64,000 nt of DNA from Patescibacteria group bacterium (GTDB lineage: Bacteria; Patescibacteriota; CPR2; UBA1875). The notes beneath the pieces are model-generated. The model worked only from the letters and a program-made list of their open reading frames with translations. It was not told the origin of the DNA and did not search any database. The position numbers and the translations under genes are program-made. Shown piece by piece: positions 1-64,000 of the stretch. Positions within the stretch are counted from its first letter, which is position 1. Every line of letters begins with the position of its first letter. Location: contig JBGSRK010000010.1 in assembly GCA_041737595.1 (NCBI GenBank), positions 1-64,000 of the forward strand, written 5' to 3'.

Positions 1-441
1 TTTCCACCCCTCTTCCCCCGCGACTCGAAACGGCCCGAACTAAGGGCTAGCTAGCAAAAATCCCCGTGTCCGCCCGAAACGTCGAAAAAATTGCCGAGAT
101 GAGCCCGCCCTCCTTACAGCCTTCGCGCAAGGCTACGGCGTACAAGTCGCATAAAGCTACGGAACGGGCAAGCGCGAACTGTAGAAACCCCAAAAAACCC
201 GAGGAAAACCCCGAAAGTGCCCCGATCAGGCCTCGTCCCGCCCGAAGTGGGTTCGAGCATCGTCGAGAACACACCACCAAAAATATATTCACGCCCTTGG
301 GTGAAAATATATTATTAATGAATTGGGGAATTGAGTACTCCTGCTTGATAAAAAGTTTATTTATAAAAATAGTGATTATTATTAGATTAGTTATTAGATA
401 ATCCATGAGATAATTGTTATGAATATCAGTGAGAAGCTCAG

Positions 442-462
442 CGAATCTCCTCAGGTCCACCA
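442..462 (+). other. tRNA-Ala/tmRNA-like 3'-end remnant (possible att site)
   Basis: CGAAT-CTCCT-CAGGTCC-ACCA reads as the end of a T-loop, a T-stem 3' strand, and an acceptor 3' strand with U70 and A73-CCA. No matching 5' half lies in the window. Confidence 0.6.
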
Positions 463-467
463 ACAAT

Positions 468-1469
468 ATGGAATCAAAAAAAATAAAAATTGCAGTAATT
501 TCGGGAGGACCTTCATCAGAACATGAAGTATCCCTTAAAAGTGCAAAAAATGTAATAAAGGCTCTTGATTTAACAAAATTTGAAATTTTGAGTATCCGAA
601 TTTCAAAGGATGGTTTATGGTTTGATGAAGTTAAAAACCTAAATTTAAGTGAAAAAGAAGGCTTATTACATCTTAAAAAAGAGAAGGTAGATATTGTATT
701 TATCACAATTCATGGTGAATATGGAGAAGATGGCACAATCCAAGAACTTTTAGAAAAACATAAAATAAAATATACAGGTTCAAATAGCAATGTTAGTAAA
801 GTTGCGATGGATAAGGTATCTTCTTCTAAAATTTTAACTGATGCAAATCTTAATGTTCCTTCATTTATTTCTATTAATAAACATGATTATGATCTAGAAA
901 AGAACAAATATATTGAAATCGCAATTGAAGCTTTTAATTTTCCACTTGTTGTAAAACCAACAGATAGGGGCTCTAGTGTAGGGATAAAAATTGTTTTAAA
1001 TAAAAATGAACTAGAACCAGCAATCTTGGGTGCTTTTAAATATTCAAAAAATATTATGATTCAAGAATTTATTAAAGGGCGTGAATTAACATGTGCAGTT
1101 TTGGAAGGTAAAAATGGAGAAGACATTCCCCTTATCCCAACCGAAATAGTGCCTGATTCAAATTATGACTTTTTTAATTATGATGCAAAATATCTCCCTG
1201 GTGCAAGTATTGAAATTACTCCACCCGATCTTTCTAAAAAAATGATATTAGATATTCAAAATGCTGCCATAAAAGCACATACTGGGATTGGATGTACTGG
1301 GATTTCAAGATCTGATTTTATTTTAAAAGATAAAGTTTTATATATTTTAGAAATTAATACCATCCCTGGGATGACAGAAACAAGTCTACTACCTCAAGGA
1401 GCAGCAGCCCTGGGGATTGAATTTTCAATACTAATTGAAACAATAATAGAATCTGCACTAAGAAAATAA
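468..1469 (+). CDS. ddl: D-alanine--D-alanine ligase
   Basis: GGPSSEHEVS, HGEYGEDG, GSSVG, YDAKY and EINTIPG motifs. ATG at 468 preferred over the track's GTG at 429. Confidence 0.95.
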   Translation: MESKKIKIAVISGGPSSEHEVSLKSAKNVIKALDLTKFEILSIRISKDGLWFDEVKNLNLSEKEGLLHLKKEKVDIVFITIHGEYGEDGTIQELLEKHKIKYTGSNSNVSKVAMDKVSSSKILTDANLNVPSFISINKHDYDLEKNKYIEIAIEAFNFPLVVKPTDRGSSVGIKIVLNKNELEPAILGAFKYSKNIMIQEFIKGRELTCAVLEGKNGEDIPLIPTEIVPDSNYDFFNYDAKYLPGASIEITPPDLSKKMILDIQNAAIKAHTGIGCTGISRSDFILKDKVLYILEINTIPGMTETSLLPQGAAALGIEFSILIETIIESALRK

Positions 1470-1483
1470 AAAAATAAAAAAAT

Positions 1484-1519
1484 AAAAAGCGGCTATTTTA
1501 CTAAATTTAACCGCTTTTT
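1484..1519. terminator. probable bidirectional terminator
   Basis: AAAAAGCGG...CCGCTTTTT inverted repeat between convergent genes. Confidence 0.55.
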
Positions 1520-1528
1520 ATGTTTTTA

Positions 1529-1702
1529 TTAAATTAAGTTAGAAAGATAATAAAATCCAATTGCTATAACTGTTAATATTGCGCTTCCGGCGAGAAATGC
1601 AATAAACATTCCAAAACCAAACTTAAAACCTTCTACAACCCCAAAACTATGACACTTAAAGTTTTCATTGATTTTTTTATCTTTGGTTTCTTCTTTTGCC
1701 AT
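1529..1702 (-). CDS. small membrane protein, 57 aa (not in ORF track)
   Basis: MAKEETKDKK...GFKFGFGMFIAFLAGSAILTVIAIGFYYLSNLI*; ATG lies 1 nt after the upstream gene's stop. Confidence 0.7.
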   Translation of the reverse strand: MAKEETKDKKINENFKCHSFGVVEGFKFGFGMFIAFLAGSAILTVIAIGFYYLSNLI

Positions 1703-1703
1703 T

Positions 1704-1982
1704 TTAAAGACCAGAAAGATCAGTTGAATCTAACTCTTTAATATCTTTATCTACTTCAGAAAGATCTAAATCCACATCTTTTTCAAGTTCTGTTTTTATT
1801 TCTGTAAGTGATGTGTCTTCTGCTGTTGGCTCAGGAGTAATATCTTCTACTTCAACTTCTTGTGGCCCCCATACATATTCGTATGTTGCCCAACCAGCTA
1901 CGCCCATTACAAAAACTAAAATAGCGATAATCGTGTAAAATTCCCATCTTTTCAAACCAATTACTTCTTTTTTTTCTTCCAT
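1704..1982 (-). CDS. hypothetical single-pass membrane protein with acidic tail
   Basis: GGAGGG Shine-Dalgarno (SD), one TM helix, acidic C-terminus. Confidence 0.8.
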   Translation of the reverse strand: MEEKKEVIGLKRWEFYTIIAILVFVMGVAGWATYEYVWGPQEVEVEDITPEPTAEDTSLTEIKTELEKDVDLDLSEVDKDIKELDSTDLSGL

Positions 1983-1995
1983 ATTCCCTCCGAGC

Positions 1996-2754
1996 CTATT
2001 CGGCAGTTTTAATTAATTGAACTAATTCAACTAGAGTAGTTCTTGCATCAAGAATTTGAGTTTTTGCTTCAACAAAATCTTCAGCAAGTATTGCTGCTCT
2101 TGCTGCATCTATTTGAGTCTTTGCTTCAGCTTCAAGAATTTCCATTTTAGTTACATCAACACCATCTGTTTTTAATTCTGTAACCCTAACAACTAATTTG
2201 TCATAAATTACAGTTATTTTTTGGCTAATTTCTGTTAAACGAGAGGTATGAATTTCAGAAACTACATCTTTTACTGCATTATAACTTAATCTCATTTGAG
2301 TTCTTGTTTGAGTTAATACCCCTTTAACTTCATCGACTGTTGTTGCAACAGCTATTCTTGCTTTAAGCTGTTCCATTAAAGCAATTTGCGATTCAATTCT
2401 TGATTGTATTAATGCTTTGTTTTCAGCTGTAATATTAGTCATAGCTTGAACTCTAGTTTTTGTCTTTTCATATTTTTTGATTGAATTTGCAACTGCTTTT
2501 TCAGCCTGTGTTTTTACTTTTTCTAAAATTTCTTCTTTTAGCTTTTCTTTGATTGCTGTTTTTGCATCATTCATTTCTTGAATTTTAAGCTTAACATCAT
2601 CCCCAAAATTTACCGCTCGAGTATTTACTTGAGTTTGGACCTGGACTTCATTTTTATTCTCAGTCTGTGTTGCAGGTACATCTTCTGTAGCTGCAAAAAC
2701 CATAACTGGGACCAAAACCAACCCTAGTATGGCTAAAGTTAAAGACTTTTTCAT
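1996..2754 (-). CDS. secreted coiled-coil protein
   Basis: Signal peptide ending VFA, helical K/E/A-rich body, AGGAGG SD. Confidence 0.8.
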   Translation of the reverse strand: MKKSLTLAILGLVLVPVMVFAATEDVPATQTENKNEVQVQTQVNTRAVNFGDDVKLKIQEMNDAKTAIKEKLKEEILEKVKTQAEKAVANSIKKYEKTKTRVQAMTNITAENKALIQSRIESQIALMEQLKARIAVATTVDEVKGVLTQTRTQMRLSYNAVKDVVSEIHTSRLTEISQKITVIYDKLVVRVTELKTDGVDVTKMEILEAEAKTQIDAARAAILAEDFVEAKTQILDARTTLVELVQLIKTAE

Positions 2755-2828
2755 TATTCCTCCTGTTTAATATTTTTTTATCTACTCTATTAATTATAAC
2801 AACTCTGTCAATATATGCAAAATTAATC

Positions 2829-3674
2829 TTATTCAAATTTTATTATCATAAACCTTTCTTTATTTGCATAATCAGATAATATTTTTATTTTGAAATTACT
2901 AAATATTTTTTCTGCCATCTTTATAATTAATTTGCTATGAGTATGATCAATTTCACAATAAATAACTGTACTTTTTGTTACATGTTTTTTTATTTGATTT
3001 AAAAATCTTTTATAAACCTCAGTTCCATTTATCCCACCATCTAGTGCAATAAGTGGTTCATATCGAATCACATCTTCATCAAGATATGGTAATCTTTCGT
3101 TTGGAATATATGGAAGATTTGTCACAACTATATCAAATTTATTATCCCCCCATGGTTCAAATAAATCTCCTTTTTTAAAATCTATTTCTAAATTAAGATT
3201 TTTGGCATTTTTTTTCGCGACAATAAGTGCTCTTTCTGATATATCTGATGCAGAGCAAATCGAATTAGGTAATTCTTTTTTTAATGCACATATTATAGCT
3301 CCACTACCTGTCCCAATATCTAAAATACTAATGTTTTGTTTATCATTTTTTATATTTTCAAGTACTTCTTGTATTAATATTTCTGTTTCTTGCCGAGGTA
3401 TTAAAACATCTTGATTTACAATAAAATCCATCCCCCAAAATTTTAATTTACCAATTATTTGCCAAACTGGTTCGTGTTTTGATCTTCTTTCGACCCAATT
3501 TTTATATGTTTTTTCTTGTTTTAAAGAAAGTTTTTTATTTAAATTCGCATAAATATATTCTAAATTTTTATTAAGTACTTGAAATAATAAAAAACTAGCA
3601 GAGATTTTAGAATCTCTTATTTTATTTTTATTTAATAAATCCTCTGCCCATTTTAGAGATTCTTTAATAGTCAT
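2829..3674 (-). CDS. prmC: release factor glutamine methyltransferase
   Basis: VLIPRQETE, LDIGTGSG, NLPY, and EPLIALDGG motifs. Confidence 0.95.
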   Translation of the reverse strand: MTIKESLKWAEDLLNKNKIRDSKISASFLLFQVLNKNLEYIYANLNKKLSLKQEKTYKNWVERRSKHEPVWQIIGKLKFWGMDFIVNQDVLIPRQETEILIQEVLENIKNDKQNISILDIGTGSGAIICALKKELPNSICSASDISERALIVAKKNAKNLNLEIDFKKGDLFEPWGDNKFDIVVTNLPYIPNERLPYLDEDVIRYEPLIALDGGINGTEVYKRFLNQIKKHVTKSTVIYCEIDHTHSKLIIKMAEKIFSNFKIKILSDYANKERFMIIKFE

Positions 3675-3680
3675 AAAAAG

Positions 3681-4958
3681 TTAAAAAATAAATTCTTTTT
3701 TATTTATCTGTACTTTATCGCCAATCCCCGCACCCTGTCTTTTAAGTTCTTTATCTACTCCAATTTTCTTCATAATATCTTTAAATCTTTGAACAGCATA
3801 AGGGTTAGAAAAATCAGTTCTAACTGCAAATCTTTCGATTTTAGGACCAGTTAATACATATTTATCATTTTCTTTTTTAACCTCAAAAAAGTCCTTAGAA
3901 ACAATATCTTCCATAGTAAAAACTTTATAATCTTCTACGGGTTCTATTTTTTTATTCTTTTTCGCTTCTTTAGCAAGTTTCTTTTCTATTTCATGTAAAA
4001 GTTCTGGTAAATTTTTATGAGCCACCGCTGATATTAAAATAATTTTACTTTTAACTACTTCTTGTACTTTACTTAGTTTTTTTTGAAGCTCATCTGGCGG
4101 TACGGATTCAATTTTATTAATAATAACTATTTCGGGTTTGTCTGAAAGATCAATTACATAGTTTTTTAATTCTTTTCTAATCACCTGATAATCATCTTTT
4201 AAATTTTTATGCAGACCATCAAGAAAATGGACTAAAACCTTTGTTCTTTCAATATGCCTAAGAAAATCATCACCAAGACCCTTTCCTTTAGAAGCCCCTT
4301 CAATTAAACCTGGAATATCTGCTGCAATAAAACCCTTTTCTACTCCATAAGTCCCTTCCTCTATGACTCCAAGATTTGGGATTAATGTTGTAAATTCATA
4401 ATCAGCAATTTTTGGTTTTGCGGCCGAAACAACAGAAAGTAAGGTAGATTTCCCAACATTTGGGAGCCCAACAAACCCGACATCTGCAACCATCTTTAAT
4501 TCAAGTATGATATTTAATTCCCCACCTGGTTCGCCTAGTTCAGCCACTCTTGGTGTTTGTCTTACTGAAGTTGTAAAATGAGCATTCCCAAAACCTCCTT
4601 CACCACCTTTTGAAACAACAATTTCTCCGGCTTCAGAGAGATCCCCTATATGATCCCCTGTTTCTTCATTTATTAAAATTGTCCCAACTGGAACTTTAAT
4701 AATTAAATCTTCACCATTTTTACCATGACATTTTCTTTTTCCACCTCTTTCTCCACTTTTTGCAACAAGCTTATGATGAGTTTTAAAATAATATAATGTA
4801 TTAAGATTTTCGTCCGCCTGAAAAATTACACTCCCGCCTTTTCCTCCATCACCACCATCTGGGCCACCAAATTCTCGATATTTTTCATGCAAAAAAGAGA
4901 CGATTCCATCGCCCCCATTACCTGCCTTTACATATATTGATACCTTATCGCAAAAAAT
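3681..4958 (-). CDS. obgE: GTPase ObgE/CgtA
   Basis: GGPDGGDGG, GLPNVGKS, YEFTT, DIPG, NKI motifs and a C-terminal OCT-like domain. The frame extends to an ATT at 4958 (FCDKVSIYVKAGNGGDG) after GGAGG. Confidence 0.95.
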   Translation of the reverse strand: MFCDKVSIYVKAGNGGDGIVSFLHEKYREFGGPDGGDGGKGGSVIFQADENLNTLYYFKTHHKLVAKSGERGGKRKCHGKNGEDLIIKVPVGTILINEETGDHIGDLSEAGEIVVSKGGEGGFGNAHFTTSVRQTPRVAELGEPGGELNIILELKMVADVGFVGLPNVGKSTLLSVVSAAKPKIADYEFTTLIPNLGVIEEGTYGVEKGFIAADIPGLIEGASKGKGLGDDFLRHIERTKVLVHFLDGLHKNLKDDYQVIRKELKNYVIDLSDKPEIVIINKIESVPPDELQKKLSKVQEVVKSKIILISAVAHKNLPELLHEIEKKLAKEAKKNKKIEPVEDYKVFTMEDIVSKDFFEVKKENDKYVLTGPKIERFAVRTDFSNPYAVQRFKDIMKKIGVDKELKRQGAGIGDKVQINKKEFIF

Positions 4959-5018
4959 ATTATCCTCCGCTGTTACTGTCTGTATTATATTTCAAAAACT
5001 GTATTATTGATAGTAAGA

Positions 5019-6317
5019 TTAAAAATAAGCCATTGGGTTAACTTTAGAACCATTTTTAATAATTTCAAAGTGAAGGTGAGAACCCGTTGAACGTCCAGTT
5101 GAACCCATATAGCCAATTACTTGCCCTTTAGAAACATATCCACCCAACATAACAAGTGTTGTCATATGAGCATATCTTGTTTGAAAACCATCCCCATGAT
5201 TTATTAGAATAGTATTTCCATAACCGCCATTATAACCGTATCTTGCTTCAGTTATCTGACCATTATCAGCTGCATAAATTGGTGTACCTATACTATTTGG
5301 AATATCAATTGCCCACCAGTGATAGCCATTATAATAACCACTTCTTCCAACAATTGTTGGGAATTTGAATGAACCAGTACGTGCAATATAGCTTGAACTA
5401 CCATAACGCCCTGTAGTAGTGGTTTTTACTGTTGCAACAGCAACTTTTGGTGTAGGAGGTGGATCTATTTTCCCATCAGGAACAATTATTTGCATCCCAA
5501 CAATTAAATCTTCACCAAAAAGATCATTTTGAATTTCAATTTCAGAAGCAGTAGATTTATATTTTGATGCGATACCTGCAATTGTTTCCCCAGATTTTAC
5601 GGTATGAATAATCCCTGTGATTGTTGGGACATTTATAGTAGCTCCAGGTTTCACAAAATTCTCATCAGTAATATTATTGGACCATTTTATAGAATCAGTT
5701 GTAACACTAAATTCTTTTGCAATACTCCATAATGTGTCCCCATTCACAATTGTATATTTTATAAATTTTTCTTTAGAATCAAGAGAACTCTCTGTTGTTG
5801 TAATTGGTATATTTGCAATCGCATCACCAGCCATAGCAATTTCAGCTTTTAACTGACGATTATTTACCTCTTCATAAGCTTCATTTGACATGTTCTGGGA
5901 TATATATGCCGTTGTCATTGCGAGTGTTTCAATGTCTGTTATTTCGGTTCCAATTTCATCTTTCCCTTTTGTCATTTCATAAACACCAAATGGGTCTACC
6001 TTACCAATATCCGATTTGGAAGCAACTTTTTGGATAGGAGCCGGGATTCCAGAAGAAAGAACAATTAGAATCATTATAACTAACGCAAAATGTGTAACCT
6101 GTCTTACTGGTCTAAAAAATATGGTTTTAAGTCCATATACAAAATCTTGCCACGATTTTTTCGAGGTTGTCTTCGCAGTTTCTGCCTTTCCTGCAATATC
6201 AAGATTTTTATAGCCAACTGATGTTTTTACTCGTATTTTCCGAGAACGAGCTCGGAATTTATCTATTTTTGCTAAAAAAACTAGTTTTAGTCCTTTTAGG
6301 CTAAATCTTCTTAAAAT
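5019..6317 (-). CDS. LysM-domain M23 peptidase
   Basis: Two LysM repeats (GDTLWSIA, GETIAGIA) plus M23 motifs HWWAID, YAH and HLHFE. The frame is open to an ATT at 6317 after AGGAG. Confidence 0.9.
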   Translation of the reverse strand: MLRRFSLKGLKLVFLAKIDKFRARSRKIRVKTSVGYKNLDIAGKAETAKTTSKKSWQDFVYGLKTIFFRPVRQVTHFALVIMILIVLSSGIPAPIQKVASKSDIGKVDPFGVYEMTKGKDEIGTEITDIETLAMTTAYISQNMSNEAYEEVNNRQLKAEIAMAGDAIANIPITTTESSLDSKEKFIKYTIVNGDTLWSIAKEFSVTTDSIKWSNNITDENFVKPGATINVPTITGIIHTVKSGETIAGIASKYKSTASEIEIQNDLFGEDLIVGMQIIVPDGKIDPPPTPKVAVATVKTTTTGRYGSSSYIARTGSFKFPTIVGRSGYYNGYHWWAIDIPNSIGTPIYAADNGQITEARYGYNGGYGNTILINHGDGFQTRYAHMTTLVMLGGYVSKGQVIGYMGSTGRSTGSHLHFEIIKNGSKVNPMAYF

Positions 6318-6396
6318 GGGAAACTCCTATTTTATCGAAAGACGTCAAAAATTATAACAATCCATTTATTAAAAGTCAACTAACACTAGATATAAA

Positions 6397-7206
6397 TTAA
6401 GTTGCAATATCTCTTTTTTGGAATCGCCAAATTGAAAGCGTCAAAAAAATAATTATTGTTGTTGAAAAAACCAAGATTGACCAGTCGGGAATTTGATTTT
6501 TCCCAAAAACTGTCGGTGCGTCAAAGTAATGAAAGAAAGAAAAATATTTAATATTTTCTAAACTTTCTTTAAGACCAGAAATAATCTTTAATGCATACAT
6601 GACTAACAGGACAGATGTAGTTAGCATTGTAGAACGACCTTTTTCAGAAAAAAGCACCGAAAAAAATGTCGCCATTGAAAAAATCGCAAGACCACAAAAG
6701 ATACCCACAAAACTAACTGTGGCATAATTTGCTACTTGATAATTAATCCCATGAATTAATGCTGCTCCCAATATTCCATAAGCCGATACAATAGTTAAAA
6801 TAGTTATAGCTAAAGAACCACCGAAAAATCTCGATAAAAGTATTTTTATTCTTGAAATGGGCTGAGCTAGAGTAAATTCAATTGTTCCACTTTCTATCTC
6901 GCCAACACAAATTGCATTTGCAAACGATATTGCCATAATCGTCACAAGTATTGGCCAAAAAAAACTAAAATATTCAGTAGACATATATGTTTCTAACTTA
7001 GAAAACATCGAATTTGCACTGTCCATTCCAAAAGCATCCATAAACCCTTTTGGGAAAGCCCCCATCATTTTATCTAGCTCTGCTGCCTGGGCTTGGATTG
7101 CAGGGAAAAGAGCAACGTACATTTCAATGAACCCAAGTGCGCCTACACAAAACCACAAAATCATATTTGACTTATCTTTAATAAATCTTATAAAAACGCC
7201 CCACAT
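6397..7206 (-). CDS. ABC-2 type transporter permease
   Basis: About 6 TM helices, GEIESGTIEFTLAQPISR motif, C-terminal FQKRDI. Confidence 0.9.
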   Translation of the reverse strand: MWGVFIRFIKDKSNMILWFCVGALGFIEMYVALFPAIQAQAAELDKMMGAFPKGFMDAFGMDSANSMFSKLETYMSTEYFSFFWPILVTIMAISFANAICVGEIESGTIEFTLAQPISRIKILLSRFFGGSLAITILTIVSAYGILGAALIHGINYQVANYATVSFVGIFCGLAIFSMATFFSVLFSEKGRSTMLTTSVLLVMYALKIISGLKESLENIKYFSFFHYFDAPTVFGKNQIPDWSILVFSTTIIIFLTLSIWRFQKRDIAT

Positions 7207-8135
7207 TATTTTACCTCTCCTCGATCATTTTTTTGTTTAACGTTGACATAATATTTTAAGAATATTTCTTCTAGGCTCGCGTGAGTTATTTCAATATCAT
7301 TAAATTTGTAAGTAGATATCTTTTTTACAATTGAATTTAAATCACCTCCAACGGTTAAAATTAAGCCCCTGGGTATTTCTTCAACTTTTTCTACCCCATT
7401 TATTTTAAAATCAGAAGGTTTAAATTCACCCGTGAATTGAACTACTACTTTATGAAGTCTTTTGCCTCCAAGCTTTGAAACAGGTTCAACTGCTACCATT
7501 TTACCCTGCTTTATTATCCCAACTCTATCACAAAGTCTTTCTACTTCATTAAGATTATGGGATGAAATAATAATAGTTGTTCCAAGTTTTTTCAAATCTT
7601 CTAAGACTTCATAAATAAGTGTTTGGAGCAAGGGATCAAGCCCTACTGTTGGCTCATCCATTATAAGTATTTCGGGTTTAGACATTAGAGACAAGACTAG
7701 ACCGAGTTTTTGTTTATTCCCAGATGAAAGATTTTTAAACTTTTTATTAATATCAAGTTCGAACTTATTAGAAAGTTCTCGTGCATTTTCTGATTTACCT
7801 CTTATAGATTCAATATATTCAATATGTTCTTTACCGGTCCATTTATTATTTAATCTTACATTTCCAGAAAGATACCCAATTTTTGATTTTAAAAATACAC
7901 TATCTTTAATTGAATCTTTCCCAAAAACTTTTATTTCCCCTTTTGTTGGATGGATAAAATTCATAATACAACGAATAGTAGTTGTTTTACCTGCACCATT
8001 TGGACCTAAAAATCCAAATGTTTCACCTTTTTTTACAGAAAAAGTTATTCCATCAACTGCTTTTACGGGTGGATTTTTTATTGTTGCTAGAAAATATTTT
8101 TTAAGATCTTTTATTTCTAATGCATTCATAATCAC
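7206..8135 (-). CDS. ABC transporter ATP-binding protein
   Basis: Walker A GPNGAGKTT, signature LSSGN, Walker B IMDEPT, SSH loop. Confidence 0.95.
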   Translation of the reverse strand: MIMNALEIKDLKKYFLATIKNPPVKAVDGITFSVKKGETFGFLGPNGAGKTTTIRCIMNFIHPTKGEIKVFGKDSIKDSVFLKSKIGYLSGNVRLNNKWTGKEHIEYIESIRGKSENARELSNKFELDINKKFKNLSSGNKQKLGLVLSLMSKPEILIMDEPTVGLDPLLQTLIYEVLEDLKKLGTTIIISSHNLNEVERLCDRVGIIKQGKMVAVEPVSKLGGKRLHKVVVQFTGEFKPSDFKINGVEKVEEIPRGLILTVGGDLNSIVKKISTYKFNDIEITHASLEEIFLKYYVNVKQKNDRGEVK

Positions 8136-8800
8136 TTAATTTTATTATTTTTTGCTGATAGTGTCAAAAATTCTTCAGGATATTCTTGATATTCAATATT
8201 TTTTTCAGAAGCTCGCTTAAGGACACTAATATAGTTTTCATGTTCTATTAGTAAAAGTCTTTTTGCTAAACTTTCATAATTATCAGACTTTAATACCTTA
8301 CATTTTTTTATACCAACAACTGGGCCTTCATCATATTTTGAAGTCGCAATATGGACACTTGAAAACGTATAAGGATATTTATATTTTGTCTTTTGTGCCC
8401 ATTTTAAGACTGATTCATGCACAAAATGACCCCACATTCCTTCTCCACCAAAATATGGGACTGCACCTGGATGAGAATTAAATACTAAAAATGAATCATT
8501 TCTGGTTATTGGGAATAATCTTAAATATCCTGCAAGAACCACAAAATCAACATTCTCCCGTGTAAGTTGGGTTACGATTCTTTTATGAAAATCATCTGTA
8601 TTTTCTTGTGCTCTTTTTTGGACAAATTTAATCCCCATTTTTTGAGCTTTTTCTAGTGCGCCACAATCTCTGTCAGCAAAAATAAAACACATATCTAAAT
8701 TAATCTTTTTAGATTTTATTGCTTTTGCAATAGCCTCAAATGTAGTCCCACCCCCAGAAACTCCAACGGCAAGATTAAATTTTTTTTCTTTATTTATCAT
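8132..8800 (-). CDS. purN: phosphoribosylglycinamide formyltransferase-like formyltransferase
   Basis: SGGGTTFEAI, VVLAGYL, NSHP, and YDEGP motifs. Confidence 0.8.
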   Translation of the reverse strand: MINKEKKFNLAVGVSGGGTTFEAIAKAIKSKKINLDMCFIFADRDCGALEKAQKMGIKFVQKRAQENTDDFHKRIVTQLTRENVDFVVLAGYLRLFPITRNDSFLVFNSHPGAVPYFGGEGMWGHFVHESVLKWAQKTKYKYPYTFSSVHIATSKYDEGPVVGIKKCKVLKSDNYESLAKRLLLIEHENYISVLKRASEKNIEYQEYPEEFLTLSAKNNKIK

Positions 8801-9760
8801 TTACAAATATTTAACCTTATTTATATTATGACCTTCAACCGTTGATGAATAGTAAATTACTCCATCTGGAGCTGCTAAAAAATATAAATAATTAGATTTT
8901 GTTGGATATAAAACAGCTTGAATTGATTGGATTGATGGATTACAAACTGCACCAAGTGGTAAACCTGATATTTTATAAGTGTTATAAGGTGAATCAACTT
9001 GAGTGTCTTCCCAGGTTACATTCTTTTTTGTTGAATTAAGAGCATATAAAACAGTGATATCAGATTGAAGTGGCATCCCAATTTCTAAACGTTTTTCAAA
9101 TACTCCGGCTACTAATTTTCGATCTGTTTCTTCGATTGCTTCTCTTTCTACTATTGAAGCAAGTGTAACAACTTCAAAAGTGTTCATACCTGATTTTTTT
9201 ATCTGCTCACGATCATCATTAGATAACTTTTTATTAAAGTTATCTAACATCTTTTTTACAATATCATCCGCGGTTGGTTTTAATGAGACTTGGTAGGTAT
9301 CAGGGTACAAAAAGCCCTCTAAACTATCACCTTTTTTAAGCTCTTTTAGAAAATCATATTTGTATTTTTCAGGGTCATACTTTACAGCGCTTTCCCAATC
9401 ATTACTGTTAATTATTGTATTAGCTGTAATTCTTCCCTGTATTTTTTGGTTAGTCCAACCCTCGGGGATTGTTATTTTTGTTGTTACCACTTTACCAAGT
9501 GTAATTACTTGAGAAAGATCGACCATATTTAAATTCATAGGAATTTGGTATTCTCCTGCTTGGACTTTTCCAGAAAGACCCTTATATTTTAAATATAATC
9601 CAAATACAAATTTATTTTTAATTAATTTTTCATCTGATAAACTATTTGTAATTTCATCTAAACTCTCACCAGATTTAACTACAAAATATTTTGATTCAGT
9701 TGAGCTTGAATTAGGTTTATTTATTGTGCTTGATATACTAAAAAATAAAATTGTAAAAAT
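8801..9760 (-). CDS. mltG: endolytic transglycosylase MltG (5' end appears disrupted)
   Basis: TIPEGW, LEGFLYPDTY, ASIVERE, SPYNTY and GLP motifs. The frame is open up to 9760, then an in-frame TAA at 9761-9763. Confidence 0.9.
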   Translation of the reverse strand: MFTILFFSISSTINKPNSSSTESKYFVVKSGESLDEITNSLSDEKLIKNKFVFGLYLKYKGLSGKVQAGEYQIPMNLNMVDLSQVITLGKVVTTKITIPEGWTNQKIQGRITANTIINSNDWESAVKYDPEKYKYDFLKELKKGDSLEGFLYPDTYQVSLKPTADDIVKKMLDNFNKKLSNDDREQIKKSGMNTFEVVTLASIVEREAIEETDRKLVAGVFEKRLEIGMPLQSDITVLYALNSTKKNVTWEDTQVDSPYNTYKISGLPLGAVCNPSIQSIQAVLYPTKSNYLYFLAAPDGVIYYSSTVEGHNINKVKYL

Positions 9761-9839
9761 TTATAATACTCCAATCAAAATTATGGTTTTTATCGCAATT
9801 TTTTTTTATTTAGCATTTGGTGTTTGTGGTTTTATTCTA

Positions 9840-10253
9840 CTATCTAGCAAGATATGACTCCAGTATTATACAAGCTGCTTCTGAATCTATTTTTTCTTTT
9901 ATCTCAGATTGTTTATGCCCATATTTTTTTAGTCTAGCCTCTGCCTCTATTGATGTCTGAGATTCATCTTCAAAATCAACTTCCACATTATATTCATGTT
10001 TCACAACATTAGCAAATTCCCTTATACTTTTTACATTTTCCCCTTCTTCACCATTCTGATGTCTTGGAGTCCCAAAAATAATCTTTTTAGGTTTTTCTGA
10101 ATCAATTAATTCCCCCAGTTCCATCATAAAATTATCTGAAACATTTAAAACTAAAAGAGGGCGGGCAATTATTCCTGATTCATCAGAAACTGCCACCCCC
10201 ACTCTTTTTTCTCCAATATCTAATGCCATGTACTTCATAATTTTATTTGTCAT
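9840..10253 (-). CDS. ruvX: YqgF/RuvX pre-16S rRNA nuclease
   Basis: ALDIGEKRVGVAVSD, DESQTS, and IDSEAACIILESYL motifs. Confidence 0.93.
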   Translation of the reverse strand: MTNKIMKYMALDIGEKRVGVAVSDESGIIARPLLVLNVSDNFMMELGELIDSEKPKKIIFGTPRHQNGEEGENVKSIREFANVVKHEYNVEVDFEDESQTSIEAEARLKKYGHKQSEIKEKIDSEAACIILESYLAR

Positions 10254-10304
10254 CCTTGTGAATTAAAAATCTAGATTCAATTTTAGCAAGAAAGACATAT
10301 TGTT

Positions 10305-12002
10305 TTAATCCTGTGTTTTTGAAATTACAGTCTTAAAATAAATATGTTTTTCAATTCTTGGCATTCTTTTATAAAAAACCGGGAAATGTTTTATTTCGAC
10401 CCCTTCAACACCATCTACTCTGTTAAGATAATCAAGTGAACTCCCTTCTGGTGAACCAGAAAGCTCCACTCTCATCTTATTTTCATCAATTTTTGTAGCA
10501 ATATAAGCTTCACCCGAAAGTCTGCCCATAATTTGATTTTTATCAAAATCCGCTGATACAAATTCTGCAGCAGAAGTAAGGTTTTCACTCTCAACGATTT
10601 CTTTACCATCACCTATTTGGTCACCAAGTGTTGATTCGGCTAATTTTTTAAGATTATCATCCTTAAATACTAATGCGATGACAGTTGATTTTGCCTTAAG
10701 TTCAAATTCAGTAGCTTCACCATTTACGGCAACTGAAGGTTCTGCTGAAACCTCTGTGATTTTCATTGCTCCTTCAAGCCATCTCTCATCCCGTACTGTT
10801 TTTTCTAAAATTACTCTTTTAGCTTCTTGTTCAATTACTTTTTTTATTTCATCTTTAGCAGTATTCACATCTGTTTGAGTAACATAGGTAACATCACGAG
10901 ACGTCCCACCAGCAAAAGCAGCCGCATTAACCCCATATATTTGGCTAATTGTTGCTCCAGTTAAACCAGGAATAAAAAATGTTGTAGATGCAACTAAATT
11001 ATACTGTTCTCCAACATTTTCAGCTTCTACACTAACGTTAATTGTCCCATTTGTAATTGTCCCTCCAACACTTTTAAAACCTGGGACCGTTACATTTGTA
11101 GTTGATTTATAAACAAGACCAGCTGGGCTAACAAAACGAGTCCCTGCAACAAGCAATGTTGTACCTGGATCACTAGTATAAGCATGGTCATTAACTGTAA
11201 TTGTGCCCTTTGCTTTATCTCCGACTTTTTTCTTACCAGTTGCTTTATATTTTTCAGTTTTCTCTACATCTTCAGATATTTCACGAGCAGGGATTGTTTG
11301 GGTCCCATTATCTACTGAACTTGCACTCTTATCGGCAGTGAAAGTAAAATCTACTTTCTGTTTTTCGGCTGCAAGAGTTAATGTCACATTAGCAAGTGGT
11401 ACAAAAATATATCCAGCCACAAGCCCAATAAGAGCTAAAAATCCTGCCGTTATACCAATAATTTTCCATTTTAATTTCTTTTTTGATTTTTCTTTAACTG
11501 GATTCTTTATTTTATCACTTGAAATTTCAACTTCTTCAGATGTATCTAGTTTATTCCCATCAGGAGTAACAACTTCTGATGTTGGGGCAACAATCGCTTC
11601 TGCCCCAGGTTTCATTTCGATTGGGACTTCATCATCTTCAACAACTGATTTTGGTTTAACATCGCCATTTTTCATCTCAATGCTTGAAACATCATCTTCA
11701 GGAATTTCTTTTTCACCTTCAGTCATATGAACTACTTTTGGCTCTTCCCCAGGTTTTGACATCACAGCAATCCCAACTTGTTCTGCAAGTTTTTTACCAA
11801 CCTTATCCTGTGTAACAATCGCAATCTCTTTCCCTAATGAATCCGCTTGTTTTTTTAATATTTTTAAATTTACTACAGACTGTAAGAGCAAGGCTTCTTT
11901 TGGAATTACAAGATCAACGGCAACATGTTCTGTCCCTTTTAATTTATCGACAACCGAGGTTATCTCTTCATCATTATCTAAATATATTGTTTCTCTATCC
12001 AT
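10305..12002 (-). CDS. membrane-anchored protein with baseplate J-like extracellular domain
   Basis: N-terminal IYLDNDEEITSV domain, acidic linker, one TM, then A.GTITV...GTRF...V.V.A..VGEQYN...FAGG pattern. Confidence 0.75.
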   Translation of the reverse strand: MDRETIYLDNDEEITSVVDKLKGTEHVAVDLVIPKEALLLQSVVNLKILKKQADSLGKEIAIVTQDKVGKKLAEQVGIAVMSKPGEEPKVVHMTEGEKEIPEDDVSSIEMKNGDVKPKSVVEDDEVPIEMKPGAEAIVAPTSEVVTPDGNKLDTSEEVEISSDKIKNPVKEKSKKKLKWKIIGITAGFLALIGLVAGYIFVPLANVTLTLAAEKQKVDFTFTADKSASSVDNGTQTIPAREISEDVEKTEKYKATGKKKVGDKAKGTITVNDHAYTSDPGTTLLVAGTRFVSPAGLVYKSTTNVTVPGFKSVGGTITNGTINVSVEAENVGEQYNLVASTTFFIPGLTGATISQIYGVNAAAFAGGTSRDVTYVTQTDVNTAKDEIKKVIEQEAKRVILEKTVRDERWLEGAMKITEVSAEPSVAVNGEATEFELKAKSTVIALVFKDDNLKKLAESTLGDQIGDGKEIVESENLTSAAEFVSADFDKNQIMGRLSGEAYIATKIDENKMRVELSGSPEGSSLDYLNRVDGVEGVEIKHFPVFYKRMPRIEKHIYFKTVISKTQD

Positions 12003-12003
12003 T

Positions 12004-13266
12004 TTATGCCTGCAGGGTTTTAGTTATTTTTCTCATTAAACTTGGGAGTACATCTTCTTCCCCCATCTCCACTATTAAATTAGCAAGACCCATTGGAGTA
12101 ATATCTTGTTGATCTTTTATCTCTCCAGTCTTATCTACTATATTAACAACATCAGCAGGTTTAATAAAGTGAACTTGTGGTTTTTTAGCAAATGGTAAGT
12201 CCTTCCACCAATCACCATCGGTCAAAATTTCTTTTATTTCTGGTAAAGCAGATGCCCCACCACATAAAAGTATTCTTGAAGGCAAAAGATCAACATTTGA
12301 AAATTCCGAAAGTGCGAGTTCTACACCGCTTCGCCAAACATTTGCGTCTGAATATAATGCGTCCCTAACTATTTTTTTAGATTTTTCTTTAAGAAGATCA
12401 CTCGCATATGCCAATTTTATTTCTTCGGCCCTTGCAAAACTAACATTTAAAACCTGCGCAAGCCTTTTTGTAAAACTTCTGCCTCCGATTGCGAACATTT
12501 TTGTGCCTTCAAGGCCACCATTTCTAACAACCGCAATATCTGATGTACCACCTCCGATATCTATAAAAATAGCGTTGAATTCACCGGCCTCCCCTATCCC
12601 AACAGAACGAGCAACTGCATATGGTTCTGCAGCAACTGTAATCAAATCAAGTTCAAGATCTGCAGAAATTGATTGGAGTGCTCCCAAGTGAACCATTGGA
12701 GCAAAAGCATTAAAGACTCCAACAGATACTTCTTTGCCCTGAAAACCAATTGGATTTGTTACACGATAACCGTCTATTTTTACATCAACAATTGAGGCAT
12801 TAACAAGCTTGACGTCAATTTCTTCATGACCAGTTTCCCAAGCTAATTGTTTTCTGACTTCATCAAAAACACGCCATTGAATTTTATTTACAATATTTTT
12901 AAGTTCATTATAATCAATTTTTATATTTGGTTTTAATCGCTCATAATGAACGGTTGTTGTAACCCCCTTAACAAGTTCACCAGCAATCCCAATTACACAG
13001 GACTCACATATGGCCCCAGCCATTTCCTCTGCTTTATCAAGTGCCTTGGCACAATTTTCAACAACACCACCGATATCAGTTACGGCCCCGCCTTGCATAT
13101 CACCTAATTTTTGTCTTTGTCTACCAACACCAACTATATGAGCCTTACCGCCTTCTCCAATATGAAAAACAAGTGCTTTTACAAATTCTGTTCCAACATC
13201 AAGTGCCGCATAATGCGGAATTTGTTCTTTTTTTTTCTTCTTTTTAAATTTATTGAGTAGTGGCAT
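12004..13266 (-). CDS. FtsA-like actin-fold ATPase
   Basis: ALDVGTEFVK, EPYAVA, IDIGGGTSD, AEEIK and LCGGAS motifs. Start placed at ATG 13266 after AGGGG. Confidence 0.85.
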   Translation of the reverse strand: MPLLNKFKKKKKKEQIPHYAALDVGTEFVKALVFHIGEGGKAHIVGVGRQRQKLGDMQGGAVTDIGGVVENCAKALDKAEEMAGAICESCVIGIAGELVKGVTTTVHYERLKPNIKIDYNELKNIVNKIQWRVFDEVRKQLAWETGHEEIDVKLVNASIVDVKIDGYRVTNPIGFQGKEVSVGVFNAFAPMVHLGALQSISADLELDLITVAAEPYAVARSVGIGEAGEFNAIFIDIGGGTSDIAVVRNGGLEGTKMFAIGGRSFTKRLAQVLNVSFARAEEIKLAYASDLLKEKSKKIVRDALYSDANVWRSGVELALSEFSNVDLLPSRILLCGGASALPEIKEILTDGDWWKDLPFAKKPQVHFIKPADVVNIVDKTGEIKDQQDITPMGLANLIVEMGEEDVLPSLMRKITKTLQA

Positions 13267-13384
13267 TTTCCCCTTTAACATATCTGCCAAATAATTAAAT
13301 AAAATTTGTACTTTGTACACTTTCATTTTAAGTTATTTTATAGCATAATTCAAATAGGTAATAAATTTAAAAAATGGAGGCGGA

Positions 13385-14146
13385 ATGATCGAAAAATTAA
13401 AAAAACTCCGAATCTACAACATTGTAGTCGGACTTGTATTGCTTGTTCAGGGAATTGTAATGTGGGCAATCTCGAATGAAACGGCGGCTAAAATTACAAC
13501 TAACTACCTAGGCAAAACGAGTAGCATACCGGGTATGCCCACAACCTCTATCGAGCAATTTGCAGAGTGGCAACTGGGGCCAATTGTGGCTTCATTTTTG
13601 CTACTTTCTGGGCTTTTCCTTTTGGGATCTGCCTTTGTGTGGAGAACTAAATATGAAGAACAGATTCAAAAAGGGATGAACTTATTCCGCTGGGCGGAGT
13701 ACTCTATTACCTCATCCTTAATGGTAGTAGTAATCGCCATTCTCTGCGGAATTTATGACCTCTCTACGCTAATATTAATCTTTGGCTTAAACGCTTGTAT
13801 GATTCTTTTTGGCTGGATGATGGAATTGCATAATCAAACCACTAAAAAGGTTGATTGGACTGCATACTTATTCGGTTGTTTTGCTGGCATCGTGCCTTGG
13901 GTAGTAATGGGGCTATACTTCTTTGCCGCACTTAAAGCCGGTGGTGATGCTGTGCCAAGTTTTGTATATGCAATCTTCTGGAGTCTTTTCGTGACCTTCA
14001 ACGTATTCTCTGTTGCAATGATTTTGCAGTACAAAAAAGTTGGTAAATGGAAAGATTATATGTATGGCGAATATGCATATATTACTCTTTCTCTAGTAGC
14101 AAAAGCCCTTCTTGCTTGGCAAGTTTGGGGAGGAACTCTTCGCTAA
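13385..14146 (+). CDS. heR: heliorhodopsin
   Basis: 7 TM helices; NLFRWAEYSITSS counterion motif, MILFGWMME, and YGEYAYITLSLVAK carrying the retinal Lys240; GGAGG SD. Confidence 0.95.
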   Translation: MIEKLKKLRIYNIVVGLVLLVQGIVMWAISNETAAKITTNYLGKTSSIPGMPTTSIEQFAEWQLGPIVASFLLLSGLFLLGSAFVWRTKYEEQIQKGMNLFRWAEYSITSSLMVVVIAILCGIYDLSTLILIFGLNACMILFGWMMELHNQTTKKVDWTAYLFGCFAGIVPWVVMGLYFFAALKAGGDAVPSFVYAIFWSLFVTFNVFSVAMILQYKKVGKWKDYMYGEYAYITLSLVAKALLAWQVWGGTLR

Positions 14147-14172
14147 AATTAATTAATTAATTAATTAATTGT

Positions 14173-14200
14173 TAAAATCGCCCAAGACTGGGCGATTTTA
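14173..14200. terminator. bidirectional terminator between heR and alaS
   Basis: TAAAATCGCCCA-agac-TGGGCGATTTTA perfect 12-bp stem. Confidence 0.85.
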
Positions 14201-14203
14201 TTT

Positions 14204-15985
14204 TTATTCTAGTATAGCTTTTATACGCCTTACGCCCGAAGATGAAGATTCTTCTTTTATAATTTTAAATTTACCAAGTTCTCCTGTATTTTTTACATGT
14301 GGCCCACCACATATCTCTTTAGAAAAAGCCTCATTTGAATATAAATCACCGCCAATTGTATAAACTTTTACTTTATCACCATATTTAGAATCAAAAATGC
14401 CTGTTGCCCCATTACCTTTTGCCTCTTCGACAGTTGTAACTGTCTCTAAAACTGATAATTTATCATTGATCATTTTATTTACCATATCTTCAATTTCTTT
14501 AACCTGTTCTGGGGTAACCTTCTCTGGATGAGAAAAATCAAATCGCATTCTTTCTGAAGTTATATTAGCACCTCTTTGAGTAACATGAGGGCCAAGCACT
14601 CTTCTTAAAGCTTCAAGCATTAAATGAGCTGCGGTGTGATATTTAACTGTTTCTTCCGACTGATCTCCAAGCCCACCTTTGAATTTTTGTTCTGCTCCTT
14701 TTCTAGATAATTCTTGATGATTTTTAAACTCTTTTGTATAACCCTTAACATCAATTGTCATCCCATTTTCTTCAGCCAGTTCTTCAGTAATTTCTATTGG
14801 GAAACCATAACTTTGAAACAAATCAAAAGCATCTTTCCCTGTAATTTTTTTGCAATCTTTATTAATAATTATTTGATTAAATTTTTTGAGTCCGTTTTCT
14901 AAAGTTTTTCTGAATTTATCTTCTTCCTTATTTAACTCTCTATAAATAAAATCTTCATTATCTTTAAGTTCTTGATAAACCTCACCCATTTTATTAATTA
15001 CTTCTTTAGCGACTTTTGAAGTAAAATTTCCTGTTATCCCTAAATTTTTACCGTGTCTTATGGCTCTTCTTATTAATCTTCGAACGATATAACCCCTATC
15101 AATATTTGATGGTTCAATTTGTTCCGCAAGGACAAAGGTTGCTGCCCTTAAATGATCTGCAATAATTCTAACTGATTTTATTTTTTCATCAGTATAACCA
15201 GTAGAGAGCTCTATAATTTTTGCGATAATCCCCTCAAATAAATCTGTTTCGTAAACTGACTTTTTACCTTGTGAAAACATGACTTGTCTTTCAAGACCAA
15301 TCCCTACATCAACATTTTGTTGGGCTAATTTCTCAAATTTACCATCCGCGTTCTTGAAATACTCCATAAAAACATTATTTCCAAGCTCAATATATTTTTC
15401 ACAATTACAAGATGGGTCACAAGATTCACTACATTTTTCTTTCCCGGTATCAATAAACATTTCTGTATCAGGTCCGCAAGGGCCAGTTTCAGAAACAGGG
15501 CCCCACCAATTTTCTTTTTTACTAAACCTATATATTCTTTCTTCAGGAATACCTATTTCATCTTTCCACGTGTTATAAGATTCTTCATCAAAAGGGGCAT
15601 CATCATCTCCAGCAAAAACCGTTATTGAAATTTTATCTTTATTAAAACCTAAAACTTTTGTATAAAAATCAAAGGTATGCCTGATAGATTCTTTTTTAAA
15701 ATAATCACCAAGTGACCAATAACCAAGCATTTCAAAAAAAGTTAAATGACTAGAATCACCCACCTCATCAATATCAACAGTTCTTAAACATTTTTGGGAA
15801 TTTACAATTCTTTTACCAAGAGGATGGTCTTCTCCCATCAAATATGGAACCAATGGGTGCATTCCCGCGGTCGTAAAAAGAACAGAAGGATCATTTTGTG
15901 GAATTACAGGATAAGAAGGAATTCTCTTATGACCGCTTTCTTCAAAAAAAGTAATAAATTTTTCTCTTAATTCGTTTGAATCCAT
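14204..15985 (-). CDS. alaS: alanine--tRNA ligase (short form lacking C-Ala)
   Basis: FTTAGM, TFFEMLG, GPCGP, DHLRA motifs; editing site HTAAH/CGGPH; ends GVRRIKA. Confidence 0.97.
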   Translation of the reverse strand: MDSNELREKFITFFEESGHKRIPSYPVIPQNDPSVLFTTAGMHPLVPYLMGEDHPLGKRIVNSQKCLRTVDIDEVGDSSHLTFFEMLGYWSLGDYFKKESIRHTFDFYTKVLGFNKDKISITVFAGDDDAPFDEESYNTWKDEIGIPEERIYRFSKKENWWGPVSETGPCGPDTEMFIDTGKEKCSESCDPSCNCEKYIELGNNVFMEYFKNADGKFEKLAQQNVDVGIGLERQVMFSQGKKSVYETDLFEGIIAKIIELSTGYTDEKIKSVRIIADHLRAATFVLAEQIEPSNIDRGYIVRRLIRRAIRHGKNLGITGNFTSKVAKEVINKMGEVYQELKDNEDFIYRELNKEEDKFRKTLENGLKKFNQIIINKDCKKITGKDAFDLFQSYGFPIEITEELAEENGMTIDVKGYTKEFKNHQELSRKGAEQKFKGGLGDQSEETVKYHTAAHLMLEALRRVLGPHVTQRGANITSERMRFDFSHPEKVTPEQVKEIEDMVNKMINDKLSVLETVTTVEEAKGNGATGIFDSKYGDKVKVYTIGGDLYSNEAFSKEICGGPHVKNTGELGKFKIIKEESSSSGVRRIKAILE

Positions 15986-16063
15986 ATTGCTATTTTATAC
16001 CAATTAATAGATTAAGTGAATCAGGCGATCCGGCATTCGCCGGACCGCGCTGAAGCACGACAA

Positions 16064-16327
16064 TCAGTTCCAAGGTGGCTTGACACCAACGCTACAGCTC
16101 AGCTTCCCTCCATCTATGTTGATCGTCGGGAAAGAGCCAGCAATACCGTTGATCGTACGGGAAAGAGTACACGCAACCTGTGACGCCTCTTCGTTATCAC
16201 AGCAACTACTTGTGATGGTTGCAAAGCCACGATCGTGGTGAATCTCGTACTCCACTGGGGTATTGTGCGTACCTCCAACTTCTTGAGCTATCATTGCAAG
16301 ATCTTGACCAGTTATTTCCACCGTCAT
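16064..16327 (-). CDS. hypothetical protein (GC-rich islet)
   Basis: Open ~87-aa frame with AGGGGG SD, directly following the upstream ORF; GC-rich hairpin downstream. Confidence 0.6.
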   Translation of the reverse strand: MTVEITGQDLAMIAQEVGGTHNTPVEYEIHHDRGFATITSSCCDNEEASQVACTLSRTINGIAGSFPTINIDGGKLSCSVGVKPPWN

Positions 16328-16332
16328 CCCGT

Positions 16333-16614
16333 TCACCCCCTCTGTTCAATAAAGACATTCAGCTGACGAATCGCGACATTATCTGGGCTTTGAACGAACA
16401 GATGACCATCAAGTCCGAGTTTCGTGAGTTTCTCCGCCAATTTCCGCTGGAAATACAGCTTTTCGGACCCCGAAACCAAGGTTTCGATGTGCCTCCGAGT
16501 TGTCATGACGTTCACAACAAAGTGAGCGTCTTCAGGGCTGATCATGCCGATCATCTGCTCTGCTTGTACAATGATAGGACTTTCTGCCGTGCCTGGAGTT
16601 CCCAAAGCTATCAT
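16333..16614 (-). CDS. hypothetical protein (GC-rich islet)
   Basis: GAGGGAGG directly before ATG; TTGATT-17-TAAAAT promoter upstream. Confidence 0.6.
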   Translation of the reverse strand: MIALGTPGTAESPIIVQAEQMIGMISPEDAHFVVNVMTTRRHIETLVSGSEKLYFQRKLAEKLTKLGLDGHLFVQSPDNVAIRQLNVFIEQRG

Positions 16615-16792
16615 CCTCCCTCATTAGAGATTGCTTTCAATTTGTGATTTTACTTTATAATATTTAAAAAATCAATAAATATGCGAAGAGCGCTCTAGAC
16701 CAACAGGCCTTTAATCACCCATGCTAGGTGAAAGAGCGCTCTCACCGGGATCTTTGACCCGGTGTTCGGTGGATACATGTTCCGTGCCCCCT

Positions 16793-17056
16793 CTACTTGT
16801 GCCACTTGAGAACGAGATTGACTAGACAAATCCTTCGATCGGGATCAGGGACCTCAATCACGATCTGTTCCTTGATGCCGTCAAGCTTGGTGCGCCCTTT
16901 CATGGGGCGCCCCTCACTATCCCAACGCCTGTGTTCCTTACGGAACTTAATCAGTAGCGGAACAACAAGTCTTTCTTCGGTTGAAGAAAGCTTGAAACCG
17001 CCTTCTTCCTCTAAGTACTTGGTCAAATCGGCCTCAGGGCTTTTGACGCTTGCCAT
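16793..17056 (-). CDS. hypothetical protein (GC-rich islet)
   Basis: AAAGGAGGTG SD before ATG 17056; own promoter and structured leader. Confidence 0.65.
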   Translation of the reverse strand: MASVKSPEADLTKYLEEEGGFKLSSTEERLVVPLLIKFRKEHRRWDSEGRPMKGRTKLDGIKEQIVIEVPDPDRRICLVNLVLKWHK

Positions 17057-17155
17057 TGTTTCCACCTCCTTTGAGGTATAAGGTTCACAGAGATCTTACA
17101 AAAAAAACACTCCCCATTCGGAAGTGCCGATTTGCAAGAACCCCTGTCTGCCGTT

Positions 17156-17184
17156 ATTGTATCAATTGACATTATTTAGTCAAT
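17156..17184 (-). promoter_or_regulatory. sigma70-like promoter with overlapping inverted repeat
   Basis: TTGACT-16-TACAAT with extended TG; ATTGAC-N8-GTCAAT dyad over the -35 and spacer. Confidence 0.55.
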
Positions 17185-17214
17185 AGCGAGAATATACAAA
17201 TATTAATAATATTT

Positions 17215-18270
17215 TTAGTTTATTATTATACCACCACCTAAAACCAAATCTTTATTATAAAATACTATTGATTGGCCCTTTGTCACTGCTCTTTGTGGTT
17301 TATCAAAAATAACTAAATATCTATTATTTACATTTTTAACTAAACATTCCGCATCATCCATTCTATATCTTATTTTCGCACTACATTTAAATGGGAATTC
17401 AACAGAAGTAAGCCAGTTTGTATTTTCGATATCTATTTCATTTTTATATAATTCACTTTCCTCACCTATAACTATTTGATTTTTATTAGAATTTATTCCG
17501 ACAACATACATTGGTTTTTTTGAGCCCCCACCAAGCCCTTTTCTCTGCCCAATTGTATATGTAAATATCCCATCATGTTTTGTAATTTCTTCTCCGTCGA
17601 TATTTATTATTTTGCCTATATTCTTTTTTATCTTTTCTTTTAAATAATCTTCCGTCTTGCCATTAATAAAACATATTTCTTGAGATTCTTTTTTCTTTGC
17701 CGTCTTTAATTTTAGTTTATCGGCTATCTTTCTTGTTTCACTTTTTGAAATTTCGCCAAGTGGAAATATAATATTTTTTAAATTATCTTTATTAATCCCA
17801 TATAAAAAATAACTTTGATCTTTATTATTATCAAGACCCCGAAAAAGAAATAAATCATTTTTAACTTTCTTGATACGAGCATAATGGCCAGTAGCCAGTT
17901 TATCGGCACCTAAATCCTTAATTTTTGTTAGTAAATAATTAAATTTTATTAATTGGTTACATTTGATACAGGGGTTTGGTGTGTGCCCTTTTTTATAATC
18001 TTCTATAAAATCATTTACAATATATTTATTAAATTCTTTTTCAAAATTTATAACATAATGGGGTATACCGAGTTGAGCGCAGATGTTTTTTGCATCAGAA
18101 ACAGCATCCGAGGAACAACAATTTTTATCATCATTATTTGATTCTTTATAACAAAATAACTTCATAGTTACCCCAAAAACATTGTCTTTACCATATTTTT
18201 CTACACAAAGTGCTGCAGCAACAGATGAATCAACCCCTCCAGACATTGCGACAGCAACTTTATTTAACAT
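17215..18270 (-). CDS. mnmA: tRNA 2-thiouridylase MnmA
   Basis: SGGVDS, PNPCIKCN, ATGHY, KDQSYFL, ESQEIC and TIGQRKG motifs. Confidence 0.97.
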   Translation of the reverse strand: MLNKVAVAMSGGVDSSVAAALCVEKYGKDNVFGVTMKLFCYKESNNDDKNCCSSDAVSDAKNICAQLGIPHYVINFEKEFNKYIVNDFIEDYKKGHTPNPCIKCNQLIKFNYLLTKIKDLGADKLATGHYARIKKVKNDLFLFRGLDNNKDQSYFLYGINKDNLKNIIFPLGEISKSETRKIADKLKLKTAKKKESQEICFINGKTEDYLKEKIKKNIGKIINIDGEEITKHDGIFTYTIGQRKGLGGGSKKPMYVVGINSNKNQIVIGEESELYKNEIDIENTNWLTSVEFPFKCSAKIRYRMDDAECLVKNVNNRYLVIFDKPQRAVTKGQSIVFYNKDLVLGGGIIIN

Positions 18271-18271
18271 A

Positions 18272-18856
18272 TTATTTTAATTCCTCCGTATAATTAATAA
18301 AAATTTTACCAAGTTCCCCTAAAGTCAGAAATCTACCAACATTACTTTCCCACCAACCTTTTTTACGCCAATTCTCGTCAAGTGCAGACTGATTTATTAT
18401 TTCAACCTCTGGAAGTTCTTTTTTGAATAATTCATATGTTCTTCTTTGATGATAGGGGGATGTTACAAGTATTAATGATTTAATATTTTTTTCTTTAATG
18501 ATCTTGGCACTTAAGTCTGCATTTTCGAGGGTTGTTTTTGATTCTTCCTCAATTATAATATCTTCTTTAGGAACCCCCATTTTAACTGATATATTACGCA
18601 TTGCCTCGGCATTTGAAACATCCCCTTCTGCAGCAGCGCCAGAATACATCAACACTGGTGCCCATGCTTCTTTATAGAGTTGGACTCCTTTTTCAATTCT
18701 TGCAATATTATCACCCCCAGAAACAACAACAATTAAATCTGCTTTTTTTAATATATCTTGAGGTGAAAGATACCAACCAACAAAAAGTGGAAGTGCAATA
18801 ACTAAACAAATAATAATCGCGGCCCATAGGGATATTTTTTTTACTAATTTAAGCAT
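18272..18856 (-). CDS. YdcF/DUF218 family protein
   Basis: ADLIVVVSGG, EEESKTTLENA, LVTSPYHQRR motifs; N-terminal TM. Confidence 0.9.
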   Translation of the reverse strand: MLKLVKKISLWAAIIICLVIALPLFVGWYLSPQDILKKADLIVVVSGGDNIARIEKGVQLYKEAWAPVLMYSGAAAEGDVSNAEAMRNISVKMGVPKEDIIIEEESKTTLENADLSAKIIKEKNIKSLILVTSPYHQRRTYELFKKELPEVEIINQSALDENWRKKGWWESNVGRFLTLGELGKIFINYTEELK

Positions 18857-18859
18857 TTA

Positions 18860-19816
18860 TTAATCCGTAAATTCCTGAGAAAACATTTTGCCATATGGAC
18901 CACCATCAATTACCCCAATTCCTATTTTCCCAAATTCTGCAGTTAAAATATTTGCCCTATGCCCCGGGGAATTCATTAAACCCTCATGTGCTAAATCAAC
19001 ATTTGGAGCAAGTGCCAGGTTTTCTCCAGCCGCCATATATTTTATGCCAAAATCATCCATTCTATCAAATGGATCTTTACCATCAGGATTATTATGAGCA
19101 AAATAACCACGAGCAAACATATCACGCGAATGAACTCTTGCAAGATCTCTTAATTTTTCATCCATAACAAGTGGATCAAGCCCACGAGAAGTTCTTTCTT
19201 TATTTAACTTTATGAGCATTTCATTTTCTGAATCTTCATCTATGGTTACTTTATCTGTCTTAAAGCCAAGATCAACAGACTCTCCGGAATTTGGTTTTAC
19301 AGTTAAAAAAGTTAAAGTATCATTTATTGCCCCTCCAAAAACATTCGAGGCATAATTTTCAAGAAGTTGAGATTTAGAGAGTAGAAAACCACCTGTTTTT
19401 GAATTAACTATATCTTCTTTATATTTATTTTGTATAGGGAATACTGCAACCAATGTAAGAAATATAGCAACAAAAATTAATCCCCATAATACTCCTGGGA
19501 TAGCTCCAGCCCCTTTATTAAATATAGATTTTCTAATCTTTTCAGGAATTAGAGGATAAATAAAGTGAAACGCAATATTAAGAATAAATTGAATAATAAT
19601 CCAAATAATAAAAAATGAAAGCACTTTCCCAAAATTAGGAGAAAGAGAAAATTTACCCGCAAGATAAACAGAAAAAGATACATAAAATTTTACTGAAACC
19701 AAAAATGCTAAAATTAATGTTCCTAAATCATATAATTGTTTAATAAAACCTTTAAAATAACCAGAAATACCAAAAAGAGCTATTATTCCAATTATTGCTA
19801 AATCTGCCCAGTTCAT
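18860..19816 (-). CDS. CvpA-family membrane domain fused to CAP/SCP domain
   Basis: MNWADL...GYFKGFI (CvpA) followed by HSRDM..RGYFAH, GENLA, LMNSPGHRANIL (CAP). Confidence 0.88.
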   Translation of the reverse strand: MNWADLAIIGIIALFGISGYFKGFIKQLYDLGTLILAFLVSVKFYVSFSVYLAGKFSLSPNFGKVLSFFIIWIIIQFILNIAFHFIYPLIPEKIRKSIFNKGAGAIPGVLWGLIFVAIFLTLVAVFPIQNKYKEDIVNSKTGGFLLSKSQLLENYASNVFGGAINDTLTFLTVKPNSGESVDLGFKTDKVTIDEDSENEMLIKLNKERTSRGLDPLVMDEKLRDLARVHSRDMFARGYFAHNNPDGKDPFDRMDDFGIKYMAAGENLALAPNVDLAHEGLMNSPGHRANILTAEFGKIGIGVIDGGPYGKMFSQEFTD

Positions 19817-19858
19817 ATTTATATTTTAATTTATTTTAGTGGACTTTAAAAGGACAAG

Positions 19859-20113
19859 CTATTTTAGGCGACCCACCATGCATGAAGCATATGACTTTGC
19901 TTTTTTAAATAAACTTACAGCCTCTGAACTTCCAGCTTTTGGATAACCCATTTTTGATAAAGTTTTTTCAGCTACATCTATATCTCCATCAAATTCAACA
20001 GTTTGTGAATTTGGATCAACTTTAATATTCTTTAGCCCTTTTTTAATTAAAGAATCTTCAATGCTTTTTGCACAACCATGACATTTTATGTTAACAACTT
20101 CTATTTTTGACAT
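19859..20113 (-). CDS. heavy-metal-associated (HMA/CopZ-like) protein
   Basis: NIKCHGC motif, GYP, and a KAKSYASC..GR tail. Confidence 0.85.
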   Translation of the reverse strand: MSKIEVVNIKCHGCAKSIEDSLIKKGLKNIKVDPNSQTVEFDGDIDVAEKTLSKMGYPKAGSSEAVSLFKKAKSYASCMVGRLK

Positions 20114-20496
20114 TATTTCTCCTTATTTTTAGATTTATAATCTTTTATTGCTTCTCCTAATGCGCTAGCGGCTAAATTTGAACAATGCATCTTTATTGGT
20201 GGCAGACCACCAAGCTCTTTTGCCACTTGTTCATTCGTCAGTTTTTCTGCTTCTTTAATAGTTTTCCCAATCATCATTTCAGTTACAATTGAGGAAGTTG
20301 CAACAGCAGCACCACAACCAAAAGTTTGAAATTTAATATCAGTAATGATATCTTTTTCAACTTTTATGAACATTTTCATAATATCACCACAGGTTGGATT
20401 CCCAACTTGCCCAACTCCATCTGGATTTTCAATCGTCCCAACATTACGTGGATTTGAAAAATGATCCATTACTTTTTCATTATATAAATCAGCCAT
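20113..20496 (-). CDS. iscU: Fe-S scaffold IscU/NifU
   Basis: DHFSNPRNVG, NPTCGD, FGCG and LPPIKMHC motifs. Confidence 0.96.
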   Translation of the reverse strand: MADLYNEKVMDHFSNPRNVGTIENPDGVGQVGNPTCGDIMKMFIKVEKDIITDIKFQTFGCGAAVATSSIVTEMMIGKTIKEAEKLTNEQVAKELGGLPPIKMHCSNLAASALGEAIKDYKSKNKEK

Positions 20497-20849
20497 TAAC
20501 CTACCTCCTTTATTGTGTTTACCTTAACTAAAATTGCACCTTTAGCAAGAAATTCTTTATTCTCAGGCATTTTTTTAACAAAATCAACCCAATCCCCTTC
20601 AGTAAAATATTCTGCTTCTCCGATTATTTTATACCCGACAAAATCTTCATCCCAAACGATAATAGATACTTTTTTATTTTTTATGATGTTTTTAATCGTT
20701 TTCTCCATAAAATTATCAGTTATTAATAATTTATCATCATCAATAACCTTAACAAAAGCTGCAGTTGAAATATTTGGCTCATTATTTAAACAAGTTGAAA
20801 TTGCAATTGGGTTATTTTCTATTAGATTTTTTGCTTCTTTAGATATCAT
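20496..20849 (-). CDS. pyridoxamine 5'-phosphate oxidase-like FMN-binding protein
   Basis: ISTC..EPN, DNFMEKTIKNI, and GYKIIGEAEY motifs. Confidence 0.85.
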   Translation of the reverse strand: MISKEAKNLIENNPIAISTCLNNEPNISTAAFVKVIDDDKLLITDNFMEKTIKNIIKNKKVSIIVWDEDFVGYKIIGEAEYFTEGDWVDFVKKMPENKEFLAKGAILVKVNTIKEVG

Positions 20850-20874
20850 TTTTGATCTTCTCTATTATCTAGAA

Positions 20875-22077
20875 TTATTCTATTGGGCTCATTGCTCGGA
20901 GTTTTTCAACAATGCCGGGCAATATTTCCATTAGTTTATCTATATCTTCTTTTTTATTTAATTTTCCTAAACTAAATCTAATTGCGCCGTGTGCTTCCAT
21001 ATCACCATAGCCCATTGCTTTTGTAACATGAGATGGCTCTAGACTACCAGAAGTACAGGCGGAGCCACTTGAGGCAGCAATATCTTTCATATCAAGATTA
21101 ATAAGAATAGATTCTCCTTCAATTCGATGAAATATAAAAGTTGCAATATGGGGCAATCGATCCTTAGATTTCTTTGGACCAATAAGTTCTGTTTCTGGGA
21201 TTTCTTTTATAACCCGTTTAATTAAATAATCAGTCAAACTTGAAGTTTTTTTATAATAAGATTCACGGTTGTGGTTAGCATTTCCCATAGCTTTTGCCAA
21301 ACCAACAATATATGGGGTGTTTTCAGTCCCTGCTCTTTTACCCTGTTCTTGAGCCCCACCTTGTTGCTGAACTAGATATTTTGTACCTCTACGAATATAT
21401 AAAAGTCCAACACCTTTTGGCCCATAAAATTTATGTGCAGTAAGTGAAAGCATATCTACACCTAAATCATCTACTTTTACCGGCACAAAGGCAAAAGATT
21501 GAACTGCATCAGTATGAAATACTATTGGATTATTATTATTTATATTTTTTCTTTTAGTTTTTTCTTCATTTATTATTTTCCCAATACTTTTAATTGGTTC
21601 TAGGGCCCCCATTTCGTTATTACCCATGATTATAGAAACAATCACTGTATTTTCTCGAATAGCATCTCTAACATCTTCTGGGTTAATAAGTCCTTCTTTA
21701 TTAACTTTCAGATATGTGACCTCAAATCCAAAATATTTTTCTAAATATTTAGCAGTATCTAGAACACAATGATGTTCGATAGAAGAAATAATTATATGAG
21801 GTTTAATATTTAAAACTCTAGAGGCGTAAAAAGAAACTCCTTTGATTGCAAAATTATTGGATTCAGTTGCTCCACTTGTAAAAATTATCTCACCAGGTTT
21901 TTCGGCTCCAATAATTTCTGAAATTTTATGTCTAGAATCACATATGGCTTCTTTTGCTTCACGACCTATTTTATAAATACTAGAAGGATTCCCCCATTTT
22001 TCAGCAAAAAATGGAGACATTGATTTTAGGACTTCCTCACCCACTGGAGTAGTCGCTGCGTGATCAAAATATATCAT
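20875..22077 (-). CDS. iscS: cysteine desulfurase IscS/NifS
   Basis: YFDHAATT, HTDAVQ, AHKFYGPKG and SSGSAC motifs. Confidence 0.97.
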   Translation of the reverse strand: MIYFDHAATTPVGEEVLKSMSPFFAEKWGNPSSIYKIGREAKEAICDSRHKISEIIGAEKPGEIIFTSGATESNNFAIKGVSFYASRVLNIKPHIIISSIEHHCVLDTAKYLEKYFGFEVTYLKVNKEGLINPEDVRDAIRENTVIVSIIMGNNEMGALEPIKSIGKIINEEKTKRKNINNNNPIVFHTDAVQSFAFVPVKVDDLGVDMLSLTAHKFYGPKGVGLLYIRRGTKYLVQQQGGAQEQGKRAGTENTPYIVGLAKAMGNANHNRESYYKKTSSLTDYLIKRVIKEIPETELIGPKKSKDRLPHIATFIFHRIEGESILINLDMKDIAASSGSACTSGSLEPSHVTKAMGYGDMEAHGAIRFSLGKLNKKEDIDKLMEILPGIVEKLRAMSPIE

Positions 22078-22481
22078 TCTTTTATCTCTCTTTTTGTTGC
22101 TCTTTTAAGAAATATCCCCTTATCATATCCTCCTCTTTTTTTGAGTTTATCCTGCCTTATATCTTCAACCAAAGACATATCAATACTTTCTCTTTTTGCT
22201 ATAGCATAAATAATCTCTAACAAGTCTGCTAATTCGCCAGGTTTTTTTTCGGGTGAAGCATCTAGATATTCGTCTGATTCTTCATGAATTTTAGCTATAA
22301 GTGCCTTTACTATTTTTTCATTATCTTCTGACTTTTCAGATACTGAATCAACACCAATACTATCAAGGTATTCAACTATCCCGTCTCTGACTATTTTGTC
22401 ATAAAATACGTCATCACCATATTCTGAACTATCTGCTGGTATATATGATCCTTCTGAACTTTGTTTTAAAATTTCATTCAT
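22074..22481 (-). CDS. MazG-like NTP pyrophosphohydrolase
   Basis: YDKIVRD, EESDEY, ELADLLE and KRGGY motifs. ATG 22481 follows AAGGAG and overlaps the upstream stop. Confidence 0.8.
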   Translation of the reverse strand: MNEILKQSSEGSYIPADSSEYGDDVFYDKIVRDGIVEYLDSIGVDSVSEKSEDNEKIVKALIAKIHEESDEYLDASPEKKPGELADLLEIIYAIAKRESIDMSLVEDIRQDKLKKRGGYDKGIFLKRATKREIKE

Positions 22482-22696
22482 TATTTTCTCCTTTTTAAAG
22501 TACTTAAACAGGCTTTGCATTCACTAACTTGTTCTATTTTCATATTTTCAATTTTTTTATAGTCTTCCCATGTCAAAAGTACTCCAACTGGATCAGAATA
22601 TCTAAGAACAACAACACCTTCACCATTTTTAAGATTTTTTAAAATCTTTGAGGCATCGTTTGCAAGTTCATTTGTAGTTATAAATTTTTCTTTCAT
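22481..22696 (-). CDS. Phd/YefM antitoxin-fold protein with C-terminal CxxC
   Basis: ITTNEL...KIL...GEGVVVLRYSDPVGVL...EDY matches the Phd/YefM N-terminal pattern; tail ECKAC. Confidence 0.75.
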   Translation of the reverse strand: MKEKFITTNELANDASKILKNLKNGEGVVVLRYSDPVGVLLTWEDYKKIENMKIEQVSECKACLSTLKRRK

Positions 22697-22746
22697 AAAA
22701 ATGTTACCGTACATCTACGGTAACATTTTTAAGATCTGATTGTCAA
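22696..22746 (-). promoter_or_regulatory. promoter with perfect palindromic operator
   Basis: TAAAAATGTTACCGTA-catc-TACGGTAACATTTTTA (16-bp arms, 22696-22731); TTGACA at 22741-22746 and a TG-n-TACCGT -10-like box inside one arm. Confidence 0.75.
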
Positions 22747-22749
22747 CAA

Positions 22750-23775
22750 TTAACTAAGTTTAAAAGTGGCTATAATTGTTTTTGCGTCTGCAAACCTTTC
22801 TGTAAGGTCGGTTGGAGCGGCTTGTCCAGAAGACCATGCGAAAATATAATCCCCTTTTTCTGAAATATAGCCTGGTTTAGGCCCCTCTGCTGTTTTAAGT
22901 TCTTCCCATTTAGCTTTTGTATAAACAGATACTGCAAATAGACTCGCATAACCATCTTCTACTGGATCAGTTTCTGTCCAATTTTTATCAGTTGTAGGGA
23001 TTGCTACATAAAGTGCAACCGAATCTCCAAAATCTTTTTTAAATAATTTGTAGCCAGCCCAGGTTTCAGGGAAAGTTAATTGAAAACCATATTCTGTGTT
23101 TTCATAAACTAGTGGGCTTTTAGTTGTTGTAAAATCCTTTGATATCCAACCAGTTTTACTACTGTATTCAACTTTATACCAACCATCTTTTTCTTCCAAA
23201 ATAGTTAACTTTGTTCCAAAGGGGATTGTAGCAAGAATTTTTGCAGTAAGCGAAGGTTCTTCACGAAGATTTAAACCCACTTCAGAATTAATATAAATTA
23301 TATTTTTATCTGTTACTTCTAATTCCTCAGTTTTTTCTGGTTCTTCTTTTTTTACTTCTTCTTGAGTGTTATTAGTATCTTCGGTTTTATTTTTTTGATC
23401 AAAATAATAAACAGCTCCCAAGACAGCTGCTGCGGTAAATAAAATTGTTACAGCAATAATCATTAACATCTTCCAATTAATTTTCTTTTTGGTTTTTTTA
23501 GGCTTGCCTTTTACTTCTTCAAAAACTTCTTCATCTTTTGTTTCTGCTACTGCCTTTTCTAAAACATCTTCCTTTGTTTCTTCTAATATTTGTTCTTTAG
23601 GCTCTTCTTTTTCATCTTTCTTAATAGATTCCTCTTTCTTATCAGTAGCTTCGTCTACATCATCAATAGAAGGATTTTCTTCTTCGTGTTTTTCTTCTTC
23701 AACTGCTTCCTCTAGATCTAAATCTTCCTTTGGATCTTTAATGTCTTCAATTTCAAATTTTTCTTCTTTAGTCAT
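22750..23775 (-). CDS. membrane-anchored SH3b domain protein
   Basis: Acidic N-terminus, one TM, GLNLREEPS...GWYKV...GWIS (SH3b), then a YENTEYGFQLTFPETW domain. Confidence 0.85.
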   Translation of the reverse strand: MTKEEKFEIEDIKDPKEDLDLEEAVEEEKHEEENPSIDDVDEATDKKEESIKKDEKEEPKEQILEETKEDVLEKAVAETKDEEVFEEVKGKPKKTKKKINWKMLMIIAVTILFTAAAVLGAVYYFDQKNKTEDTNNTQEEVKKEEPEKTEELEVTDKNIIYINSEVGLNLREEPSLTAKILATIPFGTKLTILEEKDGWYKVEYSSKTGWISKDFTTTKSPLVYENTEYGFQLTFPETWAGYKLFKKDFGDSVALYVAIPTTDKNWTETDPVEDGYASLFAVSVYTKAKWEELKTAEGPKPGYISEKGDYIFAWSSGQAAPTDLTERFADAKTIIATFKLS

Positions 23776-23784
23776 AAAAACCTC

Positions 23785-24630
23785 CTACTTTATATTAAAC
23801 AACGTTTTTGTGTTTTTGTCAGTTACATTTGCTATTTCTTCAATTGAAACTTCTTTAATTTCTGCAATTTTTTTTGCCACTTCTACTACAAAGGCTGGTT
23901 CATTAGTTTTCCCTCTATATGGTTCGGGGGCTAAATATGGGGCATCTGTTTCTATTAATAATTTTCCGATTGGAACAATTTTTACAGATTCTCGAATATG
24001 ATTGAATTTTTCTTGTTCAAAGGTAACAAATCCTGTAAAGCCTAAATAAAAACCAAGATCCAAAAATTTTTGAGCAAATTCTTTTGAACCAGTATAACAA
24101 TGGATAACACCAACTTTAGTGGGTTTATATTTAATTACCCAATCTTTTAGAATTTTGAGTGTATCTTCTTCTGCTTTACGTGTATGAATAACAACCGGTA
24201 ATTTAAGTTCTCCCGCTAATTCTAATTGAGCTATAAAAAGATCCTTCTGCCTTGTTATTATGTCATTTTTGGAATCAACCCAGGAATCTAGATTCCCGCT
24301 TTCGCGGGAATGACTTTCGTCTAGATTAAAATAATCTAATCCTATTTCACCAATAGCAACAACTTTATCATTTAAAGAAAGTTCACGTAGCTTATTTATT
24401 GACTCTTCTATATTTAATAATTCTTCAGCATCATGAGGGTGAATCCCAACACTAGCCCAGATATTTGGATATAAATTTGCAATTTCTACAGATTTTTCAC
24501 TGTGTGACAGTGTTGCCCCAATATTTATCATGGATGACACATTTGCTTTATAAGCACGCTCTATGGCTCCCTCTGCATCATCACAAAGTGGTTCTAAATC
24601 AAGATGGCAATGTGAATCAAAAAATTTCAT
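23785..24630 (-). CDS. tatD: TatD family nuclease
   Basis: DSHCHL, GIHPH, AIGEIGLDY, IHTR, HCY and ETDAPYL motifs. Confidence 0.95.
   Translation of the reverse strand: MKFFDSHCHLDLEPLCDDAEGAIERAYKANVSSMINIGATLSHSEKSVEIANLYPNIWASVGIHPHDAEELLNIEESINKLRELSLNDKVVAIGEIGLDYFNLDESHSRESGNLDSWVDSKNDIITRQKDLFIAQLELAGELKLPVVIHTRKAEEDTLKILKDWVIKYKPTKVGVIHCYTGSKEFAQKFLDLGFYLGFTGFVTFEQEKFNHIRESVKIVPIGKLLIETDAPYLAPEPYRGKTNEPAFVVEVAKKIAEIKEVSIEEIANVTDKNTKTLFNIK
24285..24314 (-). repeat. miniature palindromic element inserted in-frame in tatD
   Basis: GTCATTCCCGCGAAAGCGGGAATCTAGATT, 29/30 identical to the copy at 51425-51454; encodes SHSRESGNLD. Confidence 0.85.
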
Positions 24631-25463
24631 GAGATTATTATGGCAGTTGCTATACAAATTAATATTACAATACTTGAAACTGCTTTTTTTATGGTTAATT
24701 TTTCTTTAAATATTAATTTTGAAGAAAAAAGAATTAAAACTGGAGCAAGTAACATTATAAGTGATGTTTCAACTACCCCTAATTTTTGTATTGCAAAATA
24801 ATAGGCCGGGTATTCTATCGCAACTGCGATTGCAATTAAAAAAGTTTGCCAAATAGATACCTTATTTGTTTTTCTTAAATCAGTTTTTGTAAAAATAAAA
24901 AATAAAATTGATAAAATACCTATTCTAATAGTATAAAGTGCCACAGGAGAAACTACTTCTAAAAGAGGCTTTACTAAATTTGATTCTATTGCCATAAGGA
25001 TTACAAACCCGAGCATAGCAGCTGTATATTTATGCATTTTAAGATGATGTTTTTGTACCCTTGTCACAATAAGTGTAGTCGCCGCAAAAAGAGCAGGTAT
25101 TAATATATAATAGTTTCTTTCATCTGGGAAAATAATAACAGCTAAAATCATAGTTAGTAATGGGTGAAACATTGCAAGTGGTTCAACATCACAAAGTGCG
25201 CCTCTTTTTAAAGAGTAATAGTAAAGATAATTATAGAAAAATCCAACTATTATAACTCCTAAAAACAAAATGTAATGTATACTTTTTATTTTTGAAAAAT
25301 CTAAACCACCCCAAAAAAAAGAAATAAATACCATTAAAATAAAAATTAGGGCACTACCAAGAGTTAAAAGTGTTTTTGATGGCATTTTATAAATCGATAA
25401 AACACGCTTTGACTGAATAACCTCAAAAGCATTACCAACCGCTGCTATAAATGCATTTATCAT
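24627..25463 (-). CDS. DMT/EamA family transporter
   Basis: About 10 TM helices in two repeats; IFKEKL motif. Confidence 0.8.
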   Translation of the reverse strand: MINAFIAAVGNAFEVIQSKRVLSIYKMPSKTLLTLGSALIFILMVFISFFWGGLDFSKIKSIHYILFLGVIIVGFFYNYLYYYSLKRGALCDVEPLAMFHPLLTMILAVIIFPDERNYYILIPALFAATTLIVTRVQKHHLKMHKYTAAMLGFVILMAIESNLVKPLLEVVSPVALYTIRIGILSILFFIFTKTDLRKTNKVSIWQTFLIAIAVAIEYPAYYFAIQKLGVVETSLIMLLAPVLILFSSKLIFKEKLTIKKAVSSIVILICIATAIIIS

Positions 25464-26698
25464 TTGCGTGCTCCGATTTTTTTAATTATTTTTATTTCTT
25501 TATTTTCTATTGGGCCACATATTTCACATTGGGCAGGTGGCATAAGTGGCATTAAAAGAGAACCTGCAGCCCCCATCAAAAGACCTATTATAAGTAATGT
25601 TTGAAGGGGTAAATAAAAACTTAATACATATAAGATTACATAAAAAATAAATCTTGAAAAATCAACTGTTGATTCCATTATATATATATATTCTGAACGT
25701 GACTCTTCATCTGCATGTAGATAATATTCTGAATCAAAGGGAGATTGACTAACTGATCGAGCAAAAGACCTTCCCATATTAACAGCAAAGGCCTGTGTTA
25801 TTGTTTCAACAAAAACTTGGAATATCCCAATTATAGCGCTCGCTATACTGCCTGTTTTAATATAATCAGTTCTTTTCCCTTTATCTGCTCTATGGCTGAC
25901 CCAATATGTTACAAAAACTGTAATGATAAGTGTTGCAGAAGTAATAATACCAATTTTAGAGTAACTGCTAATAATTAGAAATAAAAATAAAGGCCAAATT
26001 TGCATACCAGCAACTGTTTCCCACCCTAAACCACTATATGCTATTAGATGTTTTTTAATACTTTTTAAATTAACCTTAGAAAGAACTAGCTTCCCTTTTC
26101 TAAAATTTTTATCCTTTGTTTTCAATAATATTAAAGATGCAAAGAAAAGGAGAATAATAACAATCAAAAGTAAGCTATTAATACCAAAATATGAAGCCAG
26201 AAAACCCCCCACAAGTGGGGCTGTGGCCCCAATTATCGAAAGTGTTATAAATAATTTACCAATTTCCTTTGTTGCTTTTGCGGTATGTTTTGAACGTGAA
26301 AAGTCATAATGATATGCTTCCCAAAAAAATGCCAACGAGATACTCGCAGCAATTGCAAGCATCCATGGAGCCCAATGATATTTTTCAATTGAAAAAAGTT
26401 GCCATAAATGGAATATCATAAACGGTAGACTTAAAATCATAGAGTGTTTAGGACCATTATGTTTAATATATTTAGAAGAAAAGAATTCAAAGATAAATTC
26501 AAACATATATAAAAACAGATAGTAAAGAAAAATATTGGAAATTCCAAAATTTATTTTATATAGGTATATAGGGATAAATATAGTAATTAACGATAAAGCA
26601 AATGAACGAATTGCCATAAACCAATATATTTCGTTAAGTTCTGTGAACCTCATACGAAATAAATGATGTTTTATTGGATGTCCTAATTCTAAACTCAT
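25460..26698 (-). CDS. MFS transporter
   Basis: About 12 TM helices; APLVGGFLA and SHRADK motif A-like segment. Confidence 0.8.
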   Translation of the reverse strand: MSLELGHPIKHHLFRMRFTELNEIYWFMAIRSFALSLITIFIPIYLYKINFGISNIFLYYLFLYMFEFIFEFFSSKYIKHNGPKHSMILSLPFMIFHLWQLFSIEKYHWAPWMLAIAASISLAFFWEAYHYDFSRSKHTAKATKEIGKLFITLSIIGATAPLVGGFLASYFGINSLLLIVIILLFFASLILLKTKDKNFRKGKLVLSKVNLKSIKKHLIAYSGLGWETVAGMQIWPLFLFLIISSYSKIGIITSATLIITVFVTYWVSHRADKGKRTDYIKTGSIASAIIGIFQVFVETITQAFAVNMGRSFARSVSQSPFDSEYYLHADEESRSEYIYIMESTVDFSRFIFYVILYVLSFYLPLQTLLIIGLLMGAAGSLLMPLMPPAQCEICGPIENKEIKIIKKIGARK

Positions 26699-26713
26699 AA
26701 CCCCCCTTAAGTT

Positions 26714-28144
26714 TTATTCTTCAATTCTTGGAAATAATGGTTCCGGCTTTAATGATTTCAGTTGTTTTTTCATTTTATCTGAAGTATCTGGTAAAAATGG
26801 ATCAAGTTGATCAGCCACTGTAACCAACATATCATAAACTTCTTGAAGTACTTCTTTTAATTTATTTAAATCTGTTTTTGAGAGTTCCCAGGGTTTATTA
26901 TCTTCAATAAATCGATTGCCATCTCTTATTACAGACCAAATATTTTCTAATCTCTTTGAAAATTCAAAGCTTTCCATTAATTCTTTTTGACAATCACCTA
27001 TTGTTTTTGGCTTATTAACAGATATTTTTATATTATATTTATTAATCATAGAAATAGTTCTCTGGAGTAAATTACCAAGTTCATTCCCAAGTTCTGTTTC
27101 ATAAATCTGTTTTTGGAGTTCTTCGTCAAATGAGCCATCATGATCCATTGGAATACGAGTCAATAAATAATATCGAAATGGATCAGTCCCATATTTATTA
27201 ATTATTTCTATTGGTTCAACGACGTTTCCAATAGTTTTGCTCATTTTTAAACCACCTTTTGCAATAATGAAAGAGTGCACTATAACTATTTTCGGTAATT
27301 TAAGACCGGCAGATTTTAACATTGCAGGCCAAAGTAGAGTATGCCAACGATTGTTATCTTTCCCAACTATTTCAACATCGGCCGGCCAATATTTTTCAAA
27401 CTTTTCTTTATTTTTTGGAAAGCCAAGAGCAGTTAGGTAATTTGTAAGAGCATCAAACCACACATACATTACATGTTCCTCGTCTCCAGGGACTGGTACA
27501 CCCCATGGGAGCCTTGTTTTTGGGCGTGAAATAGAAACATCTGAAAGTCCAGTTTTTAACATCCCCATTGCTTCGTTATATGAATTTTTAGGATAAACAA
27601 AATCTAGATTTTTTTTAAAATGTTCTTTTAAAAAATTCTCATATTTTGATAATTTAAAAAAATAGTTTTCTTCCTCAATTTTTTCTGGTTCTTTTTGATG
27701 ATCAGGGCATTTGCCATCGACCAAATCTTCTTTAAGTTTGAATGATTCACATCCAACACAATAAAGCCCAGAATATTTCTTTTTATAAATGTCACCACTT
27801 TTGTTCGCTCTTTCCCACATTTCTTGGGCAGCCACATGATGAGTATCTTTTTCTGAAGTTTGAGTGAATTCATCATAAGAGATATTTAACTTTTCGAAAA
27901 AATCTTTAAAAACTGGTCTTAAATCTTTAATCCAATTTTCTGGGGTGGCTCCCATTTCTTTTGCTTTTTGATAAAGTTTTTGTCCATTTTCGTCAATTCC
28001 AGCTTGTAAAATAACATCATAACCAAGACTCCTATAATATCTAGCTAGAACATCTCCATATAAAACATCTAAAGTATGACCAAGATGTGGTTTTGCATTT
28101 GCGTAAGGGATTGAAGTAACAATATAAAATTTATTTTTATTCAA
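26714..28144 (-). CDS. metG: methionine--tRNA ligase (short form)
   Basis: PYANAKPHLGH, YCVGCE, YVWFDAL and KMSKT motifs. Confidence 0.97.
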   Translation of the reverse strand: MNKNKFYIVTSIPYANAKPHLGHTLDVLYGDVLARYYRSLGYDVILQAGIDENGQKLYQKAKEMGATPENWIKDLRPVFKDFFEKLNISYDEFTQTSEKDTHHVAAQEMWERANKSGDIYKKKYSGLYCVGCESFKLKEDLVDGKCPDHQKEPEKIEEENYFFKLSKYENFLKEHFKKNLDFVYPKNSYNEAMGMLKTGLSDVSISRPKTRLPWGVPVPGDEEHVMYVWFDALTNYLTALGFPKNKEKFEKYWPADVEIVGKDNNRWHTLLWPAMLKSAGLKLPKIVIVHSFIIAKGGLKMSKTIGNVVEPIEIINKYGTDPFRYYLLTRIPMDHDGSFDEELQKQIYETELGNELGNLLQRTISMINKYNIKISVNKPKTIGDCQKELMESFEFSKRLENIWSVIRDGNRFIEDNKPWELSKTDLNKLKEVLQEVYDMLVTVADQLDPFLPDTSDKMKKQLKSLKPEPLFPRIEE

Positions 28145-28748
28145 CTTTATCCTCTAAAATTAATCTATCTAAATCTTTTTTAAATTGATTGAAATTTTGA
28201 AAAACGATACCCTTCATACCAATCTTTTCAGCTGTTTCAACATTTTCTTTTCTATCATCTATAAAAATTATTTCTCCAGGTTTCTTATTCAATTTATTAA
28301 TCGCAAATTCATAAAAATCTATGTTAGGTTTTCTCATCCCGACCTTACATGAAACAAATATTTTACTAGGTTCAAAAATTTCTTCAAGTTTCCAATATTT
28401 TTTATTAGCCTCATCAAACCCGTCCCCAAAATTAGTTAACATCGCGAGCTCGTATTTATTTTTTAAAGTTTTAACATAATTTTTTACTTCATCTCTTATC
28501 TCATAACTACTAAGATGAGTATTTCTTAGCTTGTGATAATCTTTTTTGGTTCCAAGTTGTTCCTGGATAAATTTATAAAATTGGTTAGTAGTTATTTTCC
28601 CTTCATCTAAGTCTAATGCTATAAAATCTTGTTTTGGTTTTAATTCACCTTCAGAAACACCAAAAAATTTAGCTAATTTTTTATATGTACCACCAGCATC
28701 ATTAGTAGTAAAAACCCCATTATTATCAAATAGTAATGTTTTTATCAT
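28137..28748 (-). CDS. HAD family phosphatase
   Basis: LFDNNGV, LTN, KP and FIDD motifs. Confidence 0.9.
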   Translation of the reverse strand: MIKTLLFDNNGVFTTNDAGGTYKKLAKFFGVSEGELKPKQDFIALDLDEGKITTNQFYKFIQEQLGTKKDYHKLRNTHLSSYEIRDEVKNYVKTLKNKYELAMLTNFGDGFDEANKKYWKLEEIFEPSKIFVSCKVGMRKPNIDFYEFAINKLNKKPGEIIFIDDRKENVETAEKIGMKGIVFQNFNQFKKDLDRLILEDKVE

Positions 28749-29406
28749 TTCTACCTTCTATTATAACAACAAATTCACCTTTTTCAGTTATGTTTTCTAT
28801 AATTTCTGATATTTTACCTCGATATATTGTTTCATGTATTTTTGTAAGTTCACGACAAATACATACTTCTTTGTCTCCATTTCTTTCAAATAACTCAGTA
28901 AGCAGTTTTTTTATACGGTAGACTGATTCATAAAGCACAACAGGTTTTTTTTCATTTGATATTTCGATTAATTTAGTTTGTCTCCCTTTTTTGTGTGGTA
29001 AAAAGCCATAAAAAACAAACTCAGAAACATTAAAATGACAAAGTGAAAGTGCAGTTGAAAGTGCAGAAGCTCCTGGGATTGATACTATTTCTATTTCTTC
29101 TTTAGATATTAGCTCTACTAAATAGTTCCCAGGGTCTGATATCCCTGGCGTCCCTGCATCAGTTACCAATGCAATGTTTTTACCATTTTTTAGTTCTGTA
29201 ATCAATTTATCTGTTTTTATTTTATTAGAGTGTTGGTGGTAAGAAATTAGCCCCTTTTTGATTTCGTATCTTGCTAGAAGTTTCGATGTAACCCTTGTAT
29301 CCTCACAGGCGATTAAATCAACGAGTTTTAAAATATCTAAAGCTCGAATAGTAATATCAGAAAGGTTACCGATTGGTGTTGCTATAATGTATAATTTTCC
29401 ACTCAT
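28726..29406 (-). CDS. rsmI: 16S rRNA C1402 2'-O-methyltransferase
   Basis: ATPIGNL, CEDTR, DAGTPGISDPG and RELTKIHE motifs. Confidence 0.97.
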   Translation of the reverse strand: MSGKLYIIATPIGNLSDITIRALDILKLVDLIACEDTRVTSKLLARYEIKKGLISYHQHSNKIKTDKLITELKNGKNIALVTDAGTPGISDPGNYLVELISKEEIEIVSIPGASALSTALSLCHFNVSEFVFYGFLPHKKGRQTKLIEISNEKKPVVLYESVYRIKKLLTELFERNGDKEVCICRELTKIHETIYRGKISEIIENITEKGEFVVIIEGRNDKNITI

Positions 29407-29672
29407 TTTATTTCAAACCTTGTTAAATTATCTTCTATTTGCGCGTTTTTGGTATTAATTGATTTAACGTCTGACATTGGTGACCCTTTTTTTGTCCATT
29501 CAATTAAATTATTAAGTGATTTTTCTTCCCCTTGGGCGAATATTTTGACAGATCCATCCATTTCATTTTGACACCAACCAAAAATATTAAGTTTTTTTGC
29601 TTCTTTTTTAACAAAATGTCGGTAAAAAACTCCTTGGACATCCCCATATACTGAAATAAATATTGCTTTCAT
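29403..29672 (-). CDS. acyP: acylphosphatase
   Basis: GDVQGVFYR and GWCQN..DGSV motifs. Confidence 0.93.
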   Translation of the reverse strand: MKAIFISVYGDVQGVFYRHFVKKEAKKLNIFGWCQNEMDGSVKIFAQGEEKSLNNLIEWTKKGSPMSDVKSINTKNAQIEDNLTRFEIK

Positions 29673-29677
29673 AAAAT

Positions 29678-30502
29678 TTAATTATAGTACTGTTTATATA
29701 TTTGTCGCCATTCAGCGAGTGAAAGAGTCTCTGCTCTTCTTTCTGGATTAACACCTGCTTTTTTTAATTTTTGAATTACTTCCTCTTTACTATATGGTCC
29801 AAAACTAAGCATCGAATTTGCAAGTTGTTTTCGTTTTTCACCAAAGCCAGATTTGACAAGTGTAAAGAATTTTTCTGGGTTAACATCAGAGAATATGGGC
29901 GTCTTATATGTTGAAATTTTAATAACAGCGGAAGAAACTTGTGGGGTTGGGTAAAATGCATCTCTTGGTACAATTGTTATTAGTTTTGCTGTCCCATAAA
30001 ATTGAACAGATATTGAAAGCATACTCATTCTATTTGGTGTAGCACAAATTCTCTCTGCCACTTCTTTTTGAACTAAAAGTACCATATCAGTTGGCTTATT
30101 CTTTTCTTCTAAAAACTTTCTTAAAATTTTTGAAGTAATATAGTATGGAACATTTGCGACTATTTTGTAATCACCTAAATCACTAGGATCAAACCCAATA
30201 ATATCCATTGTTTTAACTGTTAAATTTGTGCATTTAATACACATGGTTTTTAGAATCTCAACCATTTTTGGATCAAGCTCAATTGCAATTACATCTTTTG
30301 CTCTTTGAGTTAATTGTCTAGTAAGAACTCCCATTCCTGGTCCAATTTCAAGAACTTTTTTCCCTTCAAGTGGCTCAGCTGCATCGACTATTTGTTCAAG
30401 ATATTTTTGTTCAAATAAAAAATGTTGGCCCAGATCTGTGTTTGGTTTTGCGCCATACATCGAAAGAATGTCTTTAATTTTTCTAATTTCACCCAAATTC
30501 AT
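29678..30502 (-). CDS. rsmA: 16S rRNA dimethyladenosine transferase
   Basis: LGQHFL, EIGPGMG, ANVPYYIT, QKEVAER and RAETLS motifs. Start placed at ATG 30502 after AAAGGAG. Confidence 0.96.
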   Translation of the reverse strand: MNLGEIRKIKDILSMYGAKPNTDLGQHFLFEQKYLEQIVDAAEPLEGKKVLEIGPGMGVLTRQLTQRAKDVIAIELDPKMVEILKTMCIKCTNLTVKTMDIIGFDPSDLGDYKIVANVPYYITSKILRKFLEEKNKPTDMVLLVQKEVAERICATPNRMSMLSISVQFYGTAKLITIVPRDAFYPTPQVSSAVIKISTYKTPIFSDVNPEKFFTLVKSGFGEKRKQLANSMLSFGPYSKEEVIQKLKKAGVNPERRAETLSLAEWRQIYKQYYN

Positions 30503-30558
30503 AAAAAATCGGCTCCTTTGCCGATTCATTATAGCTCAAGTTTAGCTTTAAATGAAGT

Positions 30559-31521
30559 TTAATCAATTAATTGGACGGATACTTTTGGTATATAACCATC
30601 TCTTAGGCTACCCCCAATTATTTGGAAAGGTTCTGTCCCCATATCCATTAATGGACCATTGAATGGACCTGAACCAATTATTTTTACTTTTACTTGCTTT
30701 CCGTTAGAAAGATTTGTAACTAAAAGGTATTTTCCAGTCATCCCTTTATAAAATGAAGTAACCATGCCACTATAATAACCAAAATTTGCTCGTCCAGTAA
30801 TTATTCCAGATGCAATAATTTTGTCTTGTTTTAAATTTACAGTTTCTTTTAATATTAACCTTCTTGAAACTTCAACTCCATTTTTATATAAAATTCGATA
30901 AGTTTTTTTTACTTTTCCATTTACACCATTTTGAGTAATCTTTTTCTGACCAAAAGGAACATTTGAGTCACCATTATAAATAGTCTCAAATGCAACTGAT
31001 TCAAAAGTATCTATGTCCGCTTCATTTACCCTTGTAATAACTATAGTTGCCCCAGGTGTTAAAGTTTCTTCATTTTTATAATTCAATTCATCTTTTGGAG
31101 CAAGAATTACCTTTGATTTTGTTAGGATATTTGAAACTGTAGGTTCCCAAATTCTAATATCTTTTATTCCTCCATCAACCTCAATATAGAAAACAGGAGC
31201 TCTTTTTATAATTATTTTTTGTCCAGCGCCTCCTTCTAACACTGGGTCTAATATTAATTCTTCAGATATCTTATCTTCAGGGTAAATTTTAATATTATTT
31301 TCCGAAAGTGCTGTTAATGTCTCAAATGAACTACTTTTAATTAATAATTTTTTTGCATCATCTTGTAGAACAATAAAATATTCTCTATTTGTTTCTCCTT
31401 TAACTAATAATTGTTTTTTTACAATTAACCATGTAGAGAAAATAAGCAATAAAATTAAAACAAACAAAGTAGCTTTGCATTTAACAATCTTTATTAGAAT
31501 ATTTTTAATTTTATTTTTCAA
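30559..31521 (-). CDS. G5/DUF348 (YabE/RpfB-like) surface protein
   Basis: N-terminal TM, DUF348-like repeats, G5 domain (QNGVNG...YKNGVEVSR), C-terminal DPBB-like VTNLSNGKQVKV...GPF. Confidence 0.75.
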   Translation of the reverse strand: MKNKIKNILIKIVKCKATLFVLILLLIFSTWLIVKKQLLVKGETNREYFIVLQDDAKKLLIKSSSFETLTALSENNIKIYPEDKISEELILDPVLEGGAGQKIIIKRAPVFYIEVDGGIKDIRIWEPTVSNILTKSKVILAPKDELNYKNEETLTPGATIVITRVNEADIDTFESVAFETIYNGDSNVPFGQKKITQNGVNGKVKKTYRILYKNGVEVSRRLILKETVNLKQDKIIASGIITGRANFGYYSGMVTSFYKGMTGKYLLVTNLSNGKQVKVKIIGSGPFNGPLMDMGTEPFQIIGGSLRDGYIPKVSVQLID

Positions 31522-31577
31522 ATTGTGCCCAACAAATAGGCAAATAATAGTTTAACGCAATGTTTAGTATATTTCAA

Positions 31578-33278
31578 TTAATGTTTATATATATAATCTT
31601 CAGAATGTTCTTCTTGATAATTTTTTCTCTGCCAGAACTGATAGCCGAAATAACCAGCCGCAAGAATTCCAGCAACTATTGCTATCCAAAAAATAATTCT
31701 AAAAAATATTTCAAGCGGTGTAGCTTTTTCAATTGATACAAAATATACAGAAAAATGATCTGTTAATATAGTAGCGTACTTTTTCTTATAATCTATTGTA
31801 TGTTTAAGGTAGCTAATAGAACCATCACTTTTGATATAGCCAATTTTAGCTGTACTTAGAGCATTATTATTTACCTTTGTTAAATCAAATATTATTTGTA
31901 TTTGTGTTTTAAAAGATTTTAATAATTCTCCCTTCCCATTTTTTGCAAGAATTTCGTAAATACCAAATAGCTTAAATTTATCATCAACCTTGATTTTACT
32001 TGTTTTAATATCCATATTTTCTATTAGAACAAAAACATCTTCGCTTACTGAACCGGGTGGGAATACTATTAAAATTGACTTATCTTTTGAGGTAACTTCT
32101 CCACCATCTTTTTTTGTTACATTATATTTAACACGGTCCATTAATATCTCAAAAGTATTTGAATATTTTGAGTAATTGTTTGCTTCATCTTTTGCTCTTA
32201 CCCTATATTTATAATTTTTACCTGGCTCTGCTGTAAAATCTGCATAACTATTTTCATATGATTCATCTATAACTTCCCATTTTTCTTCAGTTTTTAAAGT
32301 TCTTTCAATTTCATAACTATAAATACCAATATTATCAGTAGATTCTGTCCAAAAAAGATTAATCGTGGCTTGGTCAGAATTATATTCTCCTTTTAGCCCA
32401 CTAGGTTCAGTAGGTGCTTCTGTATCATCAGAATTTGAATCTTCATATGTATATTCTTCTGAATCATAATCTTCGTCAGCATATCCTTCATAGCTGCCTG
32501 TCTCGTAATCATAATTTTCATCCGCACTTGGCTCATATTCACTATAATTATCTCCTCCATCAGAATAATCTGGCTCTTCGACAACTGGCTGTGTTGGAGC
32601 CACAACCACAGGGGTAGGTTGTACTGATGGGGCTGGAGCGACAACCTGATATGAATTGATTTTTATAGTATAAGCTGTACTCCAACTTTTACTATAACTT
32701 GTATGACCTTCTGAATCATAATAATCAAAAGCTCTAGTTCTCCAAACCCAGGTTCCGGGACTTAAAACAACAGTACCACTTGTAACTTCAGTGTTTTGAT
32801 TTAAATTTAATTTCCAACCATAATCATTATAGCCACTTGTTTGTTTATTCGGGTAAGAACCACATTTAGGGTGGCTAGAGCTAATATCCCCGGGACAATT
32901 AGACACTGGTGTTTTATCTGGATGGTGACCATCTGGGTCTTCGGCGGGCTTAGTACCATAACTTCGCCAAAAAGCTTCAGTTGATCTTCTATACATAACC
33001 TGAACACCAACCTTATTACCATTTGCATCAGTGGCTTTTGCAATAAATCTTACTGATCGAGATGATTCATTTGATAATAAATTTAAAGTAACCGTTGAAC
33101 CATTTGCACTAACAAATGCTCCACCGCTTGGACTATGTTGGATACGGACATTATAAGGGACTGGAGGTACATTTGTTGATGCATTACTTCTAAAACCAAA
33201 TATTGAAATTATACCCCCCATTAGAGCAAAAATAAAAATCAATAATGAAAACTTTTTAAAAAATAATTTCTTTTTCAT
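31578..33278 (-). CDS. fibronectin type III surface protein
   Basis: Signal peptide, acidic linker, DTEAPTEP...WTESTDNIG...YKYRVRAKD FN3 domain, DHFS motif, C-terminal TM. Confidence 0.8.
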   Translation of the reverse strand: MKKKLFFKKFSLLIFIFALMGGIISIFGFRSNASTNVPPVPYNVRIQHSPSGGAFVSANGSTVTLNLLSNESSRSVRFIAKATDANGNKVGVQVMYRRSTEAFWRSYGTKPAEDPDGHHPDKTPVSNCPGDISSSHPKCGSYPNKQTSGYNDYGWKLNLNQNTEVTSGTVVLSPGTWVWRTRAFDYYDSEGHTSYSKSWSTAYTIKINSYQVVAPAPSVQPTPVVVAPTQPVVEEPDYSDGGDNYSEYEPSADENYDYETGSYEGYADEDYDSEEYTYEDSNSDDTEAPTEPSGLKGEYNSDQATINLFWTESTDNIGIYSYEIERTLKTEEKWEVIDESYENSYADFTAEPGKNYKYRVRAKDEANNYSKYSNTFEILMDRVKYNVTKKDGGEVTSKDKSILIVFPPGSVSEDVFVLIENMDIKTSKIKVDDKFKLFGIYEILAKNGKGELLKSFKTQIQIIFDLTKVNNNALSTAKIGYIKSDGSISYLKHTIDYKKKYATILTDHFSVYFVSIEKATPLEIFFRIIFWIAIVAGILAAGYFGYQFWQRKNYQEEHSEDYIYKH

Positions 33279-33311
33279 TGCTTAATATATTTTATCAACT
33301 ATTTAAGAATA

Positions 33312-35438
33312 TTACACTTTTTTTATTGGGGCATAATATGTTGAAAGAACCTTTTTGCCATAACCTGGGAAATAGATTGTAAGTTCGTCGTCATAAACCT
33401 TCCGAACTTCACCAACACCGAAATTTTCATGTTCAACCTTATCACCAATATTAATAGCCCCAGGGATTCTTTCTTCTAATATTTCATCTTTATTATCTAA
33501 ATCACTATCAGTATTAATAAAATTTAATAATTGAGGAGGTATATCAGATAAAAATCTAGAAGGCATATTTGATGAAATACTACCAAAAAATAATCTAGAC
33601 CTAGCATAAGTAAGATAAACTTCTTTTTTTGCGCGAGTCATACCGACATAAAAAAGTCTTCTTTCTTCTTCTAATTCTGATGGGTCAAGGTTAGATCTAG
33701 AATGAGGAAATATGTTTTCTTCAAGACCAACAATAAATACAACAGGATACTCAAGCCCTTTTGATGTATGTAAGGTCATTAAAGTTATCCCCTCTGCATC
33801 TGTATTATAATTATCAATATCAGCTATTAAAGAAACTTCCTCTAAATAATCAGTAAGTGTAATTTCGCCTTTTAAAACTTCATATTCTCGAGCGACAGAT
33901 AAAAGCTCATTTAAATTTTCTACTCTTTCTTCCGCTCCATAACTATCATCTGTGTAATAACCCTTCAAACCAGAAATTTGAATAGTAGCTTTTATCCCTT
34001 CTGAAAGTGATTCGTTAAATTTTTGTTTAATTTCATAAATCTTTTCAAAATATGTGCTTAAACTTTCATAGGTTCTCGTCATTAATATATTTTTAATATT
34101 TGAATCCAATATTCCATTTATTTTAATATCATTTTCATCACAATATTTTTTTATTTTATTTAAGGATAATTGGCCAATTCCAGAATTTGGATTTTGGATA
34201 GAACGTGTAAATGATACCCAGTCGTTTACCCCAGAACAAATTTTTAACCAAGAAAGTGCATCCTTTATTTCTTTTCTTTCATAAAATCTTACCCCTCCAA
34301 TTACCCTGTAAGGAATTCTGTACCTTAAAAGTTGTTCTTCGATTATACGACTTTGTGCATTTGTCCGATAAAAAATAGCCATATCTTTTATATTATATTT
34401 TGAAGAAAGAGATAATATTTGTCGACATATGAAAGATGCTTCCCCAGTTTCATTTGCTGATTCATAAACAATAATTGGTGTTCCTGCTTCGTTTTCTGTC
34501 CAAAGCTCTTTTTTTGATCTCTGATTGTTTTTTTCAATTACCTTTTGAGCGGCTGCAAGTATTGATTTTGTGGAACGATAGTTTTCTTCAAGTTTCACAA
34601 TTTTTGCATCTGGCCAATCTTTAGAAAAATTTAGTATATTTTCAAAATTTGCGCCTCTCCAAGAATATATAGATTGCCAATCATCACCAACAACACATAA
34701 ATTTCCATTTTTCTCAGAAATCATTTTTGCAAAAAGATATTGAGCTTCATTGGTATCCTGATATTCATCAATTAAGATATATTGCCAAATATTTTGATAA
34801 TAATTAAGAGACTCTGGATGTTCTTTAAAAAGTTTTACTGTATTTACTAATAGATCGTCAAAATCCATTGCTTCATTTTTTAAAAGTTCTTTTTGATATA
34901 AATTATAAATTAATGATATCTTGTCACCGTAATAATCTTCAGAATACGAATTATAATCGTTTGGAGAAATCATTTTATTTTTTGCATCAGATATTTTCGC
35001 TTTTATTGCCTTAGGAGATATTTTTGAGTCAGCCATTTCTGATTTTTTCATCGCGTCTTTAATTACTTTAATTGCATCATCTTCGTCAAATATTACAAAA
35101 TTATTTGGGTAACCAAGAAGATGCCCCCATTTTCTTAAAACACGTGCACAAACAGAATGGAATGTACCCATTGTGGGGAGATTGTTTATATTATTCGACT
35201 TTTCTGCACCATGAATCAGTTTACTCACCCTTGTTTTCATCTCAGTTGCAGCTTTATTTGTGAAAGTAATTGCAAGGATATTTTCTGGTTTTATTTTTTT
35301 TTCAGAAATCAAATAAGCAACTCTATGGGTGAGAGCTTTCGTTTTACCACTACCAGCACCAGCAAGAACAAGAATCGCTCCTTCGGTTTTTATAACAACT
35401 TCTTTTTGGGCTTCATTAAGCCCACTAAGCAAATCCAA
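33312..35438 (-). CDS. pcrA: UvrD/PcrA DNA helicase
   Basis: AGAGSGKT, DEYQD, GDDWQSIY, NYRST, KGLEY and EEERRLFYVGMTRA motifs. Confidence 0.97.
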   Translation of the reverse strand: MDLLSGLNEAQKEVVIKTEGAILVLAGAGSGKTKALTHRVAYLISEKKIKPENILAITFTNKAATEMKTRVSKLIHGAEKSNNINNLPTMGTFHSVCARVLRKWGHLLGYPNNFVIFDEDDAIKVIKDAMKKSEMADSKISPKAIKAKISDAKNKMISPNDYNSYSEDYYGDKISLIYNLYQKELLKNEAMDFDDLLVNTVKLFKEHPESLNYYQNIWQYILIDEYQDTNEAQYLFAKMISEKNGNLCVVGDDWQSIYSWRGANFENILNFSKDWPDAKIVKLEENYRSTKSILAAAQKVIEKNNQRSKKELWTENEAGTPIIVYESANETGEASFICRQILSLSSKYNIKDMAIFYRTNAQSRIIEEQLLRYRIPYRVIGGVRFYERKEIKDALSWLKICSGVNDWVSFTRSIQNPNSGIGQLSLNKIKKYCDENDIKINGILDSNIKNILMTRTYESLSTYFEKIYEIKQKFNESLSEGIKATIQISGLKGYYTDDSYGAEERVENLNELLSVAREYEVLKGEITLTDYLEEVSLIADIDNYNTDAEGITLMTLHTSKGLEYPVVFIVGLEENIFPHSRSNLDPSELEEERRLFYVGMTRAKKEVYLTYARSRLFFGSISSNMPSRFLSDIPPQLLNFINTDSDLDNKDEILEERIPGAINIGDKVEHENFGVGEVRKVYDDELTIYFPGYGKKVLSTYYAPIKKV

Positions 35439-35470
35439 AATAAGCTCCTTTTAATTATTATATAATAAAA

Positions 35471-36157
35471 CTAGTCTTCTTCTTCAATTTCTGAATCTTC
35501 AACAACTACAGAATAATGCTCGTCCGAAATTTTTTCTTGACTGTATTCATTTTTGCCTATTTTATAAGTTGCAAATATTGCACCAGCGTAAGCATACCAA
35601 AAAGCATAAATCATAATAAAACTAATAATTAAAATTATGCCAGTAGATGATTCCTTAATAGCATTATTTTCTATAAGATTAAGGATTATACTATCAGAAA
35701 TATTAAAACGAATTTTTTCTATTAAATCGGAGAATAAAGAAAAACCTGCAATAATGAGGGTGAAAGCACCACCAAAATATAAATAGTGAGTAAAATGTTT
35801 TTTAAAATCAATTGTTTGTTTTTTTAATAAGTTATTATAACTTTCATCTTGCTTATTAACAAAATCTTTCTTAATCTTTTGGTTATATATAAATATTTTG
35901 TATGACTGATAACCCCAAATCATAAAGAAAATAATAGAAGCTACGATTAACCAGATAATAACCATAAAACCACTTTTTATAAAGTAATTATCCCAACTTA
36001 CACCAGAAAGACCAACTTTAAAATAATCACCTATTAGATCTAAATAATAAAATCTAATTCCAAGATAACTATAAGAATATTGCCATGATAAAAAAATCAG
36101 AGAAAAGATTATTTTCCCTATAGTTGGTTTAAATATGTTTTTTATTTCTTCATTCAT
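35471..36157 (-). CDS. hypothetical 4-TM membrane protein
   Basis: Four hydrophobic segments; overlaps the upstream ferredoxin gene. Confidence 0.7.
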   Translation of the reverse strand: MNEEIKNIFKPTIGKIIFSLIFLSWQYSYSYLGIRFYYLDLIGDYFKVGLSGVSWDNYFIKSGFMVIIWLIVASIIFFMIWGYQSYKIFIYNQKIKKDFVNKQDESYNNLLKKQTIDFKKHFTHYLYFGGAFTLIIAGFSLFSDLIEKIRFNISDSIILNLIENNAIKESSTGIILIISFIMIYAFWYAYAGAIFATYKIGKNEYSQEKISDEHYSVVVEDSEIEEED

Positions 36158-36404
36158 TTTTTGTTTTAACTATAATAGCACAATCTGGACATATATTTTC
36201 ACATGTTTTACAACCAATACATTTTTCAATATCACACTTTACGGTAGCAGTCCCTAAATAGTTTTTGTTTTCATAATCAAATGAAAGACATTTTGCGGGA
36301 CACTTTTCTATACAAAAACCACAAGATTTACAAACTTCCGGGAAAGTTGACCAACTCTTATTATTTTTTTCATATTTTATTTCTTTAAAATTTTTTGACG
36401 CCAT
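36150..36404 (-). CDS. 2x[4Fe-4S] ferredoxin-like delta subunit
   Basis: CKSCGFCIEKCP and CIGCKTCENICP clusters. Confidence 0.93.
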   Translation of the reverse strand: MASKNFKEIKYEKNNKSWSTFPEVCKSCGFCIEKCPAKCLSFDYENKNYLGTATVKCDIEKCIGCKTCENICPDCAIIVKTKNE

Positions 36405-36976
36405 TTATCCTCTTTTTTTATTGATTTAATTATACCCATTCCCATTTCAAGAGCCTTGTGATTAAAATGCTTCAACTGAGGTTCTTTTAAATATTTATCT
36501 TTAAAAAATTCACTTAAAATTTTTATTGTTTCTTTTTCTTTAAGCCCACCAACCTCTCCCATGAGTGCCCCAAGGATAATAATATTAAAAACTTTTGGTA
36601 CTAGTTTTTCCTTAGCAAAAAATGTTGCAGGAATTGCTATTTTTGTATTTTTTAAACTCGAGATTTCTTCTTCTTTAATTAAACTATTATCAAAAAGAAG
36701 TATAGTTTTTTCATCAAAATATCTTTCAACCCTTTTTTTTGCACGAATAGCAAGTAAAACTACAATATCTGCTTTTTGAAATTTTGGAAAAGAAATTTTA
36801 TCATTAGAAATTTGAGTAAAAGCAAGAGAGACACCCCCCCTTTGTTCAACCCCAAAATTAGGCATATAAGTTACATCATAACCGGATTTATAGGCAACTT
36901 TTGCAAGTATTTTAGCAATTACTTGAATACCTTGCCCACCCTCACCAGCAATTAATATTTTATTTTTTTTCATCAT
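36377..36976 (-). CDS. 2-oxoacid:ferredoxin oxidoreductase gamma subunit
   Basis: AGEGGQG, FGVEQRGG and NIIILGA motifs. Confidence 0.93.
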   Translation of the reverse strand: MMKKNKILIAGEGGQGIQVIAKILAKVAYKSGYDVTYMPNFGVEQRGGVSLAFTQISNDKISFPKFQKADIVVLLAIRAKKRVERYFDEKTILLFDNSLIKEEEISSLKNTKIAIPATFFAKEKLVPKVFNIIILGALMGEVGGLKEKETIKILSEFFKDKYLKEPQLKHFNHKALEMGMGIIKSIKKEDKWRQKILKK

Positions 36977-37685
36977 CTACAATTCCTGTTTCATAAATTC
37001 TTTTAAGCGTATCTAAAAAATCAAAAGTTTTTTGAGTATTAGTTTTCCAGTTTGTGGGGCAATAAGATAATATCTCTAAAAAAGAAAAAGCATTATTATT
37101 TATTTGATTTTCAATTGCTAATTTTAAATATTTTTTTAATTGTGGGATATTATCAACACTTCCTCGTGCGATAAAAGCTTTTTTGTCTGCTACTTGTTTA
37201 ATTAAATTTGGTCCAAAAATTGGTCCTTCTACAAATTGACCTTCCGGGGTACTCTCTGTGTCTTCTCCAATTATAGTTGTAGGAGCTGCTTGTCCACCAG
37301 TCATTGCGAATACTGTATTATTAACCAAAATTACAGTTAATGGTTCATTTCTTTTGGCTGCATGTAAAAGATGATGTAACCCGATTGCATATCCCCCTCC
37401 GTCACCCATATAACTTATAACTACCTTTTTTGGCTGAGCTAACTTTATACCAGTTGAGACAGAAACACCTCTACCATGATGAGATTGTACTGAATTAATA
37501 TTATAATAATCCCAAGCAAGAAGAGAACAACCAATATCTGTAACAAAAACTGATTTATCAGAAATTCCAAGTTCATCTATTACAAAACCTAAATTTTTAA
37601 GAACAATACTATGGCCACAACCAGGACAAAAATCAGATGGTTTACTCTCTATTTTTACACATTTAGGGTATTTTGGTTCACTCAT
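36960..37685 (-). CDS. 2-oxoacid:ferredoxin oxidoreductase beta subunit (TPP-binding)
   Basis: FCPGCGH, IGC, HGR, GDGG, NN..FAMTGGQ and CPTNW motifs. Confidence 0.95.
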   Translation of the reverse strand: MSEPKYPKCVKIESKPSDFCPGCGHSIVLKNLGFVIDELGISDKSVFVTDIGCSLLAWDYYNINSVQSHHGRGVSVSTGIKLAQPKKVVISYMGDGGGYAIGLHHLLHAAKRNEPLTVILVNNTVFAMTGGQAAPTTIIGEDTESTPEGQFVEGPIFGPNLIKQVADKKAFIARGSVDNIPQLKKYLKLAIENQINNNAFSFLEILSYCPTNWKTNTQKTFDFLDTLKRIYETGIVDDEKK

Positions 37686-38713
37686 TTTATCATCTCTCTT
37701 AATTTTTCTTCTATTTCTTCTGAAATAATACCTTGGGCAGGTTTATATAATCTTTCTACTGACAAATCCTTAACTCCAAAAAGTGACTCTAAAACTAACC
37801 TACCAAACTGGCCAAATGATGATTCTGCAATTAATATTTTTTTAGCATTTTTTACCGCAATCTTTGCTTTTTGTGCTCCAAATGGTTTTAAAGTAATCGG
37901 TCTAAATAAACCAACTTTTAAACCCTCTTTTCTCAATTTTTCAACTGCTTCTCGTGCTGCGCTCCCTACTGTCCCCCAAGCAAAAACTACTACTTCTGCA
38001 TCGTCACACTTTATGACCTCTGATTTTTCAACTTTTGAGCCTATTGCGGCAAAATCCTTTAATTCTCTTAATATTATTTGAGATAGCTCTTCTTCTTGAG
38101 AATAAGTATTTCTAATGTTCACAGGATGATCAAAGTCTAATATTGATTTTGCTGCCTTAACCTTACCAGCTTTTTTTAAAATTACTGATCCCATTGTTTT
38201 TGAAAGATATCCATCACCTAGAACTATAACGGGCAAGCGATATCTGAAGGCCCAATCAAAAGCAAGTATCATAAAATCATATAATTCTTGTAAATTTGAA
38301 GGCCCAAGAACTAACCTCATTGCTTCTCCATTTCCACCCCTTGTAGCAAGATTCAATTCTTGTTGAGAATAAATTACAGTACCGGTTGAGGGACCTCCTC
38401 TTTGACCAATATATGCAACAAATGGAATTCTTTCTGCCTCAGCCATTACAATAGGATCTTGCATAAGAATATGCCCCGCTGCAGCTGTTGCTGTCCAGGC
38501 TTTTTTACCACCAAGCGATGCCCCAAGTAAAGTAAATCCTGCTGATGGTTCATCTTCTGTTTGAAGAAATAATAGTTTTTTGTCTTTTGCAGCCTCCTTA
38601 GCCCAACCAGTTAATATTTCTGTGGTTGGAGTAATAGGGTAACCGAAAAAAGCATTAGCTCCCGCTGCTAAAGCTGCTTTAATAATTATTTCATTCCCAG
38701 TTAATAGCTCGAT
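37682..38713 (-). CDS. 2-oxoacid:ferredoxin oxidoreductase alpha subunit
   Basis: Frame extends past the track start: LTGNE, GYPITPTTE, QTEDE, QRGGPSTG. The only plausible start is ATC 38713 after AAGGAGG. Confidence 0.92.
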   Translation of the reverse strand: MELLTGNEIIIKAALAAGANAFFGYPITPTTEILTGWAKEAAKDKKLLFLQTEDEPSAGFTLLGASLGGKKAWTATAAAGHILMQDPIVMAEAERIPFVAYIGQRGGPSTGTVIYSQQELNLATRGGNGEAMRLVLGPSNLQELYDFMILAFDWAFRYRLPVIVLGDGYLSKTMGSVILKKAGKVKAAKSILDFDHPVNIRNTYSQEEELSQIILRELKDFAAIGSKVEKSEVIKCDDAEVVVFAWGTVGSAAREAVEKLRKEGLKVGLFRPITLKPFGAQKAKIAVKNAKKILIAESSFGQFGRLVLESLFGVKDLSVERLYKPAQGIISEEIEEKLREMIK

Positions 38714-38739
38714 AAACCCCTCCTTATATTTCTATTCTA

Positions 38740-40830
38740 TCATATTTTTTCTGATATTTTCATCTTAGCATCAAGCCCAATTGCACCAACCCCATCATCA
38801 GTTAATATAAGTGGGTTAACTTCAACTGACTCTATTTCTGGGTGTTCAGATATTAATTGGGCTAGACCCATAAGAACATCGATTAATTTTTTTTCATTAT
38901 AAATAGTATTCTTCCTATATCCTTTAATAATTTTTGAAACTGAGGTACTCGCAATAAGATTTTTAAGTTTTTCTCTATCAAAAGGGCCAATAGTGACAGC
39001 AACATCTGAAATAAGCTCAACAAATATACCTCCTGCACCAAATAAAATAACGGGTCCAAAAACTTTATCTCTCTTTGCACCAATAATTAATTCTAAACCT
39101 TCTTTAGCTGTTTCCATCATAGTGATACCTTCTATTTTAGCTTTAGGAAGATGTGTATTAACATTTGAAATAATCTTATTAAAAGATTTTTCAGCCTCTT
39201 CAATTGTTGTAACTCCAAGAACAATACCACCTACATCAGTTTTATGGATAACATCAGGAGATAAAATTTTCATTACAATAGGCTTCGCCAACTTATCAAA
39301 ACTTTTTTTAATTTCTGATTTATTTTTAACTACCAGATTTTCTGAGATAGGTACATCATACAAATTTAAAAGACTAATTATTCTAGTTTGACTAATATTT
39401 TTATTAGAAAAATTAATTAATGATTTTGCAATTTTATGTTTTGGATGCTGAATTATTCTTTTAATTTCAACTAACTTTGTTTTTTTAAATTTAGATTGGA
39501 AAGAAAAAGCACGGATAGCTCTTTCAGGATATGAAAAAACAGAAATATTATTTTCTGAACATATCTCCTTGGCTCTCTTTATTAATTCTCCACCAATAAA
39601 ATTAACAAATATTGGTTTTTTTGTTTGCTGTTTTAACCTTGCGATTTTCCAAGCAATTTCTTCAATTTCTGTCATAGCTTGAGGTGTCGCGATTATTAAT
39701 AACCCATCAACTCCTTTATCTTTTTCGCATAAACTAATAGCTAGTGAAAAATCATCACTTGTTGCATCCCCCCTCAGATCTATTGGGTTTGCAACAGATG
39801 CTGCATTTGTTTTAGAAATTAAATTATGGGTAGTAAAACTTGAAAGTTTTGCAAGTTCAACTCCTTCTTCAGAACAAGCATCAGCCGCAAGAACGGAAGG
39901 GCCCCCTGCATTAGATATTACCGCCAAGCGATTCCCCTTAGGAAATGGATTTTGGGAAAAAGAAACCGCAAGCTCGAATAAATCACTTAGATTTTTAGCC
40001 ATAATAACACCTGATTCTTTTAGCGCTGCTTCAAAAACTTTCTCATCTTGAGCAAGTGCCGCTGTGTGTAAACTGGCGGCCATATTTCCATCATGGGTCA
40101 TACCACCCTTTAAAATAATAAGTGGTTTTTTTGAAGTAAATTTTTTAGCTGCGTCTATAAACCCCGGACCATCTTTAATATCTTCTAAATAACCAATCGC
40201 AAGTTCAACATTGTCATCGTCTTCCCAATCTGTAATAAGATCTTTTTCTGATATATCTGATTTATTACCCAAACTAACAAAATATGAAAAACCAAAATCT
40301 TCTCCATTAGCAAAATCAAGCATAGCAGCCCCCATTGCCCCACTTTGAGAAAAAATACCTACTCGATATTTTGCAGGAAGTTTTGCTGTCGCAAATGAAG
40401 CATTAAAATTATCAAAGTTATTTATAACCCCTAAACAATTAGGGCCAAGAACTCTTATCCCATAACTCTTTGCAATTTTAATAATTTCTTTTTCTTTTTC
40501 TAACCCTTCATTGCCTGATTCTGAAAAACCAGAAGTAATAATTATTACCGTAGGTATTTTCTTTTTACCACATGATTCAAGCACCTTAATAACTAATTTA
40601 TCTGGAACAGAAATAATAGCAAGATCAATATTATCTTTTACATCTAGCACCGATGAATACATTTTACTTCCTAAAATAGTTTCTGCATTTGGGTTTATAC
40701 CATAAACTTTTTTATCTTTTACGTTTTTTAAATTATCAAAAAGAATATAACCAATTTTACCTGGTTCTCGTGAAACCCCTATAACCGCAATTTTTTTAGG
40801 ATTTAATAAATTTTTCAAAAGACCCTCCAA
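38740..40830 (-). CDS. ADP-forming acetate--CoA ligase (fused alpha/beta)
   Basis: IAVIGVS, GPNCLG, SQSG, SLGNK, NAGG, NPIDL, HKTDVGG and EVNPL motifs. Confidence 0.93.
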   Translation of the reverse strand: MEGLLKNLLNPKKIAVIGVSREPGKIGYILFDNLKNVKDKKVYGINPNAETILGSKMYSSVLDVKDNIDLAIISVPDKLVIKVLESCGKKKIPTVIIITSGFSESGNEGLEKEKEIIKIAKSYGIRVLGPNCLGVINNFDNFNASFATAKLPAKYRVGIFSQSGAMGAAMLDFANGEDFGFSYFVSLGNKSDISEKDLITDWEDDDNVELAIGYLEDIKDGPGFIDAAKKFTSKKPLIILKGGMTHDGNMAASLHTAALAQDEKVFEAALKESGVIMAKNLSDLFELAVSFSQNPFPKGNRLAVISNAGGPSVLAADACSEEGVELAKLSSFTTHNLISKTNAASVANPIDLRGDATSDDFSLAISLCEKDKGVDGLLIIATPQAMTEIEEIAWKIARLKQQTKKPIFVNFIGGELIKRAKEICSENNISVFSYPERAIRAFSFQSKFKKTKLVEIKRIIQHPKHKIAKSLINFSNKNISQTRIISLLNLYDVPISENLVVKNKSEIKKSFDKLAKPIVMKILSPDVIHKTDVGGIVLGVTTIEEAEKSFNKIISNVNTHLPKAKIEGITMMETAKEGLELIIGAKRDKVFGPVILFGAGGIFVELISDVAVTIGPFDREKLKNLIASTSVSKIIKGYRKNTIYNEKKLIDVLMGLAQLISEHPEIESVEVNPLILTDDGVGAIGLDAKMKISEKI

Positions 40831-40835
40831 ATTAT

Positions 40836-41669
40836 TTAAGACAATATTATTGATCCAACTATTTTTGTAAGTTCATCTGCATAGCCACCGGTTTCTTCGA
40901 AGATAAATACTGTTGCCCCTTTTAATACTACAAAAGTAGTCATTTGAACCCCTGATGAGGCATTATATGTAAATTTTTTACCTGCTATACCTGATACTGT
41001 TATATTTTCAACAACAACATTTGATTGTTTTGATAAATCAGCCTCTACAATCTCTTGTGACTTCTTAGTCGTTCGGATAATTACTAATGGTAATTGTGAA
41101 GGATCAAGTGATGGTGATAACTGTGTTCCAAGTCCAACATAACTTTCAGATTCAGTCGCAGGGTTTGACCCATAATCTTGTACAACCCAACTTACGGGGT
41201 ATCTTAATGAATAACCAATATTTTTATTTTGATAAGTCTTCCAATCCTTAATTGGGTCTTCTGCTGGCGGTTGTGTAGTTGTATAACTTTTACTAATCCA
41301 ACCTGTTTTTTCTTGATAAGTAACTTTGTACCAATCTCCCTGAGTTTCTTCAGCTGTTAATTGTGTCCCATTAGGAATTATTAACAAAGAACGAGATTTA
41401 GGTTCCGGTTTTTCTCTCATAAAGAGTCCTCCATCGGCCGTTACCCATAAACTAAGTTTTTGAACAAGAGGACGATCCCCTGTTTCATATTTTACTTCTG
41501 TTTTTTTATTATTTTGAGGGATAACATGAGGGGTAAGCAAAACAACACCAAAAACTAATATAATTATTGAAAAAATTACAATTGAATAAATTACCCACTT
41601 ATTCATTTTTTTGAATTTTGGAATTTTTAGTGTCTTTTTTCTTGGATTTAAATTTTTTGCTAAAGCCAT
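40836..41669 (-). CDS. membrane-anchored SH3b domain protein
   Basis: One TM, GLFMREKP...WYKV...GWIS (SH3b), then WKTYQN..GYSLRYP..W domain. Confidence 0.82.
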   Translation of the reverse strand: MALAKNLNPRKKTLKIPKFKKMNKWVIYSIVIFSIIILVFGVVLLTPHVIPQNNKKTEVKYETGDRPLVQKLSLWVTADGGLFMREKPEPKSRSLLIIPNGTQLTAEETQGDWYKVTYQEKTGWISKSYTTTQPPAEDPIKDWKTYQNKNIGYSLRYPVSWVVQDYGSNPATESESYVGLGTQLSPSLDPSQLPLVIIRTTKKSQEIVEADLSKQSNVVVENITVSGIAGKKFTYNASSGVQMTTFVVLKGATVFIFEETGGYADELTKIVGSIILS

Positions 41670-42622
41670 TTTGAACTTCTGATATTATTATATGTCAAAA
41701 GTCCAGAAGTAGCACCCATTTTAGACACAACAGATGCAGCGTTAATAGAAGATATCTTTAAACAATATGAAATATCATAGTTATTTATTACACCAAAAAC
41801 AAACGTAGAACCAAATGAATCTCCAGCGCCAGTTGTGTCTATAACATTTTTAGAAAAAGCATTAGTATGAAATGTCTTACCACCCGAAATCGCATGTGAA
41901 CCTTCTCCATCTTCTGTAATTACCGAAATTTTAGCCCCCATTTTTTCAATTTCTGTAAGTAAACTTTTTTCATTTTTGGGGATTTTTTTATTTTTAGTAA
42001 AAACTAGTTGTTCAGCTTCTTGATAATTTAATATAATAATTTCTGCTTCAGATATCATCTCCTTAAGATAATGATATCCTTCCGAAAGTTGTTCAGAGCC
42101 TGGGTTAAAAGCAATTTTAATTTTATGTTTTTTTGCAAAAACAAAAAAATCAGGCAACAATTTAGCAGAAGAACCTGTTAAAGAACTAATATAAAACCAT
42201 TTAGTATTTTTAAATGGTCTCCATCTTTCGATCATAAGATGATTATTTGCTCCTCTTTCTAAAAATCCTGTATGCTCATTATCTTCCCCTAATATAAAAA
42301 TGGAAAGACCAGTATGTAATGATTTATCTTTTCTAATAAATTTAGTTGAAACACCATATTTTTTTAATTGTTCAATCGCAAGGCTACCAGTGCCTTCTGA
42401 ACCAATATTGCATACAGAAGCTGATTTAAGACCAAGTTTTGAAAAATTGATTGCGGTATTAAAAGCTCCACCTCCATAAGAATAAAAAGAAGATTCAGAA
42501 ACTAATTTTTCTCCATATGGTATTATTAAAGATTTTTTTTCGCCCAACTTTTCAACTTTTATTTTATTGTATTCAAAAAAAATATCTCTGGTTAAACCAC
42601 CTATGGAAATTACATCAAACAT
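41660..42622 (-). CDS. PfkB family carbohydrate kinase
   Basis: GGGAFNTA, N..EA and DTTGAGDSF motifs. Confidence 0.92.
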   Translation of the reverse strand: MFDVISIGGLTRDIFFEYNKIKVEKLGEKKSLIIPYGEKLVSESSFYSYGGGAFNTAINFSKLGLKSASVCNIGSEGTGSLAIEQLKKYGVSTKFIRKDKSLHTGLSIFILGEDNEHTGFLERGANNHLMIERWRPFKNTKWFYISSLTGSSAKLLPDFFVFAKKHKIKIAFNPGSEQLSEGYHYLKEMISEAEIIILNYQEAEQLVFTKNKKIPKNEKSLLTEIEKMGAKISVITEDGEGSHAISGGKTFHTNAFSKNVIDTTGAGDSFGSTFVFGVINNYDISYCLKISSINAASVVSKMGATSGLLTYNNIRSSKWL

Positions 42623-43853
42623 TTTTTGACTCCTCTCTTAATAATCCCATTATATCAGCTCCGCGAATATGGCCCAGCCCACCATTTAAACAACTTTTTT
42701 CATTGAATTTTAAACATTTATCATTGTGACCACCAAAAATCATAATTGGTACTGGGTCGTCGCTATGATCTTTTAAAATACAGGGTGTCGCATGATCGCC
42801 CGTAATACATAAAACTCCTTTATAATCTAAAAGTAATTTAAAATATTTATCTGCTTTTTCTAGAAAAGCTATTTTTTTTAGAAAATCTCCCTCTTCTTCA
42901 GATATTAAATCTGTTGCTTTAATGTGCATAAAAACAAAATCGTAGCCATGTTTTAACAATTCAAGTGATTTGGTTATTTTAGCTTTAACATCGGTTTTTT
43001 CATCACCCGTTGCACCTTTTACATTGATTACATCCATTCCCATATATTTTGCTATTCCTTTATAAAGATGGCCTCCAGCTACACAAGCAGCATTAAGATT
43101 ATATTTTTCATAAAATGATGGTATTTCGCCAATGAACCCTGCCCCACGTGTTAATAAAAAATTTGCTGGGAGTATACCACTTAAAACTCTTGCTTCATTT
43201 TCTGAAGCCATATCTAACTCTTGGTGTGTCTTAATTTGATATTCCCAAAGTGCATCTGCTGTCATTTTTGCTTCAATTGAATTATCAATAGGTTCTGGTC
43301 TAATAACTTTATTACCTCCTATATGATTTTTTGCCTTATGAGGATCTGTGTCCATAACAATTGTTGAGTGATGGTGGACTTCTTTAGAAACTGCGGGCCC
43401 TTTTATCACAAGTGTTGCTCGATGTAAGAGTCCAGCGGTTAAATAAAAATCAAATGTATTAATTTTTTTATGATGAATTAAATCAGTTAATGATCTTACA
43501 TCTTTTATATTCCCAGCCCGAGGGTCCAATACTACTAAATTTTCATCCACAGACCCAAAATTTACTCTTAAAGCAAGATCATTTTTACTAAGGTTAATAC
43601 TTATACCAAGGGCTTCGAGTACCCCTCTCCCAGGCAAATACTTTTTATAATCATATCCAAGAATTTCAAAATGAGAATCATCACTTGAAGGATATTCTCC
43701 TTTGGGATGAGCATTTTGGAGACCACACATACTCATTGAAGCAAGTCTATTTAGATTAGGGATTTTTGCCATTTCAAGAGGTGTTTTCCCCCCAAGATCT
43801 GCTATAGGTAAATCTGCTAAACCGTCAAAAATTATAAGTAATATTTTTCTCAA
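42615..43853 (-). CDS. apgM: archaeal-type cofactor-independent phosphoglycerate mutase
   Basis: DGLAD, KTPLE, PGRGVLEALG, HIKATD, GDHATP and HSDDPVP motifs. Confidence 0.9.
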   Translation of the reverse strand: MRKILLIIFDGLADLPIADLGGKTPLEMAKIPNLNRLASMSMCGLQNAHPKGEYPSSDDSHFEILGYDYKKYLPGRGVLEALGISINLSKNDLALRVNFGSVDENLVVLDPRAGNIKDVRSLTDLIHHKKINTFDFYLTAGLLHRATLVIKGPAVSKEVHHHSTIVMDTDPHKAKNHIGGNKVIRPEPIDNSIEAKMTADALWEYQIKTHQELDMASENEARVLSGILPANFLLTRGAGFIGEIPSFYEKYNLNAACVAGGHLYKGIAKYMGMDVINVKGATGDEKTDVKAKITKSLELLKHGYDFVFMHIKATDLISEEEGDFLKKIAFLEKADKYFKLLLDYKGVLCITGDHATPCILKDHSDDPVPIMIFGGHNDKCLKFNEKSCLNGGLGHIRGADIMGLLREESKNV

Positions 43854-45113
43854 CTAATCCTCCGGACTATTTAACAGCTCCTCGATTCTAATAAGTCGGT
43901 TATATTTTGCTAATCTTTCAGAACGAGCTGGAGCACCAGATTTAATAAAATCAGCTCTACAAGCTACAGAAAAATCAGCAATGAAAGAATCTTCTGTTTC
44001 TCCAGAACGGTGTGAAACAATTACTTTCATTTTTTCTTTTTTAGCTTTTTTAACAGCCATAAAAGCTTCTGATACTGTCCCAATTTGATTTAATTTAATT
44101 ATTGTACCATTTGCTAAATTATTATTTGCTCCTATTCCAATTCTATTTTCATCAGTAACAAAAAGATCATCTCCGATTGATAAAGTAGGAGAAATTTTCA
44201 AGGTTAATTTTGCCCAATTTTTGTCATTTTCATTTAACCCATCTTCAATCGAAAACAATTTATATTTTTTCGACCATCGAGATAATAAATTTATTAGTTC
44301 CAAACTGGTTATATGTTTTTCATCAGCTGCTAAATAATAAATATCATGGCCAGCTTGATAAAATGAATTAGCAGCAACATCTAATGAAATTCTGACTTTT
44401 CCCTTTGAATAACCAGATTTTTCTATTGCTTCTTCAATATTTTTTAAAATATCTTCATTATTCAAAAAATTAGGAGCAAAACCCCCCTCATCTCCGACGG
44501 AAGTATCATACCCAGAGTTAATTAACATATTTTTTAAATAATGATATATTTCTGAACCGGCTCTTAACTTATCTCTAAAATAATTAAAACCAATGGGGAC
44601 AATCATAGTTTCTTGAATATCAATATTATTTGAGGAATGTTCACCGCCATTTAGAATATTAAACATTGGAGTGGGTATATTAAATTTTTTAATTTCTTTT
44701 CCTGAAAAATTAAAACTTAAATATTCAAAAAGTTCTTTTGATTCAGCAATTGCCATTGCTCTTGCAAATGACATTGAAACTGCAAGTATTGCATTAGCTC
44801 CAAGAAATGATTTTTTAGGGGTACCATCTAAATTACATAAAAATTTATCTAAAGAAATTTGATCATCAAAATTTTTTCCGACTAAATTCTTTCTAATAGT
44901 TGTATTTACCCTTTCCACTGCAGTAAGTACTCCCATCCCCATATATCTTTTCCCACCATCACGTAATTCTTTCGCTTCCTGCGCCCCGGTTGATGCCCCA
45001 GACGGAACACTGGCTTGTCCAAGCGCGCCATTTTCGAGCTCACAAACAGCGGAAACCGTTGGGTTTCCGCGCGAATCCAATATTTCAGAAGCGGTAATTG
45101 ATATAATTTTCAA
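43854..45113 (-). CDS. eno: enolase
   Basis: DSRGNPT, PSGASTG, GDEGG, GDDLFVT and SHRSGET motifs. Confidence 0.97.
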   Translation of the reverse strand: MKIISITASEILDSRGNPTVSAVCELENGALGQASVPSGASTGAQEAKELRDGGKRYMGMGVLTAVERVNTTIRKNLVGKNFDDQISLDKFLCNLDGTPKKSFLGANAILAVSMSFARAMAIAESKELFEYLSFNFSGKEIKKFNIPTPMFNILNGGEHSSNNIDIQETMIVPIGFNYFRDKLRAGSEIYHYLKNMLINSGYDTSVGDEGGFAPNFLNNEDILKNIEEAIEKSGYSKGKVRISLDVAANSFYQAGHDIYYLAADEKHITSLELINLLSRWSKKYKLFSIEDGLNENDKNWAKLTLKISPTLSIGDDLFVTDENRIGIGANNNLANGTIIKLNQIGTVSEAFMAVKKAKKEKMKVIVSHRSGETEDSFIADFSVACRADFIKSGAPARSERLAKYNRLIRIEELLNSPED

Positions 45114-47327
45114 TTAGCCCTTACCTCCGTATTTATCTGAAGCTTTTATTATTGTGGTTTCAATAGGTTTTACTTCTGTATCTTTTTGTACAATAGATTG
45201 AGTGATATTTTCAGCTACTGGTTCTATAATTTTTACTGCAACAGGTTTCTTAATTTCTAATTCATCTTTGTAGTCATAACTAGCGGTTGAAGTAATATTG
45301 ATTGAACCGTTAAAGTCATCTGTTTCTACTTCAACACTTCCTTTGACTGTAACTTTGTATATTTTACCATCTTTATTCAACCAAGCCAGAATCTCTAATG
45401 AATCAAGATTTATTGAGTTATAAACTGTTTCTGCTAATAATGGGTTAGATTGCGCAATAATTGATTCTATAAATTCTACTTTAGGAACAATTTTAAATTT
45501 ATCGTAAGTAGTACCTTTCACCTCTTCTTGCCCCAAGTTTTCAAAACTTTCTACTTGAGCCATATAAAATAATTTACCCCTGCTTTCAGCTCCATAAAAT
45601 GATGGGACAGAGTTAATAAGAAAACCATCATTTCTATCCCAAGAATCAGTTGTTTGATTATAAGAAAAACTAGCGTCATCTTCTGAAACATAAATTTTTT
45701 TGTCTGGAATCGAGTTAACCGTTGATAATAACTCTGTATTACCAGTTGAATTAACTTTCCAGACACCTTTATTTGTTGATGGAGTTTTAATTAGATTTTG
45801 ATATGCTTCTGCACTTGTTTTTTCTGGATCACTTGTTTCTAATAAATTTATATCTTTAAAATCTAGTGTTTGTTCAAAAGTAACTATTGCATTAATTTCA
45901 CCTTCCATGGCATTTTGAACATTCGTCGAAAGTTCTTGATCAATAATACTTTGGTTCTGTTCAGCAGGTTGTTCTTTTGAAGAATTGATTACTGCAAAAA
46001 TTATACCGATTAATAATATAAGACCCAAGATAGCTCCACCAATAATTAATAGCATCTTTTTATTAGCCAAAAGGTTAAATTTTTGTGCCACAGGTTGAGG
46101 GGTTTGATTTACTGTTTGAGGGGCTTCATTAGATGAACCAAAAACACTTTCATAGCTTGGAACTTGACCAGGTTGTTTTTCATTTTGTTGAAGATTTGGT
46201 GTAGCACTTTGGACTGTATCAAATGAACCAATTGGTGGTTGGGTTGGTTGTGGAGTTATACCTGGTGTAATTGGTGTTGAATATGCATCTAATAAATTAT
46301 CAAGTTGATTTGAAGCACTATTTTCGGCTGGCATTTGAATGTTTTGAGTAGGAGGTTCTATGGTTGGTGCTATATTTGAAGTCGGTTCGACCATTGGGTT
46401 AGCTTCTGCAGGACTAATCATAGGTTCTCCTGCGCCTATACCTGAAGGTGTAGACATGGTATCAAAATTTGGGTCAACTCCTGACATATTTGTAGGTTGA
46501 TTATTGGGGGTTATATTCATTGATTGTGGTTGAAAATAATTTTCTGGAGTTGGCTGAATTGGAGTTTGAACAGTTTGTGGAACATCTTGAACCATATCTG
46601 GCTTAATAGAAGATTCTGTTGGGTTAATTGCTACTGGTGATTCTTCGTTTATTGTTTGTACATCTGTCTGAATATTATTAGCAATTGGTTGTTGGGTTTG
46701 AGAATTATCGTTAGATGGTTCTGTTGTTTGGTCATTTGTTATTTGTTGAGGTTGAGACTCATTTATTTGAGATTGGTTAATTTGAGGTGTAATTTCCTCT
46801 GAATGTTCTGAATTTTGTTTTTCTTCTACAACTTGCGCAGAATTAATTCCATCGTTTGGGATTACATCTAAATTAGGGGTATTCTCTTTAGGATTACTCC
46901 CTACTGATGATGGAAAATCTGGGATTGGTATTTTGGGACTATTATCCTGTTCTACTGGTGTATTAAAGGATGGAGTATCAGAAGCCTGTTCAATCTCTTT
47001 TTGTATTTCATCTCTAACAGGAGTTTTTATATCTGATTCGTTTGGTTGGTCAGCAGAAATATAATTTTCTTGCAAGCTAGTATCATTTTGGGGGACAACC
47101 GGCGCAATAGGCTCTGTTTGAATTATTGGTTGTGATTGATCTGGCTCTACTTGTGCTGTATCAAATTGTGGTGCATGATTTTCAATATTTATAGAGGGAG
47201 GAACAGTTGGCTGTTCTGTTTGATTATCGGTATTAGTTTGGTCAGCAGAAATTTCAATACCACAATCAAGACAAACGTATTTACCGTTAACATTTATAGC
47301 TTCTTTGTGGCAATTAGGACACTGCAA
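45114..47327 (-). CDS. zinc-ribbon / low-complexity / TM / extracellular-domain protein
   Basis: CPNC..CLDC N-terminus, ~400 aa P/Q/N/T-rich region, one TM, beta-rich C-terminal domain; AGGGGGG SD before TTG. Confidence 0.8.
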   Translation of the reverse strand: MQCPNCHKEAINVNGKYVCLDCGIEISADQTNTDNQTEQPTVPPSINIENHAPQFDTAQVEPDQSQPIIQTEPIAPVVPQNDTSLQENYISADQPNESDIKTPVRDEIQKEIEQASDTPSFNTPVEQDNSPKIPIPDFPSSVGSNPKENTPNLDVIPNDGINSAQVVEEKQNSEHSEEITPQINQSQINESQPQQITNDQTTEPSNDNSQTQQPIANNIQTDVQTINEESPVAINPTESSIKPDMVQDVPQTVQTPIQPTPENYFQPQSMNITPNNQPTNMSGVDPNFDTMSTPSGIGAGEPMISPAEANPMVEPTSNIAPTIEPPTQNIQMPAENSASNQLDNLLDAYSTPITPGITPQPTQPPIGSFDTVQSATPNLQQNEKQPGQVPSYESVFGSSNEAPQTVNQTPQPVAQKFNLLANKKMLLIIGGAILGLILLIGIIFAVINSSKEQPAEQNQSIIDQELSTNVQNAMEGEINAIVTFEQTLDFKDINLLETSDPEKTSAEAYQNLIKTPSTNKGVWKVNSTGNTELLSTVNSIPDKKIYVSEDDASFSYNQTTDSWDRNDGFLINSVPSFYGAESRGKLFYMAQVESFENLGQEEVKGTTYDKFKIVPKVEFIESIIAQSNPLLAETVYNSINLDSLEILAWLNKDGKIYKVTVKGSVEVETDDFNGSINITSTASYDYKDELEIKKPVAVKIIEPVAENITQSIVQKDTEVKPIETTIIKASDKYGGKG

Positions 47328-47381
47328 GTGACCCCCCTTGTTTACATATTAATTATTATATCTTTAACTGAATTTGGCAAG

Positions 47382-49763
47382 TTATTCTTTAATTTTGCTT
47401 TTCAATTCTTCTATCTCTTTTTGAACATTTGCAAGTTCAGACATTATAAGTCTTTCTTCAACTTCAGCAATTAATTTTCTAGTATTAGAAAGAGCATCTG
47501 GCATCACTGAAATTGATGTTGCCCCCCATTCTACTAATTTTTGGGTAATTTCTGGATAAACACTTGGTGCCTGACCACAAATTGAACAGGTTATGCCTGC
47601 TTCTTTACAACCTCTTACAGTTCTTTCAAGCATCCATAACACTGCTGGATTCCTTTCATCAAATTCTTCTGCCACAACAGAGGAATCACGATCAAGCCCT
47701 AATGTAAGTTGGGTAAGGTCATTTGAACCAATTGAAACACCATCTATGCCTTCACGAGCAAATTCATCAATTAATATAACAGCAGAAGGGACTTCAACCA
47801 TAATCCATAGTTTAAATGAAGAATCTGTCTCTTTAGAAAGCCCAGCCTCTGCCATTATTTTCTTAACGCCACGAAATTCATCAATTGTTCTTACAAAAGG
47901 AACCATTACATGTAAATTATTGTATTGCTCACGAACTTTTTTAATTGCTTCGATTTCTAAATTAAATACTTCAGGATCTTTATGATATCTAAAACAACCA
48001 CGATACCCGATCATAGGGTTCTCTTCTTCTGGTTCAAACTTTTCACCACCAGAAAGATTTCTATATTCATTTGTTTTAAAATCAGTAAATCTATAAACAA
48101 CTGGTCGAGGATAAAAACTTTGAGCAAATTTCATTAAACCCGTGGTTAATTTGTCGGTAAATTCTTTACCTCTTCCTTCAGCTATCATTTTTTTAGGATG
48201 TTCTTTAATATCTTCTGCAATTATAAATTCAGCTCGAAGAAGTCCTACACCGTCAACATCTTTTGCTGCCATTTTTTCAGCCATTTCTGGTTCGGCAGAA
48301 ATTACATAAAGTTTTGTTGCGGTAATTATTTTAGATTCTTGTTGGGTTACTTGAACTTCTGGGTCTATTTTTTCTTTTTGAGGAGTAACATTACCTTTAT
48401 AAACATTCCCACTATGACCATCTACAGTAATAGTACCTATATTCAAAAGATCTTTTGTCGCAGTGTCTGTACCAACCACACAAGGAATGCCTAATTCTCG
48501 AGAAACAATTGCAGCATGACAAGTTCGTCCCCCCTTATCTGTTACTATTGCAACGGCTCTTTTCATTGCTGGTACAAAATCTGGAGTTGTCATTTCAGTT
48601 ACAAGAATATCTCCCTCTTTTATCTTATCCATTTCTTTTGGAGAATGAATAACAACAACATTTCCAGAAGCTATACCAACTGAAGCGCCTGCACCACTAA
48701 GAATTACTTCTGCTGTTGTAATATCTCCATCTCTCGGCTCATCTCCAGTATCTTTTTGAGGGTCTTTATTATCTAATGTTGTAACAGGTCGAGATTGAAC
48801 CATATATACTCTTCCACCTTCTATCGCCCATTCTGTATCTTGGGGCTTACCATAATGTTTTTCTATCGCAAGTGCTAAATCAAATAATTTAAAAATTAAT
48901 TTATCATCAATTTTTTGAGAATTTTGTTTATTTATTGGAACATCAACCCCCGATTTTGAAAGATCATCTAAATTATCTGTATCAGAAGAACCTGATTCAC
49001 GTGTAAGCATCCATGTTTGTTTTGTAATTTCTTTTTCTGATATTTCTCTAGTTTTTTTATCAATTAAATATCTATCTGGAGTTACTGCTCCAAGAACTAC
49101 TACTTCTCCAAGACCATAGGCAGCTTCAATTGAAACATGGTTTAAATCATTATTTGTCGGATCAATAGTAAACATTACGCCTGCTGTGTCAGAATTAACC
49201 ATTTTTTGGACAGGGACTGCTATCCCAACAGAAAGTTGGTCAAATCCATTATCATTTCGATAATAAATAGCACGAGCTTCAAACAATGAGGCCCAACATT
49301 TTAAAACAGCAACACAAACTTCGTTATCACCTATTACATTTAAATAGGTTGCTTGTTGACCTGCAAAAGAAGCGTCTGCTAAATCTTCGGCCGTTGCAGA
49401 TGATCGCACTGCTACATAAAGTTTTTCAGTATTAGTATCTTTAGCTAATTTTTTATATGCTTCAACTATTCCTTTATGTAAAAAATCCGGGAGCGGAGTA
49501 TCCACAATTAATTTTTGAGCTTTTTCAGCTCTGTCTTGAAGGTCTTTATTATTTTCAAAATCAAGCCCGTCTAATAATTTTTTAAGTTTTTCGTCCAGGC
49601 CAGTTTTTTTAATATAATCGAAATATGCTTCTGATGTAATAATATATCCCGGCGGGACAGGGAAACCTGCTCTGGTGAGTTCACCAAGATTAGCGCCTTT
49701 CCCACCAACTAATTGACCATCATCTTTCCCTACTTCTGAAAACCATACTATATTTTTAGACAA
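47382..49763 (-). CDS. ppsA: phosphoenolpyruvate synthase
   Basis: VGGKGANLGE, AVRSSATAED, TCHAAIVSRE and SIGSNDLTQ motifs. Confidence 0.97.
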   Translation of the reverse strand: MSKNIVWFSEVGKDDGQLVGGKGANLGELTRAGFPVPPGYIITSEAYFDYIKKTGLDEKLKKLLDGLDFENNKDLQDRAEKAQKLIVDTPLPDFLHKGIVEAYKKLAKDTNTEKLYVAVRSSATAEDLADASFAGQQATYLNVIGDNEVCVAVLKCWASLFEARAIYYRNDNGFDQLSVGIAVPVQKMVNSDTAGVMFTIDPTNNDLNHVSIEAAYGLGEVVVLGAVTPDRYLIDKKTREISEKEITKQTWMLTRESGSSDTDNLDDLSKSGVDVPINKQNSQKIDDKLIFKLFDLALAIEKHYGKPQDTEWAIEGGRVYMVQSRPVTTLDNKDPQKDTGDEPRDGDITTAEVILSGAGASVGIASGNVVVIHSPKEMDKIKEGDILVTEMTTPDFVPAMKRAVAIVTDKGGRTCHAAIVSRELGIPCVVGTDTATKDLLNIGTITVDGHSGNVYKGNVTPQKEKIDPEVQVTQQESKIITATKLYVISAEPEMAEKMAAKDVDGVGLLRAEFIIAEDIKEHPKKMIAEGRGKEFTDKLTTGLMKFAQSFYPRPVVYRFTDFKTNEYRNLSGGEKFEPEEENPMIGYRGCFRYHKDPEVFNLEIEAIKKVREQYNNLHVMVPFVRTIDEFRGVKKIMAEAGLSKETDSSFKLWIMVEVPSAVILIDEFAREGIDGVSIGSNDLTQLTLGLDRDSSVVAEEFDERNPAVLWMLERTVRGCKEAGITCSICGQAPSVYPEITQKLVEWGATSISVMPDALSNTRKLIAEVEERLIMSELANVQKEIEELKSKIKE

Positions 49764-49838
49764 GAATAACCCTCCGTTATTTATTTAATTTTGACATACT
49801 ATTAAGCTTATTTCAATCTTGTTTTAATAAACAATTTG

Positions 49839-50525
49839 CTACTTATTTATTAAATAGGCAATTAAATACTTTCGCTTATATACTTTACTAGATATCTCTA
49901 CTCGACCCTCTGTTTTAATAATTTTGTCTACATTAAAAAATTCTTTATACATATCCAAGAAATCAGACAAAGCAAAAACTCTTTCTGTGATTCCTAATTC
50001 TTTCATTAAATATGTATCCTTTTCTGGACCGGGTGACAATTTTATTAAATTCTGAGCATTTTTATCACCATCTTTTAAAAGTGTTCTAACAAAAAAGTAT
50101 CCTCCTTTTTTAAGCACTCTGTGAACTTCGGATAAATATATTTTTCTTTCTTTTTCTGTTAATGCATTTGAGGTTGTAATATCAAGAACTATTCCAAAAC
50201 TTTTATCTAAAAATGGGAGAGGTTCACCTATACTTTTTTTAATATATTTAACAGTAACATTATTCTTTTTGGCTTCAGATTCTGAAATTTTTATTGCCTC
50301 TTTCGAAATTTCAATTCCAATAACTTCATTGCCCAAACTCGCAAGATAATTTGCGTTACGGCCAGTCCCTGAACCTAAATCTAATATTTTATAATTTGTG
50401 ACTGACTTATTATTTTGCTTTTTCAAATATTTTAAATAAGTTAAAAACGCATTTTGCGGTTTTACAAAACCACTAAGCATTTTTTTATTTCTATATTCTT
50501 TATCCCAACTATTTGCTTGAGCCAT
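49839..50525 (-). CDS. class I SAM-dependent methyltransferase
   Basis: LDLGSGTGRN and RVLKKGG motifs. Confidence 0.9.
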   Translation of the reverse strand: MAQANSWDKEYRNKKMLSGFVKPQNAFLTYLKYLKKQNNKSVTNYKILDLGSGTGRNANYLASLGNEVIGIEISKEAIKISESEAKKNNVTVKYIKKSIGEPLPFLDKSFGIVLDITTSNALTEKERKIYLSEVHRVLKKGGYFFVRTLLKDGDKNAQNLIKLSPGPEKDTYLMKELGITERVFALSDFLDMYKEFFNVDKIIKTEGRVEISSKVYKRKYLIAYLINK

Positions 50526-50552
50526 AAAAATATTTTATCACAACAATCTTAA

Positions 50553-51410
50553 CTAAGCTTTTCCAGCACTCCCAAATAATCTGATTTTCTCAATAACAAC
50601 TTTTTCTACTGCTTCACCACCAGCTGGTAAGTATTTATAAGGGACTACTTGGTCTGGGTGAACCTCAAATTCATGTAAAATTCCTTTATGAAATGCCACT
50701 CTTAATTCAGTATTAACATTAATTTTTACCACACCAAGCGCGATGGCTTTTTTAATTTGATTTTTAGGTATTCCAGAACCTCCGTGTAGAGAAAAATATT
50801 TTTTTACTAGTTTTTTAATTTCTTTAAGTCTTTCAAAATCAAGTTGAGGAGGATTTGAATATATACCATGGATATTACCAATAGAGACAGCGAGAACATC
50901 TACTCCTGTCTCTCTTACAAATTTTAAAGCTTCTTTAGGATCAGTTAAATTTTCTTCTGCAATTTCAATTTTCTTTGAATGAGATTCAGAACTACCTGCT
51001 ATATGACCTATTTCCCCCTCAATTGAAAGATTATGTAAATGGGCTAATTTTGTTGCAACTTTTGTTAGTTTCACGTTTTCGTTGTATGGGAGTGATGAAC
51101 CATCTAGGTGGATTGAAGTATAACCAGCCTCAATCGCATTTTTAACAGACTCTAATGAAGCACCATGATCTAAATGTAAAACAATTGGTATTTTAGATTT
51201 TTTTGCTAACTCTTTCACTTCTGCGGCGGATATTTCAGGTGTAAGATGCTTCATTTCTCCTTCTGAAGTTTCAATAATTACAGGTGAATTCATTTTTTCA
51301 GCAGCAGAAATAATTGCTTTCGTTATTTCTAAATTTGAAGTATTAAAAGCACCAATCGCATAACCACCTTTTTGGGCTTTTTTAAATATATTTTTTGATG
51401 TTGTTAACAA
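50553..51410 (-). CDS. fba: class II fructose-bisphosphate aldolase
   Basis: HLDHG, EGEIG, GNIHG, LHGGSG and KINVNT motifs. Confidence 0.95.
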   Translation of the reverse strand: MLTTSKNIFKKAQKGGYAIGAFNTSNLEITKAIISAAEKMNSPVIIETSEGEMKHLTPEISAAEVKELAKKSKIPIVLHLDHGASLESVKNAIEAGYTSIHLDGSSLPYNENVKLTKVATKLAHLHNLSIEGEIGHIAGSSESHSKKIEIAEENLTDPKEALKFVRETGVDVLAVSIGNIHGIYSNPPQLDFERLKEIKKLVKKYFSLHGGSGIPKNQIKKAIALGVVKINVNTELRVAFHKGILHEFEVHPDQVVPYKYLPAGGEAVEKVVIEKIRLFGSAGKA

Positions 51411-51424
51411 ACTCGTATCCTCTC

Positions 51425-51454
51425 GTCATTCCCGCGAAGGCGGGAATCTAGATT
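51425..51454 (+). repeat. miniature palindromic element (same family as the tatD insert)
   Basis: GTCATTCCCGCGAAGGCGGGAATCTAGATT, intergenic between tpi and fba. Confidence 0.85.
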
Positions 51455-51498
51455 GCCAATCAATTGTTGTAACTATTTAATTATAAAATAATGTCAAA

Positions 51499-52335
51499 TT
51501 ATTTTTTCTTTTTTGTTTTTTTATTTGAATCTATTTTTTTAGATTTAGAATTTAGAATTAAGACTTCGGAAATTTCATCTTTGCCCTCAACTATATTTAC
51601 TATTTTTGTAAAAACTTTAAAATCTGGAGAAACTGTTCCTACAAGTACACCATCAATATCTGTTTCTTTTATAAAACTTTCTACATTTTTATCATCAACA
51701 CTACCACCATAAATAATATGTGTTGAATTTGCAGTTTTTTCTCCATAAAGTGCCTTAATCAAATCCCTAATTTGTTTTATTGCTTCATTTGCTTTTTTGG
51801 GTTCACAAACATGACCAGTTCCGATTGCCCAAACAGGTTCATAAGCAATAATAGATTTTGCAATCTCATCCTTAGTCAAATCAGAAAGTGAAGCTTCAAG
51901 TTGTCCAGTTACAACAAGCTTTGTTAAACCATCCATTTTTTCATGTAAAGATTCACCAACACAGATAACTGGAGTAATATTATGTCGTACTAAAGATGCT
52001 GCTTTTTTTGCCACAATTTTGTCTGTTTCTAAAAAATATTTTCTTCTCTCAGAATGGCCAACGATACAATATTTAGCAAACCCTTTTAATTGATGAGCTG
52101 AAATCTCACCAGTGTAAGCACCAGCATCTTCCCAAAAAGTATTTTGGGCACAAATCTCAATATCGGAATTTTTAACTATATCAGAAGCTGGATAAATAGA
52201 TAAATATGAAGGGCAAACGGCCACAATTGTTTTGTCAACTTTAATTGTTTTTATTAAACGCTCTAAAAGAAGTGTGCTCTCTGGTACAGTTAAATTCATT
52301 TTCCAATTACCAATAACAATTTTAGTTCTATTCAT
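51499..52335 (-). CDS. tpiA: triosephosphate isomerase
   Basis: GNWKMN, GHSERR, AYEPVWAIGTG and YGGSV motifs. Confidence 0.97.
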   Translation of the reverse strand: MNRTKIVIGNWKMNLTVPESTLLLERLIKTIKVDKTIVAVCPSYLSIYPASDIVKNSDIEICAQNTFWEDAGAYTGEISAHQLKGFAKYCIVGHSERRKYFLETDKIVAKKAASLVRHNITPVICVGESLHEKMDGLTKLVVTGQLEASLSDLTKDEIAKSIIAYEPVWAIGTGHVCEPKKANEAIKQIRDLIKALYGEKTANSTHIIYGGSVDDKNVESFIKETDIDGVLVGTVSPDFKVFTKIVNIVEGKDEISEVLILNSKSKKIDSNKKTKKKK

Positions 52336-52410
52336 TTTCCCTCCCTGATTTATCTTTTTCTATTATGAAGAAAAATATATGATAAATCAATTTTTAATTA
52401 AAATTAAAAA

Positions 52411-53583
52411 TTATTTTTTAAGTACTTCTAACCCGGGTAATTTCTTTCCTGATAAAAATTCTAATGTTGCTCCCCCACCAGTTGAAACAAAATCAAATTT
52501 AAGATCTAAATCATTTACAGCAGCCAAAGTATCTCCACCACCAATGATAGAATTCGCATTCGATTGACTTATTATTTTTGCAACTGCGATAGTCCCTTTT
52601 GCACTATTTTTGTGTTCAGAAATTCCAACTGGCCCATTCCAAAAAATCATTCCAGCAAATTTCAAAGGTTCTGAATATTTTGAGATAGTATTGGGCCCCA
52701 CATCAACAATAATGTCAGATTTTTCAACTTCATCTATCGATTTTGATTCAGTTTTGGCTGAAATATTTATACTTTTAGCACAAATAACATCATCTGGGAG
52801 AATAAGTTCAACTCCTTTTTCATCACATAATCTTTTAATATCATCCGCCACATTTTCAGATTCTGGTTCATAAAGAGATTTGCCGACATCGTAACCTTCT
52901 GCTGCCAAAAAAGTATTTGCCATTGCTCCGCCGATTATTAAAACATCTGCTTTTTGAATTAAGCCAGAAAGCACATCAATTTTATCAGATATTTTTGCTC
53001 CTCCAGAAACAACCACAAATGGTCTCTTGGGGTTTAGGAGTATATTATCTAGATATGTAGCTTCTTCTATTAATGAAAAACCTGCATAAGATGACAAAAA
53101 TTCTGTAATAGCAACAACAGAAGCATGATTTCGATGTGAAGCAGAAAAAGCATCATTTACATATAAATCACATCCTTCAGCTAATTTATGTGCAAAATCT
53201 TTATCGTTTTTTTCTTCAACATCATAAAATCTAACATTTTCAAGGAGTAAAACATCCCCAGATTTTGAAGATTCTATAGCTTTTAACTTTTCATGTCCGA
53301 TACAATCAGTTACAAAAGTAATTTTTTTATCTAAGTTTTTTTCGAGTTCGGAAACAATTATTTTTAAACTAAATTCTTTATTTTTTTTACCTTCAGGACG
53401 TCCAAAATGTGAACATAAAATCACTGTCGCGCCTTCAGAAAGAAGCCACTTTATAGTTTTTAAACTTGATAAAATCCTTTCATTATTCGTTACTTTGCCA
53501 GAAGCAATAGGAACATTATAATCAACTCGAACAAGGACTTTTTTACCCCTTACAGAAATATCTTTAATATTTTTTAATTTCAT
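52411..53583 (-). CDS. pgk: phosphoglycerate kinase
   Basis: RVDYNVP, SHFGRP, LLENVRF, GGGDT and STGGGA motifs. Confidence 0.97.
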   Translation of the reverse strand: MKLKNIKDISVRGKKVLVRVDYNVPIASGKVTNNERILSSLKTIKWLLSEGATVILCSHFGRPEGKKNKEFSLKIIVSELEKNLDKKITFVTDCIGHEKLKAIESSKSGDVLLLENVRFYDVEEKNDKDFAHKLAEGCDLYVNDAFSASHRNHASVVAITEFLSSYAGFSLIEEATYLDNILLNPKRPFVVVSGGAKISDKIDVLSGLIQKADVLIIGGAMANTFLAAEGYDVGKSLYEPESENVADDIKRLCDEKGVELILPDDVICAKSINISAKTESKSIDEVEKSDIIVDVGPNTISKYSEPLKFAGMIFWNGPVGISEHKNSAKGTIAVAKIISQSNANSIIGGGDTLAAVNDLDLKFDFVSTGGGATLEFLSGKKLPGLEVLKK

Positions 53584-53643
53584 TTATTGCCATCCCTTGT
53601 TCTTTTGTAATTTTAAAATTAATTTAAAATTTAGAACTTAAAA

Positions 53644-54657
53644 TTATAAATTTCTAACGACTAGATCTGTAAGATCTGCAAGTCGGTTAGCGTATCCCCA
53701 TTCATTATCATACCAACCGAATACTTTAAAAAAATTACCACCAATATTCTTTATTAAAAGACCGTCAAAAATAGATGAATAATTACTTCCTCTCCAATCA
53801 GTTGAAACGGTTGGATCCATAGAAACAAAAAGATAATTTTTCATTTGCCCCCTTGATGCTTTTAGCATTGCTTTTGTTATTTCTTCTGGGGTTGTTTCTT
53901 TTTCTAATTCAACAACTATGTCATTTATTGAAACCGTAGGAGTCGGAACACGGATTGCGACACCATCCATAATATCTTCTAATTCTGGGATAACTTCTTT
54001 AAGTGCTTTTGCGGCACCTGTAGTGGTCGGAATAATATTAACGGCTGCGGCCCTTGCTCTTCTTAAATCTTCATGTGGAACATCTAATATTCTTTGATCA
54101 TTAGTATAAGAATGAACCGTAGTTAAAAACCCTCTTTTGACACCAAAAGAATCAACCAAAACCTTCATAATTGGAGCAAGACCATTAGTTGTACAAGAGG
54201 CATTTGAAATAATATGATGCTCTTTTGAATTGTATTTTTCTTCATTAACTCCTAATACAATTGTTATATCATGGTTTTTAGCAGGTGCGGAAATAACTAC
54301 TTTTTTTGCACCAGCTCTAATATGTTGACCAGCGAGTTCTCCGTCAGTAAAAAAACCTGTGCATTCAAGTACTACATCAACTCCAAGTTTTTTCCATGGA
54401 AGTTTTGACGGAATTTTTTCTGCAAATGTTTTAATTTTTTTACCATTTACCTTAATACAATCCTTTCCTGGTTCTATTTTTGCTTTCCATGTACCATAAT
54501 TTGAATCAAATTTTAATAAATGCGCAAGAGTCTCATTATCTGTAAGATCATTAATTGCAACTACTTGAATTTTTTTATTATATTTTTCTGTCAAAATCTT
54601 AAATACTTGTCGACCTATTCGTCCAAAACCGTTAATTGCTACTTTTGTCATTTTCAT
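53644..54657 (-). CDS. gap: glyceraldehyde-3-phosphate dehydrogenase
   Basis: INGFGRIGR, ASCTTN and WYDNEWGY motifs. Confidence 0.98.
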   Translation of the reverse strand: MKMTKVAINGFGRIGRQVFKILTEKYNKKIQVVAINDLTDNETLAHLLKFDSNYGTWKAKIEPGKDCIKVNGKKIKTFAEKIPSKLPWKKLGVDVVLECTGFFTDGELAGQHIRAGAKKVVISAPAKNHDITIVLGVNEEKYNSKEHHIISNASCTTNGLAPIMKVLVDSFGVKRGFLTTVHSYTNDQRILDVPHEDLRRARAAAVNIIPTTTGAAKALKEVIPELEDIMDGVAIRVPTPTVSINDIVVELEKETTPEEITKAMLKASRGQMKNYLFVSMDPTVSTDWRGSNYSSIFDGLLIKNIGGNFFKVFGWYDNEWGYANRLADLTDLVVRNL

Positions 54658-54862
54658 TCCCCTTTTTCTTTTGCTTTTTTATTTTCTCTTTTGCATACTC
54701 TTTTATTTTATCAAAAAAAACTAAATTTATCCCTATAAGTTCTAAACCTACAAAAATAAGAAGCCAGCCAGGAACAATTGGGAATAAAAGACCTGCAATC
54801 CCAGCGAATATTAAAATAAATCCAGCAATTCTTTTTAAAATAAATTTTTTTTCTTCATTCAT
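54632..54862 (-). CDS. small 2-TM protein (PGPGW-like)
   Basis: GIAGLLFPIVPGWLLIFVGL hairpin; overlaps the gap start. Confidence 0.75.
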   Translation of the reverse strand: MNEEKKFILKRIAGFILIFAGIAGLLFPIVPGWLLIFVGLELIGINLVFFDKIKEYAKEKIKKQKKKGNENDKSSN

Positions 54863-54947
54863 ACTTCTATTATGACTGTTTTATAAAACAATTGAAATAC
54901 AAAAGAACTAGAAAAAATTAAAATTTTAGAGTAGTTTTTATAAATTA

Positions 54948-55553
54948 TTATAATATTGTTTTACCGCGTTTATTATAGCGGTCATATTCATTAAAATTTC
55001 CGCCTGGATTAACTTTTTTCAATACTTCGTGTCTAGCTTTCACTGCAATATCATTTTTAAGTACATTATCCATTTGGCTCATATGTTCTGGGTCGGAAAT
55101 AACTCCTTTTTCTTCCATGGCCATTTCTGAACTATTTATCGCAACATCTCTTGTCAATTTTCTTTGTGATGGAACTCCTCTTTTAATATATTCTATTTCT
55201 TTTTTATAAGAGTCTCTCGTAGATTCTCTACCAGTAATTACATCTTTAATTTTCTCAAATTTTGTTGTTGGTTCTTCTTCGGATGCTAGTTTTTCTTCCA
55301 ATTCGTCGATTCTTTTATTATCTTCTTCGGCCATTTTTTGAGCCATTTCTTTATCATCTACTCTCAAGTAATTTTCATCACTTTTATCAGCTACAAGTGC
55401 ATTTCTTGCTTTTTCTATTGCACTTGTTTCTAAGGATTTTAATTGCCCAGTAGTTAAATCACTTAACCCTAATATTTTTTTTCTTTCATGAAGATCTTCA
55501 GATTTATAATCTACATCTTCGTTTTCTGCTTGATCTTTTTCTAATTCAGTCAT
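54948..55553 (-). CDS. hypothetical charged helical protein
   Basis: AAGGAG SD, 201-aa open frame. Confidence 0.75.
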   Translation of the reverse strand: MTELEKDQAENEDVDYKSEDLHERKKILGLSDLTTGQLKSLETSAIEKARNALVADKSDENYLRVDDKEMAQKMAEEDNKRIDELEEKLASEEEPTTKFEKIKDVITGRESTRDSYKKEIEYIKRGVPSQRKLTRDVAINSSEMAMEEKGVISDPEHMSQMDNVLKNDIAVKARHEVLKKVNPGGNFNEYDRYNKRGKTIL

Positions 55554-55736
55554 ATAAATAACTCCTTATAAAATTTTGAACTGCCTATATAATACTCCAA
55601 TTAATATTTGTATTGCAAGGGGGGAAGGTTATTTTACGTTATTGTGAACAATAGCACGACAATCTATTTTCAACCACTCAGGGGTTCTTATACCTTGACC
55701 ACTAAAAAAGCCAGCGAGGTGCAAGCACTTCTCTGG

Positions 55737-55756
55737 CTTTTTGGCAGTCCCAAGGG
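55737..55756 (-). repeat. duplicated 3' end of tRNA-Glu (att-like)
   Basis: CTTTTTGGCAGTCCCAAGGG is identical to 55919-55938. Confidence 0.85.
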
Positions 55757-55820
55757 AACGACAAGTCGTATTCTCACCGCTATTCATAGTTATATACTAG
55801 TGAAAGCAGAGCACTTTAGC

Positions 55821-55847
55821 TGTCATTCTGAACTTGTTTCAGAATCT
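55821..55847. repeat. REP-like palindrome
   Basis: TGTCATTCTGAACTTGTTTCAGAATCT with an ATTCTGAA/TTCAGAAT stem and the same GTCATT...AATCT frame as the other elements. Confidence 0.65.
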
Positions 55848-55923
55848 ATGTTTTTATCATGCAGGGCTTCTTACCCCTTGAAACTAAAAAGAGCCCGAGC
55901 GGATAAACCGTTCTGACTCTTTT

Positions 55924-55998
55924 TGGCAGTCCCAAGGGGATTCGAACCCCTGTTACTAGGATGAAAACCTAGCGTCCTAACCCCTAGACGATGGGACC
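55924..55998 (-). tRNA. tRNA-Glu(TTC)
   Basis: GGTCCCATCGTCTAGGGGTTAGGACGCTAGG-TTTTCAT-CCTAGTAACAGGGGTTCGAATCCCCTTGGGACTGCCA folds as a cloverleaf with encoded CCA. Confidence 0.97.
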
Positions 55999-56247
55999 AT
56001 AAAAATTTATGTCACGTAATAACCTTTCTCTGATCTGCCCGTGACTTTTAAGCTGTTTTTCTCTCTTTCGAGCATCTGCATAGTTTTTATACTGCTCTAG
56101 GTGTGCAATAACAAACGGTGCTCTTCCTTTAGTTGATTTATTATAACCTCTATTATGTTGATATAGTCTAGATTCAAAATTTTTTGTTATACCAATGTAG
56201 AATCCTTTGTCCCTATCACTTTTCAAGATATAAACATAACAAATCAT
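55984..56247 (-). CDS. small GIY-YIG nuclease
   Basis: YVYILKS...FYIGIT...RLYQHN.G...A.KREKQLKS. The last codons (GPIV*) lie inside tRNA-Glu. Confidence 0.92.
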   Translation of the reverse strand: MICYVYILKSDRDKGFYIGITKNFESRLYQHNRGYNKSTKGRAPFVIAHLEQYKNYADARKREKQLKSHGQIRERLLRDINFYGPIV

Positions 56248-56269
56248 TATTCGATTATAAAGGTTTTTT

Positions 56270-56313
56270 GTCCTAACCTCTAGACCCTGCCTGCCGCAGG
56301 CGGGGATGGGACC
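56270..56313 (-). pseudogene. 5' fragment of tRNA-Glu interrupted by a 19-bp palindrome
   Basis: GGTCCCATC[CCCGCCTGCGGCAGGCAGG]GTCTAGAGGTTAGGAC matches tRNA nt 1-25 at 24/25 once the insert is removed. Confidence 0.85.
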
Positions 56314-56326
56314 GTGGACGCCACAA

Positions 56327-56355
56327 ATTATACCATTCTTGAGCGTAAATTTCAA
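56327..56355 (-). promoter_or_regulatory. sigma70 promoter upstream of the tRNA fragment
   Basis: TTGAAA-17-TATAAT with extended TG. Confidence 0.7.
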
Positions 56356-56473
56356 TTCTAAATTATAAAACAAATACTAAAGCTATAAAGATAGTTATTA
56401 AATCTTTTTTTATATTATTATTTGGATTAGTTATGCTCATATCCACCTTAATGAATCAGATGGTTTATTCCAT

Positions 56474-57004
56474 CTATCTCTCAAGCCACTGCTGTTTAAG
56501 ATAAACTTCAGAATCGTGATTATTTTGTAACCAATCTCGAAGTGAAAAAATATTAAGAACTACTAATGGTTTTGCCTTCATGATTTTGTTATTTAGTTTG
56601 TAATAAATTTCTTCCTTGCCACCCAGAAATCCTAAGGCTATCGACTTCTTAATATTTGAAGTTTTTTTATTAACCCCATATGCACTTAAATCTAAAGTTG
56701 GTGTTATTTTCCAAAACCTTGGCAGATTATCATATGTGAATCCTTGATCACCTATATTCCCAACCTTCTCGACTCCCAGTTCTTGCATATTCTTATTATT
56801 TAAACCAACAAAAACAGTAAAATCAGGCTTTTTTGCGAACATTTTTCTAAGTTTTTCTTCTGCTGGTCTTTTATTAAATTTTTGATTGTAACAATTCATT
56901 AATAACCCATATTTTGGTAATTTTTGATAATCGAAAACAGCCAATACATAAGTAAGTCCTAAGCTTGTTGGTATTTCTAAAATATCACCAATTTTTATGT
57001 TCAT
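56474..57004 (-). CDS. putative immunity protein (Imm26-like)
   Basis: Immediately downstream of the RHS toxin; KIGDILEIPT..GLTY...YG.L N-terminal pattern; GGAG SD. Confidence 0.7.
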   Translation of the reverse strand: MNIKIGDILEIPTSLGLTYVLAVFDYQKLPKYGLLMNCYNQKFNKRPAEEKLRKMFAKKPDFTVFVGLNNKNMQELGVEKVGNIGDQGFTYDNLPRFWKITPTLDLSAYGVNKKTSNIKKSIALGFLGGKEEIYYKLNNKIMKAKPLVVLNIFSLRDWLQNNHDSEVYLKQQWLER

Positions 57005-57032
57005 CGATTCTCCAATGATATAATATTATCTA

Positions 57033-60000
57033 TTATCTTAATAGGGCTTTCGTACCTTCATTTATGTAATGGCTATAATTAGGGTTTAGTGTAGATATCC
57101 CATTAATTTTATTTGCTAAATTAGTCAAGCCACCGTTATTATCTATTAATATCTGTTCAACGCCTCTCGCCTGAGCGTAAGTAAGATTACTATAAACTTC
57201 CTGCACGATACGACCATCAGAAGACCACTCTTTTGCCCTTCGTACTATATCAACCGTTCTCCCTACGTAGTTTATAACCCCAGCAGATTTCTCCACATAT
57301 ACCGAATAGGTCCTGTCTGCTAACCCATTAGCGGCGGTAATGGTTGTACTAGATGCCACCAAGGCTTTGGCCAATATCGTTACGGAAGCTGCTGTAATGC
57401 CAGCGCTAATAGCGCCACTAATTGCCCCGCCAATTGCACCCGCAGTACTGCCCTTACTAAAACCATTATTAAATGAGTTACCGATGCTTGACTTTTTACC
57501 ACTCGCCCTGTCGATAGCCACCTGGGTAAGACCTCCAGCAACCCCACCAGCCACATAACCGGCAAGTGCACCCGTTATTGCACCTGCAACGAATGCACCA
57601 GCAACATAACCAGCACCTGTGCCAAGCCCTCCCGTAGCTAAGCCGACCACCGCACCCACCGCAACACCAACTACCGTCCCAACAACCCCACCAACAATGG
57701 CTGCAGCATTGTTTTTCACCCAGCTAAAAAAACCTTTACCACTAGGGTCAATCCTAGTAATTGGGTTATTGGCCGTGTAAAGATATGGATTTTGATCTAG
57801 CGCAAATTCACTGGCCACCACAGGATCTTTTGAAAAGAACCGGCCCGTTTCGGGATCATACATACGAACCTTCATGAAGTACTGTGCAAGGTCAGAGTCG
57901 TACCAATAAGAAGCATATAATCTAGGGTTAAGTTCATTGAGATTTGCAGGTACGGTGTCTGATATAGTTTCCGACTTAAGAACGTTACCCCAAGAATCAT
58001 ATTCATAATTAACCACCTTAGCACCGGTGGTGTCCGTAAGCCCCAGTACATCGCCCTTAGCATTTTTTACATATTGATACGTTTTAAATGTCCCATCTGA
58101 ATTGTATATAGAGATACTGATAAGGTTTTCATTTTCATCCCAAGTATATGCCCTAATCAAATTGCCATTTAAATCAGACTCAGAAATCAGCATATCTCCG
58201 TCATAAGAGAAATTTATATAAGATTTAGTACCCGCTGTGTCGGTTTTAATACGTTGGATTCTCCGTCCAGAATTTGAATCATAAATGTACTCAATAACAA
58301 CACCAGAAGGCAAAATTGCTTTCTTGAGCTTATTTGAACTATCATATTCATAGTTGGTAATACCTGATTTACTGTTGTTGCGACTTGTAACATTCCCTGA
58401 TTTATCATAAGAAAAAGTAGCCGAATAACTATTATTTTCGTCGTTGGCCGTGTAATTATACTGAGTAAGCTTATTACCATCACCGTTCTCATCATAAGTA
58501 TAATTTATAACGCCATCAGAACCATTTCGTGTGAGTCGGTTACCGGCAATATCATAACTATAACTATATTTTTCATCTTCAGTTAATTGGTTCCTTACAT
58601 CATAGGAATAATTAAATCTTTCTTGCCTTACTTTATCAATTATCGAGGTAACGTTTGAATTGGCATCATATTCATAACCAAACGACGCCAGAACCATAGC
58701 ATTGCGATTAGTAGTTACCGTTGATATAGTACGTCCACCATTGTCATAACCAAATCTAGTTATATCACCATTTGCTTTTGTAATTTGAGTAATTTTACCT
58801 TCCGCATCTCGCAATATTTGACCACTTGCCAGTACAGCGCCATTACTATTTTGTATATTAGTCACACCAGTCACCTGGTTATTCACATCGTAAGTCAGAC
58901 TCACTGTATTTGTTGCGGAAACAGATTGAGTGATATTACCGGCTGCATCTACAGCATCTCTTGCAATACCATTAGTATTTGTTGCAATTTGAGTAGGTCT
59001 ATTAACTGGGTCATAACTTACTGAAACGGTTTCGGAACCAGATGAAACCTGGAGATCATCAAAGGAAGCATTAGTTTGATAAGTCGCAAGTTCTATTTGA
59101 CCTTCTTTAAGTCCACGCGTAAAGGTGTAATCAATAACTTTTACATTATTTACATATAGTTTTACATTTTCACCCAAAGACACAATTTTTATGTTGTACC
59201 ATGTATTTACAGCCAAAGTCCCAGTACCATTTGCGTATTGTTCTGTCTGACCAGTTATTACTGCCCCGGCACGCCATAATGAACCGATGTAGCCAATATA
59301 ATAGTTATTGGCTCCACTAGAGCGATAAAGTAATCTAAAATACGGAGCAGTGGTTGAAGAACGGCGTACTCTAAATTCAACTGTACCATTAGAAAAGTTT
59401 AGATTTCGAATAGTGCTTTTACGATAAGTAGTTATAGCAGTTGAACTATCGGTTTGATTATATGTACCGCCAGTTAGATTCCAGCTACCAGATATAGGCG
59501 CAAGTGAATCTTGGCGTGTAATATTAAAATCGTTTTTATATAACAATTTATTCACACTTGTAGTACCAGTAACTGCTGTTACATTATGATTTTTGTCATA
59601 AATATTATTTGAGCCACCCTCAGGAGTTACTGAATTTACAACAGCGCCCATCTTGTCATAAGTAGAAGTAGAGGTATTCCCCTTTTCGTCAGTAGTAGAA
59701 ACAATATTCCCATTTCTATCATAAGTTACATTTATCGTATTACCTTCTGGGTCGGTCTGTGAAATAATTTGATTTAATACATCAAAGTTATAAGTAAAAA
59801 TCTTTCCTTTTGCGTTTATCATTTTTACTTTATTCCCCACCTTGTCATATTCAAATTGAGTAGTAGCACCAGCTTCATCTGTCGCTTTTATCATACGACC
59901 CAGTAAATCATAATCCATTAATCTTGCATTGCTTTTAGGGTCAGTTGTCTTGATTACATTACCACCTACACTATATTCAGTAATAATTGTTGTTCCTAAA

Positions 60001-63000
60001 GGATCAGTAACTTTTACTGGCCGATTAAGTCCGTCATATTCAATAGTAGAAATCTTACCAAGCGTAGATATATTCTTTATAATTAGCCCAATACTGTTAT
60101 ATTCGTTAGTCATAATTTCTCCTTTAGGAGTAACAGCCGTAAGAATATCTCCCTCCGAATTATAGGTATAACGGCTTACTTGTAATTTAGGGTCAGTAAC
60201 CGAAACTATTCTGCCCATCGCATCATACCCATAAGTAGTAACCTTGGCGTTACTGTCGGTAACACTTAAAAGAAGTCTTTTACCATCTGTAGAATAAGTA
60301 TATCTTGTAATTTGACCCTTCATATCTGTAGAAGAAGTCATATCATTCCCTACATATACATAAGTAGTTTTATTACCATCAGGATAAGTTGTCTCTAATA
60401 GATTACGATTAACATCATATTTATAATTTATGGAGTAGTAATAAATATCGTTTGTAGCAAGATCAGGGAATGTTTTTGTAAGATTAAAATTTATATCATA
60501 AACATATTTTTCACGATAATTTTTAGCATTTGTCATCGTAGACAACATATTTGCACTATCAAACCCCAATTTAGTCACTCGACCAAGAGGGTCAGTAATA
60601 GTTGTTAATCTATCGACATATGTAATATTTGTTGCATTTCCGAGAGCATCCGTAATTGCATTAACTTTGTCCCCAGTATATGTTATCGAAGTAACAGCAC
60701 CAGCTTTATCCCTAAATCTTTCTAATTTACTTGTTTCAATATATGAATATTCATAATAATTATCTTGACCATCAAACACTTTAGATAACACTCCATTTGC
60801 ATCATATTCGTAACGAACCGCTTGATTTGCATTATTATTAACCTTTATTAGGCGACTGGCGGCATTATACTCAAACGCAAGTGACCGATTCTGATTAATT
60901 ATACGTGAACAAAGACCATTAACATATTCATAACTTAAAGTATTACCTAATAAATTCGTTTTACGACTTATTTTCCCATCGGTACCAAAATAGCTTTTGT
61001 TACCAGATTTATCTAAAAGATAATATGTTCCATCCAAATTTTTAGTTAGAGATACAGTTATTCCTGCTGGTTTCTTATAGGTACCATCAGTATTTTTTGT
61101 ATATACATTAATATTTCCTGATCCATTTTTGTAATAGATATTTTCAGGATCAGATATATACAACCTCTCCTCAAAACTAGCACTCCAACCACTCCCTAAT
61201 ACACCTTGATCTTTCCAAATTTCAGGGTTATAAGTACTATATATAAGCCCACTTAATGGTTGAGCAGATGTATTTGTAAATCTCGCCGACATCTGCCAGC
61301 TGGCGGAGCCTTGAGAAACCTTTAAGGTAAGTGAGTTCCAGCCCTGTCGCAAATTTGCAGATACTATGTCACTATCAAGAGTTAGTGTTCTAGTAATTTC
61401 TCGAGAAATAAGAACTGTTCCATTTAACCAAGCCTTAATCCCATCATCAGAACCTAATCTTAATTGTACTGTCTGATCTGACGGTGAATAGACATAAACA
61501 TGAGCGTAGGCAGAAACATTAGTGGCCGTATCTACTTGGAAATTTGATAAACGGTGAAAAACCTGATTAAGTCTAACTTGAGTAGTCTCTGTTTCTGTTT
61601 CGGGGGCCCATAGATTATTACTTCCAGTCATACCTGGGCTTGGTTTCATAGTAGCTTCACCAGGTATAAATGCTTTAGTCAGCCTACTAGCAACCACTGC
61701 TTCTTTATATGGACCATTAAAAAGCCATGTCTTTATATACCCATTTGCATCTTGATTAAAAGTCTTATTAGAAAGCTGATTTGAATCATAGCTTCTGCTA
61801 AATGAAACACCACCAATACTTGAAGGTACTGACATATCAGTAGAACTATAAGAAATTCCACCCGTTACAGCATCAACTGGCCCTACTTTAGAATAAATCG
61901 AGTCAGACCCAATATGAGTTATAGAAGAAAATGATGGAGCACTTACCGTAACGGTTTTGAGACCCTTAACTACACCTTGATCAGAAAACCAAGTAATACC
62001 TGGCTGTATCATATCCCATTGAAGAGTATATGACCCAGCAATAGTTGGCACCTTCACTTTTGCTAAAACCGTTGTTATCCCACCCTTAGCAGCCACATTT
62101 GCTGGTATATCTGTCTGTAGCCCTGATTTTAAGACGGCACCGGTAGTATTATTAACCCAGTGATAACTAACCTTAGTTTGGCTAGATAACCAAACATTTC
62201 TACCCGTGTTTACAACTGTAATTGGAACTTCCGTCGTTGTACCTGCAAACATGGACGGTACATCAGTAGGATAATAAGTAGCATTATAATCATTATAACT
62301 AACGGTTAATTTAGGATAACTATTACTGTAGTCAGGGTTATTCTTGGAAACCCAGGTGCGATAGCCCCAAGTACCTTCTGCGGTAGAGGCAAAACCAATA
62401 GAACCAATCCAAGATCCCGTGCTATTTCCACCTTCATACCAATGTCTCACTAGACTCGATACATCTTGATGGTACCAACCATATGGGTTTGCTTGTGAAG
62501 CAGACCCCCAACTATTAAGAAAAGCTGGTTTATTATTCCAATAAACATTAGTGGGGTTATAAGAAGCAGTTGTATAAGCAGTTACACTACTTGTAGGACA
62601 AACTCCATTACAGTTACCATATTGGTAAACATCAAAAGCAGCACTTAAAATTCGAGCACCAGAAAGGTCAGGTAAAGTAAACTTTGTTTCGGTTCTCATA
62701 ATCCCTTTTGTTGAACCAGTCCCTACATATAATGCACGTTGATCCCACGATGTTGTTGTAGGATAACCACTTTGGACATAAGAATCCTCGGTTACATATT
62801 GAGTAATTGTAGGATCAATATAAATTGGGAATACACGCTCAGGTGCACTAAGCCACCTTAAGTCAGGTTTTACTGTTAAACGATAACCACCAGTAATAGT
62901 GCTTAAAACAGTGGGTACATTATAATTATATGAATTCTGTTCATTATCTTTACCACCTTTCGAATCCCACATTAAAAAACGTGGGATACGAAATATTTCA

Positions 63001-63701
63001 GTATTAGTTCTTGCACTTACAATTTTATATGAACCATCACCTATCGCCGCAATTGTCCCACCACTTACAGCTAAGTCAAAAGAAAATTCTCCTAAAGAAC
63101 TCTGTTTATAAAGTGTAATATATTCTTTTATACCATCATTAACTGAGTAAAAAGTTAAATCAGTATTTGGTATTACATTGGCATAATTAAGTTTATTAGT
63201 ACCAGTTGTATAAGTTTTTGATGAAGCAGTTGATTTTGTAAGAAGCGTAGCACCTGTTTTAGATTTGAATTCACCAATATTGGCAGTAATAGAAACACCA
63301 TCTTTATTTAATGAAAAACTTTTTTTTGAAAGATTCTTACTGAGTCTTAAATCAAAACTATTTTTATTATTTTTATAATCATCACCATATAAAAGACTAC
63401 TTAAAAGACCAGTATCCGTAATATTTGAATCAATGTCCTCAAAAGTCCTTACATTATTTATTGTACTTTCATAATGCATAGGTATTTCGGCTGTTACTAG
63501 CTCCTTACTACCATCGGACTTAAGATAAATTTTGCTATTTTCTGTTCTTTTTGATGTAAGTTCTATTTTACCAGTGGCGGGTGGGGTAGGTTCTGCCTCA
63601 GCCGTAGCATCAGCAGCAGCAAAAGCAACTGATGGAGTAACTGGTAAAAGAGAAAACATCATTATAAATATTAAAAACCAGGAAAACATTTTTCTAAGCA
63701 T
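57033..63701 (-). CDS. secreted WapA-like RHS polymorphic toxin with C-terminal URI-fold nuclease
   Basis: Signal peptide, many YD repeats, RHS core (RMYDPETGRFFSKDP...NPYLY..NNP..RIDPSG), glycine-zipper segment, tip YVGRT..RR...ARGVEQ.LI...NKIN (Tox-URI2-like). Confidence 0.92.
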   Translation of the reverse strand: MLRKMFSWFLIFIMMFSLLPVTPSVAFAAADATAEAEPTPPATGKIELTSKRTENSKIYLKSDGSKELVTAEIPMHYESTINNVRTFEDIDSNITDTGLLSSLLYGDDYKNNKNSFDLRLSKNLSKKSFSLNKDGVSITANIGEFKSKTGATLLTKSTASSKTYTTGTNKLNYANVIPNTDLTFYSVNDGIKEYITLYKQSSLGEFSFDLAVSGGTIAAIGDGSYKIVSARTNTEIFRIPRFLMWDSKGGKDNEQNSYNYNVPTVLSTITGGYRLTVKPDLRWLSAPERVFPIYIDPTITQYVTEDSYVQSGYPTTTSWDQRALYVGTGSTKGIMRTETKFTLPDLSGARILSAAFDVYQYGNCNGVCPTSSVTAYTTASYNPTNVYWNNKPAFLNSWGSASQANPYGWYHQDVSSLVRHWYEGGNSTGSWIGSIGFASTAEGTWGYRTWVSKNNPDYSNSYPKLTVSYNDYNATYYPTDVPSMFAGTTTEVPITVVNTGRNVWLSSQTKVSYHWVNNTTGAVLKSGLQTDIPANVAAKGGITTVLAKVKVPTIAGSYTLQWDMIQPGITWFSDQGVVKGLKTVTVSAPSFSSITHIGSDSIYSKVGPVDAVTGGISYSSTDMSVPSSIGGVSFSRSYDSNQLSNKTFNQDANGYIKTWLFNGPYKEAVVASRLTKAFIPGEATMKPSPGMTGSNNLWAPETETETTQVRLNQVFHRLSNFQVDTATNVSAYAHVYVYSPSDQTVQLRLGSDDGIKAWLNGTVLISREITRTLTLDSDIVSANLRQGWNSLTLKVSQGSASWQMSARFTNTSAQPLSGLIYSTYNPEIWKDQGVLGSGWSASFEERLYISDPENIYYKNGSGNINVYTKNTDGTYKKPAGITVSLTKNLDGTYYLLDKSGNKSYFGTDGKISRKTNLLGNTLSYEYVNGLCSRIINQNRSLAFEYNAASRLIKVNNNANQAVRYEYDANGVLSKVFDGQDNYYEYSYIETSKLERFRDKAGAVTSITYTGDKVNAITDALGNATNITYVDRLTTITDPLGRVTKLGFDSANMLSTMTNAKNYREKYVYDINFNLTKTFPDLATNDIYYYSINYKYDVNRNLLETTYPDGNKTTYVYVGNDMTSSTDMKGQITRYTYSTDGKRLLLSVTDSNAKVTTYGYDAMGRIVSVTDPKLQVSRYTYNSEGDILTAVTPKGEIMTNEYNSIGLIIKNISTLGKISTIEYDGLNRPVKVTDPLGTTIITEYSVGGNVIKTTDPKSNARLMDYDLLGRMIKATDEAGATTQFEYDKVGNKVKMINAKGKIFTYNFDVLNQIISQTDPEGNTINVTYDRNGNIVSTTDEKGNTSTSTYDKMGAVVNSVTPEGGSNNIYDKNHNVTAVTGTTSVNKLLYKNDFNITRQDSLAPISGSWNLTGGTYNQTDSSTAITTYRKSTIRNLNFSNGTVEFRVRRSSTTAPYFRLLYRSSGANNYYIGYIGSLWRAGAVITGQTEQYANGTGTLAVNTWYNIKIVSLGENVKLYVNNVKVIDYTFTRGLKEGQIELATYQTNASFDDLQVSSGSETVSVSYDPVNRPTQIATNTNGIARDAVDAAGNITQSVSATNTVSLTYDVNNQVTGVTNIQNSNGAVLASGQILRDAEGKITQITKANGDITRFGYDNGGRTISTVTTNRNAMVLASFGYEYDANSNVTSIIDKVRQERFNYSYDVRNQLTEDEKYSYSYDIAGNRLTRNGSDGVINYTYDENGDGNKLTQYNYTANDENNSYSATFSYDKSGNVTSRNNSKSGITNYEYDSSNKLKKAILPSGVVIEYIYDSNSGRRIQRIKTDTAGTKSYINFSYDGDMLISESDLNGNLIRAYTWDENENLISISIYNSDGTFKTYQYVKNAKGDVLGLTDTTGAKVVNYEYDSWGNVLKSETISDTVPANLNELNPRLYASYWYDSDLAQYFMKVRMYDPETGRFFSKDPVVASEFALDQNPYLYTANNPITRIDPSGKGFFSWVKNNAAAIVGGVVGTVVGVAVGAVVGLATGGLGTGAGYVAGAFVAGAITGALAGYVAGGVAGGLTQVAIDRASGKKSSIGNSFNNGFSKGSTAGAIGGAISGAISAGITAASVTILAKALVASSTTITAANGLADRTYSVYVEKSAGVINYVGRTVDIVRRAKEWSSDGRIVQEVYSNLTYAQARGVEQILIDNNGGLTNLANKINGISTLNPNYSHYINEGTKALLR

Positions 63702-63731
63702 TTTAGACCTCCTCCCCCAATTTATTAGTAC

Positions 63732-63754
63732 AAAAAAGACCGCACAGGGCGGTC
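63732..63754 (-). terminator. intrinsic terminator within the RHS leader
   Basis: GACCGC-cctgt-GCGGTC-TTTTTT shortly upstream of the GGAGGAGG SD. Confidence 0.7.
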
Positions 63755-63882
63755 GTAAAAATATCCTCTAACGCTATTATAGCCAGTGAGTTGTAAAACG
63801 ACAGGCTTGTATGCCTGTCCCCCTTTCTCAAAACATTAAGCGAACTGCTCAACATTGATAATCCTTATATTTAATTAAGCTA

Positions 63883-63911
63883 ATACTATACCTAGGTATA
63901 ATTAATGTCAA
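63883..63911 (-). promoter_or_regulatory. promoter of RHS locus with palindrome in the spacer
   Basis: TTGACA-17-TAGTAT; perfect 14-bp palindrome TATACCTAGGTATA at 63887-63900. Confidence 0.55.
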
Positions 63912-64000
63912 TAGTTTTTATTTGTCATCTTAGTTATGGCTAATAATAGTAAGTAAGCGGTAGAGTATATTATTTTTGCTTGTCCCTAAATTTCAATTAT

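Follow-up and report, generated by a model that had tools for sequence, protein, structure and literature searches.

The window (the whole 64,000-nt stretch of DNA that was analysed) carries on its minus strand an operon in the order Phd-like gene, MazG-like gene, NifS/IscS gene, PNPOx-like gene, NifU/IscU gene and HMA gene (Table 1). Neighbouring genes overlap by 1–4 nt at all junctions of the operon except one, where a gap of 25 nt is found. The first-pass annotation had described overlapping or closely spaced genes behind the Phd-like gene, and this was confirmed by the ORF coordinates in the 64-kb window together with the Pfam matches. The Phd-like ORF extends from 22714 to 22481 (77 aa), and homologues set its start at MKEKF (22696), which gives the shorter protein listed in Table 1. 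The MazG-like ORF spans 22520..22074. Translation probably begins at the ATG at 22481, which forms TAATG with the overlapping stop codon of the Phd-like gene. Three further genes on the same strand (CvpA-CAP, DUF218 and MnmA, 17215..19816) may be co-transcribed with the operon; the consensus scan listed no terminator-like site downstream of the HMA gene.

Table 1. Features of the operon, its promoter region and the genes downstream of it in the window.
Feature	Coordinates	Strand	Basis
-35 box TTGACA	22741..22746	-	Read from sequence
Candidate operator palindrome, 16-nt arms, centre GATG; core GTTACC-N10-GGTAAC at 22703-22724	22696..22731	.	Inverted-repeat scan, comparison of loci
Putative -10 hexamer TACCGT inside the left arm of the palindrome	22717..22722	-	Conserved spacing; assignment inferred
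Phd/YefM-fold protein, 71 aa, RYSDP + C60-x-x-C63	22481..22696	-	Profile, model, homologues
MazG-like / PRA-PH-like all-alpha NTP pyrophosphohydrolase candidate, 135 aa	22074..22481	-	Weak but consistent matches
NifS/IscS-type cysteine desulfurase, 400 aa	20875..22077	-	Aminotran_5 2e-75
PNPOx-like FMN-binding protein, 117 aa, variable cassette	20496..20849	-	PNPOx_N 4e-12
NifU/IscU-type scaffold, 127 aa	20113..20496	-	NifU_N 5e-51
HMA-domain protein, 84 aa, CHGC motif, variable cassette	19859..20113	-	HMA 1.4e-10
CvpA-CAP fusion	18860..19816	-	Pfam; syntenic
DUF218	18272..18856	-	Pfam; syntenic
MnmA tRNA 2-thiouridylase	17215..18270	-	Pfam; syntenic

The best NCBIfam match of the desulfurase was TIGR03402 (NifS) with 469.9 bits, under the cutoff of 530.75, and the scaffold matched TIGR03419 (NifU_clost) with 208.7 bits, over the cutoff of 187.9. 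By gene content, a class-V desulfurase and a single-domain NifU/IscU scaffold, the operon corresponds to a minimal NifS-NifU (MIS-like) system; PMC13066941 uses the name MIS for the minimal assembly system. No chaperone or ferredoxin gene (HscAB, Fdx) and no IscA gene was found within the window operon. The 60 ORFs scanned in the window (8 of the operon and its flanks, 52 others) contained no Rrf2 domain, in agreement with the earlier statement that an Rrf2/IscR gene is lacking here.

The first gene of the operon encodes a small protein that had been assigned a Phd/YefM-like fold from its sequence. This assignment is upheld by the AF2 model and by Foldseek; the match to PF02604 (PhdYeFM_antitox) falls just under the cutoff (E 3.9e-6, 27.0 against 29.8 bits). 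The score with TIGR01552 was 16.9 bits against a cutoff of 20.8. Distant relatives of the protein exceed the PF02604 cutoff (P0128 41.9, P0137 40.3 and P0130 36.2 bits). The search returned 189 homologues, and among the matches listed (120 of the 189) the identity was 70–100% and PF02604 was precomputed for about 108. The AF2 model (pLDDT 70) has a beta-alpha-beta-beta-long helix topology, with strands at residues 2-7, 26-32 and 35-40 and helices at 8-20 and 43-70. The top-ranked PDB matches in Foldseek were Phd, YefM or RelB-type antitoxins with TM values of 0.5–0.77, and operator-bound Phd was among them. The best of these was 3k33_C (E 0.04, prob 1.00, TM 0.62), the other E-values being weaker. 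No PDB sequence match was significant, the best antitoxin-like one having an E-value of 0.24. The N-terminal fold of the Phd/YefM family is its DNA-binding and dimerisation domain (4zlx, 4zm0, 4zm2, 7v6w).

Conservation of the small protein is high. Across 26 other Patescibacteria loci its identity to the window counterpart was 63–80%, compared with 47–70% for NifS and 34–53% for TatD. Six residues (L11, R32, Y33, P36, C60 and C63) were invariant in a set of 43 sequences whose identity falls to about 30%. The two cysteines form the motif C60-x-x-C63. It was first read as the end of the protein (ECKAC); its place near the tail stands, and eight residues follow it, so that the literal C-terminal position does not. 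A survey of homologues showed that the CxxC is kept in 39/39 aligned sequences, in 120/120 close homologues among the matches listed (of 189), and in all 48 of the more distant "RYSxP...CxxC" relatives with E <= 1e-15. The six weakest matches (E >= 3.8e-6) are without it. Distant subfamilies keep the CxxC despite differing spacing between the motif and the fold core. Should these subfamilies prove not to neighbour Fe-S genes, binding of a structural Zn or a part in dimerisation would be a likelier role of the cysteines than Fe-S sensing.

The linkage of the small-protein gene to nifS/iscS was found in 25/25 assessable loci (L017 stops at the contig edge), counts that are not phylogenetically independent because synteny extends over the entire TatD-SH3-Phd-NifS-NifU-CvpA-DUF218-MnmA neighbourhood in all loci. 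The iscU/NifU gene lies downstream of NifS wherever the contig extends far enough. The survey thus bears out the iscS/iscU linkage proposed at first. In 20/25 loci the slot between the small-protein gene and NifS is empty and NifS follows directly, with a gap of 0–118 nt. The other loci carry inserts in this slot, which are MazG-like (L003, L004, L013), Nudix (L004, L008) or 23S-IVP (L012) genes. The earlier observation that no recognisable toxin follows the gene is therefore supported beyond the window.

The databases annotate the family as 'type II toxin-antitoxin system Phd/YefM family antitoxin', and in the window its stop codon shares bases with the start codon of the gene behind it. We nevertheless regard as negligible the chance that the small protein is an ordinary type II antitoxin whose toxin would be the neighbouring MazG-like protein or the product of a gene since lost. 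The MazG-like gene is present in just 3 of the 25 assessable other loci, and as the cognate toxin it was rejected because it is missing from the other 22. Its family keeps the acidic motifs EExxE and ExxD, which are of the NTP-pyrophosphatase type, and the profile searches and PADLOC gave no defence-model or toxin match for it. Conservation of the small protein exceeds that of NifS, and its chromosomal position is fixed; neither is typical of mobile toxin-antitoxin modules. Profile scores of the MazG-like protein were weak (PRA-PH E 0.012, MazG E 0.12), with better scores for the related proteins in L003 and L013. The model of the MazG-like protein is of low confidence (pLDDT 58.5), and its Foldseek matches, with E >= 0.3, included many all-alpha NTP pyrophosphatases.

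Other genes of the window operon are variable as well. A PNPOx-like gene lies between NifS and NifU in four other loci (L004, L016, L018, L023), and an HMA gene occurs in only two (L014, L018). The relative P0123 is a fusion to NUDIX. In all, the cassette repertoire comprises Nudix, MazG-like NTP pyrophosphatases, a ferredoxin-thioredoxin fusion, the PNPOx flavoprotein and HMA, and these contents fit an Fe-S or oxidative-damage response unit.

A palindrome with perfect 16-nt arms (22696-22711 and 22716-22731) around a 4-nt centre lies in front of the small-protein gene, and its right arm finishes on the A of the ATG. As noted at first pass, it adjoins the start codon. No other perfect inverted repeat in the 64-kb window is as long, the runner-up having arms of 12 nt; none of 40 first-order Markov simulations reached arms of 16 nt, and the maximum was 13. 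The core GTTACC-N10-GGTAA(C/G) occurs exactly once in each of the 26 Patescibacteria loci, always 27–269 nt upstream of the small-protein gene, and is absent from the rest of the 229,826 nt. Twenty-four of these cores are exact, and two (L003, L015) end in G. Apart from this last base the outer hexamers are invariant, and the inner arms are nearly so. The intergenic DNA flanking the core is mostly unconserved.

The palindrome had also been said to cover the -10 of the promoter. The putative -10 hexamer TACCGT does lie in the left arm, 18 nt from TTGACA in the window, and the register is kept in 27/27 sequences (the window and the 26 loci), with TTGAC and TACCNT separated by 17 nt in 20 of them and by 18 nt in 7. 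In most loci the candidate hexamer reads TACCCT. The simple consensus promoter scan did not list TACCGT, because only 3 of its 6 positions match TATAAT.

Folded as RNA, the palindrome forms a stable hairpin (-21.3 kcal/mol, z -5.95), and 0/200 shuffles fold as well. It begins 19 nt past the stop codon of the upstream SH3-domain gene and is flanked by runs of A and T; the window contains a clear terminator at 14173-14200 that is built alike, as TAAAA-stem-TTTTA. These features would suit an intrinsic, bidirectional-looking terminator of the SH3 gene, at which the small protein does not act. We consider this highly improbable. The sequence itself is conserved across loci in which TatD is only 34–53% identical, whereas terminators conserve structure, and the consensus terminator scan did not list the palindrome. 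The -35 box keeps a fixed register of 17–18 nt with the left arm in all 27 sequences, and such a conserved promoter register is expected of an operator and not of a terminator. The palindrome may also have a dual role as insulator and operator.

Another reading of the locus is that the small protein is an assembly accessory, that is, a protein that binds NifS or NifU or carries a cluster or persulfide and grips its partner through the CxxC tail, while the palindrome is bound by another factor or is a terminator. Near-coupled start and stop codons with NifS (gap 0–24 nt in 16/25 loci) would suit stoichiometric co-production, and the titles of PDB entries name the C-terminal segment as the partner-binding part in solved Phd/YefM complexes. 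This reading is improbable given that the family uses its N-terminal fold to bind DNA and to dimerise, and that the palindrome is locked to the protein's own promoter in 27/27 sequences, for which autoregulation is the simplest explanation. We rate an autoregulatory DNA-binding role of the small protein as likely.

Modelling of the dimer had been suggested at first pass. Two copies of the small protein, with a 4Fe-4S cluster riding along, gave a complex model score of 0.60, and the best of three controls scored 0.00. The score mark is reached by 20/30 proteins solved as one-chain pairs and by 1/23 solved as single chains, counts that are only a rough guide for this homodimer model because it was built on a custom alignment and included the ligand. 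At least 93% of contacts recur between the homodimer runs, and the partner pLDDT is at least 81. The homodimer therefore passes the controls, which may reflect its likeness to solved Phd/YefM dimers, and in the model the Cys-bearing helices lie side by side. The contacts of lowest error are at residues 36-43. Confident contacts along the C-terminal helix (46, 49-50, 52-53, 56, 64, 67-68) follow a rhythm of 3–4 residues, from which we infer that C60 and C63 would lie on a common inner face of the paired helices.

Side-by-side helices in the dimer model would also suit an autorepressor of the operon whose cysteines are structural or redox-active, either as an inter-subunit Zn(Cys)4 staple or as a thiol-disulfide oxidant switch, the signal being zinc, redox or none. 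In the Rad50 hook, CxxC pairs from two chains share one Zn. The invariance of the CxxC across subfamilies of differing spacing is typical of a structural requirement, and the thioredoxin fusion, Nudix and MazG-like cassettes fit an oxidative-stress switch just as well. We regard this reading as possible and rather doubtful. Carriers of the Nfu and ApbC/Nbp35 types, which work in the Fe-S assembly pathway, bind a labile bridging cluster with one CxxC from each of two subunits. These carriers have no DNA-binding domain and no sequence or fold relation to the small protein, and the likeness is a lead only. The computed evidence itself does not discriminate between Zn and Fe-S. The position at the head of nifS-nifU in 25/25 loci mirrors the Fe-S-using regulators IscR and SufR as described in PMC13066941. 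The four-cysteine site is probably the sensory element of the protein. The likeliest candidate for its ligand is an Fe-S cluster, a proposal that draws on the two invariant cysteines and the genomic context and that we rate at somewhat under even odds, with Zn or a disulfide as rivals.

The small protein shares with the Phd/YefM antitoxins (Phd of phage P1, YefM and Axe; PF02604) the predicted fold, the beta-3-paired dimer model and the first-gene position. It differs from them in having no toxin gene, in being chromosomal, syntenic and more conserved than the neighbouring enzymes, and in its invariant C-terminal CxxC and RYSxP. YefM and Axe are described in PMC7730913 as binding palindromes that extend over the -10 of their own promoters, and the candidate operator of the small protein likewise overlaps its own promoter and putative -10. 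The arrangement is different: the candidate operator is a single 22-bp palindrome with half-site centres 16 bp apart, whereas PMC7730913 gives short TGTACA palindromes 12 bp apart for YefM.

IscR (Rrf2, [2Fe-2S], iscRSUA) is likewise encoded by the first gene of an operon for a desulfurase and a scaffold, and negative feedback on Fe-S supply would be expected in both cases. The folds are unrelated: the small protein has no Rrf2 winged helix and is 71 aa long, against about 160 aa for IscR. The ligand set of IscR is three Cys plus one His within one chain, and the small protein has two Cys per chain. By analogy, the small protein may be IscR-like in its working while standing outside the IscR family. 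Holo-IscR represses the isc operon, as stated in PMC13066941. SufR, known from cyanobacteria and actinobacteria, binds an Fe-S cluster and represses suf operons as a cluster sensor, according to PMC6034842 and PMC13066941. The proposed likeness is a repressor gene that heads the Fe-S assembly operon under its control. SufR has another DNA-binding fold and another Cys motif and serves the SUF system instead of NifS-NifU, and the Pfam and NCBIfam searches showed no sequence similarity of the small protein to it.

The best explanation is that the small protein is a Patescibacteria-specific housekeeping transcription factor built on the Phd/YefM fold. The antitoxin-fold regulator proposed in the first-pass annotation is supported; as a substitute for IscR in the strict sense it stays a candidate. 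We hold, with a probability of roughly 0.55, that a domesticated, toxin-less antitoxin fold autorepresses the nifS-nifU operon and uses the four-cysteine site of the dimer as a sensor. The beta-3 strands and the N-terminal helix of the protein would pair two copies into a homodimer, as the model supports. This dimer, or a pair of dimers, would bind GTTACC-N10-GGTAAC. Since the putative -10 lies within the left arm, 17–18 nt after TTGACA, binding would obstruct RNA polymerase and shut down all genes of the operon, including that of the protein itself. The long C-terminal helices, side by side, would bring C60 and C63 of both chains together into a four-cysteine site. This site would replace the toxin as 'co-repressor' by holding a labile, subunit-bridging Fe-S cluster supplied by NifS/NifU. 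With the cluster in place, the pairing of the C-terminal helices and the form that binds DNA would be more stable. An ample supply of clusters would then keep the operon silent, and their shortage or oxidation would release it from repression. Such feedback would be IscR-like, on an unrelated fold.

We tentatively speculate, giving it clearly less than an even chance, that the RYSxP...CxxC proteins make up a structural class of cluster-sensing transcription factors that has so far escaped notice, in which the toxin-binding tail has been swapped for a CxxC helix and a bridging Fe-S cluster acts as co-repressor. A full-text literature search found no published description of such a protein. If this is true, the small protein would provide the IscR-equivalent feedback loop of the Patescibacteria, which are ultra-small bacteria, and the wider family could be general redox- or Fe-S-responsive regulators of reduced genomes.

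The 71-aa Phd/YefM-fold protein with the motif C60-x-x-C63 (the small protein) is encoded at the head of the nifS-nifU operon in the AT-rich window (G+C 32.7%), which resembles DNA of a Patescibacteria/CPR genome. The operon genes downstream overlap by 1–4 nt, with one 25-nt gap, which agrees with the first-pass annotation of closely spaced or overlapping genes for MazG-like, IscS, FMN-binding, IscU and HMA proteins. A CvpA-CAP fusion, a DUF218 protein and the sulfur-using MnmA come next on the same strand after the HMA gene, and the terminator scan of the window listed no terminator-like site between the operon and these genes. The window's MnmA carries NPCIKC and EICF and is presumably of the Fe-S-dependent type. 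Relatives of the genes studied came from Patescibacteria group bacterium, candidate division WS5 bacterium, and uncultured Candidatus Saccharibacteria. A 77-aa ORF (start 22714, ATG within the palindrome centre) was dropped because the homologues begin at MKEKF. This sequence or a near variant stands at the 71-aa start in all 38 aligned homologues and forms the very first residues in 36 of them.

Coordinates, sizes and loci of the features described (L-numbers denote related Patescibacteria loci that hold the small gene; all other features are in the window)
Feature	Position, size or locus	Strand	Remark
SH3-domain gene stop codon	22752..22750	-	first in order along the minus strand
TTGACA, candidate -35 box	22746..22741	-	18-nt spacer before TACCGT
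Perfect palindrome, 16-nt arms	22731..22716 and 22711..22696	-	centre GATG
TACCGT hexamer, putative -10	22722..22717	-	inside left palindrome arm
Small gene	22696..22481	-	71 aa
MazG-like	135 aa from TAATG-coupled start	-	directly after small gene
NifS/IscS	400 aa	-	after MazG-like gene
PNPOx-like	117 aa	-	between NifS/IscS and NifU/IscU
NifU/IscU	127 aa	-	after PNPOx-like gene
HMA	84 aa	-	after NifU/IscU gene
2-oxoacid:ferredoxin oxidoreductase cluster	35471-38464	-	POR_N/PFOR_II, TPP_enzyme_C, POR gamma, Fer4 delta subunit
Heliorhodopsin gene	13385-14146	+	Pfam PF18761, E 6.6e-90
Terminator-like palindrome	14173-14200		GC-rich, bidirectional; after heliorhodopsin gene
RHS-repeat protein	57033-63701	-	2222 aa; reaching near window edge
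MazG-like cassette	L003, L004, L013		between small gene and NifS
Nudix cassette	L004, L008		between small gene and NifS
23S-rRNA-IVP protein cassette	L012		between small gene and NifS
Ferredoxin (2x4Fe-4S)-thioredoxin fusion gene	L003:7285-7890, L008:7322-7930	+	between NifS and NifU
IscU gene broken in frame	L020:2938-4440	+	~360-aa insertion with intein hallmarks
IscU N-terminal fragment	L004:7085-7156	+	24 residues
M29-peptidase-like ORF	L004:7155-8147	+	after IscU fragment
Full IscU gene	L004:8157-8537

A perfect palindrome with 16-nt arms abutting the ATG had been claimed. It proved to be the longest perfect inverted repeat of the 64-kb window, the runners-up having 12-nt arms, and the last base of its right arm is the A of the small gene's ATG. 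The maximum arm in 40 first-order Markov simulations was 13 nt and was never exceeded. The 10-mer TGTTACCGTA matched the window exactly at the two palindrome arms only, and three further sites with one mismatch were at chance level (1.98 matches expected, 5 counted in all; 2 of 100 shuffles reach 5). Of the 26 related loci, 24 contain a single copy of the core GTTACC-N10-GGTAAC, which precedes the small gene by 27–246 nt; no other copy was found in the 229,826 nt. L003 and L015 hold the same element with a last base G in place of C. In the element-anchored alignment, the outer hexamers were invariant save for this last base, the inner arm bases were nearly invariant, and the intergenic DNA around the element was mostly unconserved. 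TTGAC lies upstream of TACCNT in the left arm in all 27 sequences, at a distance of 17 nt in 20 and 18 nt in seven. The fixed -35 register and the sequence invariance favour reading the element as a candidate DNA-level promoter-operator. No further sites of the form GTTACC-N6-12-GGTAAC were found in the window or the 26 loci, so no regulon can be defined from these sequences.

Alternatively, the palindrome may be only the terminator of the upstream SH3 gene. As RNA it would fold at -21.3 kcal/mol (z -5.95), and its A-run and T-run flanks resemble those of the clear terminator after the heliorhodopsin gene. The paired arm changes, C/G to G/C in the window and L020 and C/G to T/A in L009, are compatible both with a dimeric protein site and with a hairpin. 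A terminator alone leaves both the sequence invariance and the fixed -35 register unexplained, and this reading is largely rejected. Transcription starting a few bases past TACCGT would give the operon's own mRNA the right arm only, whereas read-through from the SH3 gene would carry the whole hairpin, which makes a dual role as insulator and operator possible.

The distance between the candidate operator and the small gene differed between loci. The start codon lies 0–2 nt past the palindrome, without a Shine-Dalgarno sequence, in the window, L011 and L022, so the leader should be very short there; the gap in L009 is only 4 nt. GGAG stands between the operator candidate and the ATG in most other loci. 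Where the element is 100–270 nt from the start codon, extra leader DNA with short inverted repeats is inserted. In L003, L015 and L024, which have several of these repeats in common, ~240–270 nt separate the element from the small gene, and in L004, L005 and L017 the distance is ~150–170 nt. Rfam gave one tRNA only in the window and eight long-leader loci, and the leader had no family match; a miniature element may have been inserted there, or the leader may be a structured one. Seven loci (L007, L012, L013, L016, L018, L019 and L023) have, 50–116 nt upstream of the small gene, a third GTTACC in direct orientation, which lies between the -35 box and the palindrome at a distance of exactly 12 bp from the left arm. 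This copy is absent from the window.

One scan of the GTDB species genomes supplied the 26 loci, of which 25 were assessable, as L017 ends at a contig edge. NifS followed the small gene in 25/25 assessable loci, confirming the suspected linkage to iscS/iscU within one syntenic clade. It started 0–118 nt past the small-gene stop codon in 20 loci, and in the other five one cassette or a pair lies in between. The NifS-NifU interval holds PNPOx-like, ferredoxin-thioredoxin fusion, MazG, GNAT, M29 peptidase or IVP cassettes. Since the cassettes around NifS vary between loci, the constant core of the operon is the small protein, NifS and NifU. Identity to the window's proteins was 63–80% for the small protein, against 47–70% for NifS and 34–53% for TatD. 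Synteny in these loci extends over the neighbourhood as a whole (TatD-SH3-small protein-NifS-NifU-CvpA/CAP-DUF218-MnmA), and the linkage counts therefore describe one clade and not independent events.

The MazG-like protein was considered as a cognate toxin and rejected. It is absent from 22 of the 25 assessable loci, carries acidic motifs of the NTP-pyrophosphatase type and had no match in PADLOC. Its gene comes and goes between loci as a passenger, so the toxin-antitoxin reading falls away and the small gene is left without a cognate toxin, as first annotated.

The in-frame insertion in the L020 IscU gene starts with Cys right after ...VGNPV and ends in ...VHN, with CGD coming next; within it is a LAGLIDADG-like block (IIGFYLSEGY). 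Its site is thus precisely that of the IscU scaffold's first cluster-ligand cysteine. In L004, an IscU fragment and an M29-peptidase-like ORF precede the full gene. The window also encodes a heliorhodopsin and a large RHS-repeat protein.

The small protein matched PF02604 (Phd/YefM antitoxin) at E 3.9e-6 and 27.0 bits, slightly below the 29.8-bit Pfam cutoff, and its family profile had no significant match among PDB sequences. Its AlphaFold2 model (39 homologues, pLDDT 70) showed a beta-alpha-beta-beta topology followed by a 28-residue helix. At the top of the Foldseek ranking of PDB entries were antitoxins of the Phd, YefM or RelB type, among them Phd bound to its operator DNA, with modest E-values (0.04 or weaker), probabilities up to 1.00 and TM scores of 0.5–0.77. 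On this predicted topology and these matches, we judge the Phd/YefM fold assignment sound, although strict profile membership is borderline. Databases name the family as antitoxin, and the protein atlas search returned Phd/YefM-annotated clusters only. No paralogues were found in the window or the 26 loci.

A word-indexed search gave 189 homologues, the best 120 of which were 70–100% identical. The family profile, run against 1.84 billion cluster representatives, all read, had only 37 matches with E ≤ 1e-3, five of them with E ≤ 1e-10, and the close family is therefore narrow and tightly conserved. C60 and C63 were invariant in 39/39 aligned sequences, and the CxxC was present in 120/120 homologues among the matches listed (of 189), as expected from the proposal of a functional cysteine pair. 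Weaker matches expose a wider family with a common RYSxP motif and a C-terminal CxxC, whose few named members are Patescibacteria. In a 43-sequence alignment reaching down to ~30% identity, the sole invariant residues were L11, R32, Y33, P36, C60 and C63. A search seeded with 18 distant members gave 54 proteins; the CxxC was present in 48/48 with E ≤ 1e-15, and the other six (E ≥ 3.8e-6) were without it. One relative (P0123, 218 aa) retains both RYSDP and CxxC and carries a fused NUDIX hydrolase domain; the other longer or fused form is a protein of 171 aa. In L003, L004, L008, L013 and the window, free-standing Nudix or MazG-like genes come right after the small gene, and together with the fusion they show a recurrent tie to nucleotide pyrophosphatases.

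The dimer was modelled, as had been suggested, from two copies of the small protein with the 43-row alignment and a 4Fe-4S cluster riding along. The homodimer score was 0.60, against 0.00 for the best of three controls. Among proteins solved as pairs of one chain, 20 of 30 reach this mark, against 1 of 23 among those solved as single chains; these counts hold only roughly here, as the alignment was our own and a ligand was included. The pass may mirror likeness to Phd/YefM dimers that are already solved and not be evidence for the window copy. Contact agreement between the runs was at least 93%, with a partner pLDDT of at least 81. The lowest-error contacts were between residues 36–43 of both chains (strand pairing) and along helix 8–22. 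Confident contacts of the C-terminal helix fell at residues 46, 49–50, 52–53, 56, 64 and 67–68. With this 3–4-residue rhythm, C60 and C63 would point inwards between the paired helices, with four thiols facing one another; the 4Fe-4S ligand itself was unscored.

The analysis established the fold, the conserved promoter-embedded palindrome, the toxin absence, the position before nifS-nifU and the invariant CxxC. A dimer of the small protein would probably bind the palindrome and occlude the -10. YefM and Axe likewise bind palindromes over their own promoters (PMC7730913). The Cys4 site would be the signal input, which in the toxin's place orders the C-terminus and tunes DNA binding. Phd-Doc shows allosteric coupling, and Nfu and ApbC/Nbp35 carriers bridge a cluster with a single CxxC from each chain. 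The ligand may be a labile Fe-S cluster supplied by the operon's own products, giving IscR-like feedback. Holo-IscR represses isc, and IscR, SufR, NsrR, SoxR, RirA and FNR are listed as Fe-S-sensing regulators (PMC13066941).

As serious alternatives to the cluster, the cysteines may form a staple of the Zn(Cys)4 type or act as a disulfide switch. These gain weight because the CxxC is also invariant in distant subfamilies. The recurring cassettes (nucleotide-cleaning Nudix or MazG-like enzymes, thioredoxin fusion, flavoprotein, HMA), together with MnmA, would suit a unit responding to Fe-S or oxidative damage. The 2-oxoacid:ferredoxin oxidoreductase is likely a major Fe-S client of the window's genome, and the window search found no GTTACC-N10-GGTAAC near its gene cluster.

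The proposed likeness to IscR and SufR is functional; the small protein belongs to neither family, and the Pfam/NCBIfam profile search found no Rrf2 or other known regulator domain. It has the fold of the Phd/YefM antitoxins but not their defining cognate toxin, and their operator design differs from that of its candidate operator. Two known kinds would be combined in this system, an antitoxin fold with autoregulation and a regulator placed first in an Fe-S operon. Full-text searches of an open-access library gave no description of a Phd-like regulator of nifS/iscS, no paper combining 'prevent-host-death', 'cysteine desulfurase' and 'operon', and, in the papers searched, no regulator of minimal NifS-NifU systems.

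Ultra-small Patescibacteria (CPR) have very few recognisable regulators, and to our knowledge the control of essential cofactor synthesis in them is essentially unknown. The locus offers a directly testable candidate, with a 71-residue protein, a defined 22-bp site and two mutable cysteines. Labels of 'Phd/YefM family antitoxin' in such genomes should not be tallied as toxin-antitoxin systems. If the proposed autorepression is true, an antitoxin fold would have been domesticated into a core housekeeping regulator, with a metal or cluster replacing the toxin as allosteric partner. Toxin-antitoxin evolution would thereby be connected with metabolic feedback, and the small set of Fe-S-sensing regulators would gain a fold that is new to it.

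Follow-up and report, generated by a model that had tools for sequence, protein, structure and literature searches.

The window, by which we mean the whole stretch of 64,000 nucleotides analysed here, carries on its minus strand a small GIY-YIG nuclease gene that lies between pieces of a tRNA-Glu gene and ends inside an intact tRNA-Glu. We consider it rather probable that this locus is a selfish, integrase-free tRNA-gene cassette which keeps one intact tRNA and belongs to a widespread, apparently undescribed family. With about the same, better than even, probability the cassette consists of a minimal GIY-YIG gene of the Slx1/UPF0213 type and its cognate 20-bp GC-rich palindrome, CCTGCCTGCCGGCAGGCAGG, placed together inside a tRNA gene. 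Literature searches, from whose scope subscription journals and supplements were excluded, retrieved neither a description of cellular minimal GIY-YIG genes in split or duplicated tRNA genes nor any mention of the palindrome.

Anatomy of the Locus

Read along the minus strand, the locus opens with the promoter of the resident tRNA-Glu gene (56327..56355), TTGAAA-17 nt-TG-TATAAT, which has an extended −10 box and agrees with the consensus at 11 of 12 positions, in keeping with the promoter TTGAAA-17-TATAAT of the original prediction. Between the end of the −10 box and nt 1 of a 5′ remnant of tRNA-Glu there are 13 nt. The remnant had been described as a copy of tRNA nt 1–25 and these nucleotides are indeed present, but they are not contiguous: nt 1–9 (56305..56313) are separated from nt 10–25 (56270..56285; one mismatch, repeat family D2, 94% identity) by a 19-nt GC-rich palindrome (56286..56304), which is a worn copy of CCTGCCTGCCGGCAGGCAGG with one central base missing and one base substituted. 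The 16-nt part of the remnant aligns to the tRNA with a score of 27, which none of 300 shuffled sequences reached (maximum 22). An A+T-rich leader of 22 nt (56248..56269, direct reading), in which no clear Shine-Dalgarno sequence was seen by eye, connects the remnant with the start codon of the nuclease gene (55984..56247; 87 aa plus stop; Pfam PF01541). The final 15 nt of this gene, which encode G P I V and the stop, are nt 1–15 of the intact tRNA, the TAG being tRNA nt 13–15; this overlap had been predicted correctly. The intact tRNA-Glu(UUC) (55924..55998; found by ARAGORN; 62.5 bits with the Rfam tRNA model) has an encoded CCA end and is the only tRNA across the 64 kb. Directly 3′ of it there is a terminator-like hairpin, hairpin A, with a U run (55886..55924; inverted repeat I3; −16.8 kcal/mol, z −4.5).

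Two features further downstream had been overlooked. The interval between the tRNA unit and a 3′ remnant consists of flank A and a unique stretch of 77 nt (55757..55885, from the alignment), and the 3′ remnant (55737..55756) is an exact 20-nt copy of tRNA nt 61–75 and the following 5 nt. The remnant starts 167 nt downstream of the intact tRNA and makes up, with the 3′ part of the latter, a direct repeat (repeat family D1) whose copies are 182 nt apart; its score of 30 was reached by 0 of 300 shuffles. It is followed by a second terminator-like hairpin, hairpin B, with flank B (55650..55736; alignment, inverted repeat I1), which are homologous to hairpin A and flank A but have diverged: about 95 nt behind the 3′ remnant are diverged yet alignable and contain this hairpin of their own (−18.2 kcal/mol), the stem of which has the shape of that of hairpin A but another sequence. 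Originally, the resident tRNA gene was probably followed by hairpin B and flank B. Because the 3′ remnant and this older terminator sit 167 nt past the tRNA, the cassette probably spans approximately 56269..55757 and brought a whole replacement tRNA with it. The unit, originally put at about 300 bp, would measure about 510 bp if it carries the whole tRNA, as it does in eight other loci and possibly here.

The strong promoter at 56355..56327, upstream of the 5′ remnant, is the only one at the locus. No other promoter able to serve the open reading frame (ORF) was found there, a weak match at 56274..56246 ending within the start codon. The resident tRNA-Glu promoter thus appears now to drive the 5′ remnant, the ORF and the tRNA, and the earlier suggestion that the element rides the tRNA promoter is consistent with this arrangement. 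No integrase lies between the repeats, as had been said of the element.

Within the window there is one copy of the cassette and one of the palindrome. A tblastn search of 55757..55885 with 154 family proteins yielded no remnant of a nuclease gene, only weak matches or matches to the tRNA. Inverted end repeats were not detected around the cassette (score 15, reached by 35 of 100 shuffles), a leader/trailer stem was not seen by eye at the tRNA of the window, and folding of the 5′ remnant gave no RNA stability beyond that of shuffled sequences (z −0.2 and −1.2). A group I tRNA intron was considered and rejected: in 55000..57000 only the tRNA matches Rfam, and the downstream tRNA is complete rather than a 3′ half. 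Also rejected was a GIY-YIG-like motif noticed by eye at the C-terminus of a neighbouring RHS protein, which had no Pfam match and an hhalign probability of 6%.

The GIY-YIG Nuclease

The 87-aa protein matches Pfam PF01541 with 54.7 bits (cut-off 22.6; E = 1.2e-14), as expected from its first assignment as a GIY-YIG protein. In an alignment of 40 relatives Y6, Y17, R27, H31, and E63, which we take to be the catalytic positions of the GIY-YIG domain, are invariant and G19 is conserved in at least 90%. The only sequence matches in the PDB are to the UPF0213 proteins EF2693 and BH0048 (1ywl, 1zg2; E = 1e-4). The structure model (pLDDT 94.3) has its top fold matches in BH0048 and in the nuclease domain of Slx1 (TM 0.58–0.70), with E values of 1.4e-4 for 1zg2 and about 1e-3 for Slx1 as against 0.25 for I-TevI and 1.5 for UvrC. 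Judged by sequence and by this model, the nuclease belongs to the Slx1/UPF0213 branch, nearer to it than to I-TevI or UvrC, and stands outside the classic homing-endonuclease branch with which it had originally been connected. By Pfam and by the model the protein is a single domain without an added DNA-binding module, and long-site homing is for this reason doubtful. The UPF0213 proteins (1zg2, 1ywl) and the Slx1 domain are likewise minimal and free of added modules. Slx1 acts together with Slx4 on branched DNA. In the part of the article by Dunin-Horkawicz et al. (2006; PMC1564403) available to us, the bacterial UPF0213-like proteins are assigned to the Slx1 family as its minimal domain form, and that part makes no mention of a linkage of Slx1-like proteins to tRNA genes.

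The prediction of a homodimer scored 0.28, the mark being 0.42, and is used neither for nor against any reading. None of the defence-system models matched, the phage family models gave weak endonuclease matches only, and the scores with the NCBIfam models were far below the cut-offs.

Proteins of this kind are abundant. A full HMMER search returned 4371 cluster representatives at E ≤ 0.001, the best 150 of which are between 78 and 214 aa long, the longest being double domains. There is only one close relative of the protein (63% identity), and since its last five residues are identical, its gene should also end inside a tRNA-Glu. Peptide signatures of translated tRNA arms occur in 18 of 154 family proteins versus 1 in the reversed control; it should be noted that at least 3 of these 18 fall inside the nuclease domain and are false.

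Association of the Nuclease Genes With tRNA Genes

Relatives were collected by a peptide-pattern scan of one genome per species with a pattern that is blind to tRNAs. The scan gave 80 loci, mostly from Patescibacteria, Bacteroidota, Omnitrophota, and unclassified assemblies, with 89 nuclease-gene matches. In 43 of the 89 cases the match is followed within 150 nt by the start of a tRNA, and in 18 it is preceded within 150 nt by the end of one; at least one adjacent tRNA is found for 58 ORFs and none within 150 nt for the other 31. Every one of the 61 adjacent tRNAs has the same orientation as its ORF. Since there are just 27 other, non-adjacent tRNAs in the 408 kb of these loci, chance would bring an ORF and a tRNA together in only about 1% of cases.

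Twelve tRNA isotypes are involved. Where a tRNA follows the ORF (43 cases), the reading frame stops short of the tRNA in 18, within it in 17 and past its end in 8, and every one of these last eight tRNAs is tRNA-Gln. Stops within the tRNA, which the original prediction had proposed as a thing to survey, or beyond it are therefore seen in 25 of 43 relatives. The proposed loss of the stop codon from the message through RNase P cleavage would be compatible with these 25.

The gene order Val-ORF-Ala is common to four loci from Patescibacteria. Stems between leader and trailer were found at 11 of 57 adjacent tRNAs, as compared with 1.2% of shuffles, and all but one belong to tRNA-Ala or tRNA-Gln; given this confinement, the stem was discarded as a general feature of the family. 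A −10-like box precedes 5 of 21 other 5′ fragments, the corresponding values being 9.3% for random positions and 10 of 43 for intact tRNAs.

Split tRNA Genes and tRNA Fragments

The absence of tRNA 5′ duplications from other GIY-YIG loci had been named as evidence against the proposal. Such duplications are in fact frequent: in 23 of the 41 loci that could be tested the 5′ part of the downstream tRNA is copied upstream of the ORF (score ≥ 30 and above all 30 shuffles), and in 18 of these 23 the copy begins at tRNA nt 1 or 2. The layout with a 5′ duplication is not the only one. In a mirror class the intact tRNA comes before the ORF, and in 12 of 18 such loci a copy of the 3′ part of the tRNA, which ends at the last nucleotide of the tRNA, lies 25–60 nt after the stop codon. 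Eight loci of the mirror class have a perfect repeat of 17–18 nt that extends from the T loop to the 3′ end of the tRNA. Taken over both classes, a fragment copy is present within 900 nt of 40 of the 57 ORF-adjacent tRNAs, as against 5 of the 27 other tRNAs in the same loci.

In eight loci complementary 5′ and 3′ fragments with matching break points flank the ORF and the intact tRNA. For tRNA-Ala, the 5′ fragment comprises nt 1–36 and the 3′ fragment nt 37 onward in L018, nt 1–36 and 37–75 in L047, and nt 1–34 and 35–73 in L045; for tRNA-Ser, they are nt 1–36 and 37–86 (L070). The break in tRNA-Gln leaves nt 1–15 on the 5′ side and, on the 3′ side, nt 18 onward (L010), 18–72 (L032), or 19–74 (L057), and that in tRNA-Arg nt 1–42 and 51–76 (L027). 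These eight loci are most simply accounted for by one insertion of a tRNA-carrying cassette into a tRNA gene. In L047 a mismatch keeps the anticodon stem of the split halves from pairing, and the T loop is replaced by a hairpin in L018; because of this damage the halves are not a working spliced gene. The breaks fall inside the tRNA, in the D arm, the anticodon loop and the T loop, rather than at the tRNA 5′ end, where insertion had been thought to occur.

The window possibly fits this scheme, its 5′ remnant being nt 1–25 and its 3′ remnant nt 61–75 followed by the older terminator. The middle of the resident tRNA, nt 26–60, is absent from the window, and the two remnants may for that reason stem from two separate events.

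Palindromes and End Repeats

A conserved palindrome, not part of the element as first conceived, belongs to the unit as well. The perfect 20-bp palindrome CCTGCCTGCCGGCAGGCAGG is found exactly at the break of a tRNA fragment in 11 of the 80 loci, at tRNAs for Leu, Arg, Asn, Gly, and fMet in Patescibacteria, Bacteroidota, and Omnitrophota. All near-perfect copies in the loci are about 50 nt or less from an ORF; one additional weak match is distant from the ORFs, against a background of 10 matches in 20 shuffled sets. The palindrome is a clean insert without target duplication, placed after tRNA nt 9 in the window and after approximately nt 13, 16, 22, 33, or 53 elsewhere. Of the loci L027 and L007, one has two copies of the palindrome and the other two hairpin types in a single pseudo-tRNA.

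Other clades have other sequences at this place. In the Gln clade CCCCGCCA and its complement are found around the ORF and tRNA-Gln, in the D loop, and these repeats form a closed hairpin in L046 and L072 and are open in L010, L032, and L057. In the Ala clade the ORF and the tRNA are framed by TCCCGAT and ATCGGGA, in the anticodon of tRNA-Ala, and in the mirror class a conserved motif precedes the break in the T loop.

Relatives and Possible Signs of Movement

The closest locus, L001 (61% identity), is from Omnitrophota and has the layout of the window at a different tRNA, tRNA-fMet: a TATAAT box is followed by a 5′ fragment of tRNA-fMet, then by the palindrome and another eight nucleotides of the tRNA, and finally by the ORF, whose TAG lies within tRNA-fMet. 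The intact tRNA-fMet of this locus carries a group I intron (61 bits with Rfam). A second pair of relatives at different tRNAs is L021 (tRNA-Glu) and L077 (tRNA-Lys), which are 78% identical in DNA sequence over the unit. Remnants in series are seen in L015 (three 5′ fragments), L017 (five 3′ fragments with a spacing of about 127 nt), and L051 (two). L033, L048, and two contigs that overlap, L078 and L080, have units of ORF plus fragment in tandem.

On a quick and poorly resolved tree the hairpin type requires 15 changes (shuffled mean 31.3, minimum 26), the tRNA isotype 26 (40.6, 36), the order of ORF and tRNA 8 (13.5, 9), and the host phylum 37 (47.3, 41), numbers that stand for clustering and not for co-evolution because related rows share their labels by descent. 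Indeed, much of the pattern could be due to vertical inheritance, since the Val-ORF-Ala order is shared and the phyla cluster. The copy in the window may be old or inactive, its palindrome and its 5′ remnant both being worn.

Proposed Mechanism

The mobility of the cassette and its mechanism are deduced from these arrangements. The nuclease would break the DNA of a tRNA gene, or else a hairpin or cruciform that arises in this DNA or at the palindrome, and recombinational repair would then copy the cassette into the broken gene, the displaced pieces of which would persist as dead fragments. Recognition of hairpin or cruciform DNA, provided by the arms of the tRNA gene or by the palindrome, is, speculatively, favoured over that of a long sequence because the enzyme is Slx1-like and has no DNA-binding domain. 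The nuclease gene would have no promoter of its own and would be transcribed from the tRNA promoter together with the 5′ remnant, the intact tRNA, and the terminator. RNase P, in cutting at the 5′ end of the tRNA, could strip the stop codon from the message and so keep the level of the nuclease low, and the linkage to an essential tRNA could shield the cassette from loss. It should be noted that the intact tRNA has no obvious protection from the nuclease, as it still contains the sequences where the breaks of the fragments fall.

In its most far-reaching form the proposal is that of a new class of prokaryotic mobile DNA, in which an Slx1-like nuclease with a palindrome or end repeats, and often with a tRNA of its own, would enter tRNA loops via hairpin or cruciform DNA without integrase or transposase, would supply the replacement tRNA, and would have its nuclease throttled by tRNA processing. 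We put this forward tentatively and would expect it to fail in some part rather than to hold in full.

Alternative Explanations

The evidence from the palindromes can also be read in another way, in which the nuclease acts in trans as the partner of a mobile 20-bp palindrome, much as RAYT transposases do for REP elements, while its own gene is mostly stationary and the tRNA duplications are by-products of repair. Such a partnership would agree with the discrete insertion of the 20 bp without target duplication after nt 9, 13, 16, 22, 33, and 53, with the doubled palindromes or hairpins of L027 and L007, with the closed hairpins of L046 and L072 where their relatives L010, L032, and L057 have open inverted repeats, and with a predicted fold like that of a structure-specific nuclease. 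Against it, however, dispersal of the palindrome is not seen: the 64-kb window has a single copy, and in the loci near-perfect copies do not occur farther than about 50 nt from an ORF. The complementary tRNA halves around ORF and tRNA are also left unexplained. We therefore regard this reading as unlikely, though as the most serious of the alternatives. The end repeats invite a further one, namely that they are att sites of an integrase-driven element and that the nuclease is carried along as cargo or is all that is left of an island or satellite moved in trans. In its favour are the perfect 17–18-nt repeats from the T loop to the 3′ end in eight loci of the mirror class and the 20-nt 3′ repeat of the window, which resembles the classic tRNA att sites reportedly treated by Williams in 2002. 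But between or beside the repeats of the window there is no integrase, between them only the GIY-YIG ORF has a family match, the units are just 300–500 bp or so in size, the duplications on the 5′ side and the splits in D loop and anticodon are unlike the traces that integrases leave, and the end repeats track the clades of the nuclease. The chances of this explanation are very small.

There is finally the question whether the gene moves at all. A resident host gene for an Slx1-like nuclease tied to tRNA genes by a role, for example, in the repair of tRNA DNA under heavy transcription or in RNA processing, and co-transcribed with them, would account for the strict same-strand and often overlapping linkage of ORF and tRNA, for the Val-ORF-Ala order kept in four loci, and for leaders and trailers that stay complementary despite sequence change, like a processing stem (11 of 57 versus 1.2%); the fragments would then be scars of local duplication. 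According to PMC1564403, prokaryotic Slx1-like proteins are largely inherited vertically, and a fusion to a tRNA methyltransferase-like domain is noted there (Dunin-Horkawicz et al., 2006), both of which speak for a resident function. A resident gene would not, however, be expected to occupy twelve tRNA isotypes, to have close relatives at different tRNAs (Glu in the window and fMet in L001; Glu in L021 and Lys in L077), to be surrounded by dead fragments, serial remnants, and tandem units, to be distributed patchily over the phyla, or to be accompanied by identical palindromes in distant phyla. Residence is thus improbable, and the selfish tRNA-gene cassette is the reading that we prefer.

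Comparison With Known Systems

The closest described systems are SegB of phages, the free-standing GIY-YIG genes of mitochondria, and the tRNA islands driven by integrases. SegB, which is phage-borne, is longer and includes a DNA-binding part. The protein of the window has, in contrast, only 87 aa and an Slx1/UPF0213-like fold, and its gene is chromosomal and located, together with a conserved palindrome, within a tRNA gene that is split or duplicated in part. What the two have in common is a GIY-YIG gene beside tRNAs and duplicated segments of tRNA and nuclease gene, segB of T-even phages being free-standing in the tRNA gene cluster (PMC13096335, PMC2330249). According to PMC13096335, SegB cuts inside tRNA genes, is linked to many tRNA isotypes across phages, prefers a short motif, and drives, through homologous recombination, the amplification of segments made up of tRNA and segB. 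In our reading, the preferred motif looks like T-loop sequence. By analogy, SegB may serve as the experimental precedent for a nuclease break that enables a unit to be copied by repair. As with genes for Seg-like homing endonucleases in general, the nuclease gene of the window adjoins or sits in its putative target gene, but the protein has no DNA-binding domain for a long site.

A free-standing GIY-YIG gene in Allomyces atp6, associated with the names of Paquin, Laforest and Lang (1994 and 2000), is said to bring with it a replacement piece of the host gene. Here, too, a part of the target accompanies the endonuclease gene; function is thereby kept, and the displaced piece becomes a pseudo-fragment. 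The targets are protein-coding genes of an organelle, whereas those of the family described here are bacterial tRNA genes. In fungal mitochondria GC-rich hairpin elements are found at the sites of such GIY-YIG genes.

With the tRNA islands and prophages of tyrosine integrases the family shares the direct repeats of tRNA parts that flank the insert and the regeneration of the tRNA. It differs from them in its size of about 0.3–0.5 kb, in the missing integrase, in duplications on the 5′ side, in splitting whole tRNAs, and in the overlap of ORF and tRNA. Short GC-rich palindromes that are tied to one nuclease gene, and palindromes inserted in structured genes, are known from REP elements with their RAYT transposases and from the Rickettsia palindromic elements. 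In comparison with REP/RAYT, the enzyme of the present family is a different one and its palindromes are not seen dispersed.

Implications

There is a fair chance that this class of elements is mechanistically new. If the proposal is correct, it would provide a function for the small GIY-YIG (UPF0213-like) proteins that abound in bacteria and have so far been without one, and would account for many of the tRNA fragments and of the ORF ends reading as translated tRNA that are met in genome annotation. Nuclease and palindrome are a compact pair for tests at the bench. Besides integrases and introns there would be a third route by which selfish DNA enters tRNA genes, and this would have a bearing on how the small genomes of Patescibacteria keep and replace their single-copy tRNA genes.

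Genomic context of the nuclease gene

Directly upstream of the tRNA promoter in the window lie two genes that possibly encode a toxin/immunity pair: one for an RHS-repeat protein of 2222 amino acids (57033..63701, minus strand; Pfam RHS_repeat, E = 5e-70) and, at its 3' side, an ORF of 176 amino acids without a family match (56474..57004, minus strand). By eye, the C-terminal stretch of about 90 residues in this RHS protein seemed to hold a GIY-YIG-like motif, but this was not supported: Pfam gave no match there and hhalign a probability of 6%. Just downstream of the tRNA and the nuclease gene are the glycolysis genes gap and pgk (52411..54657). It should be noted that the minus strand, which carries the tRNA and the nuclease gene, also carries 48 of the 59 long ORFs (≥120 amino acids) of the window (1..64000).

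tRNA structures and repeats in related cassettes

In eight tRNA-Gln loci (L010, L013, L024, L031, L046, L057, L072, and L079) the first stop of the nuclease ORF is found only past the entire tRNA, and the predicted proteins therefore have a translated tRNA at their C-terminus. The same is true for the C-terminal end of P0003, a predicted family protein found by protein search.

Within Ala and Gln cassettes the intact tRNA is enclosed by leader/trailer stems of 13–17 bp (L047, 1197..1313; L045, 884..1001; L018, 3254..3366; L032, 3220..3334; L057, 3222..3342), the sequence of which varies among loci while complementarity is kept. Such stems were present at 11 of the 57 tRNAs adjacent to a family nuclease ORF, as compared to 1.2% of shuffles. 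They could be processing stems or DNA cruciforms.

Some of the related loci contain repeats. Downstream of the unit in L017 the last 17 nt of tRNA-Leu occur five times at a spacing of about 127 nt (3703..4232), and these copies resemble arrayed remnants or small units of a repeat. In L070, the anticodon loop of the tRNA-Ser, which is split there, contains a double hairpin of 37 nt; hairpin and flanking tRNA bases are present on either side of the cassette (2829..2880 and 3252..3300) as direct repeats, each about 54 nt long. The overlap of L078 (1..468) with L080 (2931..3450), both contigs from one assembly, suggests a tandem array of units of tRNA-Met fragment plus ORF that was split by the assembler.

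In L001, the closest locus, a tRNA-fMet (1474..1760) lies beside the gene most closely related to that of the window's nuclease, and the anticodon loop of this tRNA is interrupted by a group I intron (Rfam RF00028, 61.2 bits, at 1498..1682). With the intron and the adjoining nuclease, two kinds of selfish element thus have one tRNA gene in common.
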